A stretch of 64,000 nt of DNA from positions 12,488 to 76,487 of the forward strand of contig JACPKU010000006.1 in NCBI GenBank assembly GCA_016186915.1, in the 5' to 3' direction. The position numbers and the translations under genes are program-made. Of this stretch, positions 1 through 64,000 are shown piece by piece. The notes beneath the pieces are model-generated. The model had not been told where the DNA came from. It searched no databases and saw only the letters and a program-made list of their open reading frames with translations. Source of the DNA: Candidatus Doudnabacteria bacterium. Its GTDB lineage: Bacteria > Patescibacteriota > Doudnabacteria > UBA920 > O2-02-FULL-48-8. Every line of letters starts with the position of its first letter. Positions within the stretch are counted from its first letter, which is position 1.

Positions 1-2
1 AA

Positions 3-452
3 ATGTCAGTCTCAGGCGCCATCGCCTGGTTGGTTAAGTGGTTTTTGTTGATTGCTATTTTCTTAGCAGCAACAGACATCTTGGGCTTAGATCAAATTTC
101 TGAATTCTTAAATGCTGTGTTGGCTTACATTCCTAACGTTGTAGCCGCAGCAGCCATCCTATTGGTTGGTACCTTGGTTGCCGGTTTTCTCGCTCGTTTG
201 GTCCGCCACAGTGTCCAAGCAGCAGGCTTAAGTTCAGCTGATCTTTTGGGTTCAGTTACTCAGTGGTCAGTGATGATTTTTACCATACTTGCTACTTTGG
301 ATCAGTTGAAAGTCGCACAATCGTTCGTGCAGACTTTATTCACTGGCATAATTGCCATGTTGGCAATTGGCGGCGGATTGGCATTTGGTATGGGAGGCAG
401 AGAGCATGCTTCTAAGGTTCTTGATAGAATAGAAAAAGACATCAAGTCATAA
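3..452 (+). CDS. Membrane protein, 5'-partial (multi-TM; resembles small conserved-TM-helix / mechanosensitive-channel-like proteins)
   Basis: ORF open to the window edge; several hydrophobic helices with a GxxxG-rich C-terminal half; ends at a strong bidirectional terminator. Confidence 0.5.
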   Translation: MSVSGAIAWLVKWFLLIAIFLAATDILGLDQISEFLNAVLAYIPNVVAAAAILLVGTLVAGFLARLVRHSVQAAGLSSADLLGSVTQWSVMIFTILATLDQLKVAQSFVQTLFTGIIAMLAIGGGLAFGMGGREHASKVLDRIEKDIKS

Positions 453-480
453 ATAGTTCCTTAAAATAGTTTCCATTTCC

Positions 481-530
481 GACGCCCCGACTTTACGTCG
501 GAGGTCGGAATCCCGACCAAAGCGTCGGGA
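481..530. repeat. Alternating CCGAC/GTCGG pentamers forming 3 overlapping alternative hairpins
   Basis: gacgcc-CCGAC-tttac-GTCGG-ag-GTCGG-aatc-CCGAC-caaagc-GTCGG-gac read directly from the sequence. Confidence 0.5.
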
Positions 531-537
531 CAAAAAT

Positions 538-570
538 ACCCCCACACCAGCCAGGTGTGGGGGTTTAATA
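538..570. terminator. Bidirectional intrinsic terminator between convergent genes
   Basis: 10-bp perfect stem cccccacacc / ggtgtggggg with loop agcca; A-run upstream gives a T-run on the minus strand, TTT downstream on the plus strand. Confidence 0.75.
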
Positions 571-579
571 TATTCAAAA

Positions 580-1056
580 TTATTTGACCGTCAATTTGTC
601 TTCTTTGCTTCCGAAAAATTGAACAATCAGGGTTGTCGCTTGAGTTTGAACTATGGCAATGCCCATCTCGGCGTAATCGGACGAAAGGATGTTATCACGA
701 TGTGTTTCAGAAGCCATCCAGCTTTGCTCTAGCTCGACAGGATTGCTAAATCCCTGGGCCAGATTTTCACCAGCATAAGTATAGTTGTATCCCAAGCTTT
801 TGAACCAATGCCAAGGTTTCGTACCGCTTGGACTGGTATGTGAAAAATAATTATACTCGAGCATGTCATAGGCTTTTGCCGAGGCCGCCAGGTTTAACGA
901 AGGACTTAGTTTTACAGGATTAAGGCCACGTTCCGCCCGATCAGCGTTGACGAGGTCAAGAATTTTTTCGGCAGAGAGCGGAGTATTATTAGCGCTGGCA
1001 TTCAAAGCAAATACAACAACAAACAGTAAAAGTCCAAGTCTAATTTTAGATTTCAT
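580..1056 (-). CDS. Secreted CAP/SCP (PR-1-like, YkwD-type) domain protein
   Basis: N-terminal signal peptide; CAP-domain signature stretches (YNYFSH..GENLA..SETHRDNIL). Confidence 0.7.
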   Translation of the reverse strand: MKSKIRLGLLLFVVVFALNASANNTPLSAEKILDLVNADRAERGLNPVKLSPSLNLAASAKAYDMLEYNYFSHTSPSGTKPWHWFKSLGYNYTYAGENLAQGFSNPVELEQSWMASETHRDNILSSDYAEMGIAIVQTQATTLIVQFFGSKEDKLTVK

Positions 1057-1073
1057 TTTGATTTTAATAGGCG

Positions 1074-1112
1074 ATCCGAATTATCCGAATTAACATCCGA
1101 ATTATCCGAAAC
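1074..1112. repeat. 4 tandem copies of ATCCGAA(TT/AC) immediately upstream of the CAP gene start
   Basis: atccgaatt atccgaattaac atccgaatt atccgaaacc; lies in the promoter/5'-UTR of the minus-strand gene. Confidence 0.6.
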
Positions 1113-1315
1113 CAAATATTCATGGCGCTCGGATGTGTTCTTATGATTTAGAATCGCTTTTTTATTTTTGTTTCTTCAGACGAACCCTAACTTATTCATA
1201 TTATAGCAGAAAAATCGTATTTTGTAAAGGAAAAACCGACTAATTTTACACAAAAATACTTTATTGGCATAATACTAAGGCGACTATTTGATAAATAAAT
1301 AACAGAGGGGAAAAA

Positions 1316-2395
1316 ATGTTTAACAGCGAATACACCGTACAAGACCCCAAAAGAGGGAAGCGCAATATACTAATATTAATTTTTGTTTTGTTCGGCATTG
1401 TTATCTTGATTGCCGCGGTCTATTTTTTTACTAAAGTAAATCTGCCCGGCAGTTCCTCCGATGTTCCAGTTGAGTTCACGGTGGAGCAGGGCGACAGCAC
1501 TAGAGAAGTGGCTCAGCAGCTTGATCAACAAGGTATTATTAACAGTCCGTGGGTTTTTGTGGTTAACGCGATCGTGAATAGCGCTGGAGGCAGAATTCAG
1601 GCAGGGGAATATATTTTGAATACAAATATGAGTATTGCTCAAATACTGGATGTTTTAACCGCCGGCAAAGTTGTAAGAGACGAGTTGACTGTGAGAGCGG
1701 TTGAAGGGTGGACCAACAAGCAAGTTGGGGAGTACCTTGAAGAAAACGAAATTTTTAGCCAATCAGAGTTTAATCAGGCCTTATTAAGTTCTGATCTGGA
1801 ATTTAAGTTTTCCGAAGGCAAAAAGTTTGATTACCAAGGTTTCCTTTTTCCCGATACCTATCAAATCAGCAGGAAAGCGCCGGCACAAGATTTAGTCGCC
1901 AAGATGCTTAATAATTTTGAAGCAAAAGTTTCAGACGATCTGCTGGCTGGTTTATCAAACAGCGGCCGTTCTTTGGCAGACGCCGTCATTCTGGCCTCAA
2001 TTATTGAAAAAGAAGTCGGTCGAAACAAAGACAAAATAACTGAGCAAGATCAAAAAGATATGGAGCAGGAACGTAAACTAGTGGCGAGTGTTTTTTATAA
2101 TCGTTTGAGTATAGGTATGCCGTTGGAATCAGATGCCACTGTAAATTACATAACAGGAAAATCTGATCGACAGGTGAGCCTTGCTGACACGAAGCTTGAT
2201 TCTCCCTACAATACCTACCGCGTCAGGGGATTGCCGCCGGCCCCAATTGGAAATCCCGGCTTGGATTCCATTATCGCCGCGATCAAGCCCGCTGATTCGG
2301 ATTACTTTTTTTTCATAAATAAAACAGATGGAGAGGCAGTGTTTGCGAAAACCCTAGCGGAGCATAATGAGAATCGCGCAAAATACTTAGATTAA
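1316..2395 (+). CDS. mltG: Endolytic murein transglycosylase MltG (YceG family)
   Basis: N-terminal TM, then YceG signatures (LFPDTYQI, LESDATVNYITGK, YNTYRVRGLPPAPIGNPG); SD-like cagagggg before the ATG. Confidence 0.85.
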   Translation: MFNSEYTVQDPKRGKRNILILIFVLFGIVILIAAVYFFTKVNLPGSSSDVPVEFTVEQGDSTREVAQQLDQQGIINSPWVFVVNAIVNSAGGRIQAGEYILNTNMSIAQILDVLTAGKVVRDELTVRAVEGWTNKQVGEYLEENEIFSQSEFNQALLSSDLEFKFSEGKKFDYQGFLFPDTYQISRKAPAQDLVAKMLNNFEAKVSDDLLAGLSNSGRSLADAVILASIIEKEVGRNKDKITEQDQKDMEQERKLVASVFYNRLSIGMPLESDATVNYITGKSDRQVSLADTKLDSPYNTYRVRGLPPAPIGNPGLDSIIAAIKPADSDYFFFINKTDGEAVFAKTLAEHNENRAKYLD

Positions 2396-2496
2396 TTCAA
2401 AAGTCAGAAGTCAAAATGCAAAATGAAAAGGTAAAATTAAAAAAGAACTTGATTTTTGATCTTTGATTTTTGGGTTGTTTATGAAAAACCAGGTTC

Positions 2497-2525
2497 TTGA
2501 CTGAAAGCCTAAAACCATATATACT
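2497..2525 (+). promoter_or_regulatory. Sigma70-type promoter TTGACT-17-TATACT for the rplJ-rplL operon
   Basis: -35 at 2497-2502 and -10 at 2520-2525 with exactly 17-nt spacing. Confidence 0.6.
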
Positions 2526-2559
2526 GGTTAAGAATTAAACAAGCCAAAGACCGTAGACG

Positions 2560-2692
2560 GCTAAAACGCCTTAAAAAACACAAGTCTACGCAGGAAAATG
2601 AGATCCTGAAATGAATTCAGGATTGCAAAACAGCGCAATGCTGAACTTGATTCAGCATCTCAAAATTCCGGCCTTTGGATCCGGGTTTTTTT
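2560..2692 (+). promoter_or_regulatory. Putative ribosomal protein L10 leader / attenuator (3 stem-loops plus terminator-like hairpin with U7)
   Basis: Hairpins cgtagac..gtctacg, atcctgaa..ttcaggat and atgctgaa..ttcagcat, then ccgg..ccgg followed by TTTTTTT (2686-2692) about 30 nt before the rplJ ATG. Confidence 0.45.
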
Positions 2693-2723
2693 ATTCTAAA
2701 TTCAAAATTCTATATTCTAAACT

Positions 2724-3245
2724 ATGGCGATTACACGTAAGCAAAAAGAAGAATCATTGAGAGAAGTGACCGAGGATTTAAAAAATGCCCGGGGAGTTGT
2801 GTTTGCGGAATATGCCGGACTGAGCGTTAAAGACATGGATAAGGTGCGCAAAGATTTGAGAAAAGAGAATGTAAAGTTCAAAGTTTTGAAAGTGACTCTT
2901 TTGAAAAAAGCGATGAATAGTCTGAATATGGATCTGGGCAAGTTTGCATATGCCGGACCTTTGGCCGTGGCGGTTTCAAAAGAAGAAGAAACCACACCGG
3001 CGCGCGTGATCAAGGGCTTGATGAAAAATTTCCCAACTTTAAAAATTGACGGCGGAATTTTTAATAACGAGATAGTCGCCCGGGACGTGGTTTTGCAGCT
3101 GGCCGCCCTGCCCAGCAAAGACCAACTGCTGGGACAACTGCTCTCGGTGATTGCGGGTCCGGCAAGAGGATTGGTTACCGTGCTTTCTGGAAATACCAGG
3201 GACTTGCTGCAAGTATTAAATGCAATCGGTGAAAGTAAGAAATAA
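2724..3245 (+). CDS. rplJ: 50S ribosomal protein L10
   Basis: MAITRKQKEE..VVFAEYAGLSVKDM..LRKENVKFKVLK typical uL10; upstream of rplL. Confidence 0.95.
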   Translation: MAITRKQKEESLREVTEDLKNARGVVFAEYAGLSVKDMDKVRKDLRKENVKFKVLKVTLLKKAMNSLNMDLGKFAYAGPLAVAVSKEEETTPARVIKGLMKNFPTLKIDGGIFNNEIVARDVVLQLAALPSKDQLLGQLLSVIAGPARGLVTVLSGNTRDLLQVLNAIGESKK

Positions 3246-3303
3246 TTTTCAATTTTCAAATTGATAATTACCCAAAAGGTCGATTATAGAAAGGAATAAA
3301 TTT

Positions 3304-3711
3304 ATGTCTGAAGAAGTAAAACAAGTTGCGGTTCCTGAAAAGTTTCAAAGTTTAGTGGGGGAGATTGAGAAACTTTCAGTGCTGGAACTTTCAGAGCTCG
3401 TCAAGGTTTTGGAAGAAAAGTTTGGTGTGTCCGCCGCGGCTCCAGTCGCAGTCGCCGCTGGACCTGCCGCGGCAGGAGATGGCGAAGGAGCTGAGGAAAA
3501 ATCTGAATTTACAGTTGAACTTACCGAGGCCGGCGCTAGCAAAATCAACGTGATTAAAGTCATCCGAGAAGTTATGGGAGTGGGTCTGAAGGAAGCAAAA
3601 GATTTAGTGGACGCCGCTCCAAAGATGGTCAAAGAGAACGTAGCGAAGGCCGAAGCAGAAGAGTTGAAGAAGAAGCTAGAAGAAGCGGGAGCGAAGGTGA
3701 GTTTGAAATAA
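3304..3711 (+). CDS. rplL: 50S ribosomal protein L7/L12
   Basis: N-terminal dimerisation helix, Ala/Pro hinge, C-terminal domain [24 protein letters not shown]..; good RBS gaaagga. Confidence 0.95.
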
Positions 3712-4230
3712 CGCTCGTGCAGCCGGCAAAACTACCGGCAGTAAAAGTCTGCTGACTTTTCTGCCTACTCGCTCGCGCCGAAGCAACTGCGCGGGTTAGT
3801 TTTGCAGCTGCACATCACGCTTCTTCCAGGGGATAGGGAGAGGAAAGGCGGGAGAAGAAGCGGGAGCGAAGGTAACATTGAAATAAGTCACTCGGCATAG
3901 GTTACAAATTTAACGGCTGTCAAACTCTGCTGAGTTTGCAGCCTGGAACGTCAGACGTTCCCTGCGTCCTCGGACCGTCGTCCTGCGGAAGCTAAATTTG
4001 CAACTATGCCTCGCGTCCCGTTCTTCCAGTGAAAAAGAAACGGATAGTGAGAGGAAGCGGGAGCGAAAGTTAGTTTGAAATAATTTAAAAACAGACGCTT
4101 GTTCGACACGCGGTAAATTTGACTGGACGTCAAATTTACCGGATTGTCTCACAAGGTCTGTTTTTAATTTGCTTCTGCTTTGGGGAAGAAATAGAAGGCA
4201 AGGAAAGCGGGCTGGACAAAGGGCTGATTT
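3679..4230 (+). repeat. Three tandem degenerate copies of the rplL 3' end (33 nt each: 3679-3711 genuine, 3854-3886, 4051-4083) separated by hairpin-rich ~140-165-nt spacers, plus a weaker fourth copy ~4170-4228
   Basis: Direct alignment of gaagaagcgggagcgaaggtgagtttgaaataa with copies 2 and 3 (29/33 identical each); copies 2 and 3 also share an upstream ttcttccag..gagaggaa segment; perfect hairpins at 3945-3961 and 4111-4141. Confidence 0.8.
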
Positions 4231-4329
4231 TCTGCTATAATAATTATAACGATACTATATGGGCTAGCCAAAAATGGACAAGTTAGCCAATATGGCGTGA
4301 GCGAAACCAAAAATAAAATAAAAAGAAAA

Positions 4330-4420
4330 GCGATACGAATATTGCGAATTCACACACGAAAGATGCGAATCTTTGCCTGATTCGTGTCATTCGCATGTTA
4401 TATTCGTAGTTTCGCATCGC
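4330..4420 (+). promoter_or_regulatory. Operator-like inverted repeats built from TGCGAAT/ATTCGCA and GATGCG/CGCATC upstream of the HTH gene
   Basis: gatacgaatattgcgaat..gatgcgaatctttgcctgattcgtgtcattcgcatg..tcgcatcgc read from the sequence. Confidence 0.4.
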
Positions 4421-4431
4421 TGACACAAAAG

Positions 4432-4668
4432 ATGGCAGAGGAGTTTTCTGGCAATAAATTGCTGACTTTGAAAGAAGCAGCAGCGCTTTCTCCGTACAGC
4501 GCGGAGTATTTAAATTTGCTTGCGAGAAAAAAGAAGATTAAGGCGCGCAAGATCGGCCGTGACTGGTTAATTACCAAGACCGATCTTTTTGATTACCTTA
4601 AAAAACAGCACAGTGAAAGCAGGAACAGGGTGTTGCAGCTAAGTAAGTACATAGGATTACTTTTATGA
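4432..4668 (+). CDS. Helix-turn-helix DNA-binding protein, excisionase/MerR-like (HTH_17) family
   Basis: LLTLKEAAALSPYSAEYLNLLARKKKIKARKIGRDWLITKTDLFDYL matches the excisionase-family HTH pattern; start chosen at MAEEF (the upstream ATG at 4384 lies inside the palindromic region). Confidence 0.55.
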   Translation: MAEEFSGNKLLTLKEAAALSPYSAEYLNLLARKKKIKARKIGRDWLITKTDLFDYLKKQHSESRNRVLQLSKYIGLLL

Positions 4669-5114
4669 AAAGCATGGAAGAAGATCTGCAAAATTTAAGC
4701 GGCTTCCACGCGGCAGCGGTCGTGATGATAGCGATTGGCATCGGGCTGATAGCCGCAATGCTATTTTTAGCCCTGCCTTCTGATCAACAACTAGCAGTCA
4801 AACAGTCTTTAATTGTTTTCGACGCTCATGAGTCTTTTGGTAAGCAGGTGGAAAGTTTAAGATTCGTATTTGAGATACAGCAAAAATATAATGAAGAATT
4901 TTATCTGGCCTCCACCCAAGTTCTTAGTTTCCCGGATGAAGCGTCCAGAGTAAGTGTGGCGCTGATAAAGTCTTTCGAATCGTTCGCTTTTTTCTCTGAC
5001 GTTTTCGTGGCCAACCAAAACCAAACTCGAATGGCGCAAAGTACCCAGACCAACCTCAGCGGTCAGATTCTTGGCGCATTTATTGAGAGGAGTCTTAACG
5101 CAGTTAGTCAGTAG
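4665..5114 (+). CDS. Small membrane-anchored hypothetical protein (N-terminus weakly prepilin-like; contains one IVFDAHESF motif)
   Basis: GF-HAAAVVMIAIGIGLIAA hydrophobic segment; ATGA overlap with the upstream gene; shares the FDxxxS/Q motif with the next gene. Confidence 0.5.
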   Translation: MKSMEEDLQNLSGFHAAAVVMIAIGIGLIAAMLFLALPSDQQLAVKQSLIVFDAHESFGKQVESLRFVFEIQQKYNEEFYLASTQVLSFPDEASRVSVALIKSFESFAFFSDVFVANQNQTRMAQSTQTNLSGQILGAFIERSLNAVSQ

Positions 5115-5116
5115 TT

Positions 5117-5953
5117 ATGCAAGACCAAAGAGCAACCAAACAGGATATCCACCACCATGAACTAGTAATACTTTTATCGCTAGCCGTGTTTAGCTTATCT
5201 TTTATCTCCACGGTTATGAGCTTCAAATACTCAAATGAGATAAAAAAAGCCGCAGTAATTTTTGACGCTTCAAGTCAATTAACGGACGATAAATATCAGG
5301 TACCAATTAGAGCTGTAAATCTCTTTTATAGTCTTGCCAGTATCGAAGCTGAAAAATTACTCAACGCCGAAGAAAGTTTCCAAGAAACGCAAGGCCTGAT
5401 CCTTAATATGTCAAAAGAATTTGCGGCCGCCGCAGACATCTTTGACGGCTCGTCCCAGTTTGCTGATGCCTATGAATTGACCGGTGCTTTTTCTAGCCGG
5501 TATATAGCCGCTCTAGATATCTTTGATGGTTCAGATCAGATAACAGATATTAGTAAACGTATAACCGGAAATATAACCCCGGCCCTGTCTCTGTTTGATG
5601 CTTCAGATCAGATAACAGGAATCAGATCCTATCATACAGTCATGTATGATAGTGCGGTGGCAGTCCTAGATCTGTTTGACGCCACCACTTTGTCATCGCG
5701 TCAGATTGCCACACCTCCTTCGGAGGTTCGCAATGGCGCACCAGGCCAAGTCGCGGGGGAGGAAATTAACTGGGAAACCCCGACGCAGACTTCGCCTGGT
5801 GCGGAGCAGGCAGAAGAGATTGCTCCTTCCTCCGCTGAAGCTACGGAGGGCGAGTCGTCGGCTTTGGAGGAACCAGAAGCTCCTCGCAATGGTGAGGTGA
5901 TTTCTGAACCAGGGCCACAAATAGAACAGCCGGCAATAGAGCCGGAGGAGTAA
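5117..5953 (+). CDS. Membrane-anchored repeat protein with five ~20-aa (I/L)FD(A/G)(S/T)xQ(I/L/F) repeats and an acidic Pro/Glu-rich tail
   Basis: VIFDASSQL, DIFDGSSQF, DIFDGSDQI, SLFDASDQI, DLFDATTLS read from the translation; N-terminal TM. Confidence 0.55.
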   Translation: MQDQRATKQDIHHHELVILLSLAVFSLSFISTVMSFKYSNEIKKAAVIFDASSQLTDDKYQVPIRAVNLFYSLASIEAEKLLNAEESFQETQGLILNMSKEFAAAADIFDGSSQFADAYELTGAFSSRYIAALDIFDGSDQITDISKRITGNITPALSLFDASDQITGIRSYHTVMYDSAVAVLDLFDATTLSSRQIATPPSEVRNGAPGQVAGEEINWETPTQTSPGAEQAEEIAPSSAEATEGESSALEEPEAPRNGEVISEPGPQIEQPAIEPEE

Positions 5954-6026
5954 ATGTGGTACGTAGATGACGCCCGTTTGTCGGTAAATTCAATATAACA
6001 AAAACAATTCTCCACTAAATAATTCA

Positions 6027-6680
6027 ATGTTTCATCGTCGAGCCACACAACTTTTTTACGGGATTTCAAGCTTAGTGATTTCAGTCGCTGTGTTTTTAGT
6101 CTTGCCATTCGGGTTTGGCGAGCTGCAGGAGTTTAAAAAGGACATAAGGAATCAATTTACGCAAGCCTTTATCCAAACAATAGGGGATCAGCCGTTTGTG
6201 GCTGACCACGTGAGTCTAGTCTGGTCTAGTATAAATAATTTCTATAATCAAGCAACAGACAGCACTCTGGCCTTGCTTGCGCCGGGTGGCAGCGAAGACG
6301 ATTTGATGAGGATTGCGTGGGGAGTGAGGGATCGATTTGCGGCGATTGTCCGTGATTTGGAATATGCGAGGACAGGCCGCTTCGACAGGCTCAGGACAGG
6401 AAGAGTGGCCGGAGAAAACAGCGATCCCCGCCTTCGTCAAGACTTCGGCGGGCAGGCGAATCTAACGAATATACATCCGAATGATCCGAAATTTATGACT
6501 GAAGAGCCTTTGAGGAATATTGTCCCGGAAAGCCTTTTGATCGATGATCAGCCGCGCAACAATGATTTTCCGTGGGTGACACTGCAAGACAATATCACTG
6601 GTCAATTTTATTGCGTGGCGATTTATGACGAGGAGGTAAATAAATATCTTGGGCCATGTAAGTTGGATTTAGGGGAATAA
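6027..6680 (+). CDS. Membrane-anchored hypothetical protein (FYNQATDSTLAL motif shared with the downstream paralogue)
   Basis: N-terminal TM; motif NNFYNQATDSTLALL compared with DEFYNAATDEATALF in the 6783 gene. Confidence 0.5.
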   Translation: MFHRRATQLFYGISSLVISVAVFLVLPFGFGELQEFKKDIRNQFTQAFIQTIGDQPFVADHVSLVWSSINNFYNQATDSTLALLAPGGSEDDLMRIAWGVRDRFAAIVRDLEYARTGRFDRLRTGRVAGENSDPRLRQDFGGQANLTNIHPNDPKFMTEEPLRNIVPESLLIDDQPRNNDFPWVTLQDNITGQFYCVAIYDEEVNKYLGPCKLDLGE

Positions 6681-6686
6681 ACCAAA

Positions 6687-6710
6687 AACCGCCTTTCGGC
6701 GGTTATGGTT
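6687..6710. terminator. Hairpin aaccgcc-tttc-ggcggtt after the 6027 gene (T-run is better on the minus strand)
   Basis: Perfect 7-bp stem; weak U-tract on the plus strand. Confidence 0.4.
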
Positions 6711-6782
6711 AAACTCTAACATAATGTTTTCAGTCGGGATTGTCATCTAAGAATATAGTAACAGAACAGAATAATTATAGCA

Positions 6783-7190
6783 ATGCCAAAAAGAAAAATA
6801 AAAAAGAATAGTTCTCGCAGGCACACGACGAGGAAGCCAAAACATTACCCAGTATATTATCTGGCGGCACTGGTGATTGCTTTTCTGCTTTTGGAAATCG
6901 CGTTGCTTGGCAGTGCCAGGATCAAAGATTGGCAGGAGAGTTTTGGGATTCTGGATGTATCTGAGCAATACGAAGACTTGGTAGATGATTTAAGCTTTAC
7001 TTTTAGTCCGATGGCGCAGGCGGTTTCAGCGGTTGATGAATTTTATAACGCAGCCACTGATGAGGCGACGGCTCTTTTCGACGCCACAGATAGTATCTAC
7101 GAAAATATGAAAGTTTACGAAAATACGAAAAAGTTTGCCCTCAGTGTTTTTAGTAACAGATCCGGCAGTGTAGCAGGAGCAAAAGAATAG
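6783..7190 (+). CDS. Small basic membrane-anchored protein, paralogue of the 5117/6027 family
   Basis: Lys/Arg-rich N-terminus, then TM, then EFYNAATDEATALFDATDSIYE combining both family motifs. Confidence 0.45.
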   Translation: MPKRKIKKNSSRRHTTRKPKHYPVYYLAALVIAFLLLEIALLGSARIKDWQESFGILDVSEQYEDLVDDLSFTFSPMAQAVSAVDEFYNAATDEATALFDATDSIYENMKVYENTKKFALSVFSNRSGSVAGAKE

Positions 7191-7229
7191 GTCGGATAAG
7201 TAAATATATGACCTATAATATTTATATAA

Positions 7230-10200
7230 ATGCTCAATAAAAAACAAACCAAGTTTATTACTAAAGGGTTTAAGATTCTAACCGGTGCAATATTCGTCCT
7301 GGCGGTTTTTGGATCTCTGGTTTCTCCGCAAGCTGCATCTTCAACCACTCTAACCATCCAAGGCGATCATTTTTTGTTAAACGGCCAGGCCAAGTTTTTG
7401 GTCTTGGCTGCTTATTTTGACGGCTTGGACGCGCCCAATGTGGGCGCGGATTTGGATTACCTCAAGTCCAAAGGAATTGACGGCGTGCGCGTGTTTCCAA
7501 ACTGGTGGGACACCACGACGCCGTTGATTTTTGGCAATACTTTAATGAACACGGACGGCAGTTTGGACGCGGGCAGATTAAATGATTTACGGAGTATCAT
7601 CAGCGCTGCCGACAGTCGAGGGATGGTAGTGGATGTGAGTTTTGCCCGCGAGACCGTGGATGGGCCGTGCAATACAGGTGGTAGAAATATGATGTGTGAA
7701 AATGAATACAAAAATGGTGTGGTCGCCACAGTGCAACAGTTGAGCAGTTACAGCAACGTGCTTTATGATTTGCAAAACGAATTTGACGGTGGCATTACGA
7801 ATTTATCCTCCAGTCACGTCTCGGATTTGAAAAATCGAGTGAGAGCCGCGGATTCGAGTGCGACGATTTCCGCCTCCACTGGCTCATATCCTGGCGCGGG
7901 CAGCGCGGCGGCAGGTTATACGAACCAATACGGGTTTGACTTTACCAATGTGCACAGCACGCACCTGACCAGCGCTTCTGGCGTGGCGGGCATGATCTCG
8001 CCGGCCCGTTCGGCAGGCAAGCCGGTTTATCTCGGCGAACCTTATCATTCCACTTTTATTTCCGGCGGCCAGGCGACGGCCTCCGAATTGTTAAATTTTG
8101 CCACGGAAACCAAAAGAACCGGAGCCGCGGCGTTTGTTTATCACACTCGCGCCGGCTTTATTCTGGACGGCTCGAGTTTCCAGGGGAATATGACCGCGGT
8201 GGAAACCAGCTTTCTTAACTCTCTCGCGAATTCTTTAAGTCAAACCACTTGGGGAGTCAATTTAATCAGCCCGCCGCCTCCACCGCCGCCTCCTGGTACT
8301 GATCCGACACCAAGCCCAACGGGTCGCGTAATTAGTTCGCTGAGCCCCACCACGGTTCAGCCGGGAGACACGATGACCATTGATGGTGTCAATCTTGACA
8401 GCACGGTTCAGATTTTCAACAGCAGCAATCTGAGAAGCACTTATGTTGGCCAGATCAATGCGTCTGAAACCCAGGTTACTTGGCTGATCCCTGCGGATTT
8501 AGCCAATGGTTCGTATAGGCTGCGGGTCGGGCCAAACCTGACTGATTATTCGAATTTAATGCCTTTCACAATCACAGGCAGCACTGTGCCACCACCGCCG
8601 CCTCCACCTCCACCACCACCGCCCATAGATTACAGTCCAGAGATACCAGATTGGGTTGACTGCAGCGCCATTCCGGAAGATCTGACCCTGTTATCAGAAT
8701 GGAATTTTTGGTGCGGGATTACGCCCCAGCCGCCACCACCGCCACCACCAGGCCAGGACCCAAGCAATCCTTTGAGCTTGCCCGGAAGTGGAGCTTATGG
8801 CATGAGTATGGCTTACAATCCGACTAACAATACTTTTTTGTATGTCAGCACTGAAGGAATCGGCACCCCGCCCAATGTCCAATCCCGGCTAATCGGCGCC
8901 ATTTTGGACGCTGACGACCTGGCTGTGATCGGTGGTAGTTTTCGGGTTGACCAAGGGGATGAATTCGCGGCCTCGCCCCAAGTGGTCTACAATCCTGACC
9001 AAGACCAGTTTTTGGTAGTGTGGGAGGATTCGCGCGCCGGCAATAACCGCCGGCACATTTACGGCCGGCTGTTTGGAGCAGACGGCAGTCCCTTGGGCAA
9101 TGACTTTGTGATTGTTGACTTGTTTGACGCGTTTTTGAACGATTTGATTTATGATGACGGCAATAAAAAATACGTGGTGCTGTTTGAAGCAGGCGAGCCG
9201 ATGTTTCGAACCGTGGATGCTTCCGGCAATTTAGGCCCCATAGTCAAAGTCGTACCGCAATTAACAGAGTACCAAGGACAAGGCAATTTTACTTACAATT
9301 CTAATTTGAATGAGTATTGGACCGTGTATGTGGCAGGAGTCAGCGGTTCTGACACGCAAGAGGAAGACGACCGGATAATGCTGATGAGGACTGACGCTAC
9401 CACGTTACAGCCTGTCGGTCAGCCAGTTCAATTAAGCGCCACCAGGCCAGCCAGAAACGGTTTTGCCGAACCAAAAATCGCGTATAGCAAGTATGACGGC
9501 GCGGCCATGACGGTTTGGCTGGAACGCGGCCGGCCTGGTGAGGGCGCAGGAGTCTATGGCCGGACAGTGTATGATGATTTAAGTTTATCAGGGGAATTTC
9601 CAGTGATTACGCCTGTTACTTCTCCCTACTCTGACCAATACGGCGCCCCGCAGCTTAATTACAATCCTTACACCGGCTTGTTTTCAGTCAGCACGCTGGA
9701 TAATAACGGCGGGACCATGCTGACGGAACTGCTGGTTGACGGGACTGTTTTAGGAGAAGATCAGGTAATCGGACCTACTGGGTCGCTGGGCAATTTCAAT
9801 CCGAACAGCTATGTTGGTCCGCAAGGGACGATTGTGGCAGCCTCCACGGATTTCGCCTCCACCAGTGCGACGATGAACCGAAGTCTGTTTGCCAACTTAG
9901 GCCCGGAAAGCCAGGGCGGGAGCGGCACGGTTTATCCGCCGGGAACCCCGCCAACTCCCGTGGACACCACGGTTTTGGGCAAACTGATCAGCCAGATTTA
10001 TCTCTGGTCGCTGGGAGTCTCGGCTTTGCTGGCCATGTTGATGATGGTGCTTGGCGGATATCTGGTTATGACTGCGGCGGGTAATGCTGAGCAATCTAGC
10101 AAAGGCAAAGAATTCATCTGGTCCGCAATAATTGGCATGGGGTTGTTGTTTGCTTCTTACCTAATATTAAACACAATCAACCCGGATCTGGTCAACTTTG

Positions 10201-10232
10201 ATCTGACCTCGATTAATCGGTTGGACGGGTAG
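7230..10232 (+). CDS. Large secreted multidomain surface protein: GH5-like (clan GH-A) TIM-barrel domain, polyproline linkers, IPT/TIG-like domain, C-terminal 2-TM VirB2/TrbC-type (T4SS-pilin-like) anchor
   Basis: Signal peptide; LYDLQNEFDG (NEx catalytic-acid motif of clan GH-A); runs of 8-12 Pro; C-terminal LWSLGVSALLAMLMMVLGGYLVMTAAGNAEQSSKGKEFIWSAIIGMGLLFASYLILNTINP two-helix module typical of T4SS-pilin-like tails in CPR surface proteins. Confidence 0.7.
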   Translation: MLNKKQTKFITKGFKILTGAIFVLAVFGSLVSPQAASSTTLTIQGDHFLLNGQAKFLVLAAYFDGLDAPNVGADLDYLKSKGIDGVRVFPNWWDTTTPLIFGNTLMNTDGSLDAGRLNDLRSIISAADSRGMVVDVSFARETVDGPCNTGGRNMMCENEYKNGVVATVQQLSSYSNVLYDLQNEFDGGITNLSSSHVSDLKNRVRAADSSATISASTGSYPGAGSAAAGYTNQYGFDFTNVHSTHLTSASGVAGMISPARSAGKPVYLGEPYHSTFISGGQATASELLNFATETKRTGAAAFVYHTRAGFILDGSSFQGNMTAVETSFLNSLANSLSQTTWGVNLISPPPPPPPPGTDPTPSPTGRVISSLSPTTVQPGDTMTIDGVNLDSTVQIFNSSNLRSTYVGQINASETQVTWLIPADLANGSYRLRVGPNLTDYSNLMPFTITGSTVPPPPPPPPPPPPIDYSPEIPDWVDCSAIPEDLTLLSEWNFWCGITPQPPPPPPPGQDPSNPLSLPGSGAYGMSMAYNPTNNTFLYVSTEGIGTPPNVQSRLIGAILDADDLAVIGGSFRVDQGDEFAASPQVVYNPDQDQFLVVWEDSRAGNNRRHIYGRLFGADGSPLGNDFVIVDLFDAFLNDLIYDDGNKKYVVLFEAGEPMFRTVDASGNLGPIVKVVPQLTEYQGQGNFTYNSNLNEYWTVYVAGVSGSDTQEEDDRIMLMRTDATTLQPVGQPVQLSATRPARNGFAEPKIAYSKYDGAAMTVWLERGRPGEGAGVYGRTVYDDLSLSGEFPVITPVTSPYSDQYGAPQLNYNPYTGLFSVSTLDNNGGTMLTELLVDGTVLGEDQVIGPTGSLGNFNPNSYVGPQGTIVAASTDFASTSATMNRSLFANLGPESQGGSGTVYPPGTPPTPVDTTVLGKLISQIYLWSLGVSALLAMLMMVLGGYLVMTAAGNAEQSSKGKEFIWSAIIGMGLLFASYLILNTINPDLVNFDLTSINRLDG

Positions 10233-12125
10233 TTAATAGGTTATTTTTAAAAGCTGATTTTGATCGAGGAGATAGAGACTGCGCTCTGTTTCGTCGATAT
10301 ACATGTCAGTGAGATCAGAACTGTTCGGGAAATAGATTTGATTGACAAGTTGACCTTGTTTGTTGAAAATTATCAATCTTTGCTTGGCTGGTTCTAAAAT
10401 ATATATTTCCGTGCCGATAAAAATCCTGCTTGCTTGGGTCATTGGATCAGTCAGAACTGCAAGCTCAAATGTTTGCTCTATGCCGCGCGAGAATTTTGAA
10501 AGCCTGTCAGGAAAAAGAACATAAACATCATTATCCACGCCGACATCCACGGCGCCCGACAAATCAGCCGCAGTGGTTAGGAACGGCTGAGAGGAGGCGT
10601 TGCCCCCGGCATCAAACGCCAATCTGAAAATTTGATTGGTGTTTTTGTCAATGACGTAGACGCGGTTGGGAGGGAGAAAAGCAAGTCCCAGCAGGTTCGA
10701 CCCGGCAAAGTCCCGGACCAAATCAAACTGGTTTAAGGATTCATTGATGCGGTAGAGTTGGTTTTCACTAATTACATAGTTGCCCAAATTTTCAACGTGG
10801 GCCAAGCCTTTGATATCAGTGCTGGTTGTGTTGAGCATGAACAAACTGTCTAGATTTTCGCTGTAGGTTAGGACGGTCTGTGTGCTTGAATTGGCGAATA
10901 TAAACCCTGATCCCGCGCGCGCAAATATGTCCGGATTTTGATCAAACGCCAGGAAGATTTCCGGGCTGTCAACCGTGCTGACTCGGTTAACCTTGTTATA
11001 TAAATCCGTTAAAAGTTGGTGGTAGGCAGAAGCTTGCTTATCGTCAAGTTTTTCTAATTTCGTAAATTCTAGCTGCGCTTTGTTTAACAGTTCAAAGGCC
11101 TGATCTTGGTTATTATAGAGCAGGGAAGATTCGGTTTCATTAATTTTCTCCACCAACACATTGATTTGGTTATCTATTGCCATGGCGTGTCGGGAGTTGG
11201 CTGATCTGATTCCGGTAACGATCAGGTTAAGTGCAAGCAAGACGACAAATAAAATGAAACTGATAAAAAAGAATTTTCCTGACGTTGATAAATTACCATA
11301 TGATTTAAAACGGGGGATTTTTATCGAGACAAAAAGTCGTTTGAATCTGCTAATCAGATTTCCCGGAAATGACCAAGGTTTTTTTTCAGTTTCGGCGGCT
11401 GTCACATCTTCGGGCAAAGGAGCATAAATCTCTTCTTCTGTCCCATAAGTGACAGTCTTGCCCAAGCTTTTTCCAAAGCGGAGCATAAAAGCGGCATATC
11501 CTTCGTCAGGTTCGGCAGAGTCCTGTAAAATTTTGGAAATCTTCAGGCAAGCATCGTCTGGCGGTGTATTTGTAAGTATTTGTTTGAATAATTCAAACGA
11601 TACGTAATTAAATACGTTCGTCGTGGTTAGAATCAAATCATCGCCTTCTTTAATTTTGCCCTGCATAAAATTTTGGAATATTTTAAGAGGGTGAGTGCTG
11701 GCTTCTTCGGCAGGCAGAAGCTCAAGAAGTTCTGAGTTTCTTCCGAGCCAAGCTCCCACCTGTCCCGTATTTGTCAAATAAATCTGATCGGAATACTTAA
11801 GAGCTAGGCAGCAAGAAAATTTTCCCAGCCAGCCCCTTCGGCCCTTGTGGGCGGTATCAGCAAGCTCTTCGTTGATCTGGGCCAGCGAAGTCTCAAATAA
11901 TGCATCGGCAGTAAGTTTTTTGTTTGCCTTTAATGTTCGGAGCACAATTTCAGAAATTTTTTTTAAATCAGAGGCTTCGGTTTTTTTTTGGATTTTTTGC
12001 AGCTGCGCCAACAAGAAAACTTGTGTGGTGGCATTTAGCTTCTCATCATACAGAATTATTGAGCTTTTTTTAGCCTCAAGTCCGGATAGATAAATTTGAT
12101 TGATTTGTGTTTCTAACTTGGCCAT
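10233..12125 (-). CDS. Membrane protein with N-terminal degenerate PP2C-like phosphatase domain, central TM and large extracytoplasmic C-terminal domain
   Basis: SCCLALKYSDQIYLTNTGQVGAWL and GDDLILTTTNVF resemble PP2C motifs, but the metal-binding DGHGG motif is not evident; single TM FFFISFILFVVLLALNLIV. Confidence 0.5.
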   Translation of the reverse strand: MAKLETQINQIYLSGLEAKKSSIILYDEKLNATTQVFLLAQLQKIQKKTEASDLKKISEIVLRTLKANKKLTADALFETSLAQINEELADTAHKGRRGWLGKFSCCLALKYSDQIYLTNTGQVGAWLGRNSELLELLPAEEASTHPLKIFQNFMQGKIKEGDDLILTTTNVFNYVSFELFKQILTNTPPDDACLKISKILQDSAEPDEGYAAFMLRFGKSLGKTVTYGTEEEIYAPLPEDVTAAETEKKPWSFPGNLISRFKRLFVSIKIPRFKSYGNLSTSGKFFFISFILFVVLLALNLIVTGIRSANSRHAMAIDNQINVLVEKINETESSLLYNNQDQAFELLNKAQLEFTKLEKLDDKQASAYHQLLTDLYNKVNRVSTVDSPEIFLAFDQNPDIFARAGSGFIFANSSTQTVLTYSENLDSLFMLNTTSTDIKGLAHVENLGNYVISENQLYRINESLNQFDLVRDFAGSNLLGLAFLPPNRVYVIDKNTNQIFRLAFDAGGNASSQPFLTTAADLSGAVDVGVDNDVYVLFPDRLSKFSRGIEQTFELAVLTDPMTQASRIFIGTEIYILEPAKQRLIIFNKQGQLVNQIYFPNSSDLTDMYIDETERSLYLLDQNQLLKITY

Positions 12126-12180
12126 AATCTGTTATATAATAACATATTTAAAAGGTTATTAATATGCTATACTACCTGAT

Positions 12181-12756
12181 ATGTTAGCAGAATTTCTATC
12201 ATCCAAGCAGAAAAGCAAGCTGGTCAATTTATTCCTCTCCAGTCCCAAGCGCAGTTTCTCATACACCGAATTGCGCCAGACCACCAAGTGTCCCAGCAAG
12301 CTTCTGCATCAAACAATTAAAGAGCTTACTAAGCTTGAATTTTTACTGTCGTTCCAAAAAGGCAGACATAAATTTTTTCAGATCAACAAGCACTTCGCCC
12401 TTTATCCGGAATTGATCGGTTTGATCAAGAAGCAGAAACAAATACCGAAAGATTTGCTGGTTAAGCAGGCGAGCAAGATAGGGGACTGTAAATTTGCGGC
12501 GCTTACCGGCGTGTTTGCCGGCCGGCCCAGGATGGAAACTGATGTTTTGTTCGTGGGCAAAGTCAGTCCGATGAGATTAAAAAGGTTTTTGAAATTGGCG
12601 GAGAAGTTTGCCGAGGGAGATGTGGGCTATACCATTTTTAGCTCCCAGGAGTTTGAGTATCGCAAAATTATGAATGACAGATTTATCAAAAATATCCTGG
12701 AAAACAACCCGGTGATTGTTGTGGACAAGACTAGCAAAAAAAAATCTAGAAAATAA
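12181..12756 (+). CDS. Hypothetical protein; possible winged-helix plus minimal nucleotidyltransferase (MNT-like) domain
   Basis: ALTGVFAGRPRMETDVLFVG resembles the GS-x9-13-D-x-D pol-beta-type NTase motif; N-terminal region resembles a wHTH. Confidence 0.4.
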   Translation: MLAEFLSSKQKSKLVNLFLSSPKRSFSYTELRQTTKCPSKLLHQTIKELTKLEFLLSFQKGRHKFFQINKHFALYPELIGLIKKQKQIPKDLLVKQASKIGDCKFAALTGVFAGRPRMETDVLFVGKVSPMRLKRFLKLAEKFAEGDVGYTIFSSQEFEYRKIMNDRFIKNILENNPVIVVDKTSKKKSRK

Positions 12757-12766
12757 AACTGTATTT

Positions 12767-13003
12767 ATGGACCAGATTTTTGATATTTACCAGCAATTCC
12801 TAAATTTTTTTCCAGACAACCTGCACGGGTTTGTTTCTCTTGGGTTGGCGATTTTGATCGTGCTTGCCATTTACAAAATCCTCAAAAGAAATTTTATTTT
12901 TATTATTTTATTAATCGTCTTGTTGCCGGCGTCCATTCCTATTTTATCAAACCTTTGGGAAAGCTTGGTGAATTTGTTGAAATTTCTATTGACTAAAAGC
13001 TAG
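12767..13003 (+). CDS. Small hydrophobic membrane protein (2 TM)
   Basis: ORF with two hydrophobic helices; start uncertain. Confidence 0.3.
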   Translation: MDQIFDIYQQFLNFFPDNLHGFVSLGLAILIVLAIYKILKRNFIFIILLIVLLPASIPILSNLWESLVNLLKFLLTKS

Positions 13004-13071
13004 AAATTATTTATAATGTTTAAGAAGTATTAATATCCCATCAAATTTTGGGATAAGAAAGTTGAGATAAC

Positions 13072-13176
13072 ATGCTACAAGATCCAAACATGCCAGCAGG
13101 TGGTGACGCAGCAGGCGATGGTGCAGCAGCACCTGAGGGAGGAACACCAGCTGGTGGCTCAGAAGAGTCGCAATAA
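13072..13176 (+). CDS. Candidate 34-aa acidic Gly/Ala/Pro-rich small ORF (MLQDPNMPAGGDAAGDGAAAPEGGTPAGGSEESQ)
   Basis: Not in the ORF track (too short); preceded by hairpin atccca..tgggat and a gaaag..gag RBS-like sequence; immediately followed by a very strong intrinsic terminator. Confidence 0.25.
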   Translation: MLQDPNMPAGGDAAGDGAAAPEGGTPAGGSEESQ

Positions 13177-13194
13177 AGAAAATAGTACGTTTAA

Positions 13195-13227
13195 ATCACC
13201 CCGCAAGTTTGCGGGGTGATTTTTTTG
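13195..13227 (+). terminator. Intrinsic terminator (10-bp stem atcaccccgc/gcggggtgat, loop aagttt, T6)
   Basis: Read directly from the sequence. Confidence 0.8.
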
Positions 13228-13308
13228 TTTTTGTCTTGTGTGGACAGAAAAATTTTACAGTTGACTGTTTATCCTGTTTTTGTTGTATTTAAGTGATTTT
13301 TTTAGGTT

Positions 13309-13337
13309 TTGACTCGGGGTTTAAGGAGGAATATAAT
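13309..13337 (+). promoter_or_regulatory. Consensus sigma70 promoter TTGACT-17-TATAAT of the dcw (mraZ) operon
   Basis: -35 at 13309-13314 and -10 at 13332-13337 with exactly 17-nt spacer. Confidence 0.7.
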
Positions 13338-13355
13338 TGAATAGAAATGGGTTTC

Positions 13356-13397
13356 TGTGGATAATTGTGGGGATATGTGGGAGTAAATGTGGATAAC
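13356..13397 (+). promoter_or_regulatory. MraZ operator: four direct TGTGG(A/G) repeats at 10-12-nt spacing just downstream of the promoter
   Basis: tgtggataat tgtggggata tgtgggagtaaa tgtggataac; matches the known MraZ-binding direct GTGGG-type repeat arrangement upstream of mraZ. Confidence 0.65.
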
Positions 13398-13412
13398 ATA
13401 AATAAAACACTA

Positions 13413-13844
13413 ATGTTTATAGGTGAACATAGTTTGAGTATGGACGTGAAGGGACGAATAGCAGTACCAGTTAAGTTCCGGCCAATGCTGAATAATGGCA
13501 TAGTGATTACCCGAGGGCTTGATAAAAGCTTGTTTGTGTACACCAAGCCAGAGTGGGGAAAGTTAGCGGAAAAATTGTCACAGCTGCCTTTAGCCACAGC
13601 CAACTCCCGAGCATTTGCCAGATTGATGTTGGCAGGCGCTTGGGATGCGGAAATGGACAAGCAAGGGCGGGTTATTATCCCTGATTATCTCCGCAAGTTT
13701 GCCTCACTTGCCAAAAAAGTAATAATGGCAGGCCTCTATAACCGGATTGAGATTTGGGACCAGGAAGCATGGGAAGCCTACAAATTAGGAACCGAGCGTG
13801 AAAGCACGGCAATAGCCGAAGCCTTGGGTGAATTGGGCGTCTGA
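13413..13844 (+). CDS. mraZ: Transcriptional regulator MraZ
   Basis: MFIGEHSLSMDVKGRIAVPVKFR..; duplicated MraZ half-domains; first gene of the dcw cluster; start set at the MFIGEH methionine rather than the extended track ORF. Confidence 0.9.
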   Translation: MFIGEHSLSMDVKGRIAVPVKFRPMLNNGIVITRGLDKSLFVYTKPEWGKLAEKLSQLPLATANSRAFARLMLAGAWDAEMDKQGRVIIPDYLRKFASLAKKVIMAGLYNRIEIWDQEAWEAYKLGTERESTAIAEALGELGV

Positions 13845-14776
13845 TGTATCATATCCCGGTATTATTGGATGAAGTGGTTAAGCAAATTTTGGCAACCAGT
13901 CCTGGGAACGTGGTTGACGGGACAGTTGGAGGAGGCGGTTACCTAAAAGCGGTTCTTGATAAAAATAAGCAGGCGAAAGTTTTGGGGATTGATCTGGATC
14001 AGGATGCTTTGCACAAACTCGAACAAGAGCTTGCCCAAAGCAATTTGAACCAGAGAGCAGAGTTGGTGCATGGCAATTATTCTGACCTTAAAGAAATTGT
14101 CAGAAAGTTCGGTTTTACTCCTGTCCGCGCCGTAGTGTTGGATTTAGGATTTTCTTCTCTGCAGCTTGACGATCCACAGCGAGGATTCAGTTTCCAGTCA
14201 ACCGGGCCCCTGGACATGCGATTTGACCGATTCCAGAAACTCACTGCTGAGCTGGTGGTTAACAACTACCCCCAAAGACAGTTAGAAGAGATTTTTAGAA
14301 TTTACGGGGAAGAGAAATTTGCGCGGGCAATCGCCAAGCAAATTGTAAGGGTTCGCGAAATACAAAAGATACAGACCACGGCTCAACTATCTGAGAACAT
14401 TCAGCAAGCCCTACCCGCAAGAATCCGGCATAAGTCCTCTGACAGCGCCCGAAGAATATTCCAGGCAATCAGGATTGAGGTGAATAAAGAACTGGATAAT
14501 CTGAGAAAATTTTTGACTGCTGCGGTTGAAATTTTAGATCCGGGGGGCCGGATACTGATAGTTTCGTTTCACTCTTTGGAAGATCGGATAGTCAAGGAGT
14601 TTTTTAAGAAGGGGGCCCAAGCGTGTACCTGTCCCCCAGAGTTTCCGGAATGTGTTTGCGGCAAAAGAGCCGAGCTTAAAATAATCACTAAAAAACCGAT
14701 TAGAGCGGACCAATCAGAGATTGAGAAAAATCCCCGAAGCCGGCCAGCGAAGTTGAGGGTAGCGGAAAAAATTTAG
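13844..14776 (+). CDS. rsmH: 16S rRNA (cytosine1402-N4)-methyltransferase RsmH (MraW)
   Basis: IPVLLDEV..DGTVGGGGY..; 4-nt ATGA overlap with the mraZ stop. Confidence 0.9.
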   Translation: MYHIPVLLDEVVKQILATSPGNVVDGTVGGGGYLKAVLDKNKQAKVLGIDLDQDALHKLEQELAQSNLNQRAELVHGNYSDLKEIVRKFGFTPVRAVVLDLGFSSLQLDDPQRGFSFQSTGPLDMRFDRFQKLTAELVVNNYPQRQLEEIFRIYGEEKFARAIAKQIVRVREIQKIQTTAQLSENIQQALPARIRHKSSDSARRIFQAIRIEVNKELDNLRKFLTAAVEILDPGGRILIVSFHSLEDRIVKEFFKKGAQACTCPPEFPECVCGKRAELKIITKKPIRADQSEIEKNPRSRPAKLRVAEKI

Positions 14777-14878
14777 CCCGTTAGAAATTTGATAGACCAA
14801 AATTAATCTATAAATATTAAAAATTAGCTCGGAAGTATTTAACGATGTCGCATTATTATTCACTCTGCGTTAGTTATT
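14777..14878. repeat. 13-bp long-range inverted repeat (gcccgttagaaat .. atttctaacgggc) enclosing ~76 nt between rsmH and the ftsL-like gene
   Basis: Read directly; could form a long stem-loop in the rsmH-ftsL intercistronic RNA. Confidence 0.5.
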
Positions 14879-14902
14879 TCTAACGGGCTGTAGGCGGCAA
14901 GA

Positions 14903-15238
14903 ATGTTCAATTTGGCTGCGGTAATCCCGCAAATTACAACAAAACAAAAACCAAAAACTAATATTTCTGTGCTGTATTTGAACTCAGCGATTTTAGTTTT
15001 TATTGTGGTTCTGGGGCTGGCTTATTTGATTCAGCTTAATGCGCTCTCAACCAAGGGGTATGAGATAAGACAACAGCAGGAGGCAATCTCCGGGCTTTCA
15101 ACCGAATACAAACATCTGGAGATGCAAGTTTCAAACATGCAATCAATCAATAGAATTAAGCAGGAAGCGGCCAAATTAAATTTTGTCCCGACTTCGGGTG
15201 TTACTTATATCAATGTTTCTGATTTTGTGTTAAAATAG
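14903..15238 (+). CDS. FtsL-like cell-division membrane protein
   Basis: Small bitopic protein (single TM, coiled-coil-like remainder) in the canonical position between rsmH and ftsI. Confidence 0.6.
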   Translation: MFNLAAVIPQITTKQKPKTNISVLYLNSAILVFIVVLGLAYLIQLNALSTKGYEIRQQQEAISGLSTEYKHLEMQVSNMQSINRIKQEAAKLNFVPTSGVTYINVSDFVLK

Positions 15239-15244
15239 AAAACC

Positions 15245-16984
15245 ATGAATGTCGTTACCAATGGAAAAGAGTTATCAAATTCTTATAACCTAAGAATTTT
15301 TTTGTTATTAAGCTTCCTGACAGCCTTTATCGGGTTGGTGGTTCTGCGTTTGTTTAACCTGCAGGTTATAAATCATGATTATTATCAGGCAATTGCCAGC
15401 GGGCAGCACAGTTTTGAACAAACCATCTTGCCGAATCGCGGAGACATTTATCTCAATTCGATCAAGGAAAATCCATTATTGGTTGCAACTAATATTGATA
15501 AAAATTTAATTTATGCCTCTCCAAAAGAGATCAATGATCCTATCAACACAGCAAGCAAACTTGCTCCTTTGCTGGAACTGACAAGCCAAGAAATCATTAA
15601 TCGTTTTGCGCAAGGAAATCCGAACTATGTAGTTTTGCAAAAACAGGTGAGTGACGAGCAGGCGGACCAAATTGCGGGACTGGGATTGATAGGCATTCAC
15701 TCTGAGCCGGAAGTAGTTCGCTTCTATCCGGAAAATAATTTGGCCAGTCATGTTTTGGGATTTTTAGGCTTTCAAGCGGACAGACGAGTTGGGCAATACG
15801 GAGTTGAAGGGCGCTTCGATCAGGTTTTGTCCGGAGCGGCCGGCATTGAGGGGATAGAAAGCGACCTGGCCGGAAGATGGATCACTTTAGGGAGCAGAAA
15901 TTTCCAACCGGCAGAGAATGGGGACGATATTTATTTGACGATCGATCCTGCCATTCAGTTAAAAGCGCAGGAAGTATTGAAATCCACGGTAGAACAGCAC
16001 GGAGCCGATCGGGGAAGCGTGGTAGTGATAAATCCAAAGACCGGTGCGATTTTAAGCTTGGCGGTGTATCCTGACTTTGATCCGAATGCCTATAATTTAG
16101 TGGATGACATTGGCGTTTACAGCAATGCTGTTTTGGCCGCCGACTACGAACCCGGCTCGGTGTTTAAGCCGATCACAATGGCGGCCGCACTTAACGAAGG
16201 CGTAGTCACGCCGGAAACGACCTATGAAGATACGGGGGCTGTGGAGCTGGATGAGTTTACAATTAGAAACTCGGACGGTGAGGCCCATGGAATTCAAACC
16301 ATGAACGAAGTTTTGGAAAAATCCTTGAATACCGGCGCCGTATTTGTCGAGCAGCAGCTAGGGCACAAAAAATTTAAAAAATATGTGGAGGAGTTTGGAT
16401 TCGGACAGTTGTGGGGGGTGGATCTGCCGGGCGAAGTTTTGGGCAACATTAACAACCTCAATAAGAAAGGTGAAGTGTTTTTTGGCACTGCCTCATACGG
16501 CCAAGGCATTACGGTTACTCCTTTACAGCTGATCGCGGCTTATACTGCGATAGCAAATGGCGGCAAGCTTATGAAGCCGTATATTGTGGATCGCATGGTT
16601 CATCCTGATGAAACTGTGGAGCAGACTTTCCCCGAGCAGGTGCGAGAGGTGATTAGCCCTAAAACCGCGGCTACGGTTTCAGCCATGATGGTCAACGTGG
16701 TTGAGAACGGACACGGCAAAAGAGCGGCGGTCCCGGGATACTACATCGCGGGGAAAACCGGCACAGCGCAGGTGGCTTATCAGGACCGGATCGGGTATGA
16801 TCCCAGCAAAACCATTGGATCATTCGTCGGATTCGGCCCGGTTGACAATCCCAAATTTTTAATGCTGGTGAGGATTGATAATCCGAAAGACGTGAAGTTT
16901 GCGGAGTCTACTGCTGCTCCGGCATTTGGCGAAATTGCCAGTTTTATCCTTAATTATTTGCAAATCCCTCCGCCTCGCGATTAA
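15245..16984 (+). CDS. ftsI: Peptidoglycan D,D-transpeptidase FtsI/PBP2-like (class B PBP)
   Basis: SVFKP (SxxK), SLN (SxN) and KTGTA (KTG) motifs in the correct order; N-terminal TM. Confidence 0.85.
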   Translation: MNVVTNGKELSNSYNLRIFLLLSFLTAFIGLVVLRLFNLQVINHDYYQAIASGQHSFEQTILPNRGDIYLNSIKENPLLVATNIDKNLIYASPKEINDPINTASKLAPLLELTSQEIINRFAQGNPNYVVLQKQVSDEQADQIAGLGLIGIHSEPEVVRFYPENNLASHVLGFLGFQADRRVGQYGVEGRFDQVLSGAAGIEGIESDLAGRWITLGSRNFQPAENGDDIYLTIDPAIQLKAQEVLKSTVEQHGADRGSVVVINPKTGAILSLAVYPDFDPNAYNLVDDIGVYSNAVLAADYEPGSVFKPITMAAALNEGVVTPETTYEDTGAVELDEFTIRNSDGEAHGIQTMNEVLEKSLNTGAVFVEQQLGHKKFKKYVEEFGFGQLWGVDLPGEVLGNINNLNKKGEVFFGTASYGQGITVTPLQLIAAYTAIANGGKLMKPYIVDRMVHPDETVEQTFPEQVREVISPKTAATVSAMMVNVVENGHGKRAAVPGYYIAGKTGTAQVAYQDRIGYDPSKTIGSFVGFGPVDNPKFLMLVRIDNPKDVKFAESTAAPAFGEIASFILNYLQIPPPRD

Positions 16985-16994
16985 ATTTGAATTT

Positions 16995-18260
16995 ATGCAG
17001 AAGCTTCTAACTGTTGTTTTAAAAATTCTGGCTCAGTTGACCCTGATCAGATTTCAGCCGAAGATCGTTGGGGTTACCGGCAGTGTGGGCAAAACCTCCG
17101 CTAAAGAAGCGATCTTTTGTGTGCTGAGTAAAAAATACAGAGTGAGGGCCAGTCTGGAAAATTACAACAACGAGATCGGGGTGCCGTTGTCAATTTTGGG
17201 TGAGAAATCAGCGGAACATAATATTCTAATCTGGCTTTGGGTAATCTTCAAAGGAATTTTGAAATTGATTTATTCTAAGTATCCGGAGATTTTAGTGCTG
17301 GAGATGGCAGTGGACAGGCCAGGAGACATGGGTTATTTGGTCAAGATAGTCAGAAAATTGGATTTGGCGGTGATTACTAATGTTGGCATAAGTCATTTAG
17401 AATTTTTTTCAAATCCTGCGGCATTAATGCGCGAAAAGCTTGGAATTTTGCAAGGATTAGGGGAGGACGGAAAAGTGATTGTTAATTCCGACGATTCTGC
17501 TCTTTTAGAAAACATTGACCGGACAAAATATAGAGTTGTTGGATTTGGATTTAAAGATAACTCTCTGATTAAAGCTTCGGATTTCCAGTTGATAAAAAAA
17601 GATGGTTTCTGGGGAGTGAATTTTAAGATTCACTACCAAGGAACCGTGGTTCCGGTTTTTATACCTAATACTTTGGGACGTCCTGCGATTTATTCAGCGC
17701 TTGCTGCCAGCGCAGTGGCTTTGGATTTTGGATTAAACTTAGTAGACGTGTCCAGCTCTCTTCAAAAATTTGTCTCTCCAGCAGGGAGGCTTAAGTTGAT
17801 TGCCGGGATCAAACATACGCAGATTTTGGACGATTCATACAATGCCTCTCCTGATTCGACGATTGTCGCACTGGAAGCTTTGAATTTGATGGCTCAAGGA
17901 AGAAAGGTGGCGGTCTTGGGAAGCATGACCGAGCTGGGGAAAGAATCTGAACGAGGCCATAAAGAGGTTGCCGCCAAGCTAATGGAGTTTGGGGCTACTC
18001 TGGTTTTTTTGATCGGAAGCGAAGCCAGGATAATTGAATCAGAGTTGAGGCAAAGAAAATTTGCCGGGCAGGTACGTTGGTTTGCGACCTCAGATGAGGC
18101 GAGGCTGGAAGTGCAGAAGCAAATATTGCCGGCAGACACGATTTTAGTGAAAGGCTCCCAGGCTGTACGGGTTGAGAAAGTGGTCAAAGAAATCATGGCC
18201 GAGCCTCTAAAGGCAAAAAAACTTTTGGTCAGGCAGTCAGAAAGTTGGAAGGATAAATAA
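16995..18260 (+). CDS. murF: UDP-N-acetylmuramoyl-tripeptide--D-alanyl-D-alanine ligase MurF
   Basis: KIVGVTGSVGKTSAKE P-loop and YNNEIGVPLSIL; the track ORF is extended upstream into ftsI, start set at MQKLL (16995). Confidence 0.85.
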   Translation: MQKLLTVVLKILAQLTLIRFQPKIVGVTGSVGKTSAKEAIFCVLSKKYRVRASLENYNNEIGVPLSILGEKSAEHNILIWLWVIFKGILKLIYSKYPEILVLEMAVDRPGDMGYLVKIVRKLDLAVITNVGISHLEFFSNPAALMREKLGILQGLGEDGKVIVNSDDSALLENIDRTKYRVVGFGFKDNSLIKASDFQLIKKDGFWGVNFKIHYQGTVVPVFIPNTLGRPAIYSALAASAVALDFGLNLVDVSSSLQKFVSPAGRLKLIAGIKHTQILDDSYNASPDSTIVALEALNLMAQGRKVAVLGSMTELGKESERGHKEVAAKLMEFGATLVFLIGSEARIIESELRQRKFAGQVRWFATSDEARLEVQKQILPADTILVKGSQAVRVEKVVKEIMAEPLKAKKLLVRQSESWKDK

Positions 18261-18290
18261 AAAAACTCGGTCGCAGGACCGAGTTTTTTT
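18261..18290. terminator. Bidirectional intrinsic terminator aaaaa-ctcggtc-gcag-gaccgag-ttttttt
   Basis: Perfect 7-bp stem flanked by A5 and T7; serves murF (+) and the DUF360 gene (-). Confidence 0.8.
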
Positions 18291-18291
18291 A

Positions 18292-18639
18292 TTATACGCT
18301 GTGGTATCTTGGTCTTGATTGTTTGTGCACCCATGAATTAGTGATAGATAGTATGATGCTGAAAAGCAGGGCCCACCAGAAATTTCCAACACTAAACCCC
18401 GGCACAATCGCACTTGCCAGCATTACGAGGACCGCGTTGATAACCAGAGTAAACAGTCCGAGCGTAAAGACATTAATCGGCAAGGTAAAAAGAACAATGA
18501 TCGGTTTGAGGAAAGAATTGATTAACCCCAAAACCAGCGCCGCGACCACTGCGGCAAAAAATCCATCGACCACGATTCCGGGAAGGATGTAAGCGAGGGC
18601 GAGGATGATGACCGCAGTAATAAGCCATTTTATTAACAT
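18292..18639 (-). CDS. DUF360 / phage-holin-4_2-like small membrane protein
   Basis: Four hydrophobic helices (MLIKWLITAVIILALAYILPGIVVDGFFAAVVAALVLGLINSF..); the track ORF extension to 18783 runs across the tRNA gene and is rejected. Confidence 0.6.
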   Translation of the reverse strand: MLIKWLITAVIILALAYILPGIVVDGFFAAVVAALVLGLINSFLKPIIVLFTLPINVFTLGLFTLVINAVLVMLASAIVPGFSVGNFWWALLFSIILSITNSWVHKQSRPRYHSV

Positions 18640-18722
18640 AGTGTTTGTTTTAATTATTGCTTTAATATTATAGCAGTCTTTAAAAATAAGCAAAAAGTCT
18701 ATATAAGGTATAGAAATTTTTC

Positions 18723-18797
18723 TGGTGACCCATAAGGGAGTCGAACCCTTGTTCCGACGTTGAGAACGTCGTGTCCTAACCACTAGACGAATGGGCC
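18723..18797 (-). tRNA. tRNA-Glu (anticodon CUC) with genomically encoded CCA
   Basis: Minus-strand read GGCCCATTCGTCTAGTGGTTAGGACACGACGTTCTCAACGTCGGAACAAGGGTTCGACTCCCTTATGGGTCACCA folds as a cloverleaf (7-bp acceptor stem with one GU, anticodon stem CGACG/CGTCG, loop TTCTCAA). Confidence 0.8.
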
Positions 18798-18844
18798 AAA
18801 TGCAGCAATATTATAACTTTGTTTGCTTTTATTTTCAAGTTGTT

Positions 18845-18855
18845 TATGGTATAAT
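18845..18855 (+). promoter_or_regulatory. Extended -10 promoter element TATGGTATAAT upstream of the GH1 gene
   Basis: The same 11-mer recurs upstream of the exonuclease gene (29903-29913) and the S8 protease gene (46811-46821). Confidence 0.5.
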
Positions 18856-18872
18856 TAGTTTACTAAGCTTTC

Positions 18873-20105
18873 ATGGAAGAAACCAAAACAGCCCAAAAAA
18901 CCCGCCTAACCTTTCCGAAGGGTTTTTTGTTAGGGGCGGCGGCCGCGGCGCATCAAGTGGAAGGAAATAATACCAAAAATGACTGGTGGCGAGCGGAAGA
19001 GGAAGGGAAACTTAAGGCCAAGTCCGGGTTGGCCTGTGACCATTACAACCGTTATGAGGAAGATTTCCAGATAGCCAAAAAATTGGGACTCAACGCGCTG
19101 CGCATCTCCATTGAATGGAGCAGGATTGAGCCTCAGGAAGGGAAATGGAACAGCAAAGAGATAGAACATTACCGAACTGTTTTGCAAAAAATGAAAGACC
19201 TTGGGTTAACTAGGATGGTAACGCTTTTTCATTTTACGCTGCCTGTGTGGGTGGCGGATAGCGGGGGGTTTGAAAACCAAAAAGGAGTAGAAGCGTTCGC
19301 CAGGTTTGCCTGGTTTGTGGCCGAGAATTTGGGAAATGAGATAGATCTTTGGTGCACGATTAATGAACCTGGGGTTTATACTGCCATGGGTTATAGAAAG
19401 GGACTGTGGCCGCCTTTTAAAAAAAGCACCGTTCCCATGATTAGCGTTTATCTGAATCTTATCAAAGCTCATAAGTCTGCCTATCACGCCATTAAGGAAG
19501 TTATTCCAGAAGCACAAGTCGGGATTGCAAAAAATAATCCTTACAACGAGCCTTTTTATCGCAATCACTGGCTTGATCGACTGCTGACGAGGGTCGTGAC
19601 GTATATTGGTAACCATTATTTTTTGGATCGGATACAAAACGAGTGCGAGTTCATCGGCCTAAACTACTATTTTTATCATCAGTTGAGATTCCACCACAAA
19701 CACGGCGGCGTGGACATGAATCGCAATAGACATGAAGAGTATCGCCACGACCATACCGAATTTGTCCGTTCTGATTTGGGCTGGCGATTGTTTCCGGAAG
19801 GACTGTACCATCTGCTCAAGGATTTAAAAAAATATAGTAAACCAATTTATATCACTGAAAACGGACTGGCTGATGCGAAAGATGCCCATAGATACAATTA
19901 CATCAGCGAAGCGTTGAGTGCCACCAAACACGCCATTGACGAAGGCGTGGACGTTCGCGGATATTTTTATTGGTCTTTGACCGACAACTTTGAATGGCAC
20001 GAAGGATTTTGGCCGCGATTCGGGCTGGTGGAGATTGATTACGAAACGCAAAAAAGAACTGTTCGGGACAGCGCCAAGATTTTTAAGGAAATAAAAATCG
20101 AATGA
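18873..20105 (+). CDS. Beta-glucosidase, glycoside hydrolase family 1
   Basis: GH1 signatures: N-terminal FLLGAAAAAHQVEG, catalytic acid TINEP, nucleophile ITENG, WSLTDNFEW. Confidence 0.9.
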   Translation: MEETKTAQKTRLTFPKGFLLGAAAAAHQVEGNNTKNDWWRAEEEGKLKAKSGLACDHYNRYEEDFQIAKKLGLNALRISIEWSRIEPQEGKWNSKEIEHYRTVLQKMKDLGLTRMVTLFHFTLPVWVADSGGFENQKGVEAFARFAWFVAENLGNEIDLWCTINEPGVYTAMGYRKGLWPPFKKSTVPMISVYLNLIKAHKSAYHAIKEVIPEAQVGIAKNNPYNEPFYRNHWLDRLLTRVVTYIGNHYFLDRIQNECEFIGLNYYFYHQLRFHHKHGGVDMNRNRHEEYRHDHTEFVRSDLGWRLFPEGLYHLLKDLKKYSKPIYITENGLADAKDAHRYNYISEALSATKHAIDEGVDVRGYFYWSLTDNFEWHEGFWPRFGLVEIDYETQKRTVRDSAKIFKEIKIE

Positions 20106-20995
20106 GTTTATACATTACAATCGCGATCAGTGCGTATTTGCTGTTTGCTTTTAACGGCATAGCAGACAAGTTTCTGCTGACTAAGGCGGTGAAGCATCCT
20201 GTAACTTACGCGTTTTATTCAAGCGCCGGTTCGGTTTTGATTCTGGCGCTCGCGCCTTTTTTCTTGGAAGCCATATCCTGGTCAACTTTTTATATCGCCA
20301 TAGTTGCTGGGGCTTGTTTTTCTTTTGCTCTTTATTTTCTGTACGATGCGACGCAAGACACTTCTATTTCCAGGATCTTGCCAATCGAAGGGGGACTGGT
20401 GCCGGTGTTTACACTTGTTCTCTCTTATCTTTTGCTCGCTGAAAGACTAAACAATACCCAGTTGTCAGCTTTTTTCTTTTTAGTTATGGGCGCGATCATG
20501 ATTTCTTTCAGACATGAGCGTGACGGTTGGCACATTACGGCTTTGAAAAATGCCACCATCGCCGCAGTTTTATTCGCGCTGTCTTTCGTTTTAACCAAAT
20601 ATGTTTATCTTGAAACAAGTTTTCTGTCTGGGTTGGTTTGGACGCGAATGGGCTTGGTGGTAGGCGCCTTAAGCTTTTTGCTTATTAAGCAGTTCAGAAA
20701 AGTTATTTTTGCCGCGCCAGAGAAGACCAGCGGCCAGAACAAGTTGATTTTTTACGGCGCCCGTGTTTCGGGGGGGCTTGGCGGGTTTTTGCAAAATTAC
20801 GCGATTTCTTTGGGCAGTGTAACCATCGTCAATGCCCTGCAGGGCACGCAGTTTGTCTTTTTGCTTATCATGACCAGCATTTTATCAATTTATTTTCCCC
20901 AAATAATCAAAGAGAAAATCAGCAGACTTATTTTGCTGATTAAAATCGTGGCAATGCTACTGATCACTTTTGGGCTTACAGTGTTGACCGTATGA
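20102..20995 (+). CDS. EamA/DMT-superfamily transporter (10 TM)
   Basis: Two 5-TM repeat halves; ATGA overlap with the upstream gene. Confidence 0.7.
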   Translation: MSLYITIAISAYLLFAFNGIADKFLLTKAVKHPVTYAFYSSAGSVLILALAPFFLEAISWSTFYIAIVAGACFSFALYFLYDATQDTSISRILPIEGGLVPVFTLVLSYLLLAERLNNTQLSAFFFLVMGAIMISFRHERDGWHITALKNATIAAVLFALSFVLTKYVYLETSFLSGLVWTRMGLVVGALSFLLIKQFRKVIFAAPEKTSGQNKLIFYGARVSGGLGGFLQNYAISLGSVTIVNALQGTQFVFLLIMTSILSIYFPQIIKEKISRLILLIKIVAMLLITFGLTVLTV

Positions 20996-21996
20996 AGAAG
21001 AGGATCTTGGAAATATTTGTTGGAACACTAGTATTATTTTTTTTAATGCTGGTTTTCTTTTATTCTCAGCACGTATCAGCGCCTCAAGAAGAAGCGGAGT
21101 GGGGTATCAGTTTTTCGCACAGCCATGCCGAATATTTGGGCTTTGATTGGCGGACTATGTATCTGGACATGCTTAATGACCTGAAACCCAAGAAATTGCG
21201 GCTAATGACATATTGGGATGCTTTGGAACCTGAAAAAGGAGTTTACGATTTTCAGGCAGTAGACGAGATGCTGATTGAAGCGGAAAAACAAAACATAGAC
21301 GTGATTTTGGTGGTTGGTCGCAAACAGCCGCGCTGGCCAGAATGTCATAATCCAGCATGGTTCGATGGCTATTCTTCTGAAGAGCAGGACCAGGAACAAC
21401 TCAAGTTTGTTAAGGTGTCAGTTGAGCATTTCAAACAGTTCAAGGCCATAAAAATCTGGCAAGTGGAAAATGAAGCCTTGTTTAACTTTGGTGAGGGCTG
21501 TACCAATACGCCTAAATTGGTGCTGCAACAGGAAATGGGGATTGTCAGAGCTTTGGACAACAGGCCTATTATGGTAACAGATAGCGGCGAGCTAGGGCGA
21601 TGGGTGCCAGTTGCCAAAACTGCGAAGCCGGATATTTTTGGCACCACGATGTATCGCACCATATATAACGAATACACCGGCTATCTTAAATATCCTCTAC
21701 CTCCTGGGTTTTTCAAAATCAAATCAGGGATCTTGCGAACTCTTACTCCGATTACAGACATTCGGGGCGTGGAGCTGCAGGCTGAGCCTTGGTTTAAAGA
21801 CCCAATCGAAGCAACAGACCTGGAGACTCAAATGACCCTGATGAATCCGAAGATCTTTGCGGACAATATTGAGTATGCAAAGAAGACAGGCTTGAAAGAA
21901 CATTATCTTTGGGGCGTGGAGTGGTGGTATTGGTTGGCGCACAAGCAGGGGGATTGGGGAATGTGGCAGACAGCTAAAGAATTATTGGTTAACTAG
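20992..21996 (+). CDS. Membrane-anchored clan GH-A glycoside hydrolase (GH5-like; family uncertain)
   Basis: N-terminal TM; QVENEAL (NEx acid/base motif) and TIM-barrel-like periodicity; ATGA overlap with the DMT gene. Confidence 0.6.
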   Translation: MKKRILEIFVGTLVLFFLMLVFFYSQHVSAPQEEAEWGISFSHSHAEYLGFDWRTMYLDMLNDLKPKKLRLMTYWDALEPEKGVYDFQAVDEMLIEAEKQNIDVILVVGRKQPRWPECHNPAWFDGYSSEEQDQEQLKFVKVSVEHFKQFKAIKIWQVENEALFNFGEGCTNTPKLVLQQEMGIVRALDNRPIMVTDSGELGRWVPVAKTAKPDIFGTTMYRTIYNEYTGYLKYPLPPGFFKIKSGILRTLTPITDIRGVELQAEPWFKDPIEATDLETQMTLMNPKIFADNIEYAKKTGLKEHYLWGVEWWYWLAHKQGDWGMWQTAKELLVN

Positions 21997-22270
21997 TCCT
22001 GCATGTTGTTTTGTCGAGCAATCGATTTGCCCAGAAACGTAGAGAAAAGGGAGAAGGTCGGGTGTCTTCTCGAGATACTGGAGATAAAAGAATATACCGT
22101 AACGTAAAATGCGCGGCCGCGAAAAAGACGTGCAGGGAGTTTTTAAGGGTTTTGAGTTTTTTTGATTTGTGTTGGACAATTCGGCGGGGTTGACAAAGAT
22201 TGTTAATTGATATAAGATAATAGTCCTCTCAAAACATGCTTGAAATAAAGGTAGAAAGGAGAAAACTAAA

Positions 22271-22453
22271 ATGCCAAAACATTTGTTGGTTATTTATGAG
22301 ATTGCTCTGAAAGCCGCTCGTGTTACAAACAAAAAAACCTATCGCGAGTTTGAACGATGGGTAAGAAGGGTAATTAACGAGTGCAAAGACGCGGCCGTGG
22401 AGCGAGTGGCCAGAATCCATTTAATCAGGCTGCAGCAACAATTTAGTATGTAA
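22271..22453 (+). CDS. Small hypothetical protein (60 aa)
   Basis: Strong RBS aaaggagaaaac-N5-ATG, TTGACA-like -35 upstream, followed immediately by a terminator. Confidence 0.35.
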   Translation: MPKHLLVIYEIALKAARVTNKKTYREFERWVRRVINECKDAAVERVARIHLIRLQQQFSM

Positions 22454-22490
22454 CAAAACGCCCCGTGATGAGCGGGGCGTTTTGTTACAA
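22451..22490. terminator. Bidirectional intrinsic terminator aacgccccg-tgatgag-cggggcgtt
   Basis: 9-bp GC-rich stem flanked by A/T runs on both strands; sits between the small ORF (+) and scpB (-). Confidence 0.75.
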
Positions 22491-23021
22491 CCTTTTTTCC
22501 GGCAGATGAATGTCGCGAGTTAACTCTTCAAAGTCAGGCAATTCCTTCATATCTTTAATTCCCAGATGCTGCATAAACTCGAGTGTGGTTTTGTAAAGCT
22601 GCATTCTTCGGTCTTTCTCAGAAGCAGTCTTTTCAATCAACCCTCGGATCAGCAGCTGCCTTAGGATGTATTGCGAATTAACGCCGCGGATATTTTCTAT
22701 CTCCGCTTTGGATACCGGTTGTCGATAAAGAACGATCGCTAAAGTTTCAAGGGACGCCTCAGTCAGTTTTTCTCGCAGCTCCAAAGAAAGAAATCTTTTG
22801 ATCTGGGAGCTGTTGTCCGGATTAGATGCTAGTTGGAGTTTGTCATTATGGGCAAGCAAAATAATCCCGGAATTTTGATTTTCCCGCGTAAGCTCGGAGA
22901 TGGCCAGTTTAGTAGTTTCCACGTCGACGTCCAGGCTTTTGCTGAGTTCTTTGACAGATATCGGCTTAGAAGCAACAAATAGAATTGATTGGATTTGGGA
23001 TTTGAGCTGCGGAAGATCCAT
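22485..23021 (-). CDS. scpB: Segregation and condensation protein B
   Basis: Tandem winged-helix ScpB pattern (IQSILFVASKPISVKELSKSL .. LETLAIVLYRQPVSKAEIENIRGV). Confidence 0.85.
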   Translation of the reverse strand: MDLPQLKSQIQSILFVASKPISVKELSKSLDVDVETTKLAISELTRENQNSGIILLAHNDKLQLASNPDNSSQIKRFLSLELREKLTEASLETLAIVLYRQPVSKAEIENIRGVNSQYILRQLLIRGLIEKTASEKDRRMQLYKTTLEFMQHLGIKDMKELPDFEELTRDIHLPEKRL

Positions 23022-23026
23022 AGTAA

Positions 23027-23725
23027 CTATATTTTTTTAATGATAATGTCTGCAAACGCGTCATTTTGTTCAACCGTTAGGATCCTTTGTTTGATCAGTT
23101 CAAGGAGGGCGAGGAAGGTTACAATCACTTCTGTTTTGTCGCCGGAATTTTTTATCAATCCAGACAGAGATAATTCAAGTTTTTCTGAAATGAGCTCTTG
23201 GATATGATCTATTTTTTCAGAAATAGAAACAACTTCCGCCAGCGCTTCTCGTGGAAGACGGACAATTTGTTTTAGTTCCTCGGCAAGAACATGTAGCTTT
23301 TGAGCGAGCTTATCCGCAGTGGCGTCAGGATCAGGGACAAAAGTTATTTTGTCAGCAAATTCTATTTCTCGAATCCAGGACTGTCGTCTTTTCAGTTCTA
23401 GTTTGCGCAAAAAACTGGCAGCCTCTTTATATTTTTTATAAACTAAGAGCTGTTCGGTTAAATCAAACGCTTCTTCCTCTTCTTCTCTCTCCAGTTCAAG
23501 CGAGGGGAGCAGGGCCTTGGATTTGATGACCAAGAGCTTAGCGGCAATCACCAAAAAATCCGCCAGACTGAGCGGGTTTTTATTCTGTAAGTTTTTTATA
23601 TATTCCAAAAACTGTTCAGTTACGTTGGCCAGTGAGACCGTGGTAATGTCCAGCTCCTGGTTTTCGATCAACTGTAGCAAAAGATCCAGAGGACCCTCGA
23701 ATTGTTGGAGCTTTACTTGAACCAT
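23027..23725 (-). CDS. scpA: Segregation and condensation protein A
   Basis: FEGPLDLLLQLIENQELDITTVSLANVTEQFLEYI; immediately upstream of scpB. Confidence 0.85.
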   Translation of the reverse strand: MVQVKLQQFEGPLDLLLQLIENQELDITTVSLANVTEQFLEYIKNLQNKNPLSLADFLVIAAKLLVIKSKALLPSLELEREEEEEAFDLTEQLLVYKKYKEAASFLRKLELKRRQSWIREIEFADKITFVPDPDATADKLAQKLHVLAEELKQIVRLPREALAEVVSISEKIDHIQELISEKLELSLSGLIKNSGDKTEVIVTFLALLELIKQRILTVEQNDAFADIIIKKI

Positions 23726-23760
23726 AGAGCGTTTAGCTGTTAGCGTTTAGCGTATAGAGG
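23726..23760. repeat. (T)AGCGT-rich repeat flanking the 3' side of the four-helix-bundle gene; imperfect inverted partner at 24112-24146
   Basis: agcgtttagctgttagcgtttagcgtataga compared with the reverse complement of aacgctctacgctgtacgctatacgc (shared GCGTATAG/AGCGT cores). Confidence 0.45.
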
Positions 23761-24108
23761 TTTTAGACTTTGTATTAAGGCGTGCAACATTTTCTGTATT
23801 TCTTCTAAAAGAAGTTCGGCCCTTAGGTAATTTATATTTTGGTATTGGCGCTTAGCGATGACAATTTGTGTTTCTAGTTCACCCGAAGAAGAATTAGCTA
23901 TTCCAAGAAATTGGATAAACTCTAAGCGATGATTGCGTTTATAGCCCTCGGCAATATTCGACGCTATTGCAACCGCTGCTCTCTGCATCTGAGAAGCTAA
24001 ACCGTATGTTTCAGATTTCGGAAATTTAGCAGTAATTTTATAAATTTCGTCCACGAGATTGATCGCTTTTTGCCAAACTGTTAAATCCTTAAACGATTTT
24101 AATTTCAT
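23740..24108 (-). CDS. Four-helix-bundle protein (23S rRNA intervening-sequence-protein family, TIGR02436-like)
   Basis: WQKAINLVDEIY..FPKSETYGLASQMQRAAVAIASNIAEG..NSSSGELETQI is the classic family signature. Confidence 0.85.
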   Translation of the reverse strand: MKLKSFKDLTVWQKAINLVDEIYKITAKFPKSETYGLASQMQRAAVAIASNIAEGYKRNHRLEFIQFLGIANSSSGELETQIVIAKRQYQNINYLRAELLLEEIQKMLHALIQSLKPLYAKR

Positions 24109-24134
24109 GATTTCTAAACGCTCTACGCTGTACG

Positions 24135-24605
24135 CTATACGCTTTTTTTAACTGAGAAATTACCGAGTATGGGATTTTCCAGCCTTAGATAATCTTTGGA
24201 GCTAATTTGCACGGATTCGGTATAGGAGCCGGCGGGGAGGATTAGTTTTTTCGCGCGGGCAAGCTTGTTGTCGAGATAAACCGGCAAGCCGTAGAGACTG
24301 CCGAACGGCGCGATTAACCCTATCTTGGTTTTTAATTTGGCCGTAATCTCTCGCTCTTTTGCCATGGAGACCTTGGCGCCGATCAGTTTGGAGAGTTTTT
24401 TGAAATCCGTGTTTTGTCCAGCTGGTAAAACAGCAAGATATAACCCCTCTTTGCTTTTAACTAGAACCGCCTTGCCCACATCGGAAAGTTTAGCATGCTG
24501 GGTTTCCGCGGCGTCGAAAGCGGTGTAGACTTTTTTGTGTGCCACTGTTTCGTACCTGATTTTGTTTTGCTTTAATAGCTTTTCAAGATTTTTTGATATG
24601 GGCAT
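24135..24605 (-). CDS. ybaK: YbaK/ProX-family aminoacyl-tRNA deacylase
   Basis: YbaK-domain pattern; start set at MPISKN. Confidence 0.7.
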   Translation of the reverse strand: MPISKNLEKLLKQNKIRYETVAHKKVYTAFDAAETQHAKLSDVGKAVLVKSKEGLYLAVLPAGQNTDFKKLSKLIGAKVSMAKEREITAKLKTKIGLIAPFGSLYGLPVYLDNKLARAKKLILPAGSYTESVQISSKDYLRLENPILGNFSVKKSV

Positions 24606-24664
24606 CGTCTTCGACTCCGCTTCGCTTCGCTCAGACAGCAATGCTGGCTGAGCTTGTCGAAGCC

Positions 24665-26101
24665 TTAGTTTATTTTTTTCTTCTTCTTAGGCACCTCTAC
24701 CTTGAGATGCAATTCTTTGAGTTGTTTTTCAGTAACTTCCGAAGGGGAGCCCATCATCGGATCGGAAACAGATCCAGCAAGTGGAAAAGCGATTACTTCA
24801 GCAATTCTTTCTTCGCTGGCTAAGATTCGAATTAATCGATCAATTCCCGGAGCAATACCGCCGTGAGGGGGAACTCCGTAAGTAAAGGCTTCCAACATGT
24901 GGCTAAATTGTTTTTTTTGTTCTGGCGTAAAGCCAATGAGTTCAAAGATTTTTTCCTGTATTTTAGGATCGTGAATCCGAATACTGCCCCCGCCGATTTC
25001 CACCCCATTGAGCACTAAGTCGTGTTGTAGCCCCCGAGCCTTACCCGGGTCGCTGACCAGCAGAGAGATGTCATCAGGATGCGGAGCGGTGAACATATGA
25101 TGAGAAGGGGCCCACTTGCTTTCCCCTGAACCGTAGAAGAAGTCTTCCTCCGATTGTTCCGTGAACAGAGGGAAGTCCAAGACCCAGCAAAAAGCCAATT
25201 CATTGGGGTCTTGTTTATTTTTTCTTAAATCCGGCTTATCACTGTCGTATTTTGTCTTGGCTTCTCTGTGGCTAATCCGAGGCCAGGGAGTTTGAGTAAT
25301 TTTTTTCTCAGGCGTTAGAGTTTGGACTAAGGCAGTGAACAGTTTTTCAATCAGCTCTAAAATGTCGTTTTGTTCGACAAACGACACCTCCAAGTCGAGT
25401 TGATAAAATTCGCCTGGGCTTCTGTCCGCTCTGGCGTCTTCGTCGCGGAAACAGGGGGCGATTTGGAAATATTTTTCCAAACCCGCGACCATTAAAAGTT
25501 GTTTGTATTGCTGGGGGGATTGAGGGAGAGCGAAAAATTTTCCCGGATAAATACGAGAAGGAACCAGATAATCCCTTGCACCTTCAGGCGTAGATTTGGT
25601 TAAAATTGGCGTTTGGACTTCGGTGAATCCGAGGTCAGTTAAGTAGTTTCTAATAAAGTGGATGACTTTGTGTCGAAGTTTAAGATTTTTCTTCATCCGC
25701 TCACTTCTCAAATCAAGATAGCGGTACTTGAGTCTTTTTTCCTCATTTACATCTTTTGTATTGTCGATTTCAAAAGGTAAGGTTTCTGATTTATTGAGTA
25801 CGGTTAATTTACTTACCTCCAATTCAATCTTGCCTGTAGGCAACTCGTTGTTGATTTGTTTTTCATTGCGCTTTTTGATGGTCCCCTCTACCGCAAGTAC
25901 ATATTCACTTCGCACCGCTTGGGCGTTTTTGTGGGCTTGTGCCGCTACTTTTGGATTGACTACCAACTGCAAGATGCCTGTCATATCGCGCAAATCAAAA
26001 AAAATCAGCTTGCCGTGGTCGCGCCTGACATTCACCCAGCCCTGCAGCAAGACTTTTTCTCCAATTTTTTGCGGCGTTTCAGAAACGTAGGTTCTTTGCA
26101 T
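24665..26101 (-). CDS. aspS: Aspartyl-tRNA synthetase (compact, archaeal/non-discriminating-type length)
   Basis: N-terminal OB fold, class II motifs FRDEDARADRSPGEFYQLDLE and GGGSIRIHDP, C-terminal GIDRLIRIL. Confidence 0.9.
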   Translation of the reverse strand: MQRTYVSETPQKIGEKVLLQGWVNVRRDHGKLIFFDLRDMTGILQLVVNPKVAAQAHKNAQAVRSEYVLAVEGTIKKRNEKQINNELPTGKIELEVSKLTVLNKSETLPFEIDNTKDVNEEKRLKYRYLDLRSERMKKNLKLRHKVIHFIRNYLTDLGFTEVQTPILTKSTPEGARDYLVPSRIYPGKFFALPQSPQQYKQLLMVAGLEKYFQIAPCFRDEDARADRSPGEFYQLDLEVSFVEQNDILELIEKLFTALVQTLTPEKKITQTPWPRISHREAKTKYDSDKPDLRKNKQDPNELAFCWVLDFPLFTEQSEEDFFYGSGESKWAPSHHMFTAPHPDDISLLVSDPGKARGLQHDLVLNGVEIGGGSIRIHDPKIQEKIFELIGFTPEQKKQFSHMLEAFTYGVPPHGGIAPGIDRLIRILASEERIAEVIAFPLAGSVSDPMMGSPSEVTEKQLKELHLKVEVPKKKKKIN

Positions 26102-26131
26102 ATACTATAAATTTACTTGGCCAGTATAACA

Positions 26132-26170
26132 TAAAAAAAGCCCGGGCGCGAGTTGTGTTACGCGTCCGGG
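26132..26170 (-). terminator. Intrinsic terminator for the purSL-purQ operon (minus strand)
   Basis: gcccgggcgcg..cgcgtccgggc stem with A7 on the plus strand giving U7 on the minus strand; marks the low-GC/high-GC boundary. Confidence 0.7.
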
Positions 26171-26202
26171 CACACTGTGTGTCCATTGATCTTTCTTGAT
26201 TC

Positions 26203-26931
26203 CTAGCGCACCGCATCCACGCCGTTGCGGAAGATGGCTAGGCCGTCATCACCTCCTCGAAGTTTGTCCACCCGGCGGTCAGGGTGGGGCATTATTCCCA
26301 TGATCAGACCTGTTGCGTCGCAGGCTGCTGCGATGTGTGAGCCGTTCGGACTGGCCGGGTACTCTTTAGTCCCTTCTTCCGTTCCGTACGTGCCGGTAAT
26401 GTGGAGCCGGTCCAAGTCGCCGACGGGTCGTCCTTCGCCGTGCGCTGTAGGGATCACGATCGGCACACCCTCCAGTCCTTTGGTCCATATGCATCGGACC
26501 TTGGGCTCGTGTAGGTATACCGTGACGTTGTACCAGTGTTCGAAGTTGGCTGACTGGTTGAAATCCAGCGCCACAGTCGGCTCTCTTGCTGGGCCTGCGC
26601 CGATGAGTCCGGCAGCGGTCAGGACCTGGAAGCCGTTGCAGATTCCCAGCATGGGAATCCTTCGTTCGAGTACACGACTCAGTTGATCGGAAAGCCGGAG
26701 TCTCAGGTCAATGGCTTGCACTCGGCCAGTGCCGAAGTGATCGCCGTGACCGAATCCGCCCGGCCAGATAATCAGATCCGCCTCATCCAGCCGGCGCCTG
26801 CCCAGGAGGCACAGCTTGAGCGGCAGGACCTCCGGTCTGGCACCGGCAAGTTCAAGGGCGCGTTGGGTTTCCAGGTGGCAGTTCGTGCCCGGAACCCAAG
26901 GGATGATCGCACGAGGCTTGTGGGTTCTCAT
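26203..26931 (-). CDS. purQ: Phosphoribosylformylglycinamidine synthase, glutaminase subunit PurQ-like (class I GATase); high-GC island
   Basis: PGTNCHLE, PGGFGHGDH, GICNGFQVL, HGEGR, NPNGS motifs; start set at MRTHKP, giving an ATGA overlap with the purL stop; local GC ~60%. Confidence 0.85.
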   Translation of the reverse strand: MRTHKPRAIIPWVPGTNCHLETQRALELAGARPEVLPLKLCLLGRRRLDEADLIIWPGGFGHGDHFGTGRVQAIDLRLRLSDQLSRVLERRIPMLGICNGFQVLTAAGLIGAGPAREPTVALDFNQSANFEHWYNVTVYLHEPKVRCIWTKGLEGVPIVIPTAHGEGRPVGDLDRLHITGTYGTEEGTKEYPASPNGSHIAAACDATGLIMGIMPHPDRRVDKLRGGDDGLAIFRNGVDAVR

Positions 26932-29786
26932 GACACTACCTCCCGGAACGTTTTTGCCCACAGCGTGCTTAGTGTTGCGATGTCGGTTGTGAACAGGCGA
27001 TCCCCCGACACGTCGATTACCTGAACGTCGGGGTTGGGCGTGACCCAGCCGATTTCGACTGCGTCGTGGCCGAGCCATTTGTAGTCATCGGTTTTGGTCG
27101 TGAACACGATGCCACACGACATCTCTCCGAAAAGCGAGAAGAGCGAGTCGAAGGGTAGGTTGAGAACAAACCCGAGCCTGGATCCGATGGCCATCTCGAA
27201 CAGTCTTCGGATTAGTCCACCCTCAACCACGGCCGAACGCGAGCCTACCACACCTTTTCGCGCCAGGCTGTGGTATTTCGAAAATCCCTTGACTGCTTGA
27301 GCGAGGTCCACGATGGGCAGTTCGTTTCCGCGTTGTCCGTAGAGATCGAACAGCACTGATCCGCCGAGGTGCTTCTGCATAAGCCCTGGGCAGAACAGAA
27401 TGATGCGTTCTCCGACGTTTCCGAACGCCTTGGGTCGTAGTAGTCGGCCATCAGCCATGCGGCCAACTGTGAGAATATCCAGTGTCAGCGGCGCGTCGAT
27501 TCGTTCTCCTGATTTCGTTACAAACGTGCCGCTTGAACTGTCTTTGCCGGTGATGATAGGAACCCCGAGTTGTTCTGATGCCGGGACATACCCTTCCTTG
27601 ACCAGCTCGATCAGGGCTCGAGCATTGGTGGGGTTGTCCAGCACCTTAGGAGTGTAGACGTTGGCACAGGCTGTGATCTGCTTTGGGTCAAACCCGGCAG
27701 CCACAAGCTTGGTGACTGCTTGCAGGAAGACAAGTCGACCCAAGCCAGCTGGCGAGACCTCGCCGTAGAACTGATTGACCGCGTTACCTACCCCAAGCGC
27801 AAATCTTTTGCCTGGAACAGGTGCGGCGGCAAACAGATCATCTGGCATGTTCTGATCTTCACCACCGAGGTAGGGGATGAATGTGTTTCCTTGGACGGTC
27901 TGGTCGAATCGGTGTGCAGCCCACGATTGGTCGGCGAGATGGAAGTGGCCGAGGTGCTGGACGACAAGGTCTATCCAGTCCTGCTCGCTTGTGGGGATTG
28001 GCGGTTGGAACGGTTTTGGCTTTGGGAGCCGATCAGCCACCTCAATGCGTGGAAGGGGACAGTCATCCGTGAGGAACTCGTATGGCAGGTCCTCTACAAT
28101 CCCTTTTTCCGAAAGGGCCGGGGTTTGGAGCCATTGACGCTGGTCGAGTTCATCGTCAAACGCCACGACGCAGCGTCCGGTGTTGGTAAACATACCGATT
28201 ACGTCTGACGGCACGTCGTATTGGTCCAGAGTGTCTAGGGCCAGATCAAGGCGGCCAGGAGGAACGGCGATAACCATCCGCTCCTGGGATTCAGATAGCC
28301 AGATTTGCCAGCAGGACAGGCCAGCTGTCTTGAGTCGCACCCAAGCCAGGTTGACCCAGATGCCGCAACTCGAACCCATCTCACCAGCAGCAGAAGCAAG
28401 TCCGGCTGCGCCGCAGTCTGTGATTGCTCGGATGCAGCCCTGGTCGCGCAGAATAGGCACTGCTTCCATGAACTTGCGCTGTTCGATTGGGGCGCCGATT
28501 TGGACATGCGCTGCGTCCACGACTGCTGTTTGGTGGGTCATGCTGTCTGAACTGACCGTGGCGCCGTGGATCCCGTCGTTGCCTGTGGGACCACCAATGA
28601 GGAAGATGAAATCCCCAGGCACAGGTGCGCCCTTTTGGGCTTTGTCCTCGGGAATGATCCCGATACTGTGCCCTAGCGCAAACCCTTTCCAGTTGCGAGG
28701 ATGCATGAGGTAGGCAGAACAGGCCATGGGGATGCCCATTGGGTTCGTATATTCGTGTGTTCCGCGGATGGCTTCTTGGATTACTCTGGCCGGGTGGAAA
28801 GCACCTTCTGGCACGTCGTTCCAGTTGGTTCTGGGATCGGTAGTGGCCATGATGGTTGTGCCGCAAACAGGCCAACCTCCGAGCCCAGTTCCGATAACGT
28901 CGCGGATCACCCCGCCGTGCTTGGTCATGATACCGCCGTAAGGGTCGCCAGCGAATGTGGGAGAGATGTGGGTCTCGCCCTTGATGATCACGGCCCAGCC
29001 GCCGAACAGCTCCATCACTCCGCCGTTGTCCACGAAACATGACAGCACCAGCGGGTGGTTGATCTTTTCGGTCGCGGCCCGAATACACGGCAGCAGCCCC
29101 AGAGCCTTGAAGGTTGTGTGGAAGCAGTGGTCAGACCAGGCCGCGGCCGGATGTTCGAGTTCGACATCAGTCAGTGCGCGTCGCAGATTTCGACTGATGT
29201 GCTGTATCGCTAGTAGTTGTGCGTCCGTGAGGTGAGTCATCTTTCGGCTCTTTGCGAGGGTTTTCAGTTCTGCTTTGTCCATGCCCGCGACTGAAAAAAA
29301 CTGGACGGGCAAAGCCTCTGCTTGAGGGATCAGGGTGTCCCATTGCGCTTCGTTGATCACCTGCACTTCTGGGTTGTACAGATGGCGTGCGGCGATTTCC
29401 CGAGCAGCGATTTCGTCCACACCGGAAAATTGATACCGGTGCGCCAAGCGAACCCAGGTAACACCTTGGACACCGACAGCCTGGAAAGCGTGGAGGGCGG
29501 TTGGCATTTCCGGGTCGGTCATTGCCCGTTTGTAAGCCACTTCGATCACTGGTCCGCGGCTTAGATCGAGACGTGAACTAGAGAACGCAGTCTCGATCAC
29601 GGGATTTGCAAAAAGAATCCCGATGCGCGCCAGGTCAGCGATGGAAAGCTCAGGGCCTTCGCAACGGATCACCACCTCAATGTTCACTGACCTGAGTGAC
29701 GGCCAGGAGGCGAGAGCCGCGGCATGCAGTCTTTTGGCGATTGGGTCGTCGACGGTCCGAGTTTTGAAGAGAGTCAAAATTGGCAT
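26928..29786 (-). CDS. purL: PurS-PurL fusion: phosphoribosylformylglycinamidine synthase synthetase subunit with N-terminal PurS-like domain; high-GC island
   Basis: N-terminal FANPVIETAF-type PurS-like module; ETHISPTFAGDPYGGIMTKHGGVIRDVIGTG matches the PurL ETHNHP..PY.GAATG.GG.IRD motif; duplicated PurM-like halves; start set at the ATG preceded by ggaga (the track start at 29798 is a TTG). Confidence 0.85.
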   Translation of the reverse strand: MPILTLFKTRTVDDPIAKRLHAAALASWPSLRSVNIEVVIRCEGPELSIADLARIGILFANPVIETAFSSSRLDLSRGPVIEVAYKRAMTDPEMPTALHAFQAVGVQGVTWVRLAHRYQFSGVDEIAAREIAARHLYNPEVQVINEAQWDTLIPQAEALPVQFFSVAGMDKAELKTLAKSRKMTHLTDAQLLAIQHISRNLRRALTDVELEHPAAAWSDHCFHTTFKALGLLPCIRAATEKINHPLVLSCFVDNGGVMELFGGWAVIIKGETHISPTFAGDPYGGIMTKHGGVIRDVIGTGLGGWPVCGTTIMATTDPRTNWNDVPEGAFHPARVIQEAIRGTHEYTNPMGIPMACSAYLMHPRNWKGFALGHSIGIIPEDKAQKGAPVPGDFIFLIGGPTGNDGIHGATVSSDSMTHQTAVVDAAHVQIGAPIEQRKFMEAVPILRDQGCIRAITDCGAAGLASAAGEMGSSCGIWVNLAWVRLKTAGLSCWQIWLSESQERMVIAVPPGRLDLALDTLDQYDVPSDVIGMFTNTGRCVVAFDDELDQRQWLQTPALSEKGIVEDLPYEFLTDDCPLPRIEVADRLPKPKPFQPPIPTSEQDWIDLVVQHLGHFHLADQSWAAHRFDQTVQGNTFIPYLGGEDQNMPDDLFAAAPVPGKRFALGVGNAVNQFYGEVSPAGLGRLVFLQAVTKLVAAGFDPKQITACANVYTPKVLDNPTNARALIELVKEGYVPASEQLGVPIITGKDSSSGTFVTKSGERIDAPLTLDILTVGRMADGRLLRPKAFGNVGERIILFCPGLMQKHLGGSVLFDLYGQRGNELPIVDLAQAVKGFSKYHSLARKGVVGSRSAVVEGGLIRRLFEMAIGSRLGFVLNLPFDSLFSLFGEMSCGIVFTTKTDDYKWLGHDAVEIGWVTPNPDVQVIDVSGDRLFTTDIATLSTLWAKTFREVVS

Positions 29787-29902
29787 CAGGTTCTCCAATA
29801 TTGAAAGAAAGATCGTTTTCCTCCTACGAACTTACAAGAACTTCAAGGACGCTCGCCCTTGACTTTCCAGTCTACCATAGTTTGATGGTTGGAGAAAATA
29901 AT

Positions 29903-29913
29903 TATGGTATAAT
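29903..29913 (+). promoter_or_regulatory. Extended -10 TATGGTATAAT promoter; the transcript is probably near-leaderless for the exonuclease gene
   Basis: -10 ends 8 nt before the ATG at 29922. Confidence 0.5.
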
Positions 29914-29921
29914 GCACGAGT

Positions 29922-30500
29922 ATGTTAAATAAAATTGTTCTCGATCTTGAAACTCAAAAATCGTTTGATGAAGTAGGCGGCAGGGACCGGAACCATATGT
30001 TGAAAGTCTCGGTGGTGGGGATTTATTCTTATTCGTTGAATAAATTTTCGACCTTCACCGAAAGTCAGTTGTTTCGCCTTGGCGAGATGCTCGCAGAGGC
30101 AGATCAGATCATTGGTTTTAACATAAAAAATTTCGATTTTCCAGTCTTACAGCCTTATCTAAGTTTTAAACTTAATAAAATTCCTCATCTCGACATCTTG
30201 GAAGAGGTGGAGAAGCTTATCGGGCACAGAGTGAAGCTGGACAACCTGGCCCAGACGACCCTGGGGACAGCCAAGAGCGGGGACGGACTGATGGCCTTAA
30301 AGCTTTTCAAACAGGGGAGGATGGAGGAGTTAAAAAAATATTGTTTGGATGATGTCAAAATCACGCGCGATTTGTACAACTACGTCCGGAAATACGGCAA
30401 ACTTATTTATAAAGATTACTTTGAAACCCGAGAAATAAAAATAAATTTTGAGGAGCCGCAAGGAAGACAGAAGGCCTCGCGTCAAGCTTCATTATTCTGA
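29922..30500 (+). CDS. RNase H-fold 3'-5' exonuclease-like protein (PolB-exonuclease-like / YprB-type)
   Basis: VLDLETQ (Exo I-like acidic motif) and IIGFNIKNFDFPVL (Exo II-like), plus YCLDDVKITRDLY. Confidence 0.5.
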   Translation: MLNKIVLDLETQKSFDEVGGRDRNHMLKVSVVGIYSYSLNKFSTFTESQLFRLGEMLAEADQIIGFNIKNFDFPVLQPYLSFKLNKIPHLDILEEVEKLIGHRVKLDNLAQTTLGTAKSGDGLMALKLFKQGRMEELKKYCLDDVKITRDLYNYVRKYGKLIYKDYFETREIKINFEEPQGRQKASRQASLF

Positions 30501-30501
30501 C

Positions 30502-31359
30502 ATGAAAAAATATATCTTTTGGTTATCAGTGTCGGTATCAGTATTGACAGGCACGGCGTTAGTTTATTTTTTCTTTGTGCCCGCGTTCGCAGGAAAGATT
30601 ATAATCTCTCCAGTTATTGATCTTGGTATTTTCACTATTCGCTGGTATGGTCTAATGATCGCTTTGGCGGTTTTGACAGGATTTTTAGTCGCCCGGAAGT
30701 ATGCTTGGAAATTCGGCATTGATGCAAGACAGTTGACTGATTTTGCTTTTTGGTTGGTGATTGTGTCGGGAATCGGGGCAAGATTATACTTTGTTATTTT
30801 CGAGTTTAATTATTTTGTTCGCAATCCTCTGGAGATTGTAGAAATCTGGCATGGCGGGATTTCGATTTATGGCGCAGTCATCTCAGGCTTCGTTTTTGCT
30901 TTTTTCTATGCAAGGCGAAAAGCATATTCTTCCTGGCAACTGATGGATCTGACCGCGCTTTCATTACCGCTGGCGCAGGCAGTCGGCCGTTTCGGTAATT
31001 TTTTCAATCAAGAAGCTTTCGGACTCCCTACGAACTTGCCCTGGAAAATGTTCGTTGGTAGAAACAACCGGCCTCTGGAGTTTGTTGACGCTGATTTTTT
31101 TCATCCTACTTTTTTGTATGAAGCAATCTGGAATGTTATTGTTTTTTTCGTTCTTTTAAAACTGGTCGGGCGGCACAAAAGCGGAGTTTTAGCCTTTGCA
31201 TATTTGATGTCCTATTCATTGGGCAGGTTTTTTATTGAAGGCATCCGGCTTGACAGCGCCCTTATTATGGGGTTTAGATCTGATCAGGTTATCGCGTTGA
31301 TTATTTTTCTTTTCGCCGGATTTATGATTTACCGCTTGTCTCGCACGCCACAACAGTAA
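30502..31359 (+). CDS. lgt: Prolipoprotein diacylglyceryl transferase
   Basis: Lgt signature GRFGNFFNQEAFG, WHGGISIYG, HPTFLYEAIWN; 7 TM. Confidence 0.9.
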   Translation: MKKYIFWLSVSVSVLTGTALVYFFFVPAFAGKIIISPVIDLGIFTIRWYGLMIALAVLTGFLVARKYAWKFGIDARQLTDFAFWLVIVSGIGARLYFVIFEFNYFVRNPLEIVEIWHGGISIYGAVISGFVFAFFYARRKAYSSWQLMDLTALSLPLAQAVGRFGNFFNQEAFGLPTNLPWKMFVGRNNRPLEFVDADFFHPTFLYEAIWNVIVFFVLLKLVGRHKSGVLAFAYLMSYSLGRFFIEGIRLDSALIMGFRSDQVIALIIFLFAGFMIYRLSRTPQQ

Positions 31360-31418
31360 TGGCGCCTAAGTGCGGGGGTTGAAAAAAGCCTGAAAAATTG
31401 CTATTCTTTTAGTCTAAT

Positions 31419-32135
31419 TTGCTTATGACCAAACACCTTTCTGCCATTTCGCTAAGTTTGCTGCTCCTTTTTGCACTAAGTGGAAGTACAGGCAGTATTT
31501 CATTACTCGCAGTATTTGTGTTAGGGCTGATTCTGATCACCTACCTTGTTAATTTTTTCAGATTAGGATTCACCTGGCCGCACCTGCTCCTCCCGACTTT
31601 TTTCTTGCTGGCCGTCGGGTTTGTGTTTACGATTATTACCACCCCGACATTGCGATTGATTTTTCTTTTGGTTGCCGCTGCCCTGTTTTATTTCTTGGAA
31701 ACAAAGCTCGGCCGCGAAAGTCATTATCTTCAAGGACTGTACTTATTTTCCATATTTGGCATCTATGCCGGACTGTTTGCTTTGCGATTTTATCTTAATC
31801 TAAATGTTTGGCTGTTGTTGCTGTTGATAATTTTGGCTACTTATTTTTTTTCCATCCAGGGATTTGCCGGATTTGATCTTTCGTCCAAACGGAATTTTAT
31901 CTTCATAATTGTTTTAGTTATTGCACAGTCAGGTCTGGGACTGACGCTTTGGCCAACCCATTTTTTGATCAACGCCGCAGTATTGTTTACGTTTTTCTAT
32001 TTATTGTGGATTTTTGCTGTTTCCGCCTTTTTGGGCAAACTGACTATGAAAAAGATCTTTTGGCAGATTGGTTTGGTAAGCGTTTTTTTGCTAATCATAT
32101 TGTCTTCAGCGGCTTGGCGCCCGCTTTTGAGTTAA
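31419..32135 (+). CDS. Polytopic membrane protein, hypothetical
   Basis: 6-7 hydrophobic helices; no recognisable motif. Confidence 0.5.
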   Translation: MLMTKHLSAISLSLLLLFALSGSTGSISLLAVFVLGLILITYLVNFFRLGFTWPHLLLPTFFLLAVGFVFTIITTPTLRLIFLLVAAALFYFLETKLGRESHYLQGLYLFSIFGIYAGLFALRFYLNLNVWLLLLLIILATYFFSIQGFAGFDLSSKRNFIFIIVLVIAQSGLGLTLWPTHFLINAAVLFTFFYLLWIFAVSAFLGKLTMKKIFWQIGLVSVFLLIILSSAAWRPLLS

Positions 32136-32139
32136 ACTC

Positions 32140-32433
32140 ATGTCTCCATCCCGAAGAATTGATTGGTCAATTTATACCCCGTTTCAGCAGAGAGTCTTTC
32201 GTGTCATTATGAAAATCCCGAAAGGCCGGGTGTTGACTTATGGCCAGGTGGCCACAAAAATGGGAAACAAAAAATGGGCCAGAGCAGTGGGACAAGCGCT
32301 GGCTAAAAACCAACACGCGCCCGCTATTCCTTGCCATAGGGTTGTGGGTTATAATAGTATGGGTGGCTACAGTGCCGAAGGAGGCGTGAAGCGCAAGGCT
32401 AAATTATTATTGAGGGAAGGACATCATGTCTAA
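32140..32433 (+). CDS. Methylated-DNA--protein-cysteine methyltransferase (Ogt/MGMT) DNA-binding/active-site domain protein
   Basis: PCHRVV active-site motif and the surrounding HTH of the MGMT C-terminal domain. Confidence 0.8.
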   Translation: MSPSRRIDWSIYTPFQQRVFRVIMKIPKGRVLTYGQVATKMGNKKWARAVGQALAKNQHAPAIPCHRVVGYNSMGGYSAEGGVKRKAKLLLREGHHV

Positions 32434-33490
32434 AAAACTTTTACTTCAGATATTAATCATTTCATTCATTGTGGGTGCTTTTGGCAGTATTTTTTTTGAT
32501 CGCGTGGTTCTCCCGCCGCTTTCTACCTTCCCGGGTCTGTCATGGTTGAGCAGGCTTCGAAGCGACACGCCAATTGTGATTACCAGAAAAGAAGAAGTCC
32601 GGCTCAACGAGGGCGTGAATTTGATAGAGTTGACTAAGCAAGCACAGGGGTTTACAGTCAGCATCTTTAATGTTTCAGAATCAAGCACCGAGCTTTTGGG
32701 AAGCGGGATTATCCTATCTTCCGACGGTTTAATTTTTACTGCCAAAGCAGTGGTCGGATCACAAAGCGAAGTTACTGTGGTGCTCAACGACGGCTCAAAT
32801 TATCCAGGCTTGGTGCGGGCGCTGGACCCAAACAGTGAGTTGGCCGTGGTGACCATTCCGACAAACAATCTTCCTATAGCGCAGTTTGAAAAAGTGGCTG
32901 ATTTGGTGGTGGCGCAAAGAGTTTTGGCGCTTGGCAAAACCACGGAGCCGTTTACTAGAAAATTCGCCTCCGGCTTTGTGACCAAAACGGTTTTCAATAA
33001 TCCTGACCCGAATAAAGTTTTTTCCTCTGATTTTTTGGGCAGCACGATTCTTACTGACGCTCCGCTGTCAAACGATTTTGCAGGAGGCCCGGTGTTTAAC
33101 CTAAACGGCCGAGTGGTGGGTATGGTGGCGGATACCGGCGGGAAAATATTAATTTCTGAAAGCTTGGATCCCGCGCTGAAGACCTATTTGGCAGAAGGCA
33201 AAATTGTCCGTCCTAAGCTCGGATTGAATTATATCAACATCACTGATAGTCTGGCGAAGCTCCTTGGTTTGAATTTTGGCGGCGCTAGAGTGGTACAGAT
33301 TCAACGGGGGGGAGCAGCGAGCCTGGCAGGCCTGAAGGTTAATGACGTGGTCGTGGAGATTGAGGGGCAATCAGTTGTGGAGAAAAACTTTGAGTTTGTT
33401 TTCAACAGCAATCTTTCCGAGAACATGAGATTTGTGATTTTGCGAGACAACGAAAGGGAAGAGATAATTGTTAATCCAGTAATTGAGTAA
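32426..33490 (+). CDS. HtrA/DegP-like trypsin-fold + PDZ protein with all three catalytic-triad positions substituted (predicted pseudo-protease)
   Basis: Aligned to the DegP motifs TNAHVV / DIALL / GNSGGP this protein reads TAKAVV / ELAVV / NDFAGGP (His to Lys, Asp to Glu, Ser to Ala); C-terminal PDZ domain intact; N-terminal TM. Confidence 0.65.
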   Translation: MSKKLLLQILIISFIVGAFGSIFFDRVVLPPLSTFPGLSWLSRLRSDTPIVITRKEEVRLNEGVNLIELTKQAQGFTVSIFNVSESSTELLGSGIILSSDGLIFTAKAVVGSQSEVTVVLNDGSNYPGLVRALDPNSELAVVTIPTNNLPIAQFEKVADLVVAQRVLALGKTTEPFTRKFASGFVTKTVFNNPDPNKVFSSDFLGSTILTDAPLSNDFAGGPVFNLNGRVVGMVADTGGKILISESLDPALKTYLAEGKIVRPKLGLNYINITDSLAKLLGLNFGGARVVQIQRGGAASLAGLKVNDVVVEIEGQSVVEKNFEFVFNSNLSENMRFVILRDNEREEIIVNPVIE

Positions 33491-33492
33491 AT

Positions 33493-33900
33493 ATGCAAGA
33501 TTGTATTTTTTGTAAAATCGTTGAAGGATCGATTCCGTCGAATAAGGTTTACGAGGACGATCAGGTCTTAGCATTTTTGGATATCCGGCCAGTGAGTAAG
33601 GGGCACACCTTAGTTATTCCCAAAAAACATTCTCAAGACTTGTTGGATACTGACGACGAGACGCTGCAGCACCTTCTACTGGCAGCCAAAAAAGTGTCCC
33701 GGGCCGTAGTAAAGGCCACGGGGGCTCAAGGCTTTAATCTCGGGGTGAACAATGGCAAAGATTCAGGTCAGGAAGTGATGCATTTGCATTTTCATATCAT
33801 TCCTCGATACGTCAATGACGGTCTAAGCCCGTGGCCGCACCGAGAAAGCGATCCCACCGCCCTTTCCGAGCTTGCAAAAAATATTAAGCAGGCGTTTTGA
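33493..33900 (+). CDS. HIT-family (histidine triad) nucleotide hydrolase
   Basis: CIFCKI..; HLHFHIIPR histidine-triad motif. Confidence 0.85.
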   Translation: MQDCIFCKIVEGSIPSNKVYEDDQVLAFLDIRPVSKGHTLVIPKKHSQDLLDTDDETLQHLLLAAKKVSRAVVKATGAQGFNLGVNNGKDSGQEVMHLHFHIIPRYVNDGLSPWPHRESDPTALSELAKNIKQAF

Positions 33901-33901
33901 T

Positions 33902-34909
33902 ATGAAATATCTCATCACCGGCGGAGCGGGATTTATTGGTTCGAATTTCATTCATTATCTTTTTAAAAAATATCCAGATTGCGAAGTGGTAAATTTGGAT
34001 TTGCTTACTTATGCGGGGAATCTGGACAATTTAAAAGACATAGAAAATAATCCCAACTATAGATTTGTAAAAGGTGATATTGGAGATTTGGATTTGGTTT
34101 CTAAACTTGTGCAAGGGATAGATATGATCGTAAATTTTGCCGCAGAATCGCATAATGATCGTGCAATCATGGACCCTGGTATATTTGTAAAAACAAACGT
34201 GCTTGGAACCCAAATCCTTTTAGAGGCTGCCAAAAGAGCAGGGAACAAAAGATTCCATCATATCTCGACTTGTGAAGTCTTTGGAGATTTAGAATTGAAT
34301 GAAGATAGGAAATTTTTGGAAACAGACAAATTTCAGCCAAAAACTCCTTATAATGCCTCAAAAGCTGCAGCAAACCATGAGGTCATGGCCTATTTTCATA
34401 CTTATAAATTACCAGTGACAATCAGCCACTGTTCGAATAATTACGGCCCGTACCAATTTCCAGAGAAATTGATTCCATTGTTTGTTACCAATGCTCTGGA
34501 AGATAAACCTCTGCCACTTTTCAAAAATAGCCATTATAAGAGGGAATGGATACACGTTGATGATCATTCATCAGCAGTTGATTTAATACTACAAAAAGGA
34601 AAAATTGGGCAGAGCTATAATATCGGCACTGGCGTTGAAAAATCGGTTGAAGAAATCACTGATTTACTTTTAAAAATCCTTAATAAACCCGTGAGTCTTA
34701 AAACTTATGTTTCTGATAGATTGCAACATGACAAAAGGTATGTTTTGGATAATACAAAGATAAAAGAAGAATTGGGGTGGGGTCCGCAAATCGATTTTCA
34801 GAAAGGAATGGAAGAAACTATACAATGGTATCAGGAAAATAAAGATTGGTGGCAACGATGTAAAAGTGGCTCTTATCAAGACTATTACAACAGTTATTAC
34901 AAAAAATAA
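33902..34909 (+). CDS. rfbB: dTDP-glucose 4,6-dehydratase
   Basis: MKYLITGGAGFIGSNF Rossmann motif, YNASKAAAN (YxxxK), RmlB-typical C-terminus. Confidence 0.9.
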   Translation: MKYLITGGAGFIGSNFIHYLFKKYPDCEVVNLDLLTYAGNLDNLKDIENNPNYRFVKGDIGDLDLVSKLVQGIDMIVNFAAESHNDRAIMDPGIFVKTNVLGTQILLEAAKRAGNKRFHHISTCEVFGDLELNEDRKFLETDKFQPKTPYNASKAAANHEVMAYFHTYKLPVTISHCSNNYGPYQFPEKLIPLFVTNALEDKPLPLFKNSHYKREWIHVDDHSSAVDLILQKGKIGQSYNIGTGVEKSVEEITDLLLKILNKPVSLKTYVSDRLQHDKRYVLDNTKIKEELGWGPQIDFQKGMEETIQWYQENKDWWQRCKSGSYQDYYNSYYKK

Positions 34910-34932
34910 TTTAACAAACAATAAATAATAAC

Positions 34933-34956
34933 TTATAATACTTTAACGTATTATAA
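34933..34956. promoter_or_regulatory. Perfect palindrome TTATAATAC-TTTAAC-GTATTATAA (copy 1) upstream of the yerC-like gene
   Basis: Read directly; the conserved core AATACTTTAACGTATTATAA is also at 35357-35380 and 59294-59317. Confidence 0.7.
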
Positions 34957-34957
34957 C

Positions 34958-35353
34958 TTGAACGATATGACAAAAATATCGAGGAAAAAACTTTCTGAAG
35001 ACAAAATGGGCTTGTTGATTGATCAACTTTGGCGTGGATTTGCCTCCCTCAAAGACAAAGACGAGGTTCATGAATTTTTACATGATTTATTATCTCGAAC
35101 TGAAATCCAGATGCTGGCTAAACGTTTAGAAGTAGTTCGACTGCTTAATGAAGGTTGGAAATACGAGGAAATTAAAAACCGGTTAAATATCAGTGAAGCG
35201 ACCATCTCGAAGATAAATAATTGGAAAGAGGCGTTTGGCCAAGGTTATCAGAAGGTTATAGAAAGACTTAAGCGAGAAAGTGAGAAGAGAAAAAGAAAAT
35301 TACCGGGATTTGTAAAGAGCAGTCGATCGGCTGCAGCAAGTATTTGGAGTTAA
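34958..35353 (+). CDS. TrpR-related YerC/YecD-family HTH regulator
   Basis: LSRTEIQMLAKRLEVVRLLNEGWKYEEIKNRLNISEATISKIN matches the YerC/YecD (TrpR-like) family pattern. Confidence 0.75.
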   Translation: MNDMTKISRKKLSEDKMGLLIDQLWRGFASLKDKDEVHEFLHDLLSRTEIQMLAKRLEVVRLLNEGWKYEEIKNRLNISEATISKINNWKEAFGQGYQKVIERLKRESEKRKRKLPGFVKSSRSAAASIWS

Positions 35354-35356
35354 AAC

Positions 35357-35380
35357 TTAAAATACTTTAACGTATTATAA
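35357..35380. promoter_or_regulatory. Palindrome copy 2 (TTAAAATAC-TTTAAC-GTATTATAA) downstream of yerC-like, upstream of rmlC-like
   Basis: One mismatch in the left arm relative to copy 1. Confidence 0.7.
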
Positions 35381-35400
35381 GTTAAAGTTTAATCAAATAT

Positions 35401-35853
35401 ATGGACCAGGCGCACAACAAGGTGTATAAAGAATCGGCAAAAAAAGTGGAAACGAAGGATCATAATACCAATCCTAATGGTTGGCTCTTGGAATTGTTTA
35501 AAAGCCAAGACGGCAGTAAAACAGAGGTTTATCTTTCGGCAGCGTTACCTGGGGCGTTCAAAGGATACCATTTGCATAGGGTCCGCGCAGCACGATATGT
35601 CTGTCTTAAGGGTAGGATGAAAATCATTACGTATGAGCGCGAAGGCGAGCAATGGATTCGTTCAGAAAAAATTTTAGACGCATCAGTGCCGGAAAGACTA
35701 TTCATCCCCAAAGACGTTGCCACTGGACTGGAAAACATTGGCGGCGAAGAAGCTTGGCTGATCAATTATCCTGATCCGGCTTATGATCCCTCCCTCAAAG
35801 AGGAACAGGTAGAATATACGCAAAAAGAGTTAGAGTCAGGAGTGATCAAATAG
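35401..35853 (+). CDS. Cupin-fold sugar-nucleotide epimerase/isomerase (RmlC / FdtA-like)
   Basis: Small cupin with AFKGYHLHR..; located between rmlB and rmlD. Confidence 0.55.
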   Translation: MDQAHNKVYKESAKKVETKDHNTNPNGWLLELFKSQDGSKTEVYLSAALPGAFKGYHLHRVRAARYVCLKGRMKIITYEREGEQWIRSEKILDASVPERLFIPKDVATGLENIGGEEAWLINYPDPAYDPSLKEEQVEYTQKELESGVIK

Positions 35854-35909
35854 TAATTTACGCATTGTTTGACCGATCGGTCAAGAGTTGCGAAAGATTA
35901 TATAGTAAA

Positions 35910-36752
35910 ATGCCACAAAAGATTATAATTCTTGGAAGCAAAGGAAACCTGGGCGGAAAACTTATGGAGGTTTATGCTGACTTAAGGCCCGCTGGCTGGG
36001 ATCGAGAAGAGCTGGATGTGACGGATGAGGAGCAAGTAAAGCCCAAGCTCAAAGAATTTAAACCCGATTTAGTGATCAATTGCACTGCTTATAATGATGT
36101 GGATGGCGCAGAAGAGGATCGGGCAGTGGCAGAAGCGATAAACGGGTTGGCACCTGGCTATCTCGCTGCGGTGTGCGCGGAGATGGACGCTGTTTTTGTG
36201 CATTTTAGCACTGGCCAAGTTTTTGCCGGAGACAATAGTCAGGGGTATAATGAAGACGACGTCCCAAGCCCGCTAAACACCTATGGCAGGTCTAAGCTGA
36301 TGGGGGAGATGGAAGTTGAAAAAAACACTGAAAAATATTATTTGATTCGCACCGCCTGGCTTTATGGGGCTGGCCCGTCGTCGGGCAAGAAGAAGAGTTT
36401 TGTGGATATAATGCTCGATTTGGCGAAAAAGGACAGGCCGATAAAAGGCGTAGATGATGAGTTTGGCAACCCAACCTATAGCTTGGATTTGGCGCAAGCC
36501 GTGCGTGCGATGATAGAAGAGAAAAAGCCGTTTGGAGTTTATCACCTGGTAAACGAAGGCGTGGCTTCGCGTTTGGATTGGATGAAAGAAATATTCATAA
36601 TCAAAGAAATGGAAGTGGGGATTGTGCCAGTAAGTCGTGAGGAGTTTGCAGGCAAACGGAAAGCCAAGCGCCCGCAATACGAAGTTTTGAACAACACGAA
36701 ATTTATCAAGCTTCGGCCGTGGACCGAGGCACTGAAGGAATATTTGAAATGA
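35910..36752 (+). CDS. rfbD: dTDP-4-dehydrorhamnose reductase
   Basis: KIIILGSKGNLG, YGRSKLMGE, RmlD-typical length and order; start set at MPQKIII. Confidence 0.85.
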   Translation: MPQKIIILGSKGNLGGKLMEVYADLRPAGWDREELDVTDEEQVKPKLKEFKPDLVINCTAYNDVDGAEEDRAVAEAINGLAPGYLAAVCAEMDAVFVHFSTGQVFAGDNSQGYNEDDVPSPLNTYGRSKLMGEMEVEKNTEKYYLIRTAWLYGAGPSSGKKKSFVDIMLDLAKKDRPIKGVDDEFGNPTYSLDLAQAVRAMIEEKKPFGVYHLVNEGVASRLDWMKEIFIIKEMEVGIVPVSREEFAGKRKAKRPQYEVLNNTKFIKLRPWTEALKEYLK

Positions 36753-37483
36753 AAGGTGTGATTCTCGCAGGTGGGAAGGCTACAAGATTAAGACCCTTAA
36801 CTTTCGTTACGAACAAACACTTGTTGCCAGTCTATAACAAACCGATGATCTTTTATCCGCTTGAAGCCATGGCTAAAGCTGGGATTAAAGATGTGTTAAT
36901 GATCACAGGTCCTGATCATGCCGGGCATTTTTTAAATTTGCTTCGATCCGGAGGTGAATTTGGACTGAATCTAACATATGAGATTCAAGATGAAGCAGGG
37001 GGACTGTCTCATGCAGTAAGACTTGCAGAATCGTTTGCAGATAACCAAAAACTTCTTGTGATTTTAGGGGATAATATATTTGAGCATGATTTATCCGATG
37101 CTGTAAAAGATTTTGAAAGCCAAGACAGAGGAGCAAGAATTTTTGCTAAAGAGATGGATGAAGCAGGGCAGTATGGTGTAGTTGAGATAGACAGTGAAGG
37201 CACGGTTTTATCAATTGAAGAAAAGCCAAAAAAGCCAAAAAGTAAATTGGCCCAGACAGGAATTTATATGTATGATAATCAAGTGTTTGATTTGATAAAA
37301 GAACTTAAGCCTTCCACAAGAGGCGAGCTGGAAATTACTGATTTAAATAATTTATATTTGAAACAAGGAATCTTAAGTTGTGAAGTTATGAAAGGCTGGT
37401 GGGTTGACGCGGGAACTTCTTTTGATGAATTGCTGCGCGCCAGCAATCAAGTCGCAAAACTTACAAAACAAAAAGATAAATAA
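36749..37483 (+). CDS. rfbA: Glucose-1-phosphate thymidylyltransferase-like sugar nucleotidyltransferase
   Basis: MKGVILAGGKATRLRPLT..; ATGA overlap with the rmlD stop. Confidence 0.85.
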   Translation: MKGVILAGGKATRLRPLTFVTNKHLLPVYNKPMIFYPLEAMAKAGIKDVLMITGPDHAGHFLNLLRSGGEFGLNLTYEIQDEAGGLSHAVRLAESFADNQKLLVILGDNIFEHDLSDAVKDFESQDRGARIFAKEMDEAGQYGVVEIDSEGTVLSIEEKPKKPKSKLAQTGIYMYDNQVFDLIKELKPSTRGELEITDLNNLYLKQGILSCEVMKGWWVDAGTSFDELLRASNQVAKLTKQKDK

Positions 37484-38385
37484 TGACTGAGCTTCAACAC
37501 AAAACTTTATCAACATTTATAGTAACTGCCATTTCGTTTTTGGGCTTTCAAGCCCTGGTTTTTATTGTTTCAATTTATCAACTAGGGCAATACTTTCGTG
37601 CCGCGTTTTGGATTTACGCCTTTCTGGTTTTCTGGCTGCTTTTCATTTTTGACCTGCATTTGAGAAATCGCGGTGTGTTTGCGCTGTTGAAACTCAAACA
37701 CAACGGCGTAAGGTTAGTCTGGGAAGCCTTGAAAAAGCGCGTGGAGCATGTTTTTAATTGGCATTATTTCAGCCACTTGCTAGCTTTTCTGGTTTTACCA
37801 AGCATTATTTTTTGGAGTACCGTAGCCTTAATTGCTCTCAATCCGTTTGCTGAGCAAATCAAACAAATCATTGTGGTTATGACTGTGATTAATCTTGCCG
37901 TGGCTTATTGGTATTTCACGGAGCGGTTTAGCAAAAAATTAGAAGCCCACGAACTGGGCTTGAAAGTTTTGAACCTGGTTAAGCTTTTTGCTGCGTATTT
38001 AGCGGCAGCTTCTATCTTGGGGCTCACTTGGTATTTCGGTTTTGGAGAAGGCTTTTTGCTTGCCGGCATTTTTACTTTGACTTTCTTGGTTATGTATCAA
38101 GCTTTGTTTCAGCACAAACTCCTCAAGCTTAGCTCTGAATTTTACGCTTTAGGAGTTGCTGGCGCTTGCTCTTTGGCCGGACTTTGGCTTTATAGTAATT
38201 GGGATCTGCAATACTTCAGCGGGGGAATCGTGGTGTTGGCAACCTATAATGCATTATGGGGAATATTGCACCACCACCTGGACCAGAGCTTAAACAAAAA
38301 GCTGGTGGGTGAATATTTGCTGATGTTGTTAGTGGTTTTTTCTATTCTTTTCGCCACTCATAACTTTGCCGGCAGAGTATTGTAG
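37483..38385 (+). CDS. Polytopic membrane protein, hypothetical
   Basis: 8 or more hydrophobic helices; start overlaps the rmlA stop. Confidence 0.45.
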   Translation: MTELQHKTLSTFIVTAISFLGFQALVFIVSIYQLGQYFRAAFWIYAFLVFWLLFIFDLHLRNRGVFALLKLKHNGVRLVWEALKKRVEHVFNWHYFSHLLAFLVLPSIIFWSTVALIALNPFAEQIKQIIVVMTVINLAVAYWYFTERFSKKLEAHELGLKVLNLVKLFAAYLAAASILGLTWYFGFGEGFLLAGIFTLTFLVMYQALFQHKLLKLSSEFYALGVAGACSLAGLWLYSNWDLQYFSGGIVVLATYNALWGILHHHLDQSLNKKLVGEYLLMLLVVFSILFATHNFAGRVL

Positions 38386-38410
38386 TTGGCGGGAAATCTT
38401 TTGTTTCAGG

Positions 38411-38983
38411 CTATTCAACGATGATGGGGATCGTATACGACGCCGCGGTTTGACTATCCGGCCAGTAAGGAATGAAGTCAAAAGAAGCCACCGCCTGGAA
38501 GCTAACTTCTTTTGACTCACCCGAAGGTATATTACCTGTATCAACTACAGGGCTTCTGAAATCTAATCCATGATAGGCCACGTTTTTTGTATCCACTCGG
38601 AAGACGAGGGTGACCTTCGTATCTTTGGCAACGGTGATACTTTGGGGACTGGCCTGCAGGTCATTTGCCAATAGAATCACGATTACTGGGTTTGGAGTAG
38701 AGGAAGGAGCGGGTTGTTCTTCCGCAGGCTCCAATGTCGGCGGGAGCGTATCCAGTCCCGAGTCAGATTCAGCAGGCAGGAGGACGGAAGTTTCAGGTTT
38801 ATCCGCGGGGTTCGGCTCTTCTTCTTTTCCTGTTTTATCAAGAGGCGCTGCGCCTTGTTTTGTTATGCCCGCATTTTCGGAAAGCGGCTGATTGATATTT
38901 TCCGAAGAAGGGTTCTGGACAATAAAAATGACCAGCCCGATAATAGCGATTGCAACAATGATCAAAACAATAAATTTTGCCAT
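38411..38983 (-). CDS. Membrane-anchored protein with Pro/Glu-rich linker and C-terminal beta-sandwich (cupredoxin-like, no obvious Cu ligands) domain
   Basis: N-terminal TM; ITVAKDTKVTLVFRVDTKNVAYHGLDF..SFQAVASFDFIPYWP. Confidence 0.35.
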   Translation of the reverse strand: MAKFIVLIIVAIAIIGLVIFIVQNPSSENINQPLSENAGITKQGAAPLDKTGKEEEPNPADKPETSVLLPAESDSGLDTLPPTLEPAEEQPAPSSTPNPVIVILLANDLQASPQSITVAKDTKVTLVFRVDTKNVAYHGLDFRSPVVDTGNIPSGESKEVSFQAVASFDFIPYWPDSQTAASYTIPIIVE

Positions 38984-38991
38984 GTGTTTAG

Positions 38992-39906
38992 TTAGTACAA
39001 GACAAACAGGCTCGTCACCACAATCAAAAGAAAGATAACGGTGTGCGGGGATGCGTGCATATTTATTCGTTTAATCTTGGCACGATGAATGATAATAGAA
39101 TCAATAATGAGAAACATCGCGTAAATCCCAGCCAAAATAGCTACAATTATCCGGAAGAAATTTAAAAATTGAGCCTCCCTGGAAACTGGTATTTGCAAAT
39201 CAGCCGGAGTAGTTATAGATTCTGTTTCAATTTGTTCAGTGTTACTTGCTTCCGAAGGAATGATTGGCTGTTCGATCGGTTGTTTAGTGTCTTGTTGAGC
39301 AGTTGGCGGAGACGAGGTTGGTGGCGCGGTTGCTTGTGCTATTGCAGGCGTTGGATTTTGATTGAGAAGCGTCCCGAACAGGCTGGTAATCAGAATGCTG
39401 TTGTGATTTGGTTCGAATAGTCCGAAAATGGCGGCTAGACCTTGGTCCTGAAATTTTTCATTGACGATATTTTCTCGGTGAGTTGGGCTGTTCATCCAGG
39501 CACGAACAACCGCGTCACCAGAAACAAAATCCATGGCGAGATTTTCGCCGAGTGTTAGGTATGGCCTGTAGCCTTGAACCTCAATAGTTGGCCAGACGTA
39601 ACTGCCATCTGGATTGAGATGGGCAAAATAACTTCGGTCTAACATGTCGTTTGATTTAATGCCGGCCGCAGAAACCAGGCGCTGATCACTCAAAAGGGCT
39701 GGAACAAACCTTTGCGTCCTTTCACTATTGATACTTGTCATAAGATCTTGAGCATCAATACTGGACTGAGCGTAAGTCACCGCGCTAGGCCCTAAAATTC
39801 TCAATGACCAGATAATTACCATAAAAACCGCCAAAGCAATAGGCTTGGTCAGCACTGGCTGGTAGTCATTTTCTTCGCTGGCAATTAGATAGTGTTTTAG
39901 TTTCAT
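38992..39906 (-). CDS. CAP/SCP-domain protein (second paralogue) with Thr/Pro-rich linker and C-terminal TM anchors
   Basis: SINSERTQ..SYFAH..GENLA..SPTHRENI CAP motifs. Confidence 0.7.
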   Translation of the reverse strand: MKLKHYLIASEENDYQPVLTKPIALAVFMVIIWSLRILGPSAVTYAQSSIDAQDLMTSINSERTQRFVPALLSDQRLVSAAGIKSNDMLDRSYFAHLNPDGSYVWPTIEVQGYRPYLTLGENLAMDFVSGDAVVRAWMNSPTHRENIVNEKFQDQGLAAIFGLFEPNHNSILITSLFGTLLNQNPTPAIAQATAPPTSSPPTAQQDTKQPIEQPIIPSEASNTEQIETESITTPADLQIPVSREAQFLNFFRIIVAILAGIYAMFLIIDSIIIHRAKIKRINMHASPHTVIFLLIVVTSLFVLY

Positions 39907-40014
39907 TTAGCTAGGTTATATCTATATTTTAGCGGTTTTTTTAAGCCTTGACAAATAGGGCTTGATGTGCTAAGATTGCGTGTTATAATTATATATTAAA
40001 TTCATTAAATTCAA

Positions 40015-41103
40015 ATGCAGTCATATTTATCCAATCCAATAAACACGCGTTCCCCCAAGGAAATTCATAGAATTCTCAAACTTGGCGATAATGTTGTGTT
40101 GCCTCTGCAGGCGGAACCTATGCCACGAAAGCCAAGCAAATTGATTTTGGCAGGCAGTTGGCTTTGGAGAAAAATTAAGCCGCATACTCCTAAGCTTTTT
40201 TATCCTGTGGTATTTATCGTGGCTTTTGCCTTTTTTTACACGCTATTCAATTTTTCTTCCTTGGTCAGCCAGGTGGACGCGGTGTTTAACAACCAATCGC
40301 AGGATGAAGTGATTTTGGGCGAAGATATCGGCGACTACTACGAATGGATTAGCCGCTATTACTTTGCCGTGAGCGACAAGAAGTTGCTTTCAGCCACCAA
40401 TGATATTGACGAGGACGGTCTTGCTAATTATGACGAGTTTGTTTTACAGACCAATCCCACTGTTCTTGACTCTGACAACGACGGCGTAAGCGACGGACTG
40501 GAGGTTATTAACCAAACCAACCCTTGGGGCCAAGGCAGCATGACCCAAGACCAGCTCAAATCAAGCGAGCCGCTTGATTTGATTATGATTAACAACCGAA
40601 TCAGTTTCAACATCGCAAATCATCAATCAAACGCTTCAAACAATCCGAAGATCGATTATGATTTGGAAAAACACGGCACGCTTTCAATCCCCAAACTTAA
40701 TCTGCAAGTGCCAATCGTCTGGACCAAAGATCCGGCAAGTTTCAGCGAAGACCTAAAGAATGGTGTGGTGCATTATCCAGGCACCGCGTTGCCCGGGGAG
40801 CCGGGAGTGGTATATATTGCCGGCCACTCTTCTGATTATATTTGGAACAACCATCCATATACTCGCGTCTTTGCCAAGCTGAATTTTCTAGAACCAGGCG
40901 ATGACGTCTTTGTGGATGTTACTGGAGCAGACGGACAAATTCGAAACTTTCGTTATGTGGTGACTGAAGAAAATGTATACAACCCAGACGATCAAGCACA
41001 GTTTATTGACGATTCGACCGCCAAGCTCAATCTTTCCACCTGTTGGCCGATTGGAACCCAGAGAGATAGATACGTGGTTTCTGCTGTTTTGGAAGGGATA
41101 TAA
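40015..41103 (+). CDS. Sortase-family transpeptidase with N-terminal TM and thrombospondin-type-3-like Ca-binding repeats
   Basis: Catalytic His in YIAGHS and Cys in LNLSTCWP (TLxTC-type) plus conserved R in RDRYVV; DIDEDGLANYDE..DSDNDGVSDGLE acidic DxDxDG repeats; alternative start at MPRKPS (40120). Confidence 0.8.
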   Translation: MQSYLSNPINTRSPKEIHRILKLGDNVVLPLQAEPMPRKPSKLILAGSWLWRKIKPHTPKLFYPVVFIVAFAFFYTLFNFSSLVSQVDAVFNNQSQDEVILGEDIGDYYEWISRYYFAVSDKKLLSATNDIDEDGLANYDEFVLQTNPTVLDSDNDGVSDGLEVINQTNPWGQGSMTQDQLKSSEPLDLIMINNRISFNIANHQSNASNNPKIDYDLEKHGTLSIPKLNLQVPIVWTKDPASFSEDLKNGVVHYPGTALPGEPGVVYIAGHSSDYIWNNHPYTRVFAKLNFLEPGDDVFVDVTGADGQIRNFRYVVTEENVYNPDDQAQFIDDSTAKLNLSTCWPIGTQRDRYVVSAVLEGI

Positions 41104-41202
41104 CCTTGACAATGGTGTTGACAATTGGCAAGATTTTTGCTAGCATTGTCAGTTAATAACTAAGCATTAATTAACATAAGCATTAATTAACACATTCAAT
41201 AT

Positions 41203-44200
41203 ATGAATTTCATAGCTGCCAGAAAAAATAGATATTTTATTAAAAGCAAAACCGCTAAGTTTGTCGGTTTGGGCTTCGTGTTGGCTCTAACCGTTTCTTT
41301 TATTGGATTTTCACTGGCTAACCACAACAGCGGCACTGGAATCCCGGTGGACACTGGCTGGATTGACGCTTCTAGATTTGTTGGAAGCGTGGAGTTTGAT
41401 TGTGGCCAGACCGTGGGTTCAGTCTGGGGGCAAAGAGGTGACCAATTCACGATTCCAGGACATGTTTTAAATATTCCGGAAGGTTCATATACGATTGATA
41501 TCCGCGCTCATTATGGGTTTTATGAAGCAGACCCACAAGCGCCGCAAACCAATGAAACTATGAGAGTAAGCACCTCTGTTGCTTCCAGACAAATCCCTGA
41601 TTTGAATGGCCATGGCGGATCTAGACCTGACAGAGACAACTGTGATCAGATCAACGCTAATTTTAGAATTTACACCAACATTACCCGCAGTCCGATTAAC
41701 TACCAGGACGGTGGGATTAGATTTGCCGGCTTAACCTCAGATTCGCAGAGTATCAGCATTCAGGCGGTGCGGGTGCATGGCACTTCAACTCCTCCGCCCC
41801 CGCCTCCGCCGCAGCCGTGCGTGCCAGTGGGTTTGATTATGCCGCAAAGCGGGCAGGTATTTGGGGCCAATGAGACCAACCCTGCTTTCCAGTGGCAGGG
41901 GACCAACCGGACCTTCTATATCCTGGACATTACCGAGGATCCGAACTTTTCTTGGTGGTGGAATAATGGCAGTGGCGCTGGCGGCGGTATTCAAATTACT
42001 TCTGCTAATTTTTCGGACGTCACCAATACTTTCTACTCCCAAGGGCACCCCGCTCCGGGATTGGCTCAAGCCGGCAAAACTTATTACTGGCGAGTGTTTG
42101 CTTACAATACGGACGATCCGGGCGCTGGCTGTCACTCAGTCGTGAGGTCGTTCTCTTTGCAATCAACTCCGCCGCCGCCCCCGCCTCCTCCTCAAAAAGC
42201 CCAAATTACCTTAGTCAAAGAAGTGATCAACAACAACGGTGGCAACAAGCAGCCCTCAGATTTCGCCTTACATATCGCGGGGCACACGTTAACCAGTGGC
42301 CAATCTGTCGAACTTAACCCCGGCAATTATCAAGCTACGGAAACTCAGCAAGCCGGTTATGCCTTGTTAGGTTGGCGAGGCGCTTGTGATGGTAGCGGTA
42401 GCGTAACCTTGCAAGCCGGTCAGAACGTGACTTGTGTAGTAACCAATGATGACCAAGCCCAGCCTACTGTTTCGTTGTCTTTAGTGAAAAATGTGCGAAA
42501 CGTGACCCAAGGGCAAACCACATTTGTAGATTCAGTTTCCGCCCAGCCAAACGAACAGGTAGAGTTCAGAATCCAAGTGGCGGCTTCTGGCAACACCAGC
42601 GCCCAAAACGTCGTGGTGACTGATACTCTGCCAAATAACTTTAATCTTAGTTCCGGTAGTTTAACCAACAATCTAGGCAACATGTCAGCCGGCAGCACTC
42701 AAATCATAACCTTGAGCGCTACTGCTGCCTCGGCCTTTAACTTCCCAATCGGTTCGTCCACTTGGATCAATACCGCTACAGCTACCGCCTCTAACGCCAA
42801 CACGGTTTCAGACACTGCTCACGTGGTAGTTAACCGCCAAATTACCGGTACCCCCAGCCTGACCATTGACAAAACTGTCCGAAACGTCACAGCCGGCCAA
42901 GCAATATTTAGCAATTCTGTATCAGCCAACCCGCAAGATCAAGTGGAATTCAAAGTTGTTGTGAGCAACGTCGGACAGGCCACAGCCAACAATGTGGTGG
43001 TGACTGATACTCTGCCAAATAACTTTAATCTTAGTTCTGGCAGTTTAACCAACAATCTAGGCAACATGTCAGCCGGCAGCACTCAAATCATAACCTTGAG
43101 CGCCACTGCTGCCTCTGCCTCTAACTTCCCCATCGGTTCGTCCACTTGGACCAATACTGCTACGGCTACCGCTTCTAATACCAATACGGTTTCTGATACC
43201 GCCAATGTGATTGTAGAAAGAGACGGACCACCTGGCGATGCTCAACTAAGTATCACCAAAGAAGTCAGAAACGTTACTCAAGGAGTAGCTTTCTTTTCTA
43301 AATCCGCATCAGCTCAGCCAAACGAACAAGTCGAGTTTAGAATCCGCGTTCGATCAACTGGTCAAACTACAGCCAACAATGTGAACCTGACTGATATTTT
43401 GCCAAATAACTTTGTATTGAACTTTGCCCAGACGGGCGCAGGAGTCAGCGGCTCCAACACCCAGTTTAGTTTGGGCAATATGCCGACGAACACTGAAAGA
43501 ACTCTGTCCTTGTTTGTGACTGCGGCTTCAGCCGCCAATTTCCCAATCGGCACCAGCACTCACACCAACACAGCCACTGCCACAGCCTCTAACGCCAATT
43601 CCGTCTCTGACAATGCTTCAGTCGTGATTAACCGGGACGGCGGAGGCAATGGCAACCCATTCTTAGCAATCACGAAAGAAGTAAGAAATCTCACTGACAA
43701 CACGGGCTATTCTCATTCAGTAACCGCGGATGACAGCGATCGCGTAGAGTTTAGAATTGTTGTGCGAAACACCGGCAGCTCAAACTCTACTGCTACCAAC
43801 GTTCGCGTGACGGATTTCTTGCCGGCCAACCTGGAATTTGTTGCCAGTACGTTAAGGATTGACAGCAACACGCAGTTTAGCAATAACCTGCTTGGCAATA
43901 TTTTCTTAGGCAATCTGTCTGCGAATCAGAGCAAAACTATTACCTTTGAAGCAAGGGTAAATGCCAACTTCAACAATACGCTGATAAACACTGCCACTGC
44001 TTTCTCGGACAACACCTCGCCAGTCAATGACAGCGCCAGCGTGTTCGTCTCGCGCGTGGTTGGCGGAAATATTGATCTGGTCTTGAGCAAGTCCGCGTAT
44101 AACTTAACTCAAGGACGGGACGCTACCGCGGTAACCGCGCGTGCAGGCGATCAGATTGAATACATTTTGCGCGTAGAAAATCGCGGCAACGCCACTGCCA

Positions 44201-44583
44201 CCAACTTCGTCATTGAGGACAGCATTGCGGACATTCTGGAACTGGCTGACCTGCTTAGCTATTCTGGCGCCACATTTGACTCAAGCGCTCGGGTACTTCG
44301 ATGGCCGTCTGAAAATATTGGGGCCGGGCAAACTGTAGAGAAAAGATTCTCTGTCCGGGTAAAAAGCCCTGTTCCTGGCGGCACTGATCTGGTTATGACT
44401 AATGTCTACGGCAACACGGTCAGAGTACCGGTTGGCACCCCGCCTTCTGTTCCTCCTCCCGTGTATCCTCCGTACAAAGCTCCGCCCACCGGCCCTGCCA
44501 CCACTTTCAGTTTGATCTTGGCTGGCTTGACTGTCGCGGGAGCGTTCGGGATTAAAAAAATTAAGCAAGCCTCGAGAGCATGA
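41203..44583 (+). CDS. Large cell-surface protein: N-terminal TM, two fibronectin/Ig-like modules separated by polyPro linkers, about 6 DUF11 repeat domains, C-terminal sorting-signal-like tail
   Basis: Repeated L(S/T)(L/I)xK.VRNVTQG..F..SVSAQPNEQVEFRI.V...G...A.NV.VTD.LP modules (DUF11 pattern); C-terminal KAPPTGPATT + hydrophobic + KKIKQASRA. Confidence 0.8.
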   Translation: MNFIAARKNRYFIKSKTAKFVGLGFVLALTVSFIGFSLANHNSGTGIPVDTGWIDASRFVGSVEFDCGQTVGSVWGQRGDQFTIPGHVLNIPEGSYTIDIRAHYGFYEADPQAPQTNETMRVSTSVASRQIPDLNGHGGSRPDRDNCDQINANFRIYTNITRSPINYQDGGIRFAGLTSDSQSISIQAVRVHGTSTPPPPPPPQPCVPVGLIMPQSGQVFGANETNPAFQWQGTNRTFYILDITEDPNFSWWWNNGSGAGGGIQITSANFSDVTNTFYSQGHPAPGLAQAGKTYYWRVFAYNTDDPGAGCHSVVRSFSLQSTPPPPPPPPQKAQITLVKEVINNNGGNKQPSDFALHIAGHTLTSGQSVELNPGNYQATETQQAGYALLGWRGACDGSGSVTLQAGQNVTCVVTNDDQAQPTVSLSLVKNVRNVTQGQTTFVDSVSAQPNEQVEFRIQVAASGNTSAQNVVVTDTLPNNFNLSSGSLTNNLGNMSAGSTQIITLSATAASAFNFPIGSSTWINTATATASNANTVSDTAHVVVNRQITGTPSLTIDKTVRNVTAGQAIFSNSVSANPQDQVEFKVVVSNVGQATANNVVVTDTLPNNFNLSSGSLTNNLGNMSAGSTQIITLSATAASASNFPIGSSTWTNTATATASNTNTVSDTANVIVERDGPPGDAQLSITKEVRNVTQGVAFFSKSASAQPNEQVEFRIRVRSTGQTTANNVNLTDILPNNFVLNFAQTGAGVSGSNTQFSLGNMPTNTERTLSLFVTAASAANFPIGTSTHTNTATATASNANSVSDNASVVINRDGGGNGNPFLAITKEVRNLTDNTGYSHSVTADDSDRVEFRIVVRNTGSSNSTATNVRVTDFLPANLEFVASTLRIDSNTQFSNNLLGNIFLGNLSANQSKTITFEARVNANFNNTLINTATAFSDNTSPVNDSASVFVSRVVGGNIDLVLSKSAYNLTQGRDATAVTARAGDQIEYILRVENRGNATATNFVIEDSIADILELADLLSYSGATFDSSARVLRWPSENIGAGQTVEKRFSVRVKSPVPGGTDLVMTNVYGNTVRVPVGTPPSVPPPVYPPYKAPPTGPATTFSLILAGLTVAGAFGIKKIKQASRA
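42607..43215 (+). repeat. Intragenic ~200-bp near-identical (~90%) tandem duplication inside the DUF11 gene
   Basis: gtggtgactgatactctgccaaataactttaatcttagtt..caacatgtcagccggcagcactcaaatcataaccttgagcgc occurs at ~42613 and ~42997. Confidence 0.8.
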
Positions 44584-45194
44584 ATTTGCGAACCATTCTG
44601 ATCATTGGAGTTTTGCTGGCGATTTTAGGAATCGTGTTCCTGATTGACCGCGCCAGACAGGATGATGTCAGCGACCTCTCAAACATCATCACTTCGATAA
44701 TCGCTGAAAATCAAACTCAAGGACAAGACGCAGTCGCCACCGAAGCACGAAGCCAAGATTTTATTGTCTATACCTTGACGGCTGAAAATCCGACCAAAAG
44801 AGCGGTTGAGGGTTATGAGTTTGAAGTAAACATCGCTGACATTACCGAGTTGGCAACTTTAGTAGACGCAACCGGTGCCAATTACAACTCAGACAAAAAT
44901 TCGCTCACGTGGGCGCCACTCTCCGTCCCGGCCAATGATAAGGCAGACAAACAGTTTACTGTCCGAGTGAAGGATGATTTACCGGCTGATTCAGACCTCG
45001 TGATGACTGCGCAGTTCAACAACGAAGTCAAAGTGAAAGTGAGCAATGATCGAATTGCGGGTGAGGGGATTAATATTGAGCAGAAAGACCAAACGCCGTT
45101 CGTTGCGCCTACAGTTGGTTTGCCGGCTACAATCAGTTTGTTTTTTGCCGGATTGGCGACACTCGCGTTTTCTTTGGTGAGAATTAAGGTTTAA
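44580..45194 (+). CDS. Small DUF11-like surface protein, paralogue of the C-terminal module of the 41203 protein, with the same sorting-signal-like tail
   Basis: IADITELATLVDATGANYNSDKNSLTW..QFTVRVKDD compared with IADILELADLLSYSGATFDSSARVLRW..RFSVRVKSP; tail VAPTVGLPAT + hydrophobic + RIKV; ATGA overlap with the upstream gene. Confidence 0.6.
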   Translation: MNLRTILIIGVLLAILGIVFLIDRARQDDVSDLSNIITSIIAENQTQGQDAVATEARSQDFIVYTLTAENPTKRAVEGYEFEVNIADITELATLVDATGANYNSDKNSLTWAPLSVPANDKADKQFTVRVKDDLPADSDLVMTAQFNNEVKVKVSNDRIAGEGINIEQKDQTPFVAPTVGLPATISLFFAGLATLAFSLVRIKV

Positions 45195-45206
45195 GCCGCG
45201 TCAAAC

Positions 45207-45240
45207 AAAAACCCCGCAGCCTTGCGGGGTTTTTTGTTTT
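45207..45240 (+). terminator. Intrinsic terminator aaaa-accccgca-gcct-tgcggggt-ttttt
   Basis: 8-bp GC stem plus T-run. Confidence 0.8.
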
Positions 45241-45288
45241 TGGCTATGATGGGTTTATAGAAATCAAAACAAAACCGAGCATCCGGTT

Positions 45289-46455
45289 TTGTCTTTATTT
45301 ATGAGCAAGAGAGTAATAGATTTTGAAAAGCTAGAAGAATTGCTGAAACAGCATGACGGGCAAATGCTGGTTTTTGAACATGGCGAGCCGAGATTGGTTA
45401 TTTTGGATCCCAAGCGGTACCCAAATTTGTTTTTGGACAAAGAAGTTAACCCCTCTGGACTTGAAGAGAAAGTCAGAGGGGCAAAGATTTTGGTAACCGG
45501 GGGCGCTGGTTATATCGGTTCAGTGGCGGTGGAAAATTTATTAGCGAGCGGATATGATGTGGTGGTTTTGGATAATCTAAGCAGCGGCAAGGCAAGCAAT
45601 GTTAGTTGTCCTTTGATCGTGGGGGATATCGGGGATCCCAAAACACTGGACAAGCTTTTTTCTGAACACCAGATTGACGCCGTGATGCATTTTGCGGCTT
45701 TCGTGAAAGTAGAGGAGTCAGTCAAATTTCCGGAAAAATATTTTCAAAACAATGTGGTGAACAGCCTGGCGCTTCTGAACAGCATGCTCAAACACGGGGT
45801 GAAGAAGCTGATTTTTTCTTCAAGCGCGGCTGTTTACGGCCAACCCTCTTCAATTCCGATCACTGAAAAGCATCCTTGTTTTCCCACCAATCCTTACGGC
45901 GAAAGTAAATTGATGTTTGAAAAAATAATTCAATGGTACTCAAAGGTTCACGGGATTTCCGCTGTGATTTTAAGATATTTTAATGCCGCAGGCGCTAGTA
46001 TCAGCGGTAATCTGGGGGAGATTCGCGAAGACGTGACGCATTTAATTCCTAAGGTTTTGCAAGTTGCGGCACAGCAGGAAGAAGAGTTGCGGATTTTTGG
46101 ACAGGATTACCCAACTTTTGACGGCACAGCCGTCAGGGACTACGTTCACGTGGACGATTTAGCCTTGGCGCATATTTTGGCTTTGGATAAGCTTACAAAA
46201 GACCAGGGAGTTTTCACCTACAATATTGGCACCGGCACAGGTTACTCAGTAAATCAGGTGGTGGACTGTATCATGGAACAAACAGGCAAGATGATTATGA
46301 CTGAACATGCTCCGAGAAGAGAGGGCGATCCTGCAAGTTTGGTTGCGGATGCAAGTTTGGCGTTTTCTGAGTTGGGATTTGCTGCGCAGTATTCGGACCT
46401 GCCGACAATCGTGGATACTGCCTGGAGCTGGCACAAGAAACGATTCCGGCTGTAA
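45289..46455 (+). CDS. galE: UDP-glucose 4-epimerase GalE with ~55-aa N-terminal extension (or mis-called start)
   Basis: KILVTGGAGYIGS Rossmann motif, YGESKLMFE (YxxxK), GalE-like C-terminus; the Rossmann motif begins at residue ~66 of the ORF. Confidence 0.8.
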   Translation: MSLFMSKRVIDFEKLEELLKQHDGQMLVFEHGEPRLVILDPKRYPNLFLDKEVNPSGLEEKVRGAKILVTGGAGYIGSVAVENLLASGYDVVVLDNLSSGKASNVSCPLIVGDIGDPKTLDKLFSEHQIDAVMHFAAFVKVEESVKFPEKYFQNNVVNSLALLNSMLKHGVKKLIFSSSAAVYGQPSSIPITEKHPCFPTNPYGESKLMFEKIIQWYSKVHGISAVILRYFNAAGASISGNLGEIREDVTHLIPKVLQVAAQQEEELRIFGQDYPTFDGTAVRDYVHVDDLALAHILALDKLTKDQGVFTYNIGTGTGYSVNQVVDCIMEQTGKMIMTEHAPRREGDPASLVADASLAFSELGFAAQYSDLPTIVDTAWSWHKKRFRL

Positions 46456-46482
46456 CGCACAGCTTGGAGCGAAGGAGGAACA

Positions 46483-46752
46483 ATGCAGCCCGGAGCGTTT
46501 AAAAAGGCCCGGTTGATGATCGCGTTCATGCAGCGGGAGACAGGTCGTGTTTGGGGCAGAAGGACCGACCTGGCAGAAGAGTTGGGAGACTATGAGGCAA
46601 AATTCGGCGAACCACCCTGGGCAGAGGAATTTCGCGCTGACATTGACCGCCGAGGCTGGATGCCCAGACCTTCGTCACCCGTGTTCGTGAACGATTTAGA
46701 GACAGAAACGGAAGAGCTTGTTCGGAAGATGCTCGCGGAGGATGGAAACTAG
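46483..46752 (+). CDS. Hypothetical 89-aa protein in a ~330-bp high-GC mini-cassette
   Basis: Strong SD gaaggagg-N5-ATG; GC ~56% versus ~40% flanks; own terminator follows. Confidence 0.4.
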   Translation: MQPGAFKKARLMIAFMQRETGRVWGRRTDLAEELGDYEAKFGEPPWAEEFRADIDRRGWMPRPSSPVFVNDLETETEELVRKMLAEDGN

Positions 46753-46765
46753 CCGGGTCGGTCGC

Positions 46766-46798
46766 TAGCCGCGGATTTTCCCTGTTCGCGGTTTTTTT
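46766..46798 (+). terminator. Terminator-like hairpin ccgcg-gattttccctgtt-cgcgg followed by T7
   Basis: Read directly from the sequence. Confidence 0.55.
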
Positions 46799-46810
46799 AT
46801 TTTTAATATT

Positions 46811-46821
46811 TATGGTATAAT
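46811..46821 (+). promoter_or_regulatory. Extended -10 TATGGTATAAT promoter for the S8 protease gene
   Basis: Third copy of this 11-mer in the window. Confidence 0.5.
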
Positions 46822-46934
46822 TCGAACACTGTGATTTCTGAACTGAAATAAACTCCCTGATTATTATAGGAAATTAACACAGAGTAACAATCTAAGTATT
46901 GGCGCGTCTTGTTTTTTGTCAACCAAACACAGAA

Positions 46935-48935
46935 ATGTTAATCAATTTGAAAACAAAGCTCTTATCTTTGGTCGTTATTTTGCTGGTTTTTTTATTTGCA
47001 GGAACCTTTGAGCATAACGCAACCAGCGTAAAGATAATTTTTGCGCTGAAGGAGGGGGTGGAGGTACAAGACATTGTTGTTGATTACCAACTTTTAGACA
47101 ATCAACTGCTTTTTGCTGCCAGCAAAGGATTAGCGCCAACATTTACCGCCGCAGTTAAATCCGGATTGTTGGGCAAATTAAACAGCGATAAGCGGCTGTT
47201 ATACGCTGAAGCGGACACGAAAGTTTTAGCCAGCAAGATCACGACCAATGACAGTTTTTTCACGACTGACGACAATAACCAAAACAGCCAGTGGTATCTG
47301 CCGAAGATAAAAATTCCTGACGCCTGGGAGTTTTCCAAGGGCAGTAGCTCGGTTAAAGTGGCAATAGTTGATACGGGGATTCACGCTTCTCACATTGAAC
47401 TCAATGACGGACGGGTGATTGGTGGATATAACTCGATTACCAAAGAAACGATTTTGCCCCAGGCCAGCTCTGACGACAACGGTCATGGTACCGCGGTGGC
47501 GGGCATCATCGGTGCGATTCCGAATAATGGACGAGGACTGAGCGGGATTAACTGGAACATCAGCCTTATGCCGATCAAGGCTTTAGATGCGGCAGGCAAC
47601 GGCTTCATCTCTTCAGTGGCTTCTGGGATTGTGAGGGCCGTTGATGAGGGCGCGGATATTATTAATCTAAGTTTGGGTGGACCCGGTTTTGGCGCTGATG
47701 CCACGCTGAACAGCGCGGTAAAATACGCATTCGACCGAGGCGTTCTGGTGGTGGCGGCGGCCGGAAACGATCTGGCAGAATTTGGCTCGAATCTGGACAT
47801 CAACCCCGTGTATCCAATTTGTTCTGATTTGGGACAGAACATGGTTTTAGGTGTAGCAGCCACGGATGTTACAGATCAAAAAGCTGATTTTTCCAACTTT
47901 GGCATTAACTGCGTGGATTTGTCCGCCCCAGGAAAAAGGATTTTGACCACGGCTTTTATTCCATCTGACCCGGCAAATAATATTTTGATTTACGGCTCGG
48001 GAACTTCCTTGGCCACCCCGCTGGTTTCCGGAGTCGCCGCGCTTTTGAAAGCCAAAAATCCCACTCTCACCAACATTCAGCTAAGAGATATCCTGATAAA
48101 GTCTGTGGATGATATTAGCAATCTTAACAAGACTAATTGTTTAGGCACCTCTTGCAATGGCTTTTTGGGTTCAGGGCGCCTGAATGCTCTCAAGGCTTTA
48201 ACGCCCACGCCGTTTTCGGACGGAGACTTGATTAGAGAGTCCGGAACGAACCGCATATTTCTTTTAACAGACGGCACAAAACATTATGTCTCACAGTTTG
48301 TGTTTGACCAAAAAGGGTTTAGCCTGGCCAATGTGGTAAACGAAACCAGTGGCCAGCTGAGCACCTATACCGAGGGAGCGCCGCTGTTGCCGGTTGAGGG
48401 AACCCTGATTAAGGCCGAGAATAATCCCACCGTTTACATTATCCATGAGAATGTTAAACGCGCTTTAACTTTCTTAGTATTTAATTCCAGAAAGTTTAGC
48501 TTTGCTGATGTCCGCTCCCTGCCCAGCCCGGATGTGGCTTTGTTTCCTGAAGGAGACTGGTTTTGGCCGCCGGACGGCACTATGGTCCTGGTTTCTAGTG
48601 ATCCAACAGTCTATGTAATGGATCAGGAAGTGAGAAGGCCGGTTACATTTTTGGTTTTCAATTTGCGCAAACTTTCATTTGCCAATGTCGTGACAGTCAG
48701 CCCTGACGAACTGACGCATATTCCAGTCCCCGAAGATTCATACTGGCTGGCGCCGCCGGAAGGAACTTTAGTTAAGTCTGTCTCGGACCCGACAGTTTAT
48801 ACTATTGAAAACGCGAGCAGGCGAGGATTAACTGGGGTTGCTTTTACTAACCGAGGGTTGAGCTTCGGGGCAATTCACGTTCTCCCGCAAGCGGAATTGG
48901 AAGTAATTAAACCAGGAGATCCAATCATTGAATAA
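46935..48935 (+). CDS. Secreted subtilisin-like serine protease (S8) with three C-terminal ~55-aa repeats
   Basis: Catalytic triad in VAIVDTGI (Asp), HGTAVAGII (His), GTSLATPLVSGVAAL (Ser); signal peptide from the ATG at 46935 (track start 46899 is a TTG). Confidence 0.85.
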   Translation: MLINLKTKLLSLVVILLVFLFAGTFEHNATSVKIIFALKEGVEVQDIVVDYQLLDNQLLFAASKGLAPTFTAAVKSGLLGKLNSDKRLLYAEADTKVLASKITTNDSFFTTDDNNQNSQWYLPKIKIPDAWEFSKGSSSVKVAIVDTGIHASHIELNDGRVIGGYNSITKETILPQASSDDNGHGTAVAGIIGAIPNNGRGLSGINWNISLMPIKALDAAGNGFISSVASGIVRAVDEGADIINLSLGGPGFGADATLNSAVKYAFDRGVLVVAAAGNDLAEFGSNLDINPVYPICSDLGQNMVLGVAATDVTDQKADFSNFGINCVDLSAPGKRILTTAFIPSDPANNILIYGSGTSLATPLVSGVAALLKAKNPTLTNIQLRDILIKSVDDISNLNKTNCLGTSCNGFLGSGRLNALKALTPTPFSDGDLIRESGTNRIFLLTDGTKHYVSQFVFDQKGFSLANVVNETSGQLSTYTEGAPLLPVEGTLIKAENNPTVYIIHENVKRALTFLVFNSRKFSFADVRSLPSPDVALFPEGDWFWPPDGTMVLVSSDPTVYVMDQEVRRPVTFLVFNLRKLSFANVVTVSPDELTHIPVPEDSYWLAPPEGTLVKSVSDPTVYTIENASRRGLTGVAFTNRGLSFGAIHVLPQAELEVIKPGDPIIE

Positions 48936-50652
48936 AATTTTTCAAATATCAAATAACAAATATCAAATAACAATCATCGTTCTAGTCCTAGCGTTAATGA
49001 TAGGTCCGCTGACGGTGTTTGCGCAAAGTGCAATTGATCCTGCTTTCAATCCCGGACTTTTGATTACTGATACGGCTTTTTCTGATAAAGGCACCTTTGG
49101 TTCCGCTGAAGGAATCCAACAGTTTTTTGAACAACGTGGCTCTGTCTTGGCCCGCACGGACCAAAGCTTTTTACTGAAACTGAAAGAGCCGGACTATGCG
49201 ACCAAGGAAGCCTTGGAGGACCCCAACCCACAGTTAGGCAGATTGAGGTCAGCAGCCGAATTAATCTACGACGCGACGCAAAAGCACGGCTTGAATCCGC
49301 AAGTTATCTTGGTACTGCTGCAGAAAGAACAGAGTCTCGTAGACGGCAATTTTACCAGCGATGATCGATTGCAAAGAGCTTTGGATCGAGCACTAGGCTT
49401 TGGGTGCCCGGACAATGGCGGGTGCGGTGACATATTTTTAAGTTTCTACCGTCAGCTGTTTGGATCATTTGATTCGCAAGGAAGCCGGTGGCTTGGCGCT
49501 GCTGCGTCTTTGATGCGTTCATTTGAGACGGCGGGCGGGAGAGGTCCGAGAGTTGATTCTGCAAACCAAGTTTTTGGCAGCCCGACCGTCCGAACTTCGC
49601 AGGTCGGGGATACCATAGTTTTGGACAACACGACAGGCGGATATAGCGGAGTTCAGCCAACCCAGAGTGTTACCATTGGCAACAAGGCTACCGCCGCACT
49701 TTATCGCTACACACCGCATGTGTTTAACGGGAATTATAATTTTTGGCGATTTTACAGCAAGTGGTTTAAGTATCCGAACGGCACAGTGATTCAATTAAGC
49801 GGCGAAGCGGTGCGATACGTAATTGATAATGGAACCAAAAGATTATTTTCTGACTTCGTGGCGGTTCAGCGAAAGTTGAAAACCGACACAGTCGTAACTT
49901 TGTCTCAGTCAGAGTTCAGCGAGTATTTGACAGAGAAGCCGCTGCCTCCTTTGGAAGATACTTTGCTCAAGGGCGAGGCGGATGCCACGGTGTTTGTTGT
50001 TAAAGTTAACAAAAAGCGGCCGATCTCTGGAGCTGTATTTTCGCAGCGCGGTCTGTCATTTGCCAAGGTGGTGAGTTTGCCGCAAGCGGAAGTTGATGGC
50101 TATGAATTGGGGGCGCACTTGCCGCCCAAAGACGGCACGCTGATTATCGCTGAATCTGACCCAACAGTTTATTTGATTGAGAACGGCGTGAAACGGCCGA
50201 TTACCGGTGATGTATTTACGGCACGCAAGTTTTCTTTCAAGAATTTAATGCGGCTTACTGATCCGGAATTGGCCAGTCTTCCTACCGGCGATTTTGTACG
50301 GCCTCCTGACAGTACCGCACTCCAGCTCAAAGGCGATACGGGAATTTATTGGTTCAAGGACGGGCAGAAACGATTTGTCTCTGCATTTGTTTACAAACAG
50401 CGCGGTGTTAATGCTTTCCCGCATATCATTATTGGGTCAGAAGAATTTGAGCAGGTTCCGACGGCCACGCCTTTTCCGCCCCGCGATGGCACAGTGATCA
50501 AGGGTGATGTAAGCACCGCAATTTATAGGATTGAGAACGGTGTAAAAAGAATGTTTACGGCAGCATCTTATGCCGTTGCCAGACACCCCGTGGCCACGGT
50601 CCTGCCGCAAGCCGAAGTCGACAGTTTTGCCGAAGGTGCCGTGATCGAATAA
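48928..50652 (+). CDS. Secreted hypothetical protein with N-terminal unknown domain and 4-5 copies of the same ~55-aa repeat found in the S8 protease
   Basis: Repeat consensus G(T)L(I/V)K..SDPTVY.IENGVKR.I....F..R.(L/F)SF..V..L...E; apparent TTG start overlapping the S8 stop with a good signal peptide. Confidence 0.55.
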   Translation: MNKIFQISNNKYQITIIVLVLALMIGPLTVFAQSAIDPAFNPGLLITDTAFSDKGTFGSAEGIQQFFEQRGSVLARTDQSFLLKLKEPDYATKEALEDPNPQLGRLRSAAELIYDATQKHGLNPQVILVLLQKEQSLVDGNFTSDDRLQRALDRALGFGCPDNGGCGDIFLSFYRQLFGSFDSQGSRWLGAAASLMRSFETAGGRGPRVDSANQVFGSPTVRTSQVGDTIVLDNTTGGYSGVQPTQSVTIGNKATAALYRYTPHVFNGNYNFWRFYSKWFKYPNGTVIQLSGEAVRYVIDNGTKRLFSDFVAVQRKLKTDTVVTLSQSEFSEYLTEKPLPPLEDTLLKGEADATVFVVKVNKKRPISGAVFSQRGLSFAKVVSLPQAEVDGYELGAHLPPKDGTLIIAESDPTVYLIENGVKRPITGDVFTARKFSFKNLMRLTDPELASLPTGDFVRPPDSTALQLKGDTGIYWFKDGQKRFVSAFVYKQRGVNAFPHIIIGSEEFEQVPTATPFPPRDGTVIKGDVSTAIYRIENGVKRMFTAASYAVARHPVATVLPQAEVDSFAEGAVIE

Positions 50653-50678
50653 ACAGAGAACGAGAATCAAACGTAACA

Positions 50679-50692
50679 TTCACGATCGTGAA
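50679..50692. promoter_or_regulatory. Perfect 14-bp palindrome TTCACGATCGTGAA (copy 1) 15 nt upstream of the PaaX-like gene
   Basis: Extended 27-nt match ttcacgatcgtgaaaaag(g/a)cgttag shared with copy 2 at 51324-51350. Confidence 0.7.
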
Positions 50693-50706
50693 AAAGGCGT
50701 TAGATC

Positions 50707-51267
50707 ATGAAAGCGAGCACAAAAAGGAAAATCAAAAAGAAAAGCCTCCAGCTCACCAAACAAATATTGGTAACTTTAGCAACAGCTCCGAAAGCTCTTT
50801 TTGATATTTTTATAGATAGCAGTCCTTATACCAGACGTTTGTTTGCTGACCGTGAAATTACTCGGAGTCAATTGCAACGCGCAATACAGGATTTAAAAAG
50901 GCAGCGCTTAATTAAGATGAGGGAATATAAGCAAAAACTGATTTATGAGCTAACTGACCTGGGAAGAGCGCAAATGCTTCGGTGGAATTACAAATTTCGC
51001 CCTAAGCAAGAGAGACGAGATGGCTTAGGCACCATCGTGATATTTGACATCCCTGAAACTAAACGGCAGGCGCGTGATTTCTTGCGGCGTTTTTTAAAAG
51101 AGAATCAATTCACTCAGTTGCAGAAAAGTGTGTTTATTGGACGGTTTTGGCTACTGGCAGAGTTTTATGATTTATTGACTGAACTTCGAATAGTAGAACA
51201 TGTATCAGTGTTGGAAGGACGAATTCCACATACGACTGCTAATAATCGTTTTAGAAACCGTTCCTAA
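50707..51267 (+). CDS. PaaX-like small transcriptional regulator (winged-helix N-terminal domain + Cas2-fold middle domain)
   Basis: LIYELTDLGRAQMLRW (wHTH) followed by GTIVIFDIPETKRQARDFLRRFLKENQFTQLQKSVFIG (Cas2-like beta-alpha-beta pattern seen in the PaaX central domain). Confidence 0.55.
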   Translation: MKASTKRKIKKKSLQLTKQILVTLATAPKALFDIFIDSSPYTRRLFADREITRSQLQRAIQDLKRQRLIKMREYKQKLIYELTDLGRAQMLRWNYKFRPKQERRDGLGTIVIFDIPETKRQARDFLRRFLKENQFTQLQKSVFIGRFWLLAEFYDLLTELRIVEHVSVLEGRIPHTTANNRFRNRS

Positions 51268-51317
51268 ATTATTAATTGTGGTGTAATGGTAAATAACCGT
51301 AAACTTAATTTTCTAGC

Positions 51318-51350
51318 GTATAATTCACGATCGTGAAAAAGACGTTAGGG
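51318..51350 (+). promoter_or_regulatory. -10 box TATAAT fused to palindrome TTCACGATCGTGAA (copy 2): repressor-type operator overlapping the promoter of the purM-like gene
   Basis: tagcgTATAATTCACGATCGTGAAaaagacgttag read directly. Confidence 0.65.
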
Positions 51351-51463
51351 AGGGAAGCAAGAAAAACTGCATTTGCATAAGGTCTTCAGTATTGATATTC
51401 TGATATATCAAGTCAGGACTTGAAGTTTTGGTGTTTCGTGGACAATTCAGAGGGGAGGATTCT

Positions 51464-52615
51464 ATGCGTCAGAGCGAGTATGCTCAAGCCGGAGTCGATT
51501 ACACGCAGATCCAAGGGTTCAAGGACGCAATGGTCGAAGTGGGGAAGAAAACTCTGGCTTTCCCAAATCGGCGAGGCGTCTACGTCGAGCAAGACGTCAT
51601 GCACAGCCACGGGGTGGTTTACTACTACCACGGGCCGGCGAGGACTCATCGTTGGGCGAAGACCCAGGAAGGCCTTGGCAACAAGAACTGGATCGCCGAA
51701 TGGATGTACCAGTTCAGTGGAACGGGTCGGACCTACTACGAAGGTATCGGGATCGACACTGCCCGCATGGCAGTCAACGACAACATCGCTCAGGGCGCGA
51801 TGCCTGCCGTGTACACCGACGAGGTCGCGGCCGGTCCAAGCAGTTGGTTTTCAGACCGGCGTCGAGCGGCGGATTTGGCGAACGGGTTCTTTCGTGCATG
51901 TGAAGAGGATGGGATGGCTCTCGGAGCAGGCGAATCGCCAGCGCTCAAGTACCTCATCAACGCGCTGCCGCCGGTTACCAGTGCACCGTCCCTGAGTGGG
52001 TCGGTTACGGGGATCATTGCGCCAGCAAGTCGGCTGATCACCGGCAAGAAGCTGCGAGCTGGGGACAAGATCATCGGCGTGCCTTCGAGCGGTCTTCAGG
52101 CGAACGGAATTTCGCTCGTGATCCGTCGAACCATGGGCGACCCGTCAGCCGGCATCCCTCCATTGAAGGACGGGTTCCTCACCAAGTTGCCGAACGGCAA
52201 CACTCTTGGAGAGGAAGCGTTGATCCCGACGCGGTCATACGTGGCGTTCGTTGAAGCGCTTCAGGAAGCTGATGTGGAGATTCACGCACTACTTCCTGGG
52301 ACAGGGGATGGCGTCGCGAAGCTGGCGTTCGACAAGCGTCCGTTCACTTACCGCGTACACACCTGGACGCCGAACATTCCGCTTTTGTTCTTGTTCATGC
52401 GGGAGTTGGGCGTTTCCCTGGAAGATTGTCTCAAGACTTTCAACTGGGGGATCGGCCTCTACGCGTTCGTGCCGCCTAACGAAGTTGACCATGTGATCCA
52501 GATCGGGAGGGACATAGGGGACGAGGTCCTGGAGGTCGGGGTGGTCGAGCAGGGTGAACGCATGACCATCTTCGGGCCAGCGAACGATCTTAAGCTCCCA
52601 CCCCCAGGGGAGTAG
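51464..52615 (+). CDS. purM: Phosphoribosylformylglycinamidine cyclo-ligase (AIR synthetase) PurM homologue with a ~45-aa insertion; high-GC island
   Basis: EYAQAGVDY (PurM SYKDAGVDI), GIGIDTARMAVNDNIAQGAMP, PSSGLQANGISLVIRR (PurM GSSGPHSNGYSLVRK), ALIPTRSYV (LLAPTRIYV), KTFNWGIGLYAFVP; SD ggggagg-N6-ATG; GC ~60%. Confidence 0.8.
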   Translation: MRQSEYAQAGVDYTQIQGFKDAMVEVGKKTLAFPNRRGVYVEQDVMHSHGVVYYYHGPARTHRWAKTQEGLGNKNWIAEWMYQFSGTGRTYYEGIGIDTARMAVNDNIAQGAMPAVYTDEVAAGPSSWFSDRRRAADLANGFFRACEEDGMALGAGESPALKYLINALPPVTSAPSLSGSVTGIIAPASRLITGKKLRAGDKIIGVPSSGLQANGISLVIRRTMGDPSAGIPPLKDGFLTKLPNGNTLGEEALIPTRSYVAFVEALQEADVEIHALLPGTGDGVAKLAFDKRPFTYRVHTWTPNIPLLFLFMRELGVSLEDCLKTFNWGIGLYAFVPPNEVDHVIQIGRDIGDEVLEVGVVEQGERMTIFGPANDLKLPPPGE

Positions 52616-52641
52616 CGGGGATGCTATTGTCCGGATCTGTT

Positions 52642-52679
52642 GCCGCTTTCGTGAGGGAATGAAAGCGGCTTATTTTTTT
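52642..52679 (+). terminator. Intrinsic terminator gccgctttc..gaaagcggc followed by a T-run
   Basis: 9-bp stem then ttattttttt; marks the end of the high-GC island. Confidence 0.75.
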
Positions 52680-52696
52680 GCTATAATGGGATTACC

Positions 52697-54220
52697 ATGA
52701 CCTATGATTTGAAACAGCGTGGGGGGAAGCTGATTTTGCTGACTGCCATCATCGCTTCTGGCATGGCGTTTTTGGATGGCACAGTGGTGAATATCGCCCT
52801 GCCTGTGATTCAGGAAAGCTTTGGCGCGAGTTTGGGGCAATTAGCCTGGATCGTGAACGCGTTTGCCTTGACTCTCGCGTCCTTTTTGTTGATCAGCGGA
52901 GCGCTGGCTGATCGTTTGGGGCGCAAGAAAATGTTTTTGTTTGGGATCGTGTTGTTCACGCTGTCCTCTTTGTGGTGCGCTTTGGCGCGGGATGCCACCA
53001 TGTTGATTATCGCGCGCGCTGTGCAGGGTTTGGGCGCGGCCATCATGATCCCAGGCAGCCTGACTATTATTAATTTATCTTTTGAGTCCAGCACCCGCGG
53101 CAAGGCCATTGGACTTTGGTCCGGCCTTTCCGGAGGGATTGCGGCGCTGGGCCCCTTCTTGGGCGGCGCTTTGGTGCAGAGTTTTGGCTGGCCGTCGATT
53201 TTTCTTATCAATTTACCACTCGGGGTGATCGCGTTTTTAGTGGGCTGGTGGGTGATTGCAGAAAGCAAAGCGGAGCAGGAGGGCAAGATTGACTGGTGGG
53301 GCGTGATCTTGTTAGTGCTGGGATTAACCGGTTTATCTTACGGCTTGATGCAAGCGCCGGCTCGAGGCTTTAGCCACCCGTTTATTCTGGCAGGTTTAAT
53401 TGGCGGAGCAGTATTGTTGGTTGCGTTTATCCTCCTCGAACTAAGAATCGCGAATGCCATCATGCCGTTGCATATTTTCAAAAATCGGCTGGTCGCGGGC
53501 GCCAATTTGGTCACCCTGTTTCTGTATTTCGCCCTCTATGGCACGATTTTCTTTTTGCCCTTAATTTTTCAACAAGCCCAGGGGTATACGCCGCTGCAGG
53601 CGGGGTTGGCGTTATTGCCCTCAATTTTGATTATTACGTTTCTTTCAGGTCCCGCAGGTGGCTTGGCAGACAAAATTGGACCCAGAAAGCAAATGATTTT
53701 TGGGCCCCTGACCGTGGCCATCGGTTTTGCGTCTTTGATCTGGCCCAATGTTGGGACGAATTACTGGACTGGTTATTTTCCGGGATTGGCATTGTTCGGT
53801 TTAGGCATGGCATTTGTGATCGCGCCCTTAACCAAGTCAGCGCTGTCGGTGGAAGAACGTTTCTCAGGTGCGGCTTCTGGCGTGAATAACGCGGTTTCCA
53901 GAATCGCGGCTTTACTCGCAGTGGCGATTCTGGGCATCGTGGCGTTGGGATTGTTTGGAGACAATTTAGCGGAAAAATTAAAACAAACCTCGCTTCACGA
54001 AGCGCAAAGACAGGAAATCAAAAACCAAGCGGACAAGCTTGGTGGCATAGAGATTCCAGAAACTTTTAATCAGGTCGAAGCCTCGGAAGCCGCAAGAGTG
54101 ATAGATGAAGCATTCGTCTTCAGCTTCAGATGGATCGCCGGAATTAACGCGCTCTTAGCGTTTTTGAGTGCCTTGGTTTCAGTTTGGTTGATACGTCCGA
54201 AAGTCAAGCCAGTTATTTAG
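52697..54220 (+). CDS. MFS transporter, DHA2 (EmrB/QacA-type, 14 TM) drug:H+ antiporter family
   Basis: MFS motif A-like LADRLGRKKMF, 14 predicted helices; TATAAT 9 nt upstream of the ATG. Confidence 0.85.
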   Translation: MTYDLKQRGGKLILLTAIIASGMAFLDGTVVNIALPVIQESFGASLGQLAWIVNAFALTLASFLLISGALADRLGRKKMFLFGIVLFTLSSLWCALARDATMLIIARAVQGLGAAIMIPGSLTIINLSFESSTRGKAIGLWSGLSGGIAALGPFLGGALVQSFGWPSIFLINLPLGVIAFLVGWWVIAESKAEQEGKIDWWGVILLVLGLTGLSYGLMQAPARGFSHPFILAGLIGGAVLLVAFILLELRIANAIMPLHIFKNRLVAGANLVTLFLYFALYGTIFFLPLIFQQAQGYTPLQAGLALLPSILIITFLSGPAGGLADKIGPRKQMIFGPLTVAIGFASLIWPNVGTNYWTGYFPGLALFGLGMAFVIAPLTKSALSVEERFSGAASGVNNAVSRIAALLAVAILGIVALGLFGDNLAEKLKQTSLHEAQRQEIKNQADKLGGIEIPETFNQVEASEAARVIDEAFVFSFRWIAGINALLAFLSALVSVWLIRPKVKPVI

Positions 54221-55279
54221 CTCCGACTGTGTAGAAACATAGCCGGCGATATCGGTGCTAACACCTTTCCTAATTCCCAAATGCAGGTGTTTGCGTTCGT
54301 CGTCGGTTTCTGTGCTAAATCCGTTTCCTAAGACAGCAATTTGTTCTCCCGGCAAAATATAATTGCCGGGATTTTTCGTCACAGAAGAAAGCCGGACGTG
54401 TCCATACAATATAGTCACATTTTGCCCTTCAATTTCGCAATCTTGAATGATTAAGCCGCCATAACCAGAAGTAGAGCGTTTTTGCCTGAGACTGCCACCG
54501 CAGATCGCATAGACTGCCACATCCGTGTTTTCTTCACCCGGCAAGATTTCATAATCCACAGCATTGTGAAAGCCGGTAAATTTTTCCGGGCTGACTGGGG
54601 AGTTGCCGGGTTCCACGTAAAGGCCAAAGGGTTTTTTCGTCACTCTTTCATTCGCCCGGTCAATCGGCTGCTTGAGGCCTGCTTGGTCATTGTGAAAAGC
54701 CAAACTATCCAGAAAATTTTCAAATTCATTTTCAGAATATTCGGGGTTGTGTGCAAACACGTAAAAAGTAGTAGGGGAATTTTGAGAGAAACGAATGTCT
54801 GTGAGTTTGTGTTGTTCATTTCGCCACGAAGGCTGGGAAGGAAAATTTGCCACCCCTGGTTTTTTCCTGATTTCGTATTCGACAGCGGCGTGTCCGTGAA
54901 TTTCGGTTTCATTCCTTTGTAAAATATCCACGGTAGTAAGCGTCAGAAATTGGCTGGCTTCAAAGTAACGAATAAAAATCCGCGAGCGTTCCCGCAGGTC
55001 GCCATCGCCGTCTTTTTCGTAAAGATTGAGGCTTTCTATTTCCGGCACGTATTCCACAGCCAAATCTTCAGAAATTTCTGCAGAGAATCGGAATTTGGGA
55101 TTAAAGCCGGCAAACTCCATGCGGTTGACATCTGCCTCAGTTTGTGGCGAATCGGATGCTTGATTATTCAAGGGTTGATTTGAGAGCCGCGAGTCACTGG
55201 ATCTATTGCTAAACACGATTATCCCAATGATTATAAGCAATCCCGCCAATCCCCATCCAATATATTTATAGTTATTCAT
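54179..55279 (-). CDS. Membrane-anchored M23-family (LytM-like) metallopeptidase
   Basis: HNAVDY (HxxxD) and HLHLGI (HxH) zinc-ligand motifs; N-terminal TM; 3' end overlaps the convergent MFS gene by ~40 nt. Confidence 0.8.
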   Translation of the reverse strand: MNNYKYIGWGLAGLLIIIGIIVFSNRSSDSRLSNQPLNNQASDSPQTEADVNRMEFAGFNPKFRFSAEISEDLAVEYVPEIESLNLYEKDGDGDLRERSRIFIRYFEASQFLTLTTVDILQRNETEIHGHAAVEYEIRKKPGVANFPSQPSWRNEQHKLTDIRFSQNSPTTFYVFAHNPEYSENEFENFLDSLAFHNDQAGLKQPIDRANERVTKKPFGLYVEPGNSPVSPEKFTGFHNAVDYEILPGEENTDVAVYAICGGSLRQKRSTSGYGGLIIQDCEIEGQNVTILYGHVRLSSVTKNPGNYILPGEQIAVLGNGFSTETDDERKHLHLGIRKGVSTDIAGYVSTQSELNNWLDFRTYQPN

Positions 55280-55329
55280 ATCCTTATTAAACTTTTAAAT
55301 AAAAGAAAAATCAAGTATACTAATTAACG

Positions 55330-56781
55330 ATGTTGCAAATTGGCCGGAACATTTTTAGTCTAGTGTTTAGTCGGGTAATTGCCGGGATTATCCTGTTTTT
55401 AATTTATGCCCAACTGGCGCAGTATTTGGGACCGGTGAAGGCCGGGCAATACGGCCTCTTGGCAGGATTCATCACGGTGTTTAGCATATTCGTGGATTTG
55501 GGCATGTCCCAGCTGGTGATCAAAAAAATCAGCGAGGACAGGGCGCGTGCCTCAAAAATACTAGCCAATTATTTTAGTATACAGTTTTTGTTGGGGGTAG
55601 GGTTTATGCTGATTATGGCTGGATATATTTTCACCACGGACTATCCGCAGATCGTGAAAAATGCCTTGTATATCACCAGCGTGGCTCTACTTCTTTCGTC
55701 CATGAGTTTGCCGTTTCGTTCAGTGATCAACGCTTTTCAGAAATTAACCATCATCGCCCAAGTTAATTTTGTCAATTCAGTGATCAACGGCGGCATGATG
55801 ATTTTGGCCATTTATTTCCGCACCGACATTTTTTTTCTGGCTTTTATTAGTATCGCTGTCAGCGTATTTGATTTGCTGATCTATGGAATAGTCACGCACA
55901 AAAAATTTACGCCTTTCCGGATAGAATTTGATAAATCATTCGTCAAACAACTTTTTATCTGGACCTTCCCTTTTACCTTGCTGACTTTTTTCAGCATTTA
56001 CAACCGGATTGACGCGCTCATGCTCCCGCAGCTGCGGGATTTTCGTGAGACTGGTTATTATGCGGCGGCTTACAAGTTTTGGGATGTGCTGGCTTTTTTC
56101 CCGGCGGTGATCGCGATCTCGCTTTATCCTTTTTTTGCGGAAGCTTTGAGCCGCAATCTTAGAGATCAAGCAAAAAAGGGATTGGAAACCTATACGCGTT
56201 ACATGATTGCGATTGCTCTGCCATTGGCAGCCGGTGCTTTTTTAGTCTCGGGTGAACTTATAAATATTTTTTACGGTGCAGATTTTGCTCCAGCGGCCCC
56301 TGCCATGTGGATCTTGATTGCTGCGGTGGCAGTGCTGTTTATTTATACGCCTGTTAACAGCATGATTATTTCCCAAGAGACCAAGGCTGCTACCAAGATA
56401 ACCGGATTTACTTTGCTGTTTAACTTTACGACCAACTTGATTTTCATCCCGATCTTTGGGTTTGTGGCCGCGGCTGTAACCACAGTGGCCAGCGAGTTGA
56501 TCCAGCTGTTTGGGTATACTTGGGTGATAAAGCGGCGGGTGGTGCAGTTTCAATTTTTTAGACATTTCATAAAACCGATTGCTGCAGTGGTCGTGATGGC
56601 TGGGGCAGTTGTTTATCTGAAACCTTTGCTCCAGCTTTGGCTTGTGATTGGGTTGGCAGGAGTGATTTATGCGATGGCGTTATACTTGCTTAAATTTTTT
56701 AACCGAGAAGACTGGGAGCTGTTTAAGGCCGCAGTGAACGTCCGCAAACAAGTGGATACAGAAAGGGATGTGATCACATGA
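55330..56781 (+). CDS. Polysaccharide biosynthesis protein / Wzx-like flippase (MOP superfamily)
   Basis: 12-14 TM with MOP-flippase-like N-terminal pattern. Confidence 0.7.
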   Translation: MLQIGRNIFSLVFSRVIAGIILFLIYAQLAQYLGPVKAGQYGLLAGFITVFSIFVDLGMSQLVIKKISEDRARASKILANYFSIQFLLGVGFMLIMAGYIFTTDYPQIVKNALYITSVALLLSSMSLPFRSVINAFQKLTIIAQVNFVNSVINGGMMILAIYFRTDIFFLAFISIAVSVFDLLIYGIVTHKKFTPFRIEFDKSFVKQLFIWTFPFTLLTFFSIYNRIDALMLPQLRDFRETGYYAAAYKFWDVLAFFPAVIAISLYPFFAEALSRNLRDQAKKGLETYTRYMIAIALPLAAGAFLVSGELINIFYGADFAPAAPAMWILIAAVAVLFIYTPVNSMIISQETKAATKITGFTLLFNFTTNLIFIPIFGFVAAAVTTVASELIQLFGYTWVIKRRVVQFQFFRHFIKPIAAVVVMAGAVVYLKPLLQLWLVIGLAGVIYAMALYLLKFFNREDWELFKAAVNVRKQVDTERDVIT

Positions 56782-57923
56782 CTATAGGGTTAGAAGCAGA
56801 ACGAGCAAATTTGCCGAATCCAACAGGAGTGGAGGTTTATGCGGCCCAGTTGATAAAACATTTGGCAAAACTGGATCAGCGAAATCAGTATGTTTTATAC
56901 TTCCGCACCAAACCGCAGGATTGGTTTTACAAACTGCCTTCGAATTTTAGGATTAAGGTAATGCCGTTTCCAAAGTTTTGGACCCAGCTGCGTTTGTCTT
57001 GGGAAATGATTTGGCATCCAGTGGACGTGCTGGTGATTCTGGCTTCTGCTCTGCCTTTCATCCATCCAAAAAATTCAATTTTTACCGCCCACGACATTGC
57101 CTACGAATTTTTTCCAGAGGCGTTTACCCCGTTTATGCGCAATTATTTAATTTGGTCTACGCGATTCGCCGCCCGTCATGCGGCAAAAATTATCGCGGTA
57201 TCGGATTCCACAAAGCATGATTTGGTTAAGCGGTATCAGGTGTCACCAGAGAATGTGAAAACCATTCATCTTGCCGTAGATCACAGCCAGCTTAAGCCCC
57301 TTGCAGAAGGTGAGGTAAAAGCCGTTTTAGATAAGTTTGGTCTGGAATATAAAAAATATATATTATTTATTGGCACCTTGCAGCCAAGAAAAAATATCAA
57401 ACGATTAGTCGACGCCTATATTCAGTTGAAAAAAGAAAAGGGGATTGAGGAAAAGCTGGTTATAGCCGGCGGGAAAGGCTGGTTGTTCGAGCCGATTTTG
57501 AAAAAAATCAATCAGGCGGGAATGCAAGAAGAGATTAAATTTTTAGGCTACATCGAAGAAGCAGACAAATGCGCTTTATACAACGGTGCCGTAGCTTTGA
57601 CCTTGCCCGCTTTGTATGAAGGCTTTGGCCTGCCGCCACTTGAGGCCATGGCTTGCGGCGTGTCGGTGGTGGTGTCGAATGTTTCTTCTTTGCCGGAAGT
57701 GGTGGGCGAGGCGGGTGTTATGGTTGATCCGAATTCCACGGATTCGATAGCACAGGGGCTGTTTAAGATTTTGTCGGATAAAAATCTCCAAAAGGAATTG
57801 GGTGAGAAAGGCATTGCAAGAGCAAGGCAGTTTACCTGGGCGGAGACCGCAAGGAAGACACTGGCTTTGCTTGAAAGCTTAAATACCCCTGACCATCCCC
57901 GAGTCGAGGATTTAGGTAAGTAA
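56778..57923 (+). CDS. Glycosyltransferase family 4
   Basis: GT4 C-terminal signature ALYNGAVALTLPALYEGFGLPPLEAMACGVSVVVSN; ATGA overlap with the wzx-like gene. Confidence 0.85.
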   Translation: MTIGLEAERANLPNPTGVEVYAAQLIKHLAKLDQRNQYVLYFRTKPQDWFYKLPSNFRIKVMPFPKFWTQLRLSWEMIWHPVDVLVILASALPFIHPKNSIFTAHDIAYEFFPEAFTPFMRNYLIWSTRFAARHAAKIIAVSDSTKHDLVKRYQVSPENVKTIHLAVDHSQLKPLAEGEVKAVLDKFGLEYKKYILFIGTLQPRKNIKRLVDAYIQLKKEKGIEEKLVIAGGKGWLFEPILKKINQAGMQEEIKFLGYIEEADKCALYNGAVALTLPALYEGFGLPPLEAMACGVSVVVSNVSSLPEVVGEAGVMVDPNSTDSIAQGLFKILSDKNLQKELGEKGIARARQFTWAETARKTLALLESLNTPDHPRVEDLGK

Positions 57924-57995
57924 TCGGGGATCTTTGCGAGCTTAGTAAGATCCCCGCTCAGCTCAAAGAATTCTTAGCGGGGATGGGAATGCAAT
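57924..57995 (+). promoter_or_regulatory. Two mutually exclusive hairpins (cggggatctt..aagatccccg and atccccgct..agcggggat) between the GT4 and wzy-like genes
   Basis: Both stems share the gatccccg segment, so only one can form at a time. Confidence 0.45.
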
Positions 57996-59267
57996 ATGCT
58001 TTTATTTATCTTCTTCACAATTTTAGCTCTCGCATTTTTCTACCTTTTCATCCGCGGGCCGTACAAACAAAGCCCGTTGTGGCTTATGCTCTCTGCCTGG
58101 ATGATCGGTTTGGGCGTGCCGCAATTGCATTTATCCCGCCTCGAAAAAGATTGGTATCCGGAATATTGGGGCTTGGTTTTGATTTCCTTGTTAAGTTTTA
58201 GCTTGGGATTCTTTGTTTTTTATTACATTTGGGAACATTGGCCAATTTGGAACAAAGTAAAGTTTTTGGTGAAAGACACTGTTTCAGTTAAGAATTTGCG
58301 CATAGTTATTTATGTTCTGTTTGCCGTTTCGCTGGTTGCGCTTTATTTGTTTTATGTTAGGGCCGGTAATTTTCCGCTTTTGGCCGAAGATACCGACGTG
58401 TTTCGATTCGAAGCCGATGAGCAAGTGCCGGGACTGATCAACTACACCGCCCAGTTTGCCCGCTTGTTTATCCCTTTGTCTTTTTTCTTGTTTTTCTTTG
58501 AAGGTTTTGGCTGGCGTAAACACTGGGATTTGGTTCTGCTTTCCCTGTTAGGGACAATAGCGCTCATCTTATTTGCCTCGCGCACCCAGATATTTTTTAT
58601 AGACCTTTGGGTTATGGCCTTGTATTTGTTTATGCGAAGGCCTAACTGGAAACAAGCCTTAAAGTTTTATCCCGTGTTTTTGCTAATTTCAATTCTGGTT
58701 TTAGCAGCCGTGCCGTTGTATCGGCAATACAAAAGCTATGGCACCACAGATTACTTGGCAGGTGTTACTGCCATAGACTCGTCTGGGTATAACCCTTTTA
58801 AAAAAGCCTTGCTGCCGATTTATGTAGGAGTATCATTTAACCAGCAAGCGCTTTTGCATGCGCACGAATACTATGAAACGCACCCGATCCAAAATGGACG
58901 AGTGACCTTGGATCCGTTTACCAACATTTTAGGTTTGGATAAGCTTAAATCAGATTTTGACCTTTGCCAAATCTTTAAGTGTTGGTGGAACACGGGCACT
59001 TATCTGTTCCCGTTTGTGCAGGATTTCGGCGCCAAGGCTTTTTATTTCATTCCATTTTTGATGGCCGGTATCCTGACTTTACTTTGGCGTTATTGGATAG
59101 ACGTGAAAAATTTTCTCTCTCACAATCTTTATGCTTATGCCGTATTTTTTATGGTGATGACGATTTATCTCTCCTTCACCGTCCGCGCCGAAATGTATTT
59201 GGACTTGTTTTTATTGCTTGCAATTTATTTATTCGTCAGTAAAACACATTCATACAGTCGTGTATGA
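57996..59267 (+). CDS. Polytopic membrane protein, possibly O-antigen/oligosaccharide polymerase (Wzy-like)
   Basis: 10 or more TM with a large periplasmic loop; located in the polysaccharide cluster. Confidence 0.45.
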   Translation: MLLFIFFTILALAFFYLFIRGPYKQSPLWLMLSAWMIGLGVPQLHLSRLEKDWYPEYWGLVLISLLSFSLGFFVFYYIWEHWPIWNKVKFLVKDTVSVKNLRIVIYVLFAVSLVALYLFYVRAGNFPLLAEDTDVFRFEADEQVPGLINYTAQFARLFIPLSFFLFFFEGFGWRKHWDLVLLSLLGTIALILFASRTQIFFIDLWVMALYLFMRRPNWKQALKFYPVFLLISILVLAAVPLYRQYKSYGTTDYLAGVTAIDSSGYNPFKKALLPIYVGVSFNQQALLHAHEYYETHPIQNGRVTLDPFTNILGLDKLKSDFDLCQIFKCWWNTGTYLFPFVQDFGAKAFYFIPFLMAGILTLLWRYWIDVKNFLSHNLYAYAVFFMVMTIYLSFTVRAEMYLDLFLLLAIYLFVSKTHSYSRV

Positions 59268-59293
59268 ATGTGTGACATATCACAAAATAAAAG

Positions 59294-59317
59294 GTAAAAT
59301 ACTTTAACGTATTATAA
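59294..59317. promoter_or_regulatory. Palindrome copy 3 (TAAAATAC-TTTAAC-GTATTATAA) upstream of the small basic protein + GT2 genes
   Basis: Core AATACTTTAACGTATTATAAG is identical to copy 2. Confidence 0.7.
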
Positions 59318-59319
59318 GT

Positions 59320-59541
59320 ATGCGCAAACTTAATTCCAAATTAAATCGTAAACAACAAAGAGAAAAGCTGCTTCAGAAGATGCTTTTCCTGATTCGGAAA
59401 AGTCCGGGGATTAGGCCGTCTAAACTTAATCGGCTTTTGAAGCTTGCTCATTCGGCGAGTTTTCGAAAGACATTAATTAAGCGTGGACTGATTATAAAAC
59501 GTAAAAAGGGTCCGGCGGTTTATTATTATGCACAAAGTTAG
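59320..59541 (+). CDS. Small basic (Lys/Arg-rich) hypothetical protein, possible winged-helix DNA-binding protein
   Basis: 73 aa with predicted pI above 10; overlaps the GT2 start by 14 nt. Confidence 0.4.
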   Translation: MRKLNSKLNRKQQREKLLQKMLFLIRKSPGIRPSKLNRLLKLAHSASFRKTLIKRGLIIKRKKGPAVYYYAQS

Positions 59542-60652
59542 CGTCATTGTAGTAATTTATAACGCGAAGAAATATATCAGACCGGTGTTTGAGGCGGTTT
59601 TGGCGCAGACCCATAAAGACCTGGAATTGATTGCGGTAATCAACGGCAACGATGATGGATCAAAAGAAATGATTGAGAAAAACTATTCCGCCTTCGCTAA
59701 AGCTTCGGCGGACAAGCCTCAAGTGAAAATCATTGATCCCGGGCGAAACACTTGGTTTGCGGAAGGGAATAATTTGGGGATTAAAGCATCAATTGGGGAA
59801 TTTGTTCAGTTGGTCAATCAAGATTTGATTTTAGAACCAGATTACATAGAAAAGCTTTTAAGGTCTTTTTTGGATCCACAAGTTGGGGCGGCTACTGGCA
59901 AGTTGTTGCGCTATGATTTTTCCGCCTACGCGCAAGGCTTCGGCGGATCCGCCGTAGCTTTAAGCGAAGGTGGAGAAAAAAACCAAAAGACAAACATCAT
60001 TGATTCCACGGGCGTGGTGATGTCAGCTTCCGGACGCGCTCGTGACCGCGGGCAGAATCAGGTTGATCAAAATCAGTTTCAGGCTGGGGAAGTGTTTGGC
60101 GTGTCGGGTGCAGGGCCGATGTATAGGAGAAGTGCATTGGAAAGCGTAAAATGGTGCGAGCCTTCGACTTTGCTTCGCTTGCTCAGGAAACGTCTGATGT
60201 TTCAGGCAACAAACAATTTGACCCCTGAGCCTGTCGAAGGGTCAAATTATTGTGAATACTTTGATCAGGATTTTGTGGCGTATTGGGAAGATGTGGATTT
60301 GTCGTGGCGGCTCAACCGCGCAGGGTTTAAAAACGTTTACGTGCCGGGCGCTGTGGCTTATCACGGCAGGACAGCAGGGCAGTCAAAAGGCGGGTACTGG
60401 CATTTTTGGCATTTTATTAAGCACCACTCTAAACTCTCAACTCAAATCCGCCGACTGAACTACAAAAACCACATACTTATGTACATTAAAAACGCGCCTT
60501 TCATTTTTCATCCCGCATTTTTGTTGCGTGAGATAGTGATGCTTGGATATATTTTTTTATTTGAAATCTCCACTTTGAAAATTTTCCCGGAACTAATTAG
60601 GCAAATACCGCGAGCACTGAGGAAGAGAGCACAAAAGTCATCCCAAACTTGA
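59528..60652 (+). CDS. Glycosyltransferase family 2
   Basis: VSVIVVIYNAKKYI..; DxD-type region and GT2 fold pattern. Confidence 0.8.
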   Translation: MHKVSVIVVIYNAKKYIRPVFEAVLAQTHKDLELIAVINGNDDGSKEMIEKNYSAFAKASADKPQVKIIDPGRNTWFAEGNNLGIKASIGEFVQLVNQDLILEPDYIEKLLRSFLDPQVGAATGKLLRYDFSAYAQGFGGSAVALSEGGEKNQKTNIIDSTGVVMSASGRARDRGQNQVDQNQFQAGEVFGVSGAGPMYRRSALESVKWCEPSTLLRLLRKRLMFQATNNLTPEPVEGSNYCEYFDQDFVAYWEDVDLSWRLNRAGFKNVYVPGAVAYHGRTAGQSKGGYWHFWHFIKHHSKLSTQIRRLNYKNHILMYIKNAPFIFHPAFLLREIVMLGYIFLFEISTLKIFPELIRQIPRALRKRAQKSSQT

Positions 60653-60668
60653 TTTGGGATCCAGGGGT

Positions 60669-60959
60669 ATGAATTTCTATTATATTTATATTTTAGCAAG
60701 CAAGCGAAACGGAACATTGTATATCGGCGTGACTTCAGACTTAGTAAAGCGAGTATATGAGCATAAAAATAATTTCGTGCAAGGGTTTACAGAAAGATAT
60801 AATGTTCACACTCTGGTTTATTTTGAAGTGGTCGAAGATGCAGAAAGCGCAATAAAAAGGGAGAAGCAGTTAAAGACTTGGAAACGAAAATGGAAACTCG
60901 AACTGATTGAAACGAACAATCCTGATTGGCGCGATTTATACGAGGAAATAATCAAATAA
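60669..60959 (+). CDS. GIY-YIG nuclease-superfamily small protein
   Basis: FYYIYILASKRNGTLYIGVTSDLVKRVYEHKNN matches the GIY-YIG core. Confidence 0.8.
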   Translation: MNFYYIYILASKRNGTLYIGVTSDLVKRVYEHKNNFVQGFTERYNVHTLVYFEVVEDAESAIKREKQLKTWKRKWKLELIETNNPDWRDLYEEIIK

Positions 60960-60992
60960 CTGGATTCCAGCTTTTGCTGGAATGACAAATTT

Positions 60993-61844
60993 ATGGATTT
61001 ATCGATTATTATTGTTAGTTATAACACCAAAGATCTTTTAAGAAGGTGTCTTAGAACATGTTTTGGATCAGCCACTAATTTTAGGTTTGAGGTATTTGTT
61101 TCAGACAATGGATCAACTGACGGCAGCGTTGAATTGATAAAGCAAGAATTTCCGCAGGTCAAGCTTGTGGAAAACAACGCCAACTTGGGATTTTCCAAAG
61201 GCAACAATGTAGCGCTTAAACAAGCGCAAGGGCGATACTCATTATTATTGAATTCAGATACTGAAGTAAACTCTGATACCTTTGATTTGTCCATCAAATA
61301 TATGGATCAAAATCCTGCAGTTGGAGCTTTGAGCTGTAAAATTTTGCTTCCGGACGGAAGCTTGGATAAATCAGCAAGAAGAAGATTCCCCAATCCCACA
61401 AACTCCTTCTTCAGACTCTTTGGGCTAAGAAAGTTTAGTGATTACAACATCACGGCCGGGATAGACGAGGAAGTTGAGATTGATTCTGGCGTAGGCGCGT
61501 ATTTAATGGTCAGAAAAGAAGCGATAGCGCAGGTGGGTTATCTGGATGAAGAGTTTTTTATGTACGGCGAAGATTTGGACTGGTGCTGGCGGATCAAAGA
61601 AGCAGGCTTTAAGATTATGTATTATCCTAAGGCCTCTATTTTGCATCTGAAATCAGCATCATCCAAAAGCCTCCCCTTTACCGTGATCAAATGGGCACAC
61701 CAAGCCATGAAAATTTTTTATCGCAAGCATTATGCGCAAAAAAATAACTGGTTATTCAACCAGTTGGTGTATTTGGGGATCAACTTACGCATGTTGTTGG
61801 TGCTTGCTATGAATTTATTTAGAAACAAAAAGTCGGTTCATTAA
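60993..61844 (+). CDS. Glycosyltransferase family 2
   Basis: LSIIIVSYNTKDLLRRCL..DNGSTDGS..; GT2-A fold signature. Confidence 0.85.
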   Translation: MDLSIIIVSYNTKDLLRRCLRTCFGSATNFRFEVFVSDNGSTDGSVELIKQEFPQVKLVENNANLGFSKGNNVALKQAQGRYSLLLNSDTEVNSDTFDLSIKYMDQNPAVGALSCKILLPDGSLDKSARRRFPNPTNSFFRLFGLRKFSDYNITAGIDEEVEIDSGVGAYLMVRKEAIAQVGYLDEEFFMYGEDLDWCWRIKEAGFKIMYYPKASILHLKSASSKSLPFTVIKWAHQAMKIFYRKHYAQKNNWLFNQLVYLGINLRMLLVLAMNLFRNKKSVH

Positions 61845-62476
61845 ACTTCTAAGTCTTGACCGGCCTTTAGGGGGACAAACTTTGTTCCGGTTTCAGGAAG
61901 AAATTTTTCTGGCAGAAAATGGAAAGGGCCATAATAAGACAACATCCCGTCGTGGATAGGCAGAGCTATTTTAGATTTGATTGCTTTCGCGTAGTCCAGA
62001 CTCTGTCCTATTGTTGCCCAAGGAGCACCTACTGGCATAGCAAGTATCTCTACTGGCTTAGGTGGCAGGGTCAATGAATCACCGCAGTGGAAGAAGCGGT
62101 GATTAATATAAAATCCGGTGTTAAGTACCATTTCGATGCCAGGATAGATCGGTGCATGATCTGAATCAAAGCCCTCCACTATGATGCTACCTAGTATCAT
62201 AGTGGTGCCGTTTTTTAAAATTTCATAATCAATTCCGGCTTTCTCCAAATCTTTTCCAGATCTGAGATTAGCAATTATCCTTGCGTTCGGGTTGTTTTTC
62301 AGAATAGTTTTGATTGAATCAGGATCCATGTGATCGGGGTGGACATGAGTAATTAAAACCGCATCTAAATTTTTTTCTTTGTTTTGATCGGTGGTAACAT
62401 TGCCCGGATCAATCAGGATTTTCGATCCAGCATCTTCGATTACTAAACAAGAATGTCCAATTTTATGTATCTTCAT
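61841..62476 (-). CDS. MBL-fold metallo-hydrolase
   Basis: LITHVHPDHMD (HxHxDH) motif. Confidence 0.8.
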   Translation of the reverse strand: MKIHKIGHSCLVIEDAGSKILIDPGNVTTDQNKEKNLDAVLITHVHPDHMDPDSIKTILKNNPNARIIANLRSGKDLEKAGIDYEILKNGTTMILGSIIVEGFDSDHAPIYPGIEMVLNTGFYINHRFFHCGDSLTLPPKPVEILAMPVGAPWATIGQSLDYAKAIKSKIALPIHDGMLSYYGPFHFLPEKFLPETGTKFVPLKAGQDLEV

Positions 62477-62667
62477 ACCTGCAGTTTAACATGAAAGTAA
62501 GATTATGGTAAAATTAGCTTACGCCAGGTAGTAGAAATTTGATAGTTGTCCCGCTTTGCGGGGCAACTACAAGATTCAAGAGATGAATCTGGTTTCTATT
62601 TTCTGACACAAGCTGCGCACCAAAAACATAAAAATTGTTATCATTAATCAAATTTTCACTACCTGGC

Positions 62668-63912
62668 ATGACAGAAAAAGAAGAGCCAAAGATTAGCCCA
62701 GAAACCCGATCTTCGAACCCCAAACTATTTACCCAGGTGATAGTGGTGATTTTGATCGCCGTCTTTTTTGGGTTTGGATATTATCTTGGCAATGGCCAAA
62801 TCAAAGTCAGTTCCGACGGAATAGAAATTGATCGCGGCAGGGGGCCGTCCTTGAGCGCTGACTACAGTCTGCTTTGGGATACCTTGGATTTGCTCAACAG
62901 CCGGTTTTATAATAAGCCCTTGGATCAGAAAGAATTGATGTATGGCGCTGTCAAAGGACTGGTCAAAGCGGCCGGCGATCCTTACACTGTTTTTTTTGAT
63001 CCAGAAGAGTCGAAGTTTTTTGCAGATGGCCTGAGTGGCACGTTTGAAGGAATTGGGGCGGAAATCGGGATTAAGAATGATCAACTGGTTATAATTGCTC
63101 CTTTAGACAATACTCCCGCATCCAGAGCCGGGCTTCAGGCTGGTGACATTATTTTGGCCATTGACGGGGAATCGTCTGCGAGCATGAGCGTTGACCAGGC
63201 GGCTTCTTTGATTCGAGGAGTGAAGGGGACAGAAGTAGTTTTGGCAGTTCTGAAAGAAGGAGAGAGAAACCCGGTTGACATTACTATTCTCCGCGACAAG
63301 ATTGTGGTGAAGAGCCTGGAGTTTGAAACAAGACAGCTCGGTGACAAAAAAATTGCGCTGATTAAAATCAGCAGATTCAGTGAAGACACCAAGGGACTGT
63401 TCGATCGGTTGGTGGATCGGATTTTGACCGAAGGATTTGATGGAATCATTTTGGATCTGAGAAACAACCCCGGGGGATATTTGGAAACCTCGATTGATCT
63501 GGCTTCCAACTGGGTGGATATCGGAGAAGTGGTGGTTAAGGAAGTTAATCACGAGAATGAAATTCAGGAATACGATTCAACCATAATTCCAAGATTGAAA
63601 GGTACAAAGACCGTGGTGCTGGTAAATGAAGGCTCGGCTTCAGCTTCGGAAATTCTAGCCGGGGCCTTGCAGGATTACGGTTTGGCGACTTTGGTCGGCG
63701 AGACGACTTTTGGCAAAGGATCAGTGCAGGAGTTGAGCGAACTGAAAGGCGATTCGACTTTGAAAATTACAGTCGCGCACTGGCAGACACCTGCGGGCCG
63801 CGATATTGATAAAAACGGACTTCAGCCAGATATTGTGGTGGAGACCACGAAGGAAGATTTTGAGAGTGACCGAGATCCGCAGCTGGATCGGGCATTGGAA
63901 TTGTTTCAGTAA
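62668..63912 (+). CDS. ctpA: Carboxyl-terminal processing protease (S41, CtpA/Prc-like) with PDZ domain
   Basis: PDZ (AGLQAGDIILAIDGE), ILDLRNNPGG, GSASASEILAGAL (catalytic Ser), TFGKGSVQ (Lys); N-terminal TM; an alternative TTG start exists at 62635. Confidence 0.85.
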   Translation: MTEKEEPKISPETRSSNPKLFTQVIVVILIAVFFGFGYYLGNGQIKVSSDGIEIDRGRGPSLSADYSLLWDTLDLLNSRFYNKPLDQKELMYGAVKGLVKAAGDPYTVFFDPEESKFFADGLSGTFEGIGAEIGIKNDQLVIIAPLDNTPASRAGLQAGDIILAIDGESSASMSVDQAASLIRGVKGTEVVLAVLKEGERNPVDITILRDKIVVKSLEFETRQLGDKKIALIKISRFSEDTKGLFDRLVDRILTEGFDGIILDLRNNPGGYLETSIDLASNWVDIGEVVVKEVNHENEIQEYDSTIIPRLKGTKTVVLVNEGSASASEILAGALQDYGLATLVGETTFGKGSVQELSELKGDSTLKITVAHWQTPAGRDIDKNGLQPDIVVETTKEDFESDRDPQLDRALELFQ

Positions 63913-63914
63913 TC

Positions 63915-64000
63915 ATGAAATCTGCAGAGCTTAGGGAAAAATATTTGAAATTTTTTGTCGAACGGGGACACAAGATAATTCCCTCGGTTTCGCTCGTCCC
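63915..64000 (+). CDS. alaS: Alanyl-tRNA synthetase, 5' fragment (continues beyond the window)
   Basis: MKSAELREKYLKFFVERGHKIIPSVSLV is the canonical AlaRS N-terminus. Confidence 0.7.
   Translation, partial: MKSAELREKYLKFFVERGHKIIPSVSLV

What the first reader, a model, noticed from the sequence alone, without database searches (positions are those of the whole stretch)
34933..35380. Perfect palindrome TTATAATAC-N6-GTATTATAA occurring three times: both flanks of a YerC/TrpR-like regulator and upstream of the GT2 glycosyltransferase block 24 kb away
Copies lie at 34933-34956 (perfect 9+6+9 palindrome), 35357-35380 and 59294-59317; the 20-nt core AATACTTTAACGTATTATAA is identical in all three. 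The copies bracket the yerC-like gene inside the rmlB/rmlC-like/rmlD/rmlA cluster, and the third precedes a small basic protein + GT2 + GIY-YIG + GT2 set. Each overlaps TATAAT-like hexamers, so the sites probably double as promoter -10 elements and repressor operators. This points to a small regulon coupling dTDP-rhamnose synthesis to rhamnosyl- or glycosyl-transfer, possibly controlled by the YerC-like protein, whose family is poorly characterised.
Basis: seen in the sequence. Interest (0 to 1): 0.6.

Follow-up and report, generated by a model that had tools for sequence, protein, structure and literature searches.

The report
Repressor gene bracketed by its operators
A 30-bp palindrome found three times in this Candidatus Doudnabacteria (candidate phyla radiation) genome is most likely the DNA site bound by the small TrpR/YerC-type repressor whose gene it brackets. 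It puts sugar-nucleotide and glycosyltransferase genes under one switch: a familiar kind of control, found in bacteria whose gene regulation is almost unstudied.

Summary
Three copies share an identical 20-nt core, against about 0 expected by chance. Each copy is really a roughly 12-6-12 palindrome ending 2-20 nt before a start codon. The organism is a Candidatus Doudnabacteria bacterium. The bracketed gene is a true YerC/YecD-family TrpR-like protein, the family of the Firmicutes histidine repressor HisR.

I examined 11 related regulator genes from four genomic contexts. All 11 carry the same class of palindrome on both flanks. The palindrome class follows the recognition helix, not the genomic context. 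Proteins with Val at the TrpR-Ala80-equivalent position have a TTAC-N6-GTAA core; the others have ATAC-N6-GTAT. I predicted this core for one further protein before looking, and the prediction held.

Solo sites in relatives precede GT2, WecG, FtsQ-like and other genes. There is no support for an RNA hairpin, for a general promoter consensus, or for any Rfam family.

Best reading: these are autoregulated repressor operators that overlap the core promoters of the regulator, the downstream dTDP-sugar genes and a wHTH+GT2 operon. Binding, transcription start sites and the ligand are all untested. It is a new variant of a known kind and of moderate interest.

The parts
34930..34959 (+). Operator copy 1: AACTTATAATAC-TTTAAC-GTATTATAACTT.
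34911..34939 (+). Candidate sigma-70-type promoter for the regulator: TTAACA, 17 bp, then TATAAT (11 of 12). The -10 hexamer is the left arm of copy 1.
   Evidence: This is a consensus match only; the transcription start site is unknown.
34967..35353 (+). YerC/YecD-family TrpR-like regulator, 128 aa, with recognition helix SEATISKI. It is the proposed binder of the palindromes.
35354..35383 (+). Operator copy 2: AACTTAAAATAC-TTTAAC-GTATTATAAGTT. It lies 424 bp centre-to-centre from copy 1.
35401..38385 (+). Likely target operon downstream of copy 2: small cupin (35401-35853), rmlD (35865-36752), rmlA (36719-37483) and DUF5656 (37483-38385).
33872..34909 (+). rmlB-like dTDP-glucose 4,6-dehydratase upstream of copy 1. 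No terminator lies between it and the regulator gene.
59291..59320 (+). Operator copy 3: AAGGTAAAATAC-TTTAAC-GTATTATAAGTA. A candidate promoter is GTGACA (59272-59277), 17 bp, then TAAAAT (59295-59300), 10 of 12.
59320..61844 (+). Likely target operon of copy 3: 73-aa winged-helix protein (59320-59541), GT2 (59528-60652), GIY-YIG (60654-60959) and GT2 (60993-61844). It sits inside a Wzx (55330-56781) / GT4 (56778-57923) / Wzy-like (57996-59267) glycan cluster.

Best explanation
The three palindromes are operators for a dimer of the YerC/TrpR-family protein encoded at 34967-35353. Each operator overlaps the core promoter and start region of the gene that follows it. The bound protein would therefore repress three units: (1) its own gene (autoregulation), (2) the cupin-rmlD-rmlA-DUF5656 genes directly downstream, and (3) the wHTH-GT2-GIY-YIG-GT2 operon 24 kb away. 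Repression presumably depends on an unknown small-molecule ligand, as tryptophan acts for TrpR and histidine for HisR. What is shown: the repeat, its positions, the family membership of the protein, conservation of the operator-gene-operator arrangement, and covariation between the recognition helix and the operator core. What is inferred: physical binding, the direction of regulation (repression), the position of the -10 hexamer and the transcription start site, and the existence of a ligand.
For: (a) Three sites against about 0 expected. All are intergenic, all end 2-20 nt before a start codon, and all are in the sense orientation.
(b) The protein passes the YerC/YecD model TIGR02531 (59.4 bits, cutoff 42.2) and Pfam PF01371. 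Its closest solved relatives are 3g1c, 3kor and 3frw, with E from 1e-13 to 1e-10.
(c) The characterised family member HisR (B. subtilis YerC) binds 20-bp palindromes of the form 7-N6-7 and is often autoregulated (PMC9413887). Here the conserved tetranucleotide ATAC/GTAT sits at positions 4-7 either side of a 6-bp centre, which is the same geometry.
(d) All 11 related Doudnabacteria regulator genes examined are flanked on both sides by palindromes of one class. Their contexts are rml (P0001, P0002, P0004, P0009, P0019, P0021), aaRS-tatD (P0006, P0008, P0011), a pentose-phosphate operon (P0012) and a 2-hydroxyacid-dehydrogenase context (P0007).
(e) The palindrome class follows the recognition helix, not the context. 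SEATISKI goes with TTAWAATAC. TDSTIAKI goes with TACTATAATAC. TATTISNV goes with AGTMTAATAC...GTATTAGACT. S/TDVTI(A/S)K goes with a TTAC-N6-GTAA core. The varying residue aligns with TrpR Ala80, a DNA-contacting residue according to PMC9413887.
(f) Prediction test: I chose P0021 only because its helix is SDVTIAK and predicted a TTAC core. Both flanks read ACTA(A/C)ATTAC-TATATC-GTAATGTAGT.
(g) P0008 (Ser, ATAC) and P0007 (Val, TTAC) are the closest pair at 69% identity, yet they differ at exactly this residue and this base.
(h) Solo sites of the same class in the relatives' genomes precede GT2 (L114), WecG/TagA (L071), ftsQ-like (L032, L110) and PEP-utiliser-domain (L124) genes.
(i) The half-site contains TAnnnT in every class. 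Copies 1 and 3 have good -35 hexamers 17 bp upstream of the left arm.
Against: There is no experimental binding or expression data. The conserved region is 28-30 bp, longer than the 20-bp footprint expected for one TrpR-like dimer. The central 6 bp is unusually conserved and polar: its last base is always a pyrimidine on the gene-sense strand, and the two flanking copies in one genome usually have the same spacer. A purely symmetric operator does not explain this; it points to an additional embedded promoter or start-site function, or to concerted evolution. The sites lack the TGn extended -10 that this genome's other promoters have. For sites that end 2-4 nt before the ATG, neither arm gives a conventional -10-to-start spacing. 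The covariation rests on 11 proteins that are not phylogenetically independent. Targets are not conserved across species.
Confidence: 0.78

Rival explanations
1. The motif is mainly a promoter element: a lineage-specific promoter consensus, or the target of an alternative sigma factor or other polymerase. The palindromic look would then come from TATAAT being nearly self-complementary, and the YerC-like protein would be irrelevant.
For: The arms contain TAWAAT and TATTAT. The site is polar and always oriented with the downstream gene. It always lies within about 30 nt of a start codon.
Against: Other promoters in the window look different: TGnTATAAT lies 7-25 nt before the ATG, and in about seven cases 7-10 nt before it. 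Only 3 of about 60 genes carry the motif. Symmetric changes on both arms, such as AT to GC in L010 and ATAC/GTAT to TTAC/GTAA in class E, preserve the dyad rather than a -10 box. The class co-varies with the adjacent regulator's recognition helix.
Confidence: 0.07
2. The palindromes act as RNA hairpins in polycistronic transcripts, as 5'-UTR or intercistronic stability, processing or translation elements.
For: The sites lie between co-directional genes with no terminators. Copies 1 and 2 fold at -6.3 and -7.5 kcal/mol with z-scores of -6.4 and -2.8. One relative site (L124c) has two G-U-compatible mismatches.
Against: Copy 3 does not adopt the hairpin: -2.5 kcal/mol, z-score -0.4. Across 28 sites the mismatches are mostly A-A (21) and A-G (9). 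G-U-compatible mismatches number 7, against 5 A-C, so there is no strand bias. The commonest class-A form keeps a conserved A-A mismatch. There is no Rfam match. The arm sequences themselves are conserved across species rather than merely the pairing. An RNA role would not explain the link to the recognition helix.
Confidence: 0.04
3. The palindrome-gene-palindrome unit is chiefly a mobile or recombining cassette. The palindromes would be recombination or end sites, by analogy with REP sequences flanking RAYT genes, and solo copies would be remnants.
For: Identical-class repeats flank the gene in 11 of 11 cases and in four different genomic contexts. The protein tree does not follow context: P0006 in the tatD context groups with the rml class-A proteins, and P0021 at the rml locus groups with classes E and B. 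The two flanking spacers are usually identical within a genome. In assembly JACQJI01, contig 33 starts at a motif copy and the stretch fetched from contig 37 begins with one.
Against: The protein is a 128-aa HTH protein with no catalytic domain. Copy number is low. Synteny at the rml locus is conserved across species whose regulators are only 61-71% identical, so there is no recent mobility. No target-site duplications or empty sites were seen. This rival is compatible with the operator explanation rather than an alternative to it.
Confidence: 0.06
4. The sites are bound by a different protein, for example the 73-aa winged-helix protein encoded right after copy 3.
For: The 73-aa ORF is a confident winged-helix model (pLDDT 90; top fold matches are ArsR, SmtB, MarR and HlyU) and is conserved in other candidate-phyla-radiation lineages.
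Against: The motif travels with the yerC-like gene in every locus and co-varies with its helix. Homologues of the 73-aa protein occur in lineages (Curtissbacteria, Daviesbacteria) for which no link to this motif was seen.
Confidence: 0.03

Closest known systems
HisR (B. subtilis YerC and orthologues), the TrpR-family histidine repressor of Firmicutes (PMC9413887)
   Same: It belongs to the same protein family (TIGR02531, PF01371; best solved homologue 3g1c). The operator is palindromic, with a conserved tetranucleotide at positions 4-7 either side of a 6-bp centre. A site frequently lies upstream of the regulator's own gene. The TrpR-type recognition helix xxATISK/R is present.
   Different: The half-site sequence differs: AWAATAC against cacTTTA. 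The symmetry spans 28-30 bp against 20 bp. The targets are sugar-nucleotide, glycosyltransferase and envelope genes, plus tatD and others, and no his genes were seen. The proteins are longer (126-163 aa) and carry a basic C-terminal tail. A second operator always lies directly after the regulator gene. There are up to three paralogues per genome, each with its own operator class. The ligand is unknown.
E. coli TrpR and its operators (trpEDCBA, aroH, trpR)
   Same: It is a small dimeric HTH repressor. Its operators overlap the -10 region or the start site. It is autoregulated and controls a small dispersed regulon. The covarying residue here aligns with the DNA-contacting residue Ala80.
   Different: The protein fails the TrpR equivalog model (27.1 bits, cutoff 67.25). 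The operator consensus is different. No tryptophan genes are involved.
REP sequences flanking RAYT (REP-associated tyrosine transposase) genes (comparison from my own knowledge, not tested against a database)
   Same: A gene is flanked on both sides by copies of the same palindrome class, and that class also occurs at solo intergenic sites. Different paralogues carry different palindrome classes.
   Different: The flanked gene encodes only an HTH domain and no HUH/Y1 catalytic domain. Only a few copies per genome were found, not tens to hundreds. The sites are positioned at gene starts.

Membership tests
YerC/YecD TrpR-related family (NCBIfam TIGR02531) | Score above the curated cutoff of the family HMM | tested here: met
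   59.4 bits against a cutoff of 42.2, E = 3.5e-16, covering residues 17-101
Trp repressor superfamily (Pfam PF01371) | Pfam gathering score reached; sequence similarity to solved TrpR-like structures | tested here: met
   62.1 bits against a cutoff of 27. PDB matches 3g1c (1.4e-13), 3kor (1.2e-11) and 3frw (1.3e-10)
HisR (histidine repressor) functional subfamily | Palindromic operator with conserved half-sites separated by a 6-bp centre (7-N6-7) | tested here: met
   ATAC-N6-GTAT, or TTAC-N6-GTAA, lies at positions 4-7 either side of the centre in 32 sites. Geometry as described in PMC9413887
HisR (histidine repressor) functional subfamily | Operator consensus cacTTTA-N6-TAAAgtg | tested here: not met
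   The consensus here is TTAWAATAC-N6-GTATTWTAA
HisR (histidine repressor) functional subfamily | Regulon made of histidine biosynthesis or uptake genes | tested here: not met
   Genes behind the sites are rml/cupin, wHTH+GT2, GT2, WecG, ftsQ-like, tatD, SDR-rpe-tkt and PEP-utiliser-domain genes. No his genes occur in any locus examined. Whole genomes were not scanned.
HisR (histidine repressor) functional subfamily | Histidine-dependent DNA binding | not testable with these tools
   This needs a binding assay with purified protein
TrpR (tryptophan repressor, TIGR01321 equivalog) | Score above the equivalog cutoff | tested here: not met
   27.1 bits against a cutoff of 67.25
Intrinsic terminator | G+C-rich stem followed by a run of T | tested here: not met
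   The scan reports no terminator at any copy. The stems are A/U-rich and fold at -2.5 to -7.5 kcal/mol. True terminators in the window look different, for example 13193, 18256 and 45207
Any described structured RNA (Rfam 15) | Match at the gathering score | tested here: not met
   The only match in the window is tRNA-Glu
REP/RAYT-type or IS-type mobile unit | Flanked gene encodes a transposase or recombinase; repeats in high copy number | tested here: not met
   The gene has only an HTH domain. The only transposase matches (IS630, IS21) cover the N-terminal HTH region and score 16-21 bits against cutoffs of 100 and 160. There are 3 copies in 64 kb

The most novel reading that the evidence does not exclude
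The operator-regulator-operator unit is a portable regulatory module. It lands inside co-directional operons (rml, aaRS-tatD, pentose-phosphate, 2-hydroxyacid dehydrogenase), splits them, and places both itself and the downstream half under its own control. Paralogues then diversify into orthogonal regulator/operator pairs through single recognition-helix substitutions (Ala, Ser, Thr or Val at the TrpR-Ala80 position, matched to A or T at operator position -7). If so, the few regulators in these tiny genomes would be a self-propagating toolkit rather than ordinary vertically inherited regulators.
Probability: 0.2. Interest if true: 0.65.

Novelty: new variant of a known kind. Interest (0 to 1): 0.45.

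Why it matters
Almost nothing is known about transcriptional control in candidate-phyla-radiation bacteria (Patescibacteria). No paper in the searched library mentions TrpR together with these lineages. This locus offers a concrete and testable regulator-operator pair, and a small regulon that touches cell-surface glycan synthesis, which probably matters for the epibiotic lifestyle of these organisms. It also offers a natural series of paralogous regulator/operator pairs in which one helix residue tracks one operator base. That series is useful for understanding and engineering TrpR-family specificity. It further shows that the YerC/HisR family is not restricted to histidine control.

Tried and rejected
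- Rfam scan of the whole window: only a tRNA was found.
- RNA folding of the copies gave weak stems, and copy 3 did not fold. Mismatch typing showed no G-U bias on either strand. I rejected the RNA reading.
- The genome-contig scan with AATACTTTNNCGTATTWTAA gave 93 hits. Nearly all were chance matches in unrelated taxa, and only 5 loci were from Doudnabacteria.
- The metagenome scan gave 28 loci. About 17 were one unrelated gut-metagenome sequence, and about 5 more were chance matches (L112/L131, L119/L133, L123, L130, L134).
- A weight-matrix search for weaker sites in the window found none above the shuffle maximum, apart from a 16-bit hit in coding sequence at 24076.
- I looked for helical phasing between the two flanking operators. 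The spacings are 401-511 bp, and spacing divided by 10.5 has scattered fractions (coordinates). This gives no support for a phased loop.
- The look-up of the window genome's second paralogue (P0069, on the same 420-kb contig) failed. I could therefore not test whether the second palindrome family in the window is its operator.
- Treating the right arm TATTAT as the -10 hexamer gives impossible spacing for sites 2-4 nt from the ATG. Treating the spacer as a -35 hexamer gives no consistent -10.
- A resemblance to the T7 promoter (TAATAC...TATA) was considered and dropped as coincidence, because the dyad symmetry co-varies.
- Literature searches for TrpR or YerC in candidate-phyla-radiation bacteria found nothing.

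Full report
**1. The observation**

The pattern TTATAATAC-N6-GTATTATAA, allowing up to 3 mismatches, occurs at 34933-34956 (0 mismatches), 35357-35380 (1) and 59294-59317 (2), and nowhere else. Shuffles give a mean of 0.01 matches. The 20-nt core AATACTTTAACGTATTATAA is identical in all three copies.

AACTTATAATAC-TTTAAC-GTATTATAACTT (34930-34959) and AACTTAAAATAC-TTTAAC-GTATTATAAGTT (35354-35383) are 12-6-12 palindromes with one mismatch each.

A weight matrix built only from sites in other species scores the three window sites at 39.6-46.3 bits. The maximum over 50 shuffles is 15.3 bits. Nothing else in the 64 kb is credible.

**2. Genes and organism**

- 34967-35353 encodes a 128-aa protein that matches Pfam Trp_repressor and passes the NCBIfam YerC/YecD model (59.4 bits, cutoff 42.2). 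It fails the TrpR equivalog model (27.1 bits, cutoff 67.25). Its best solved relatives are 3g1c, 3kor and 3frw.
- It sits between an rmlB-like gene on one side and a small cupin, rmlD, rmlA and DUF5656 on the other.
- The cupin is not a canonical RmlC.
- Copy 3 lies inside a glycan cluster: Wzx-type flippase, GT4 and a Wzy-like polymerase upstream, then a 73-aa protein, GT2, GIY-YIG and GT2 downstream.
- The 73-aa protein is a real and conserved winged-helix protein.
- The identical regulator protein is annotated in NCBI as coming from Candidatus Doudnabacteria, a lineage of the candidate phyla radiation.

**3. Comparative evidence**

I fetched the loci of ten further homologues, 42-71% identical to the window protein. 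Together with the window protein, all eleven genes have a palindrome of one class directly upstream and a palindrome of the same class directly downstream.

| Protein | Locus | Context | Recognition helix | Upstream site / downstream site |
|---|---|---|---|---|
| P0001 | window | rml | SEATISKI | see section 1 |
| P0002 | L005 | rml | SEATISKI | AAGTTAAAATAC-TTTAAC-GTATTTTAAGTT / ...GTATTATAACCT |
| P0004 | L006 | rml | SEATISKI | AGGTTATAATAC-TTTAAC-GTATTATAAGTT / AAGTTAAAATAC-TTTAAC-GTATTATAAGTT |
| P0009 | L137 | rml | SEATISKI | ...AATAATAC-TTTAAC-GTATTAAAGT on both flanks |
| P0019 | L138 | rml | SDTTIAKI | AAAAATAC-ATTATC-GTATTAAAGT on both flanks |
| P0006 | L008 | aaRS-tatD | SEATISKI | AACTTAAAATAC-TTTACC-GTATTATAAGT on both flanks |
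| P0008 | L010 | aaRS-tatD | TDSTIAKI | TACTATAATAC-TGCGCC-GTATTAAAGTA / GCTATAATAC-TGCGCT-GTAATAGAGG |
| P0012 | L105 | tim-rpiB-[gene]-SDR-rpe-tkt | TATTISNV | AGTATAATAC-TCTCGT-GTATTAGACT / CTCTGATAC-TCCCGT-GTATTAGACT |
| P0011 | L135 | aaRS-tatD | TDVTISKI | TACTATATTAC-TAGATC-GTAATATAGTA on both flanks |
| P0007 | L136 | after a 2-hydroxyacid dehydrogenase | SDVTIAKI | TACTACATTAC-TGTATC-GTAATGTAGTA / CACTAAATTAC-TGTATC-GTAATGTAGTG |
| P0021 | L139 | rml | SDVTIAKL | see section 4 |

The bracket arrangement is therefore tied to the gene, not to the rml cluster.

**4. Covariation and a prediction test**

In alignment A1, the recognition helix aligns with the TrpR residues Ile79, Ala80, Thr81, Ile82, Thr83 and Arg84. 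In HisR this stretch reads TATISR.

The residue at the Ala80 position varies: Ala, Ser, Thr or Val. The two proteins with Val in the initial set (P0007, P0011) are the only ones whose palindromes have a TTAC...GTAA core instead of ATAC...GTAT.

I then chose P0021 from a new search solely because its helix reads SDVTIAK, and predicted a TTAC core. Its gene lies at the rml locus, the same context as the class-A proteins. It is flanked by ACTAAATTAC-TATATC-GTAATGTAGT and TACTACATTAC-TATATC-GTAATGTAGTA, so the prediction held.

The tally is 3 of 3 Val proteins with TTAC and 8 of 8 others with ATAC. A naive Fisher exact test gives about 0.006, but the proteins are not phylogenetically independent. 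P0008 (Ser, ATAC) and P0007 (Val, TTAC) are the closest pair at 69% identity.

The operator class follows the helix and the protein phylogeny, not the genomic context. P0006 in the tatD context groups with the rml class-A proteins, and P0021 at the rml locus groups with classes E and B. This is the strongest computational evidence available that these proteins read these palindromes.

**5. Regulon**

Scans of public collections for the class-A motif returned mostly chance hits. They did recover solo sites in Doudnabacteria genomes:
- before a WecG/TagA glycosyltransferase (L071);
- before an ftsQ-like gene just after ddl (L032, L110);
- before a GT2 gene (L114);
- in an array of PEP-utiliser-domain paralogues (L124).

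L071 comes from the genome that also encodes P0008, P0019 and P0089.

The set is not restricted to rhamnose or glycan genes, however, and orthologous targets are not conserved.

Only a few sites per genome were found, although these scans were not exhaustive.

**6. Mechanism**

In every class the half-site contains a TAnnnT hexamer at positions -11 to -6 from the dyad centre. For copies 1 and 3 the scan finds TTAACA-17-TATAAT (11 of 12) and GTGACA-17-TAAAAT (10 of 12), with the left arm as the -10 hexamer. That would place the transcription start site inside the 6-bp spacer and the operator on top of both the -10 hexamer and the start site. TrpR has the same arrangement at its own trpR promoter (from my own knowledge).

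The spacer is polar. On the gene-sense strand its last base is a pyrimidine in all 13 distinct spacers, and its first base is usually T. This fits an embedded promoter or start-site function.

Against a simple picture:
- The sites lack the TGn extension that this genome's other promoters show. Many of those promoters sit 7-10 nt before the ATG and so look leaderless.
- For sites 2-4 nt from the ATG, the leader would be about 13-15 nt long with no Shine-Dalgarno sequence.

The transcription start site is therefore unresolved. Repression is inferred from the site position and from family precedent (TrpR, HisR). The ligand is unknown.

**7. Rivals**

- *General promoter consensus.* Rejected, because other promoters differ and the motif is rare.
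- *RNA hairpin.* The folds are weak and copy 3 does not fold. The mismatches are mostly A-A and A-G, with no G-U strand bias. There is no Rfam hit.
- *Mobile cassette.* The HTH-only protein, the low copy number and the conserved synteny argue against current mobility. The mismatch between context and phylogeny, and the identical spacers on the two flanks, leave room for past movement or gene conversion. I carry this as the novel case.
- *Binding by the 73-aa wHTH protein.* No association with the motif was seen outside this locus.

**8. Comparison with known systems**

The closest system is HisR, the product of B. subtilis yerC (PMC9413887). It shares the family, the operator geometry and the autoregulation. 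It differs in half-site sequence, in targets and in protein length, and it lacks both the constant second operator after the gene and the multiple paralogue/operator classes per genome seen here.

No paper in the searched library connects TrpR or YerC regulators with candidate-phyla-radiation bacteria.

**9. Verdict**

It is a new variant of a well-known kind of regulator-operator system. Its value lies mainly in three things: it gives a first handle on regulation in these bacteria, it provides a clean natural specificity series, and the module may be portable. Interest: 0.45.

Noticed in passing
window 5629-5652 and 59244-59273: There is a second palindrome family with the same ATAC-N6-GTAT core but different arms. 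CTATCATACA-GTCA-TGTATGATAG lies inside ORF 5117-5953. The two copies share 17 of 18 central bases and fold at -12.7 and -17.9 kcal/mol. They may be operators of the genome's second YerC paralogue (P0069, 163 aa, on the same 420-kb contig), but this could not be tested.
   Followed up: partly
window, upstream of 7230, 10233(-), 12181, 15245, 29922, 52697 and 55330: Many genes have an extended -10 box (TGnTATAAT or TATACT) only 7-10 nt before the ATG, and only 10 of 43 genes have a Shine-Dalgarno-like sequence. This suggests that leaderless mRNAs are common in this organism.
   Followed up: partly
window 59320-59541: The 73-aa basic ORF is a conserved winged-helix protein. The AlphaFold2 model has pLDDT 90 and its top fold matches are ArsR, SmtB, MarR and HlyU. 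Homologues of 49-69% identity across the alignment occur in other candidate-phyla-radiation lineages (Curtissbacteria, Daviesbacteria), and it matches no Pfam family. It may form a second regulatory tier under the YerC-like repressor.
   Followed up: partly
window 35401-35853: The gene in the rmlC position is a 150-aa cupin. It has no detectable similarity to the canonical RmlC (PF00908) that occupies this position in L006, L137, L138 and L139, and only a weak match to the Cap5F C-terminal cupin. It may be a non-orthologous replacement, or the pathway may make a different sugar product.
   Followed up: partly
L010 7644-10652, L008 8070-11165, L114 1481-2905: A serine-hydrolase (PF06821, alpha/beta hydrolase) domain is inserted in-frame in LeuRS, at aa 245-400 just before the editing domain, and also in a GT2 glycosyltransferase at aa 209-366. 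In L010 a class-B palindrome (about nt 8880-8910) sits at the 3' junction of the insert.
   Followed up: partly
L032 about 7845-7875 (- strand): A shortened but symmetric copy of the class-A palindrome (GTTAAATAC-TTTAAC-GTATTTAAAG), with the identical spacer, lies inside the coding sequence of a LysRS-like gene (peptide KVKYFNVFKD). It is unexplained.
   Followed up: no
L124 about 490-10571: A tandem array of at least six paralogous proteins of about 370-510 aa, at least three of them with a C-terminal PEP-utiliser mobile domain. Class-A and class-B palindromes lie in several of the gaps between the genes, and two different palindromes stand in tandem before the gene at 7670.
   Followed up: partly
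L005/L022 position 9-28 and L033 position 4-23 (assembly JACQJI01): Contig 33 of this relative's assembly starts at a motif copy, and the stretch fetched from contig 37 begins with one. This may reflect assembly breaks at the repeat or population heterogeneity around the cassette.
   Followed up: no
window 26001-30000, 8001-10000 and 52001-54000: The G+C content rises to 0.53-0.57 against about 0.44 elsewhere. The 26-30 kb stretch covers a 956-aa FGAM-synthase-like gene on the minus strand. The gene at 7230-10232 encodes a 1000-aa protein with a cellulase-like domain and a T4SS-pilin-like domain.
   Followed up: no
window 60654-60959; L137 12847-13140: A small stand-alone GIY-YIG protein sits between the two GT2 genes in the window. 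A similar one follows rmlA in a relative. It is an odd and recurring passenger in sugar gene clusters.
   Followed up: no

Follow-up and report, generated by a model that had tools for sequence, protein, structure and literature searches.

A Doudnabacteria sortase operon that probably anchors fibrillar adhesins through an Ala-for-Leu variant of the LPXTG signal

Positions 40015-45194 of the 64-kb stretch of DNA that we analysed (the window) are a three-gene unit of Candidatus Doudnabacteria (CPR/Patescibacteria), encoding a sortase and two proteins with sorting-signal-like tails, and the sequences suggest that this unit probably serves to attach adhesins to the cell wall by way of a natural Ala-for-Leu variant of the LPXTG signal. 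We put the probability at about 70% that the unit is a dedicated sortase-substrate operon in which the sortase covalently anchors fibrillar adhesins to the wall via the motif [F/Y]-x-[A/S]-P-x-T-G. This reading is carried by the gene order, the domains, the catalytic residues, the conservation of the motif and its linkage to the sortase.

The first-pass annotation of this DNA had called a sortase with catalytic His, Cys and Arg and N-terminal DxDxDG acidic repeats, a 1126-aa DUF11-repeat protein and a 204-aa paralogue. All of these were recovered in the present analysis, and the three ORFs lie where it had placed them, flanked by the following signals.

39948..39989, + strand: two overlapping sigma-70-like promoter matches just 5' of the sortase start (10/12 consensus positions each; consensus match only)
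40015..41103, + strand: sortase, 362 aa (profile, alignment, structure model)
41118..41146, + strand: promoter-like match within the 99 nt that separate the sortase and adhesin genes (consensus match only)
41203..44583, + strand: fibrillar-adhesin-like substrate, 1126 aa (profile hits, domain order)
44580..45194, + strand: small substrate-like protein, 204 aa (ORF, alignment, structure model)
45207..45244, + strand: intrinsic-terminator-like hairpin with a T-run (12-bp stem, 6 GC pairs), 13 nt 3' of the stop codon of the small gene

The start of the small gene overlaps the stop of the large one (ATGA), and the predicted hairpin at 45207 would mark the end of the three-gene unit. The operon is surrounded by sugar-nucleotide and polysaccharide genes (RmlA-like at 36719-37483, epimerases, and glycosyltransferase and flippase genes at 55-60 kb of the 64-kb window). 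The window also encodes peptidoglycan machinery, an FtsI-like penicillin-binding protein and MurF, and therefore a wall exists for anchoring.

The 362-aa protein is a member of the sortase superfamily, as judged by its matches to Pfam Sortase (PF04203; 77.5 bits over residues 223-359, cutoff 26.6) and TIGR01076 (40.9, cutoff 39.35). A conserved cytoplasmic motif at its N-terminus is followed by a transmembrane segment (about aa 62-84), by a helical/TSP3 stalk outside the cytoplasm and by the catalytic domain.

40393..40524, + strand: two bacterial TSP3 acidic repeats, aa 127-170, DIDEDGLANYDE and DSDNDGVSDGLE (Pfam, conservation)
40675..41091, + strand: catalytic beta-barrel, aa 221-359 (profile, alignment, Foldseek)
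40825-40827, 41041-41043 and 41068-41070, + strand: catalytic residues His271, Cys343 and Arg352

All three catalytic residues are invariant in 31 homologues and align to the GH, TC and R of the class C sortase 8t28, with the clade signatures GHSSDY.W and LSTCWPIG around the active site; the protein is a predicted membrane transpeptidase with a Cys343/His271/Arg352 catalytic set. Also invariant in these homologues is the cytoplasmic motif E16-I17...L21...G24, which supports the upstream start of the sortase gene, the NCBI copy of the protein (P0001) having a shorter N-terminus that starts at Met36. The AF2 model (pLDDT 81 overall, about 75-95 in the catalytic region) places helices 178-203 before the barrel, and among its 117 PDB fold matches at E<=1e-3 the best are all sortases, as expected for an eight-stranded beta-barrel sortase fold. 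A search of the representative library with the sortase, contaminated by giant TSP3-repeat proteins, gives a rough family size only, with a few dozen 50%-identity clusters among its 108 matches at E<=1e-30.

No NCBIfam class model, A-F or GN, reached its own cutoff with this sortase: the scores (cutoffs) were 69.2 (140) for SrtD, 61.7 (165) for class D, 45.9 (160) for class E, 44.8 (160) for class C, 24.2 (166) for class F and 23.8 (158) for GN. The best PDB matches by sequence and by fold include many class C pilus sortases, and Foldseek matches the model to class C, D and E sortases, Clostridium perfringens SrtD and Thermobifida fusca SrtE among them, at E of about 1e-11. Assignment through the closest PDB entry or NCBIfam model is accordingly ambiguous among C, D and E, and we give no class; the names that PGAP assigns to the relatives ('class D', 'class E' and plain 'sortase') disagree as well. 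The linked substrates carry none of the cognate class motifs (LPXTG, NPQTN, LPNTA, LAXTG), and L[PA]xT[GAN] tails are absent from the ~1.3 Mb of loci that we examined (+/-8 kb around the sortases).

The acidic repeats match Pfam TSP3_bac (PF18884; residues 152-170, E 1.3e-8) with 34.9 bits, above the cutoff of 25, and D130-x-D-x-DG forms an additional repeat that is invariant in the 31 homologues. The invariant residues of the region are D130, D132, D134, G135, D152, S153, G157, D160 and G161; it is 43-51% identical to giant TSP3-repeat proteins and is modelled at pLDDT >90. In one subclade of the family, the two repeats may form a calcium-binding stalk that links the catalytic domain to the membrane. 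We considered the repeats as a determinant of the unusual motif and ruled this out: they are confined to the closer sortase subclade, and sortases without TSP3, only ~30% identical, have the same APKTG substrates; TSP3 is therefore not needed for the motif.

The large protein has DUF11 (PF01345) matches totalling 159.6 bits over five stretches, scores 136.6 bits with TIGR01451 and also matches SpaA_2, DUF7507 and DUF7619. DUF11 is now known as CLIPPER, an intramolecular-isopeptide stalk domain of fibrillar adhesins (PMC12617251).

42596-42830 and 42980-43214, + strand: recent internal duplication, 235 nt, 89% identical, 384 nt apart
44473..44493, + strand: motif Y1091-K-A-P-P-T-G1097, which fits the family logo [F/Y]-x-A-P-x-T-G
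44506..44580, + strand: hydrophobic segment F1102-I1117, then the basic tail KKIKQASRA (sequence)

From its N-terminus, the protein has a signal peptide (judged by eye from a basic and hydrophobic stretch), two tip domains without a family match (about aa 41-320), SpaA_2 (aa 331-412), five to six CLIPPER/DUF11-type repeats (aa 424-1076) and the sorting signal; its sequence is probably that of a fibrillar adhesin with signal peptide, tip, stalk and C-terminal sorting domain. The internal duplication, which had been noticed earlier as near-identical, is confirmed, and its spacing equals one domain repeat, the copies being the adjacent CLIPPER repeats 1 and 2. As for the 8-proline linkers described in the same annotation, one of the two runs that separate the tip domains does have eight Pro (aa 323-330) and the other has seven (aa 197-203). 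A PDB sequence search with the large protein found no match, and the CLIPPER isopeptide residues were thus judged by pattern, with candidate K, D and N present in repeats 1-4. All large substrates tested in relatives have DUF11/CLIPPER plus SpaA_2/CarboxypepD_reg stalks and variable N-terminal domains, and span 700-1850 aa.

The small protein is paralogous to the final domain of the large one (40% identity over 116 aa, E 1e-21). An N-terminal transmembrane helix (aa 3-29) precedes its single Ig-like/CLIPPER-like domain (aa 37-154), after which come a disordered linker and a tail resembling a sorting signal.

45105..45119, + strand: motif A176-P-T-V-G180, with Pro and Gly invariant in the family
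45120..45191, + strand: hydrophobic segment L181-V200 and short basic tail RIKV (predicted helix 181-203)

Its fold search returned weak and generic beta-sandwich matches only (CBM2, the CLIPPER structure 9IFR at TM 0.58, SpaD and AgI/II), which point to no specific function.

To compare tails across relatives, we collected 45 large homologues (from 42 loci) and 22 small ones near related sortases in Doudnabacteria/Patescibacteria MAGs. Aligning the C-termini, as the first-pass annotation had proposed, revealed a strongly conserved motif, [F/Y]-x-[A/S]-P-x-T-G, and hence the tails are not plain transmembrane anchors devoid of a motif. In the large substrates P3 Pro, P1 Thr and P1' Gly occur in 45/45, P4 is Ala in 43 and Ser in 2, P2 is Lys in 35 and P6 is Phe or Tyr in 44. 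The small proteins all have the Pro and the Gly, and their P4 is always Ala or Ser, so that Leu at P4 is found in 0/45 large substrates and in none of the small ones. By its sequence, then, the motif reads as LPXTG with Leu replaced by Ala at P4 and with an aromatic residue added at P6. Both window substrates have the tripartite tail that had been recognised at the outset, the motif being followed by ~16-20 uncharged residues and a basic tail, and the same layout (motif, ~15-20 hydrophobic residues, C-terminal basic tail) is met in the homologues. From the consensus first proposed, A-P-(P/T)-(T/V)-G-(x)-PAT, the non-LPXTG A-P..G core stands; the 'PAT' is not conserved, as the positions after Gly vary (Ala/Ser/Pro, then Asp/Thr and others) in the 45 large and 22 small homologues, and among the 22 only the window's small protein has Val at P1 (APTVG), its closest relative having APNTG.

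At P1 the small family members have Thr (12), Ser (7), Ala (1) or Val (1), and Val at this position is unusual in a sortase substrate; as the identical protein is found on seven contigs, the Val is unlikely to be a sequencing error. The small protein would be a second, minimal substrate of the same sortase or, in this genome, possibly one crippled by the P1 Val; on a more speculative view, its N-terminal transmembrane helix, Ig domain and sorting signal might let it tether the membrane to the wall or act as an acceptor for the large protein.

Linkage of sortase and DUF11 genes, the other expectation for a dedicated pair, is present in relatives: in 40 of the 57 loci with at least 4 kb downstream, a motif-bearing substrate follows the sortase on the same strand, and 3 further loci have an open-ended large ORF there. 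The remaining 14, mostly those of the most distant sortases with GHSSGY, are without such a substrate nearby, and adjacency is therefore not universal. All ~57 such tails in the ~1.3 Mb lie on the sortase strand and downstream of the sortase, which excludes chance. Searches for the same tail on other proteins, also suggested earlier, gave a partial answer: no motif-type tail was found elsewhere in these loci, nor any LPXTG-like tail at all, and a profile of 39 aligned tails run against a 5.8-billion-protein collection gave a single 60-aa match and is uninformative on other families. Within the 64-kb window no other ORF has a motif-bearing tail, the remaining tails belonging to unrelated plain-TM proteins. 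The core idea of the first-pass annotation, a dedicated sortase-substrate pair with a lineage-specific non-LPXTG motif and probably an adhesin, is thus supported by motif conservation and linkage.

In the mechanism that we propose, the large protein would leave the cell through Sec via its N-terminal signal peptide, and its C-terminal hydrophobic segment and basic tail would keep it in the membrane, presenting Y-K-A-P-P-T-G on the membrane's outer face. The membrane-anchored sortase would cut the Thr-Gly bond, predicted by analogy with the LPXTG mechanism to be T1096/G1097, form a thioacyl intermediate and pass the large protein to an amine of a peptidoglycan precursor. The product would be a fibrillar adhesin fixed to the wall, its variable tip carried by a stalk of CLIPPER/SpaA-type Ig domains that isopeptide bonds probably stabilise.

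Three other readings were weighed against this one. The sortase might be a class C-like pilus polymerase that links large proteins head to tail, or large to small, via a Lys side chain, the 204-aa protein being the basal wall-bound subunit. The abundance of class C pilus sortases among the structural matches would fit such an enzyme, and so would an operon of one sortase, one to three large substrates and a small one, which resembles pilus islands, the SpaA_2 and CnaA/CnaB-type domains typical of pilins, and the translational coupling of the small protein to the large one. However, the pilin motif [YFW]PK[NDGS] occurs in 0/57 substrates (a pattern that would miss a divergent Lys motif), proteins of this length with variable tips are unlike pilins, each locus has only one sortase, the class C NCBIfam score is below that of class D, and class D and E structures match equally well. 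We therefore consider the pilus, which the first-pass annotation had offered as an alternative, unlikely. The tails could instead be ordinary uncleaved membrane anchors, with F-x-A-P-K-T-G as a juxtamembrane structural or interaction element and the sortase acting on unlinked proteins. Neither tail is matched by anchor-domain models (TIGR01167/PF00746; Pfam, NCBIfam) at E<=0.01, Ser, Ala or Val is tolerated at P1 of the small proteins, and 14 loci lack such neighbours. Yet the invariant Pro, Thr and Gly are exactly the residues essential in LPXTG-type signals, they stand at the canonical distance from the hydrophobic segment with a basic tail after it, same-strand adjacency is strict down to ~30% sortase identity, and the loci offer no alternative LPXTG-like substrates, which makes uncleaved anchors distinctly improbable.

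The third reading keeps the sortase reaction and changes the acceptor: to a lipid, to another protein, or to an S-layer or secondary polymer that the rhamnose/glycosyltransferase genes nearby would make. It accords with the polysaccharide genes around the operon and with the atypical envelopes of CPR bacteria (PMC5220378). Against it stand the peptidoglycan synthesis genes of the window. Moreover, to our knowledge all characterised sortases use an amine nucleophile of peptidoglycan or of a pilin Lys, and we regard a different acceptor here as very improbable.

Returning to wall anchoring via the Ala-for-Leu signal, the analysis yields, for one CPR lineage, a specific enzyme, motif and set of substrates that can be tested together, and it names candidates for covalently anchored adhesins in organisms that depend on attachment for their way of life. 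Sortases are common in CPR bacteria (PMC6744442), and our literature search found no definition of their substrates or recognition motifs; for APKTG/APXTG and sortase in CPR/Patescibacteria it returned, within a limited library, engineered sortases and general CPR statements only. There is also an annotation gain, as current pipelines give inconsistent sortase class names, shorten this N-terminus and miss the tails as sorting signals. A more far-reaching hypothesis, which we hold tentatively and at somewhat less than even odds, is that the STCWP/GHSS[DN]Y sortases of Doudnabacteria-like Patescibacteria are a new natural class with the native signal [F/Y]-x-A-P-x-T-G and the first natural P4-Ala-specific clade, and that their CLIPPER substrates are covalently wall-anchored fibres with which ultra-small episymbionts hold surfaces or hosts. 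If true, a sortase of the clade could be used as it stands as an orthogonal ligase, for instance at native APxTG sites like the APATG of histone H3.

Compared to known systems, the locus shares with the LPXTG/class A paradigm (S. aureus SrtA) the tripartite signal (P3 Pro, P1 Thr and P1' Gly, then a hydrophobic segment and a basic tail), a Cys/His/Arg transpeptidase anchored in the membrane, and long surface adhesins as substrates. It differs in P4 (Ala/Ser in 45/45 large substrates), the added P6 aromatic residue and the preferred P2 Lys, in having GHSSDY.W and LSTCWP in place of the usual GHR and TLxTC, and in its extra cytoplasmic motif, the TSP3 stalk (in a subclade), the ultra-small CPR host and the lack of fit to classes A-F. 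Class D (LPNTA) and class E (LAXTG) of Actinobacteria and Bacilli are the nearest NCBIfam models (62-69 and 46 bits), albeit far under the cutoffs of 140-165, and are precedents for a single-residue pentapeptide change defining a class-specific signal; the changed position is P4 here (Leu to Ala), whereas it is P3 in class E and P2/P1' in class D.

The CLIPPER (DUF11) adhesins (Protein Sci 2025, PMC12617251; PDB 9IFR) likewise have a stalk of tandem DUF11, DUF7507 and DUF7619 domains between signal peptide/tip domains and a C-terminal sorting domain. By sequence pattern, the window repeats have candidate isopeptide residues, namely a Lys in the first strand, the Asp of 'TD.LP' and, late in the repeat, the Asn of 'NTA', spaced much like Lys715/Asp748/Asn806 in 9IFR. 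Unlike in those adhesins, the sorting domain here is not among the Pfam-recognised ones, the isopeptide bonds are candidates, and both the last repeat and the small protein depart from the pattern, the latter having Glu in place of the first-strand Lys. With Gram-positive sortase pili (SpaA/RrgB type) the locus has in common SpaA_2 and a sortase in one operon with several Ig-domain substrates, and it departs from them in its single sortase, very large variable-tip substrates and absence of a pilin Lys motif. Finally, engineered SrtA F40 and cW11 also accept Ala at the first motif position (APxTG): F40 has been used with precisely the peptide APKTG (PMC9126251), and engineered SrtA variants target the APATG of histone H3 (PMC8248031, PMC11638967). 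While those are laboratory-evolved S. aureus enzymes of low activity, and in the literature that we found APxTG specificity was reached only by directed evolution of S. aureus SrtA (PMC9126251, PMC8248031), the predicted APxTG specificity described here is apparently native to a natural clade, which would make the clade a natural source of this specificity.

The three open reading frames (ORFs) of the sortase unit lie on one strand, exactly where the first-pass annotation had placed them, and are accompanied by the following features:

13844-18260, plus strand: partial dcw-type cluster (RsmH, FtsI/SpoVD-like class B PBP, MurF)
39948-39989 and 41118-41146: sigma-70-like matches
40015-41103, plus strand: sortase ORF, 362 aa
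41203-44583, plus strand: large-protein ORF, 1126 aa
44580-45194, plus strand: small-protein ORF, 204 aa, its ATG overlapping the stop of the large gene
45207-45244: strong hairpin and T-run terminator

As judged by the promoter-like matches, the terminator and the overlapping same-strand ORFs, the sortase, large and small genes look like a single unit. Identical copies of the sortase and the small protein are present on a 420-kb contig of a Candidatus Doudnabacteria MAG at NCBI, by which the window is assigned to the CPR/Patescibacteria. The unit sits in a cell-envelope neighbourhood of sugar-nucleotide enzymes, a CAP/YkwD-family protein, an S8 protease and glycosyltransferases. Furthermore, since the window encodes RsmH, an FtsI-like PBP and MurF (the latter scoring 280.8, slightly below the cutoff of 288.6), a murein wall is expected in this organism, which would build peptidoglycan with the dcw-type cluster.

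Several neighbours recur next to related sortases (loci numbered L). The CAP/YkwD-family protein, with two TM segments at its C-terminal end, is divergent from the sortase (38992-39906, minus strand), and a 190-aa Pro-rich membrane protein is encoded at 38411-38983 (minus strand); upstream of the sortase, both genes are conserved in L081, L082, L005 and L014. An S8 subtilase with a long C-terminal repeat region lies within 46899-50652 (plus strand), followed by a 574-aa protein with similar '...TVY.I..G.KR.I....F..RG.SF...' modules; similar genes come after the sortase operon of L081 and, accompanied by a GT2-like gene, after that of many distant loci. Elsewhere in the window, a 1000-aa protein (7230-10232, plus strand) carries a GH5 cellulase domain (aa 73-228) and, at its C-terminus, a T4SS_pilin domain (PF18895, aa 914-983) at a local GC of 0.53 versus ~0.44 for the window, and purQ/purL-like FGAM synthase genes (GATase_5; AIRS/AIRS_C/FGAR-AT linker; 26203-29798, minus strand) have a GC of 0.56-0.57, well over the window average, which may reflect foreign origin.

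The Pfam Sortase model matches residues 223-359 of the sortase with 77.5 bits, and the catalytic residues reported at first pass, His271 (GHSSDY), Cys343 (LSTCWP) and Arg352, are shared by all 31 aligned homologues. The acidic repeats noted in the N-terminal region are equally real: Pfam detects one bacterial TSP3 repeat (residues 152-170), and two acidic loops, D130-x-D-x-D-G-L-x-N-x-D-E and D152-S-D-x-D-G-x-x-D-G, are invariant in the same alignment and would bind Ca2+. Also invariant is the N-terminal motif E16-I17...L21...G24, ahead of a hydrophobic segment at ~62-84; this conservation upstream of Met36 marks the 362-aa start as genuine. The identical NCBI copy, P0001 (327 aa), is annotated from Met36; it lacks the N-terminus encoded by 40015-40119 and with it the cytoplasmic motif x-E-I-H-R-L-L-K-L-G.

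The AF2 model (mean pLDDT 81) has an ordered helical/TSP3 region at 96-203, then a beta-barrel. Its top Foldseek matches are all sortases, of classes C, D, E and A (E ~1e-11 to 1e-10), and a PDB-sequence profile search returns class C and D sortases (E ~1e-8). The NCBIfam class models all score far under their cutoffs (best SrtD, 69 vs 140; next a class D model, 62 vs 165), and we therefore assign no class and treat the protein as a sortase-family member outside every defined class. PGAP names its relatives inconsistently ('sortase', 'class D', 'class E'). By a rough estimate the family is modest in size: the 108 hits at E<=1e-30 contain a few dozen clusters at 50% identity.

The two neighbouring proteins end in tripartite tails, ...VYPPYKAPPTG-PATT-FSLILAGLTVAGAFGI-KKIKQASRA in the large and ...TPFVAPTVG-LPATISLFFAGLATLAFSLV-RIKV in the small protein. 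The window has no further motif-bearing tails of this type, and neither tail is recognised by the curated Pfam (2025) and NCBIfam (June 2026) libraries. To define the motif we surveyed 80 genome loci with sortase relatives plus the two closest relatives. The C-terminus alignment proposed at first pass brings out a conserved motif rather than plain TM anchors: 45 large homologues from 42 loci share G-x-[F38/Y6]-[V/I/T]-[A43/S2]-P45-[K35]-T45-G45-[A30], followed by ~17 uncharged residues and an Arg/Lys-rich tail. In the 22 small homologues Pro and Gly are invariant, P4 (the Leu of LPXTG) is Ala or Ser, with an aromatic residue two positions upstream, and P1, before the predicted scissile bond, is Thr in 12, Ser in 7 and Ala and Val in one each. 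On the strength of this conservation the motif reads, at the sequence level, [F/Y]-x-A-P-x-T-G: Pro, Thr and Gly of LPXTG are kept, Leu is replaced by Ala and an upstream aromatic is added. Of the earlier proposal, A-P-(P/T)-(T/V)-G-(x)-PAT, the 'PAT' part is rejected, being variable among the homologues' tails.

The single Val at P1 belongs to the window small protein itself (APTVG, 45105-45119); its closest relative, whose sortase is 74% identical, has YVAPNTG. A sequencing error is unlikely, since the identical protein occurs on seven contigs. The window small protein may be uncleavable, and would then keep TM helices at both ends.

In 57 loci the sequence continues for 4 kb or more beyond the sortase; 40 of these encode one or more motif-tailed substrates downstream on the same strand, extending to relatives the sortase-DUF11 linkage seen in the window; in three more a large open-ended ORF leaves the locus edge, and the 14 without a substrate mostly carry the most distant sortases, of the GHSSGY type. 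Across ~1.3 Mb of loci, no motif tail occurs anywhere except downstream of a sortase, and L[PA]xT[GAN] tails number zero. TSP3 repeats are restricted to the closer sortase subclade (L001-L019, L023), and TSP3-less sortases, ~30% identical, still adjoin FVAPKTG substrates, which argues that the TSP3 module is a subclade-specific stalk not tied to the motif.

In more distant sortase loci (L020, 3809-5017; L022, 9002-10228; L031, 8864-10048; L070, 10003-11094; L072, 9464-10579) a 260-500-aa gene directly follows the sortase; these genes, absent from the window and without a Pfam match, encode proteins with a TM segment near the C-terminus and then a tail rich in Gly and Pro, with PRGP, RPRRP or the like as its last residues. 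Contigs L004, L006, L011 and L066, with a CPR-type sortase, are titled Acidobacteriaceae, Verrucomicrobiia, Binatia or Micavibrio and are probably mis-binned Patescibacteria.

The large protein begins with a signal-peptide-like stretch. Two unassigned domains follow, set apart by proline runs of 7 and 8 (the latter already noted at first pass), then a SpaA_2 prealbumin-like domain and finally DUF11/DUF7507/DUF7619 repeats, five to six in number. CLIPPER is the new name of DUF11 (PMC12617251), one that the precomputed Pfam labels already carry. Judged by sequence pattern, repeats 1-4 have candidate isopeptide residues, namely a Lys in the first strand, the Asp of 'TD.LP' and, late in the repeat, the Asn of 'NTA', spaced much as in CLIPPER, and may form isopeptide bonds. 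The near-identical internal duplication is refined to 42596-42830 versus 42980-43214 (89% identity over 235 nt, 384 nt apart), and represents two neighbouring CLIPPER repeats, recently duplicated or homogenised. All seven large substrates examined with Pfam have DUF11/CLIPPER with SpaA_2 or CarboxypepD_reg stalk domains; their N-terminal domains vary between lineages, as expected of adhesin tips. The small protein, correctly recognised as a paralogue, is 40% identical to the last domain of the large one (116 aa, E 1e-21) and has no Pfam or NCBIfam match; it is modelled as a single beta-sandwich behind an N-terminal TM helix, with a disordered linker leading to a second TM helix at the C-terminus. 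Its fold matches are weak and generic, the CLIPPER structure 9IFR among them.

Classical sorting with a variant signal is the most economical reading. The large substrate would be exported by Sec and held back by its hydrophobic segment and basic tail; Cys343 would then cut the Thr-Gly bond of the motif and pass the substrate to an amine, presumably of peptidoglycan. That the tails are simply uncleaved anchors is disfavoured, as the invariant residues are exactly those required for catalysis and the adjacency of tails to the sortase is strict. The pilus option raised at first pass, with the sortase acting as a polymerase, is likewise disfavoured: none of 57 substrates has a YPKN-like motif, and the substrates are large and variable at the tip. 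A third rival, transfer to a non-murein acceptor, is conceivable.

CPR genomes are known to be sortase-rich (PMC6744442), further CPR papers just mention sortases (PMC4736985, PMC5220378), and a recent paper on CPR pili deals with a donor-strand system that is unrelated (bioRxiv 10.64898/2026.03.03.709456). In the literature searched, APKTG/APXTG appears with a sortase only for the engineered S. aureus SrtA variants F40 and cW11, which were applied to native APxTG sites, for example in histone H3 (PMC9126251, PMC8248031, PMC11638967). Compared with the LPXTG signal, the motif has the same Pro, Thr and Gly and differs by Ala for Leu and by the upstream aromatic. Since class-specific pentapeptide variants (LAXTG, LPNTA and NPQTN) are well established, the Ala-P4 system is not categorically new: it is, as predicted from sequence, a variant of known sorting, in which a CPR-specific sortase clade has CLIPPER adhesins as its substrates and Ala at P4 of their signal.

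Follow-up and report, generated by a model that had tools for sequence, protein, structure and literature searches.

A gene for a small PaaX-like protein bracketed by twin palindromes in Candidatus Doudnabacteria and in many relatives

The window analysed here is a 64-kb stretch of a contig whose host is Candidatus Doudnabacteria, an ultra-small (CPR) bacterium. On its forward strand, at 50707..51267, lies a gene for a protein of 186 aa with an N-terminal winged helix, a Cas2-like ferredoxin-fold domain (residues ~104-172) and no PaaX_C, which we call mini-PaaX. The gene sits between two copies of a direct repeat. The upstream copy (50667..50703, + strand) holds a palindrome at 50679-50692 within the frame ACGTAACAT...AAAAAGGCGT, and the downstream copy (51312..51348, + strand) holds the palindrome at 51324-51337. 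In both places the 14-bp sequence TTCACGATCGTGAA is exact, as a preliminary description of this DNA had it. The 64-kb window has no further exact copy; the two stand at either end of the regulator gene, and 0/100 shuffles reach the observed count. The flank noted as conserved beyond the palindrome is also there: a 26-nt repeat with one mismatch (50678-50703 and 51323-51348), which stretches to 37 nt at 86% identity. The centre of the downstream repeat falls 63 nt past the stop codon of the regulator and 134 nt before the start codon of the next gene, a PurM homologue.

Promoter-like elements touch both copies. For the regulator, a weak sigma-70-like promoter candidate can be read from the sequence at 50650..50679 (+ strand), where a -35-like TAAACA (50650-50655) and an 18-nt spacer precede a -10-like TAACAT (50674-50679) that abuts the first palindrome copy and overlaps its first base. 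The TATAAT described in front of PurM (51319-51324) does adjoin the second palindrome copy; it has no convincing -35. A consensus promoter scan flags neither candidate, and a terminator scan finds none between regulator and PurM and one after PurM. The downstream copy itself can be dismissed as an intrinsic terminator: there is no consistent T-run, and what follows the stem in the window is A-rich. No helical phasing was found between the two sites.

One could argue that the repeat and the GC islands are products of chance or of a chimeric assembly. GC content changes abruptly at ORF borders, and two Logan contigs end at or close to the second palindrome, one of them (L150) exactly at 51324. 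Nevertheless, an independent sequencing run yielded Logan contig L149, which matches window positions 48977-53787 without a difference over 4,811 bp, both GC junctions included, and the palindrome statistics rule out chance. Misassembly at the GC steps is thereby refuted, and the probability that we are looking at an artefact is negligible.

The domain architecture proposed for the 186-aa protein is borne out by profiles and structure. Pfam PaaX_M (PF20803) matches residues 104-179 at 1e-14 (54.8 bits, cutoff 24) and Cas2 (PF09827) matches at 1.4e-6. An AF2 model (pLDDT 83.8) has PaaX (8a39) as its best PDB match in Foldseek, followed by Cas2 (5zyf, 5xvo, 2ivy) and Rv0674. Its winged-helix domain consists of helices 53-65 and 84-96 and a hairpin at 69-82, and the N-terminal profile matches the winged-helix proteins ArsR, MarR and AspA. 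The full-length models score lower, with 20.5 bits against a cutoff of 264.55 for TIGR02277 (PaaX) and 23.9 against 24.5, marginally short, for TIGR01573 (Cas2). The protein ends at residue 186 without a match to PaaX_C. Domain profile scans detect no transposase, recombinase or Cas1 domain, a Pfam scan gives no Y1_Tnp match, and the HUH motif and a conserved His-x-His are absent from mini-PaaX and its aligned homologues. Among 46 mini-PaaX sequences the Cas2-like half is far better conserved than the winged helix, and D114, I115, P116, R123, Q139 and S141 are invariant (100%). No paa genes occur among the neighbours here or in at least 80 related loci. No cas1 or other cas genes were found among the window proteins and the neighbours scanned, and the direct repeats of the window include no CRISPR array, the repeat having two copies only.

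The gene that follows the regulator (51464..52615, + strand) encodes a CPR-type PurM (AIR synthetase) of 383 aa. Its high GC content, noticed before, holds up: 59% GC and a GC3 of 71% compare with 45.5% for the window, and with a GC3 comparison value of about 50%. The GC of homologues differs among hosts. The identification is equally firm, with matches to TIGR00878 (4e-39) and to PurM in the PDB (3e-27), and with both AIRS domains (PF00586, N; PF02769, C) above their cutoffs. The TIGR00878 alignment covers positions 2-331 of 332 at 134.7 bits; this is below the equivalog cutoff of 236.35 and hence places the protein in a divergent clade. The PurM-superfamily motif DX4GAXP (PMC2978367) reads DNIAQGAMP in the window, and the CPR-type clade as a whole has changed motifs EGLGNK, AGES and LLPGTGxG. 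In human AIRS, His620 and His680 are conserved and have been proposed to assist cyclisation (PMC2978367). By motif only, these may correspond to two positions here: the His of SSGxH(A/S)NG, present in 113 of the best 120 homologues, is Gln in the window PurM and in no other of them (1/120), and the His of 'HITGGG' is Pro or Gly throughout the CPR clade. The single insertion of ~45 aa described earlier dissolves on comparison with the best solved PurM (9jzy) into several insertions of 4-8 residues.

Homologues at 66-77% identity lie inside complete pur operons, for example purD-purN and purSL-purQ-purM in L086, and purL-purQ-purK-purE-purM-purC-purB in L087. For this reason we regard the protein as a normal CPR-type AIR synthetase, and repurposing of a PurM-superfamily enzyme, which had been raised as an option, is unlikely. 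In the window PurM stands alone. The only other purine genes are those that had been assigned to a second high-GC island, and they are found there, 22 kb away: PurSL-like (PurS, linker and AIRS) and PurQ-like (GATase_5) genes on the reverse strand at 26203..29798. PurM and PurSL/PurQ are both compositionally atypical. PurM was probably acquired laterally, a proposal that its composition (GC3 71%) fits, and the donor was probably a higher-GC CPR, a direction of transfer that we infer. The gene has its own SD (GAGGGGAGGA, 51450-51459) in a low-GC leader (51349..51463, + strand), and its intrinsic terminator is present as described, with an 11-bp stem (52642-52669) and a T-run within 52642..52679 (+ strand). 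The TGnTATAAT promoter of the next gene, an MFS transporter, comes after this terminator (52659-52687). The leader had been called structured. It is not: 92/200 shuffles fold equally well (z-score -0.05), and Rfam yields no match even at E<=5, so a riboswitch or structured leader before PurM can be discarded.

Mini-PaaX belongs to a very large, uncharacterised and mostly CPR family without an effector domain: at E<=1e-10 we count 4,463 clusters (50% identity), nearly all of 150-230 aa. The arrangement of the window recurs in this family. At a repeat score of at least 14, twin palindromes bracket the regulator gene in 54/83 sampled loci, against 1/135 neighbouring control genes, and in most of the remaining loci one or two palindromes of the core type still mark the ends of the gene. 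Each bracketed gene has its own palindrome of 20-46 bp, and the centres stand, by the median, 35 nt ahead of the start codon and 37 nt past the stop codon. Lineage-specific arms surround a conserved CGATCG centre; the centres counted are ACGATCGT (40), GCGATCGC (12), CCGATCGG (9), GCTATAGC (7) and ACGGCCGT (6). Although the arms vary among genomes, they stay self-complementary, and the two copies of a locus stay alike. Each specificity otherwise has one copy, extra site copies occurring in only 1/46 loci. Winged-helix residues, including the recognition helix, show no clean co-variation with core type, in classes that are small and confounded by phylogeny.

Of 48 genes downstream of these regulators, 29 run in the direction of the regulator and 19 converge on it (19/48, 40%); the co-directional ones are functionally unrelated. 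A coherent downstream regulon is therefore ruled out. Protein similarity tracks taxonomy, the Doudnabacteria homologues forming a cluster at 45-64% identity, while paralogues each carry their own repeat in variable genomic contexts. No relatives were found in the viral contigs of IMG/VR, and we have dropped a phage origin of the family on this ground. A literature search of limited coverage returned no description of the twin-palindrome architecture.

The syntenic orthologue locus L001 keeps both palindrome copies and lacks a ~4-kb block made up of PurM, the MFS transporter (52697-54220, + strand) and an M23 peptidase (54179-55279, - strand; transporter and peptidase together 52697..55279). 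Sites of the same design also occur away from regulator genes. In the window, a third site (22102..22131, + strand) has the outer frame of the twin repeat, ACGTAAAAT...AAAAAGACGT, around a different central palindrome, CGCGGCCGCG, which is the core type flanking the orthologous regulator in L001 and L005; it precedes the promoter of a 60-aa ORF (22271-22453) by ~60 nt. Altogether the outer frame has three matches in the window (0.03 under the null). A fourth site, the perfect CGATCG-centred palindrome TTGACCGATCGGTCAA (35869..35884, + strand), lies between genes, a short way upstream of rmlD (35910-36752); a paralogous regulator in L009 is flanked by the identical sequence. The sites at 22.1 kb and 35.9 kb suggest that mini-PaaX-type proteins may also act in trans at a few promoters. 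Elsewhere, distant from regulators, there are twin sites in L093 and L097, with a 176-aa gene beside them in L093 that is absent in L097, and nine solitary palindromes of 34-40 bp. An 18-mer metagenome scan hit 59 contigs; many single matches are probably chance, and we rejected the scan as a definition of a regulon, only twin matches and palindromes of at least 22 bp being informative.

Our preferred explanation, towards which we lean with modest confidence, is that mini-PaaX forms an autoregulated repressor cassette and that its second operator gates PurM only incidentally. We infer DNA binding and repression, as well as looping or a roadblock. A dimer, or a dimer of dimers, would bind the palindromes as double-stranded DNA, and each gene would have a pair of sites, one copy over the promoter and 5' end and the second immediately beyond the stop codon. 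The upstream copy would bring about negative autoregulation. The downstream copy would act as a second operator, either through a ~640-bp loop or as a roadblock, and would insulate the unit and gate transcription leaving the cassette. Promoters and transcription start sites in this model are guesses. In the window the PurM-MFS-M23 block lies directly behind the downstream copy. Because this copy abuts the TATAAT and no terminator separates regulator and PurM, the cassette probably controls PurM too; this would follow from the place where the gene happened to land and would not make it a member of a purine regulon. Some observations count against a simple operator model. Palindromes of up to 46 bp are larger than the footprint expected of one small dimer, and could equally form hairpins or cruciforms; the non-palindromic flanks shared by both copies are not explained by a symmetric operator alone; and the site at 22102-22131 combines the same outer frame with another core.

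How much of this concerns purines? The preliminary description saw an autoregulated repressor gating an acquired purine gene, and its geometry stands: the palindromes are non-random, they lie 5' of the regulator and before PurM. The scan, too, places no terminator between regulator and PurM. Its purpose is not supported, as the twin sites accompany homologues across the CPR whatever gene lies downstream. A dedicated, ligand-responsive PaaX-like repressor that evolved or was recruited to gate PurM through twin operators could also draw on the TATAAT abutting the second palindrome and on the atypical composition shared by PurM and PurSL/PurQ. However, twin operators built to gate a purine island are hard to reconcile with L001, which has the sites and not the PurM-MFS-M23 block, and with the window search, which found no palindrome copy before the PurSL/PurQ genes. 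The protein, moreover, has neither PaaX_C nor another effector domain, and control by a small molecule is conjecture for a protein without the PaaX C-terminal domain. The comparative data have already weakened the purine-gating model, and we consider it improbable.

It is also unlikely, in our judgement, that the palindromes work as single-stranded hairpins, in mRNA ends or in transient ssDNA, which the Cas2-fold (RRM-like) domain would bind or cleave to achieve post-transcriptional autoregulation or processing; the transcript would then resemble a repeat-insert-repeat pre-crRNA. In favour of such a model are the very long and perfect palindromes, the compensatory arm changes between relatives around a conserved centre (the would-be loop), a downstream copy that is always at a 3' UTR position, and the strict conservation of a Cas2-type Asp and several polar residues. 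The N-terminal domain, however, is a classical DNA-binding winged helix, and in-phase A-tracts in the Doudnabacteria sites fit an architecture of duplex DNA. Many upstream copies, as judged by eye, are overlapped or adjoined by -10/-35-like elements, so that transcription would often miss part of the 5' hairpin. Among arm mismatches G:T slightly exceeds A:C (38 vs 26), but the excess is not significant, and the count neither supports nor excludes a single-strand role. A selfish or mobile cassette is a doubtful alternative too. Here recombination or cleavage would take place at the direct repeats, or these would represent a palindromic target in duplicate, in analogy to CRISPR-repeat duplication or the end hairpins of IS200/IS605, and the Cas2-fold protein would take part in excision, integration or site maintenance. 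The ~650-bp hairpin-gene-hairpin layout does recall IS200, the direct repeats include non-palindromic flanks, contexts vary while each paralogue has its own repeat, gene content changes beside the sites (PurM-MFS-M23 here and not in L001, the 176-aa gene in L093 and not in L097), and solitary long palindromes could be empty sites. Yet the protein has no transposase, recombinase or Cas1 domain, copies beyond one per specificity turn up in a single one of the 46 loci, similarity follows taxonomy (the Doudnabacteria cluster), viral contigs in IMG/VR have no family members, and an empty-site pair was not found. More speculatively, the mini-PaaX gene together with its palindrome pair may make up an autonomous unit, more than a transcription factor with its operators. 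In it the Cas2-fold protein would recognise, and possibly nick, pair or segregate, CGATCG palindromes able to form hairpins or cruciforms, which it would maintain at both sides of the gene. The sites would be hot spots for the gain and loss of gene cassettes, with which the PurM-MFS-M23 block (here versus L001) and the 176-aa gene (L093 versus L097) agree. We think this a long shot. If true, the unit would share a repeat-insert-repeat logic with CRISPR arrays and casposons, as a relative independent of Cas1.

To our knowledge, next to nothing has been learned about how genes are regulated in CPR/Patescibacteria, most of which are not culturable. The present analysis matches a very large family of small DNA-binding proteins, which has no name and numbers thousands of 50%-identity clusters, with the cognate sites predicted for it. 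Since these bracket the gene, they can be read straight from each genome, and dozens of protein-site pairs thus become testable in vitro without cultivation. They may constitute a natural set of orthogonal repressor/operator pairs. The regulatory geometry, in which a gene lies between two copies of its own predicted site, is unusual, and the fusion of a Cas2 fold to a winged helix bears on the relationship between Cas2 and PaaX. The PurM part is of lesser interest: single purine-synthesis genes seem to move among CPR lineages, and a resident cassette can come to control them where they land.

How does the locus compare with known systems? The window PurM aligns over its full length, with AIRS N and C domains, to solved PurMs (PDB 9jzy, 1cli, 2z01, 2v9y), but it comes from a divergent clade under the TIGR00878 cutoff and its gene is alone, 22 kb from PurSL/PurQ. 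PaaX is a phenylacetyl-CoA-responsive repressor of paa genes that binds palindromic operators at promoters. Like mini-PaaX, both PaaX (TIGR02277; PDB 8a39) and Rv0674 (PDB 3kfw) have a winged helix followed by a Cas2-like domain. Mini-PaaX differs from PaaX in being ~120 residues shorter, in having no PaaX_C and no paa genes nearby, and in its site, which has a CGATCG centre and arms of up to 23 nt or more and brackets the gene in two copies.

With Cas2, mini-PaaX shares the ferredoxin-like fold, the Asp of the beta1 'xDI' and the 'Q-x-SVF' strand; its domain, unlike Cas2, is fused to a winged helix, and the window scanned contains no cas1 or array. As in CRISPR repeat duplication, a partially palindromic repeat of ~30 bp stands on either side of an insert, except that there are two repeats only, at a distance of ~640 bp, and the gene itself takes the place of the 'spacer'. 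IS200/IS605 and REP/RAYT likewise form units of ~650-700 bp in which a single small gene is flanked by two similar palindromes of equal orientation, whereas mini-PaaX is not an HUH/Y1 transposase, is single-copy and gives no sign of transposition. Finally, LacI, GalR, DeoR and lambda CI also use two identical operators hundreds of bp apart, one of them at the promoter, and two operators are a plausible route to cooperative autorepression here as well. Compared with these looping repressors, the mini-PaaX sites have no helical phasing, and the second operator would lie beyond the 3' end of its own gene, so that a loop would enclose the whole gene.

The window comes from a metagenome-assembled genome of Candidatus Doudnabacteria (CPR/Patescibacteria), where it is part of a 420-kb contig, and its mini-PaaX and PurM are identical to the proteins HYW51_01755 and HYW51_01760. 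The mini-PaaX gene (50707-51267) encodes 186 aa that match Pfam PaaX_M (1e-14) and Cas2 (1e-6), with scores far under the PaaX equivalog cutoff and slightly under the Cas2 cutoff. In an AlphaFold2 model (pLDDT 83.8), the N-terminal part is a winged helix and the C-terminal part a beta-alpha-beta-beta-alpha-beta domain. The top Foldseek match is E. coli PaaX (8a39), with Cas2 structures and the PaaX-like Rv0674 next in rank; the C-terminal domain of PaaX is absent from the 186-aa protein. Taken together, the Pfam, AlphaFold2 and Foldseek results therefore bear out the preliminary description, which had given the protein a winged helix and a Cas2 fold.

That description had also claimed two identical copies of a 14-bp palindrome, and both are there. 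In a search of the whole window, exact TTCACGATCGTGAA occurs only at 50679-50692 and 51324-51337, each time beside a -10-like hexamer, a count matched by none of 100 shuffles. With two mismatches allowed, the remaining matches in the window all lie within coding sequence. The copies extend to a 26-nt repeat with one mismatch (50678-50703 and 51323-51348) and to a 37-nt repeat of 86% identity (50667-50703 and 51312-51348). The hexamer abutting the upstream copy is TAACAT (50674-50679), and the one abutting the downstream copy is, as claimed, TATAAT (51319-51324).

Sequence comparison indicates that the twin palindrome is a property of the regulator family, not of PurM. The pattern is already visible on the contigs of the closest homologues. 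At the related loci L001 and L005, the mini-PaaX gene has the window's upstream neighbours, an S8 peptidase and a ~570-aa protein, and is flanked by two repeat copies with a sequence unlike the window's, ACG(C/T)AAAATGCGCGGCCGCGCGAAA. At another locus (L002), the repeat is GGAACATAAAA-GACGATCGTCC-AAAACATGTTCC and a convergent smpB lies downstream. When GTDB species representatives were scanned with a profile, at least 525 relatives were found, and 80 loci, nearly all CPR, were kept. To score twin repeats, we compared the 230 nt preceding the start codon with the 250 nt following the stop codon and took the best ungapped direct match. The score was at least 14 in 54 and at least 18 in 41 of 83 non-redundant regulator genes, compared with one and none, respectively, of 135 neighbouring genes that served as a control. 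At most of the lower-scoring loci, the gene ends have one or two palindromes of the core type.

The family repeats are palindromes of 20-46 bp. Their centres are conserved (ACGATCGT in 40, GCGATCGC in 12, CCGATCGG in 9, GCTATAGC in 7 and ACGGCCGT in 6 cases), and their arms vary from genome to genome while self-complementarity and the likeness of the two copies are kept. The median site centre is 35 nt 5' of the start codon and 37 nt 3' of the stop codon. The centre-to-centre distance is 542-843 bp (median 642) and shows no helical phasing. The gene downstream of the cassette is co-directional at 29 loci and convergent at 19, and the co-directional genes have unrelated functions (rpsL, ComEC, MgsA, TruB, PRPP synthetase, RNase HII and others). 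The twin operators had been described as a set-up for gating PurM; that view is not supported, as twin sites of this design bracket family genes whatever gene follows.

The family is large (4,463 clusters at 50% identity, E<=1e-10), and almost all members are 150-230 aa long. The Cas2-like half is conserved far above the winged helix, and D114, I115, P116, R123, Q139 and S141 are invariant across 46 family sequences. Two or three paralogues can occur in one genome (L014, L031 and L044 in a Daviesbacteria MAG; L023 and L084 in a Microgenomates MAG), and where twin sites were detected, a different palindrome brackets each; at L044, no twin sites were detected. The distinct palindromes suggest that such paralogues could form orthogonal protein-site pairs.

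Sites of the same design are found elsewhere, too. A third site in the window, ACGTAAAAT-GCGCGGCCGCG-AAAAAGACGT (22102-22131, within 22098-22134), has the same outer frame as both cassette copies, and the frame pattern has three matches in the window versus 0.03 expected. Its central palindrome, CGCGGCCGCG, has the core type found on both sides of the orthologues in L001 and L005. It lies 5' of a unit (22191-22486) made up of a TTGACA-17-TAAGAT promoter and a 60-aa ORF (22271-22453) with its own SD and terminator. A fourth site, the perfect 16-bp palindrome TTGACCGATCGGTCAA (35869-35884), is intergenic, with an rmlC-like gene on one side and rmlD/rmlA on the other, directly 5' of rmlD, and is the palindrome that brackets a paralogous mini-PaaX gene at locus L009. 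From this match, one would predict that the genome encodes a second mini-PaaX paralogue at another place, which would regulate rhamnose genes.

On three metagenome contigs (L107, L127, L131), a mini-PaaX gene lies between twin copies of the window's 18-mer. On two Hainich groundwater contigs (L093 and L097), which carry no mini-PaaX gene, twin copies enclose a DUF1653-like 71-aa gene that lies 3' of secA; an extra 176-aa gene within the bracket of L093 is missing in L097. The bracketing repeat of these contigs (L093 1-1150, L097 1-720) is a unit of ~110 nt, in which the CGATCG palindromes TACGATCGT and TTCACGATCGTGAAAAAGTG are ~80 nt apart. On nine contigs (L106, L108, L116, L118, L125, L129, L133, L136, L143), there are solitary palindromes 34-40 bp in length, of which several are perfect. 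They have the inner 22 bp CTTTTTCACGATCGTGAAAAAG in common and differ in their outer arms, are mostly intergenic, come from organisms with 29-53% GC, and have no regulator gene near them on these contigs. Given such sites away from regulator genes, mini-PaaX proteins probably have a few targets in trans.

A further repeat in the window, AAAATACTTTAACGTATTATAA, combines the inverted repeat AATAC-N6-GTATT with a -10-like TATTATAA and has three copies (34935-34956, 35359-35380, 59296-59317). The first two are just 5' of gene starts (Trp-repressor-like, 34958; rmlC-like, 35401), and the third is ~210 nt 5' of a gene at 59528. The repeat resembles a shared promoter/operator, which may serve the TrpR-like protein. 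At 3678-4083, a 34-nt segment (AGAAGAAGCGGGAGCGAAGGT...TTGAAATAA) occurs in three tandem copies with a spacing of 175-197 nt; these resemble the 3' ends of small ORFs duplicated in tandem. A 1000-aa protein (7230-10232) has a GH5 cellulase-like domain and a C-terminal type IV secretion pilin domain, an unusual combination that is typical of CPR surface proteins.

The PurM story is ordinary, and the family-level architecture is moderately interesting. PurM (51464-52615) aligns over its full length with solved PurMs (best 9jzy, 3e-27) and retains the DX4GAXP motif, so the preliminary description was right to call it a PurM homologue. The single insertion of ~45 aa it had proposed is not there; the extra length is made up of several insertions of 4-8 residues each. 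The protein scores under the TIGR00878 cutoff because the whole CPR clade is divergent, and the His of 'HITGGG' in classical PurMs is Pro or Gly throughout that clade. Residues ~209-216 read SSGLQANG, with Gln at the His position of SSGxH(A/S)NG. Among the best 119 other homologues, none has Gln there, 113 have His in a recognisable SSGxH(A/S)NG, and six do not match the pattern. More than 1,300 homologues exist, the best 120 of which (62-78% identical) are spread over many CPR phyla. Those of L086 and L087 are located within complete pur operons (purD-purN and purSL-purQ-purM in L086; purL-purQ-purK-purE-purM-purC-purB in L087).

At L001, the first gene past the cassette is a Polysacc_synt flippase that is 69% identical to window 55330-56781. 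Therefore, the window has ~4 kb extra, containing PurM, an MFS transporter (52697-54220) and an M23 peptidase (54179-55279). GC3 is 71% in the window's PurM versus ~50% in neighbouring genes; it is 69% in the PurM of L086, the nearest sampled relative, and 30%, like the host, in a Nealsonbacteria PurM (L089). This pattern fits acquisition from a CPR donor of higher GC. The GC step coincides with the borders of the PurM ORF, and an assembly artefact is ruled out: a Logan contig from a separate run (L149) is identical across the junctions, over window 48977-53787, and reads through the second palindrome. Two other independent Logan assemblies break at or just past that palindrome (L150 starts at window 51324, L151 at 51396). 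Such breaks would be expected if a repeat of 26-37 nt disturbs k-mer assembly.

The PurM leader, previously described as structured, has no structure beyond that of shuffles (z = -0.05) and no match in Rfam. The terminator described 3' of PurM is present and good, and a separate TGnTATAAT promoter serves the MFS gene; between the regulator and PurM, there is no terminator. The palindromic site is absent from the PurSL/PurQ stretch (26203-29798, minus strand), the second high-GC region, which encodes a 956-aa PurS-linker-PurL fusion and a PurQ-like amidotransferase. Identity to the L086 counterparts is only 53% for PurSL and 77% for PurM, and the two high-GC islands may thus have separate histories.

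The most economical reading of mini-PaaX is a duplex-binding, two-operator cassette. Dimers would bind the palindromes in double-stranded form. The upstream copy, over the promoter and 5' end, would cause autorepression, and the downstream copy would be a second operator that acts via a loop or roadblock. In the window's genome, the downstream copy would also gate PurM, since the PurM block follows it immediately. One could also speculate that the Cas2-like half reads the site centre and the winged helix the arms or frame, as a conserved half would go with a conserved centre and a variable winged helix with variable arms or frame.

A simple operator model leaves some features over, and these keep two rivals alive. 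The palindromes are very long and perfect and the Cas2-type Asp is strictly conserved, as might be expected if the protein acted on RNA or ssDNA hairpins. The cassette could also be selfish or mobile: its copies have flanks in common although these are not palindromic, and gene content differs beside the sites. However, there is no recombinase and only one copy per specificity, protein similarity follows taxonomy, and no family member was found among the viral contigs searched.

For the self-bracketing gene architecture, no description was found in the searchable literature. Mini-PaaX has its architecture in common with PaaX, but differs from PaaX proper in that it is without PaaX_C and has no paa genes nearby. 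It is not a Cas2 either, as both cas1 and a CRISPR array are lacking. With a gene between two hairpins, the layout is like that of IS200 and REP/RAYT units, and it recalls repeat duplication in CRISPR arrays, but the enzymes that define these systems are missing in the cassette. We rate the mini-PaaX cassette as a variant that belongs with the PaaX-like and winged-helix repressors.
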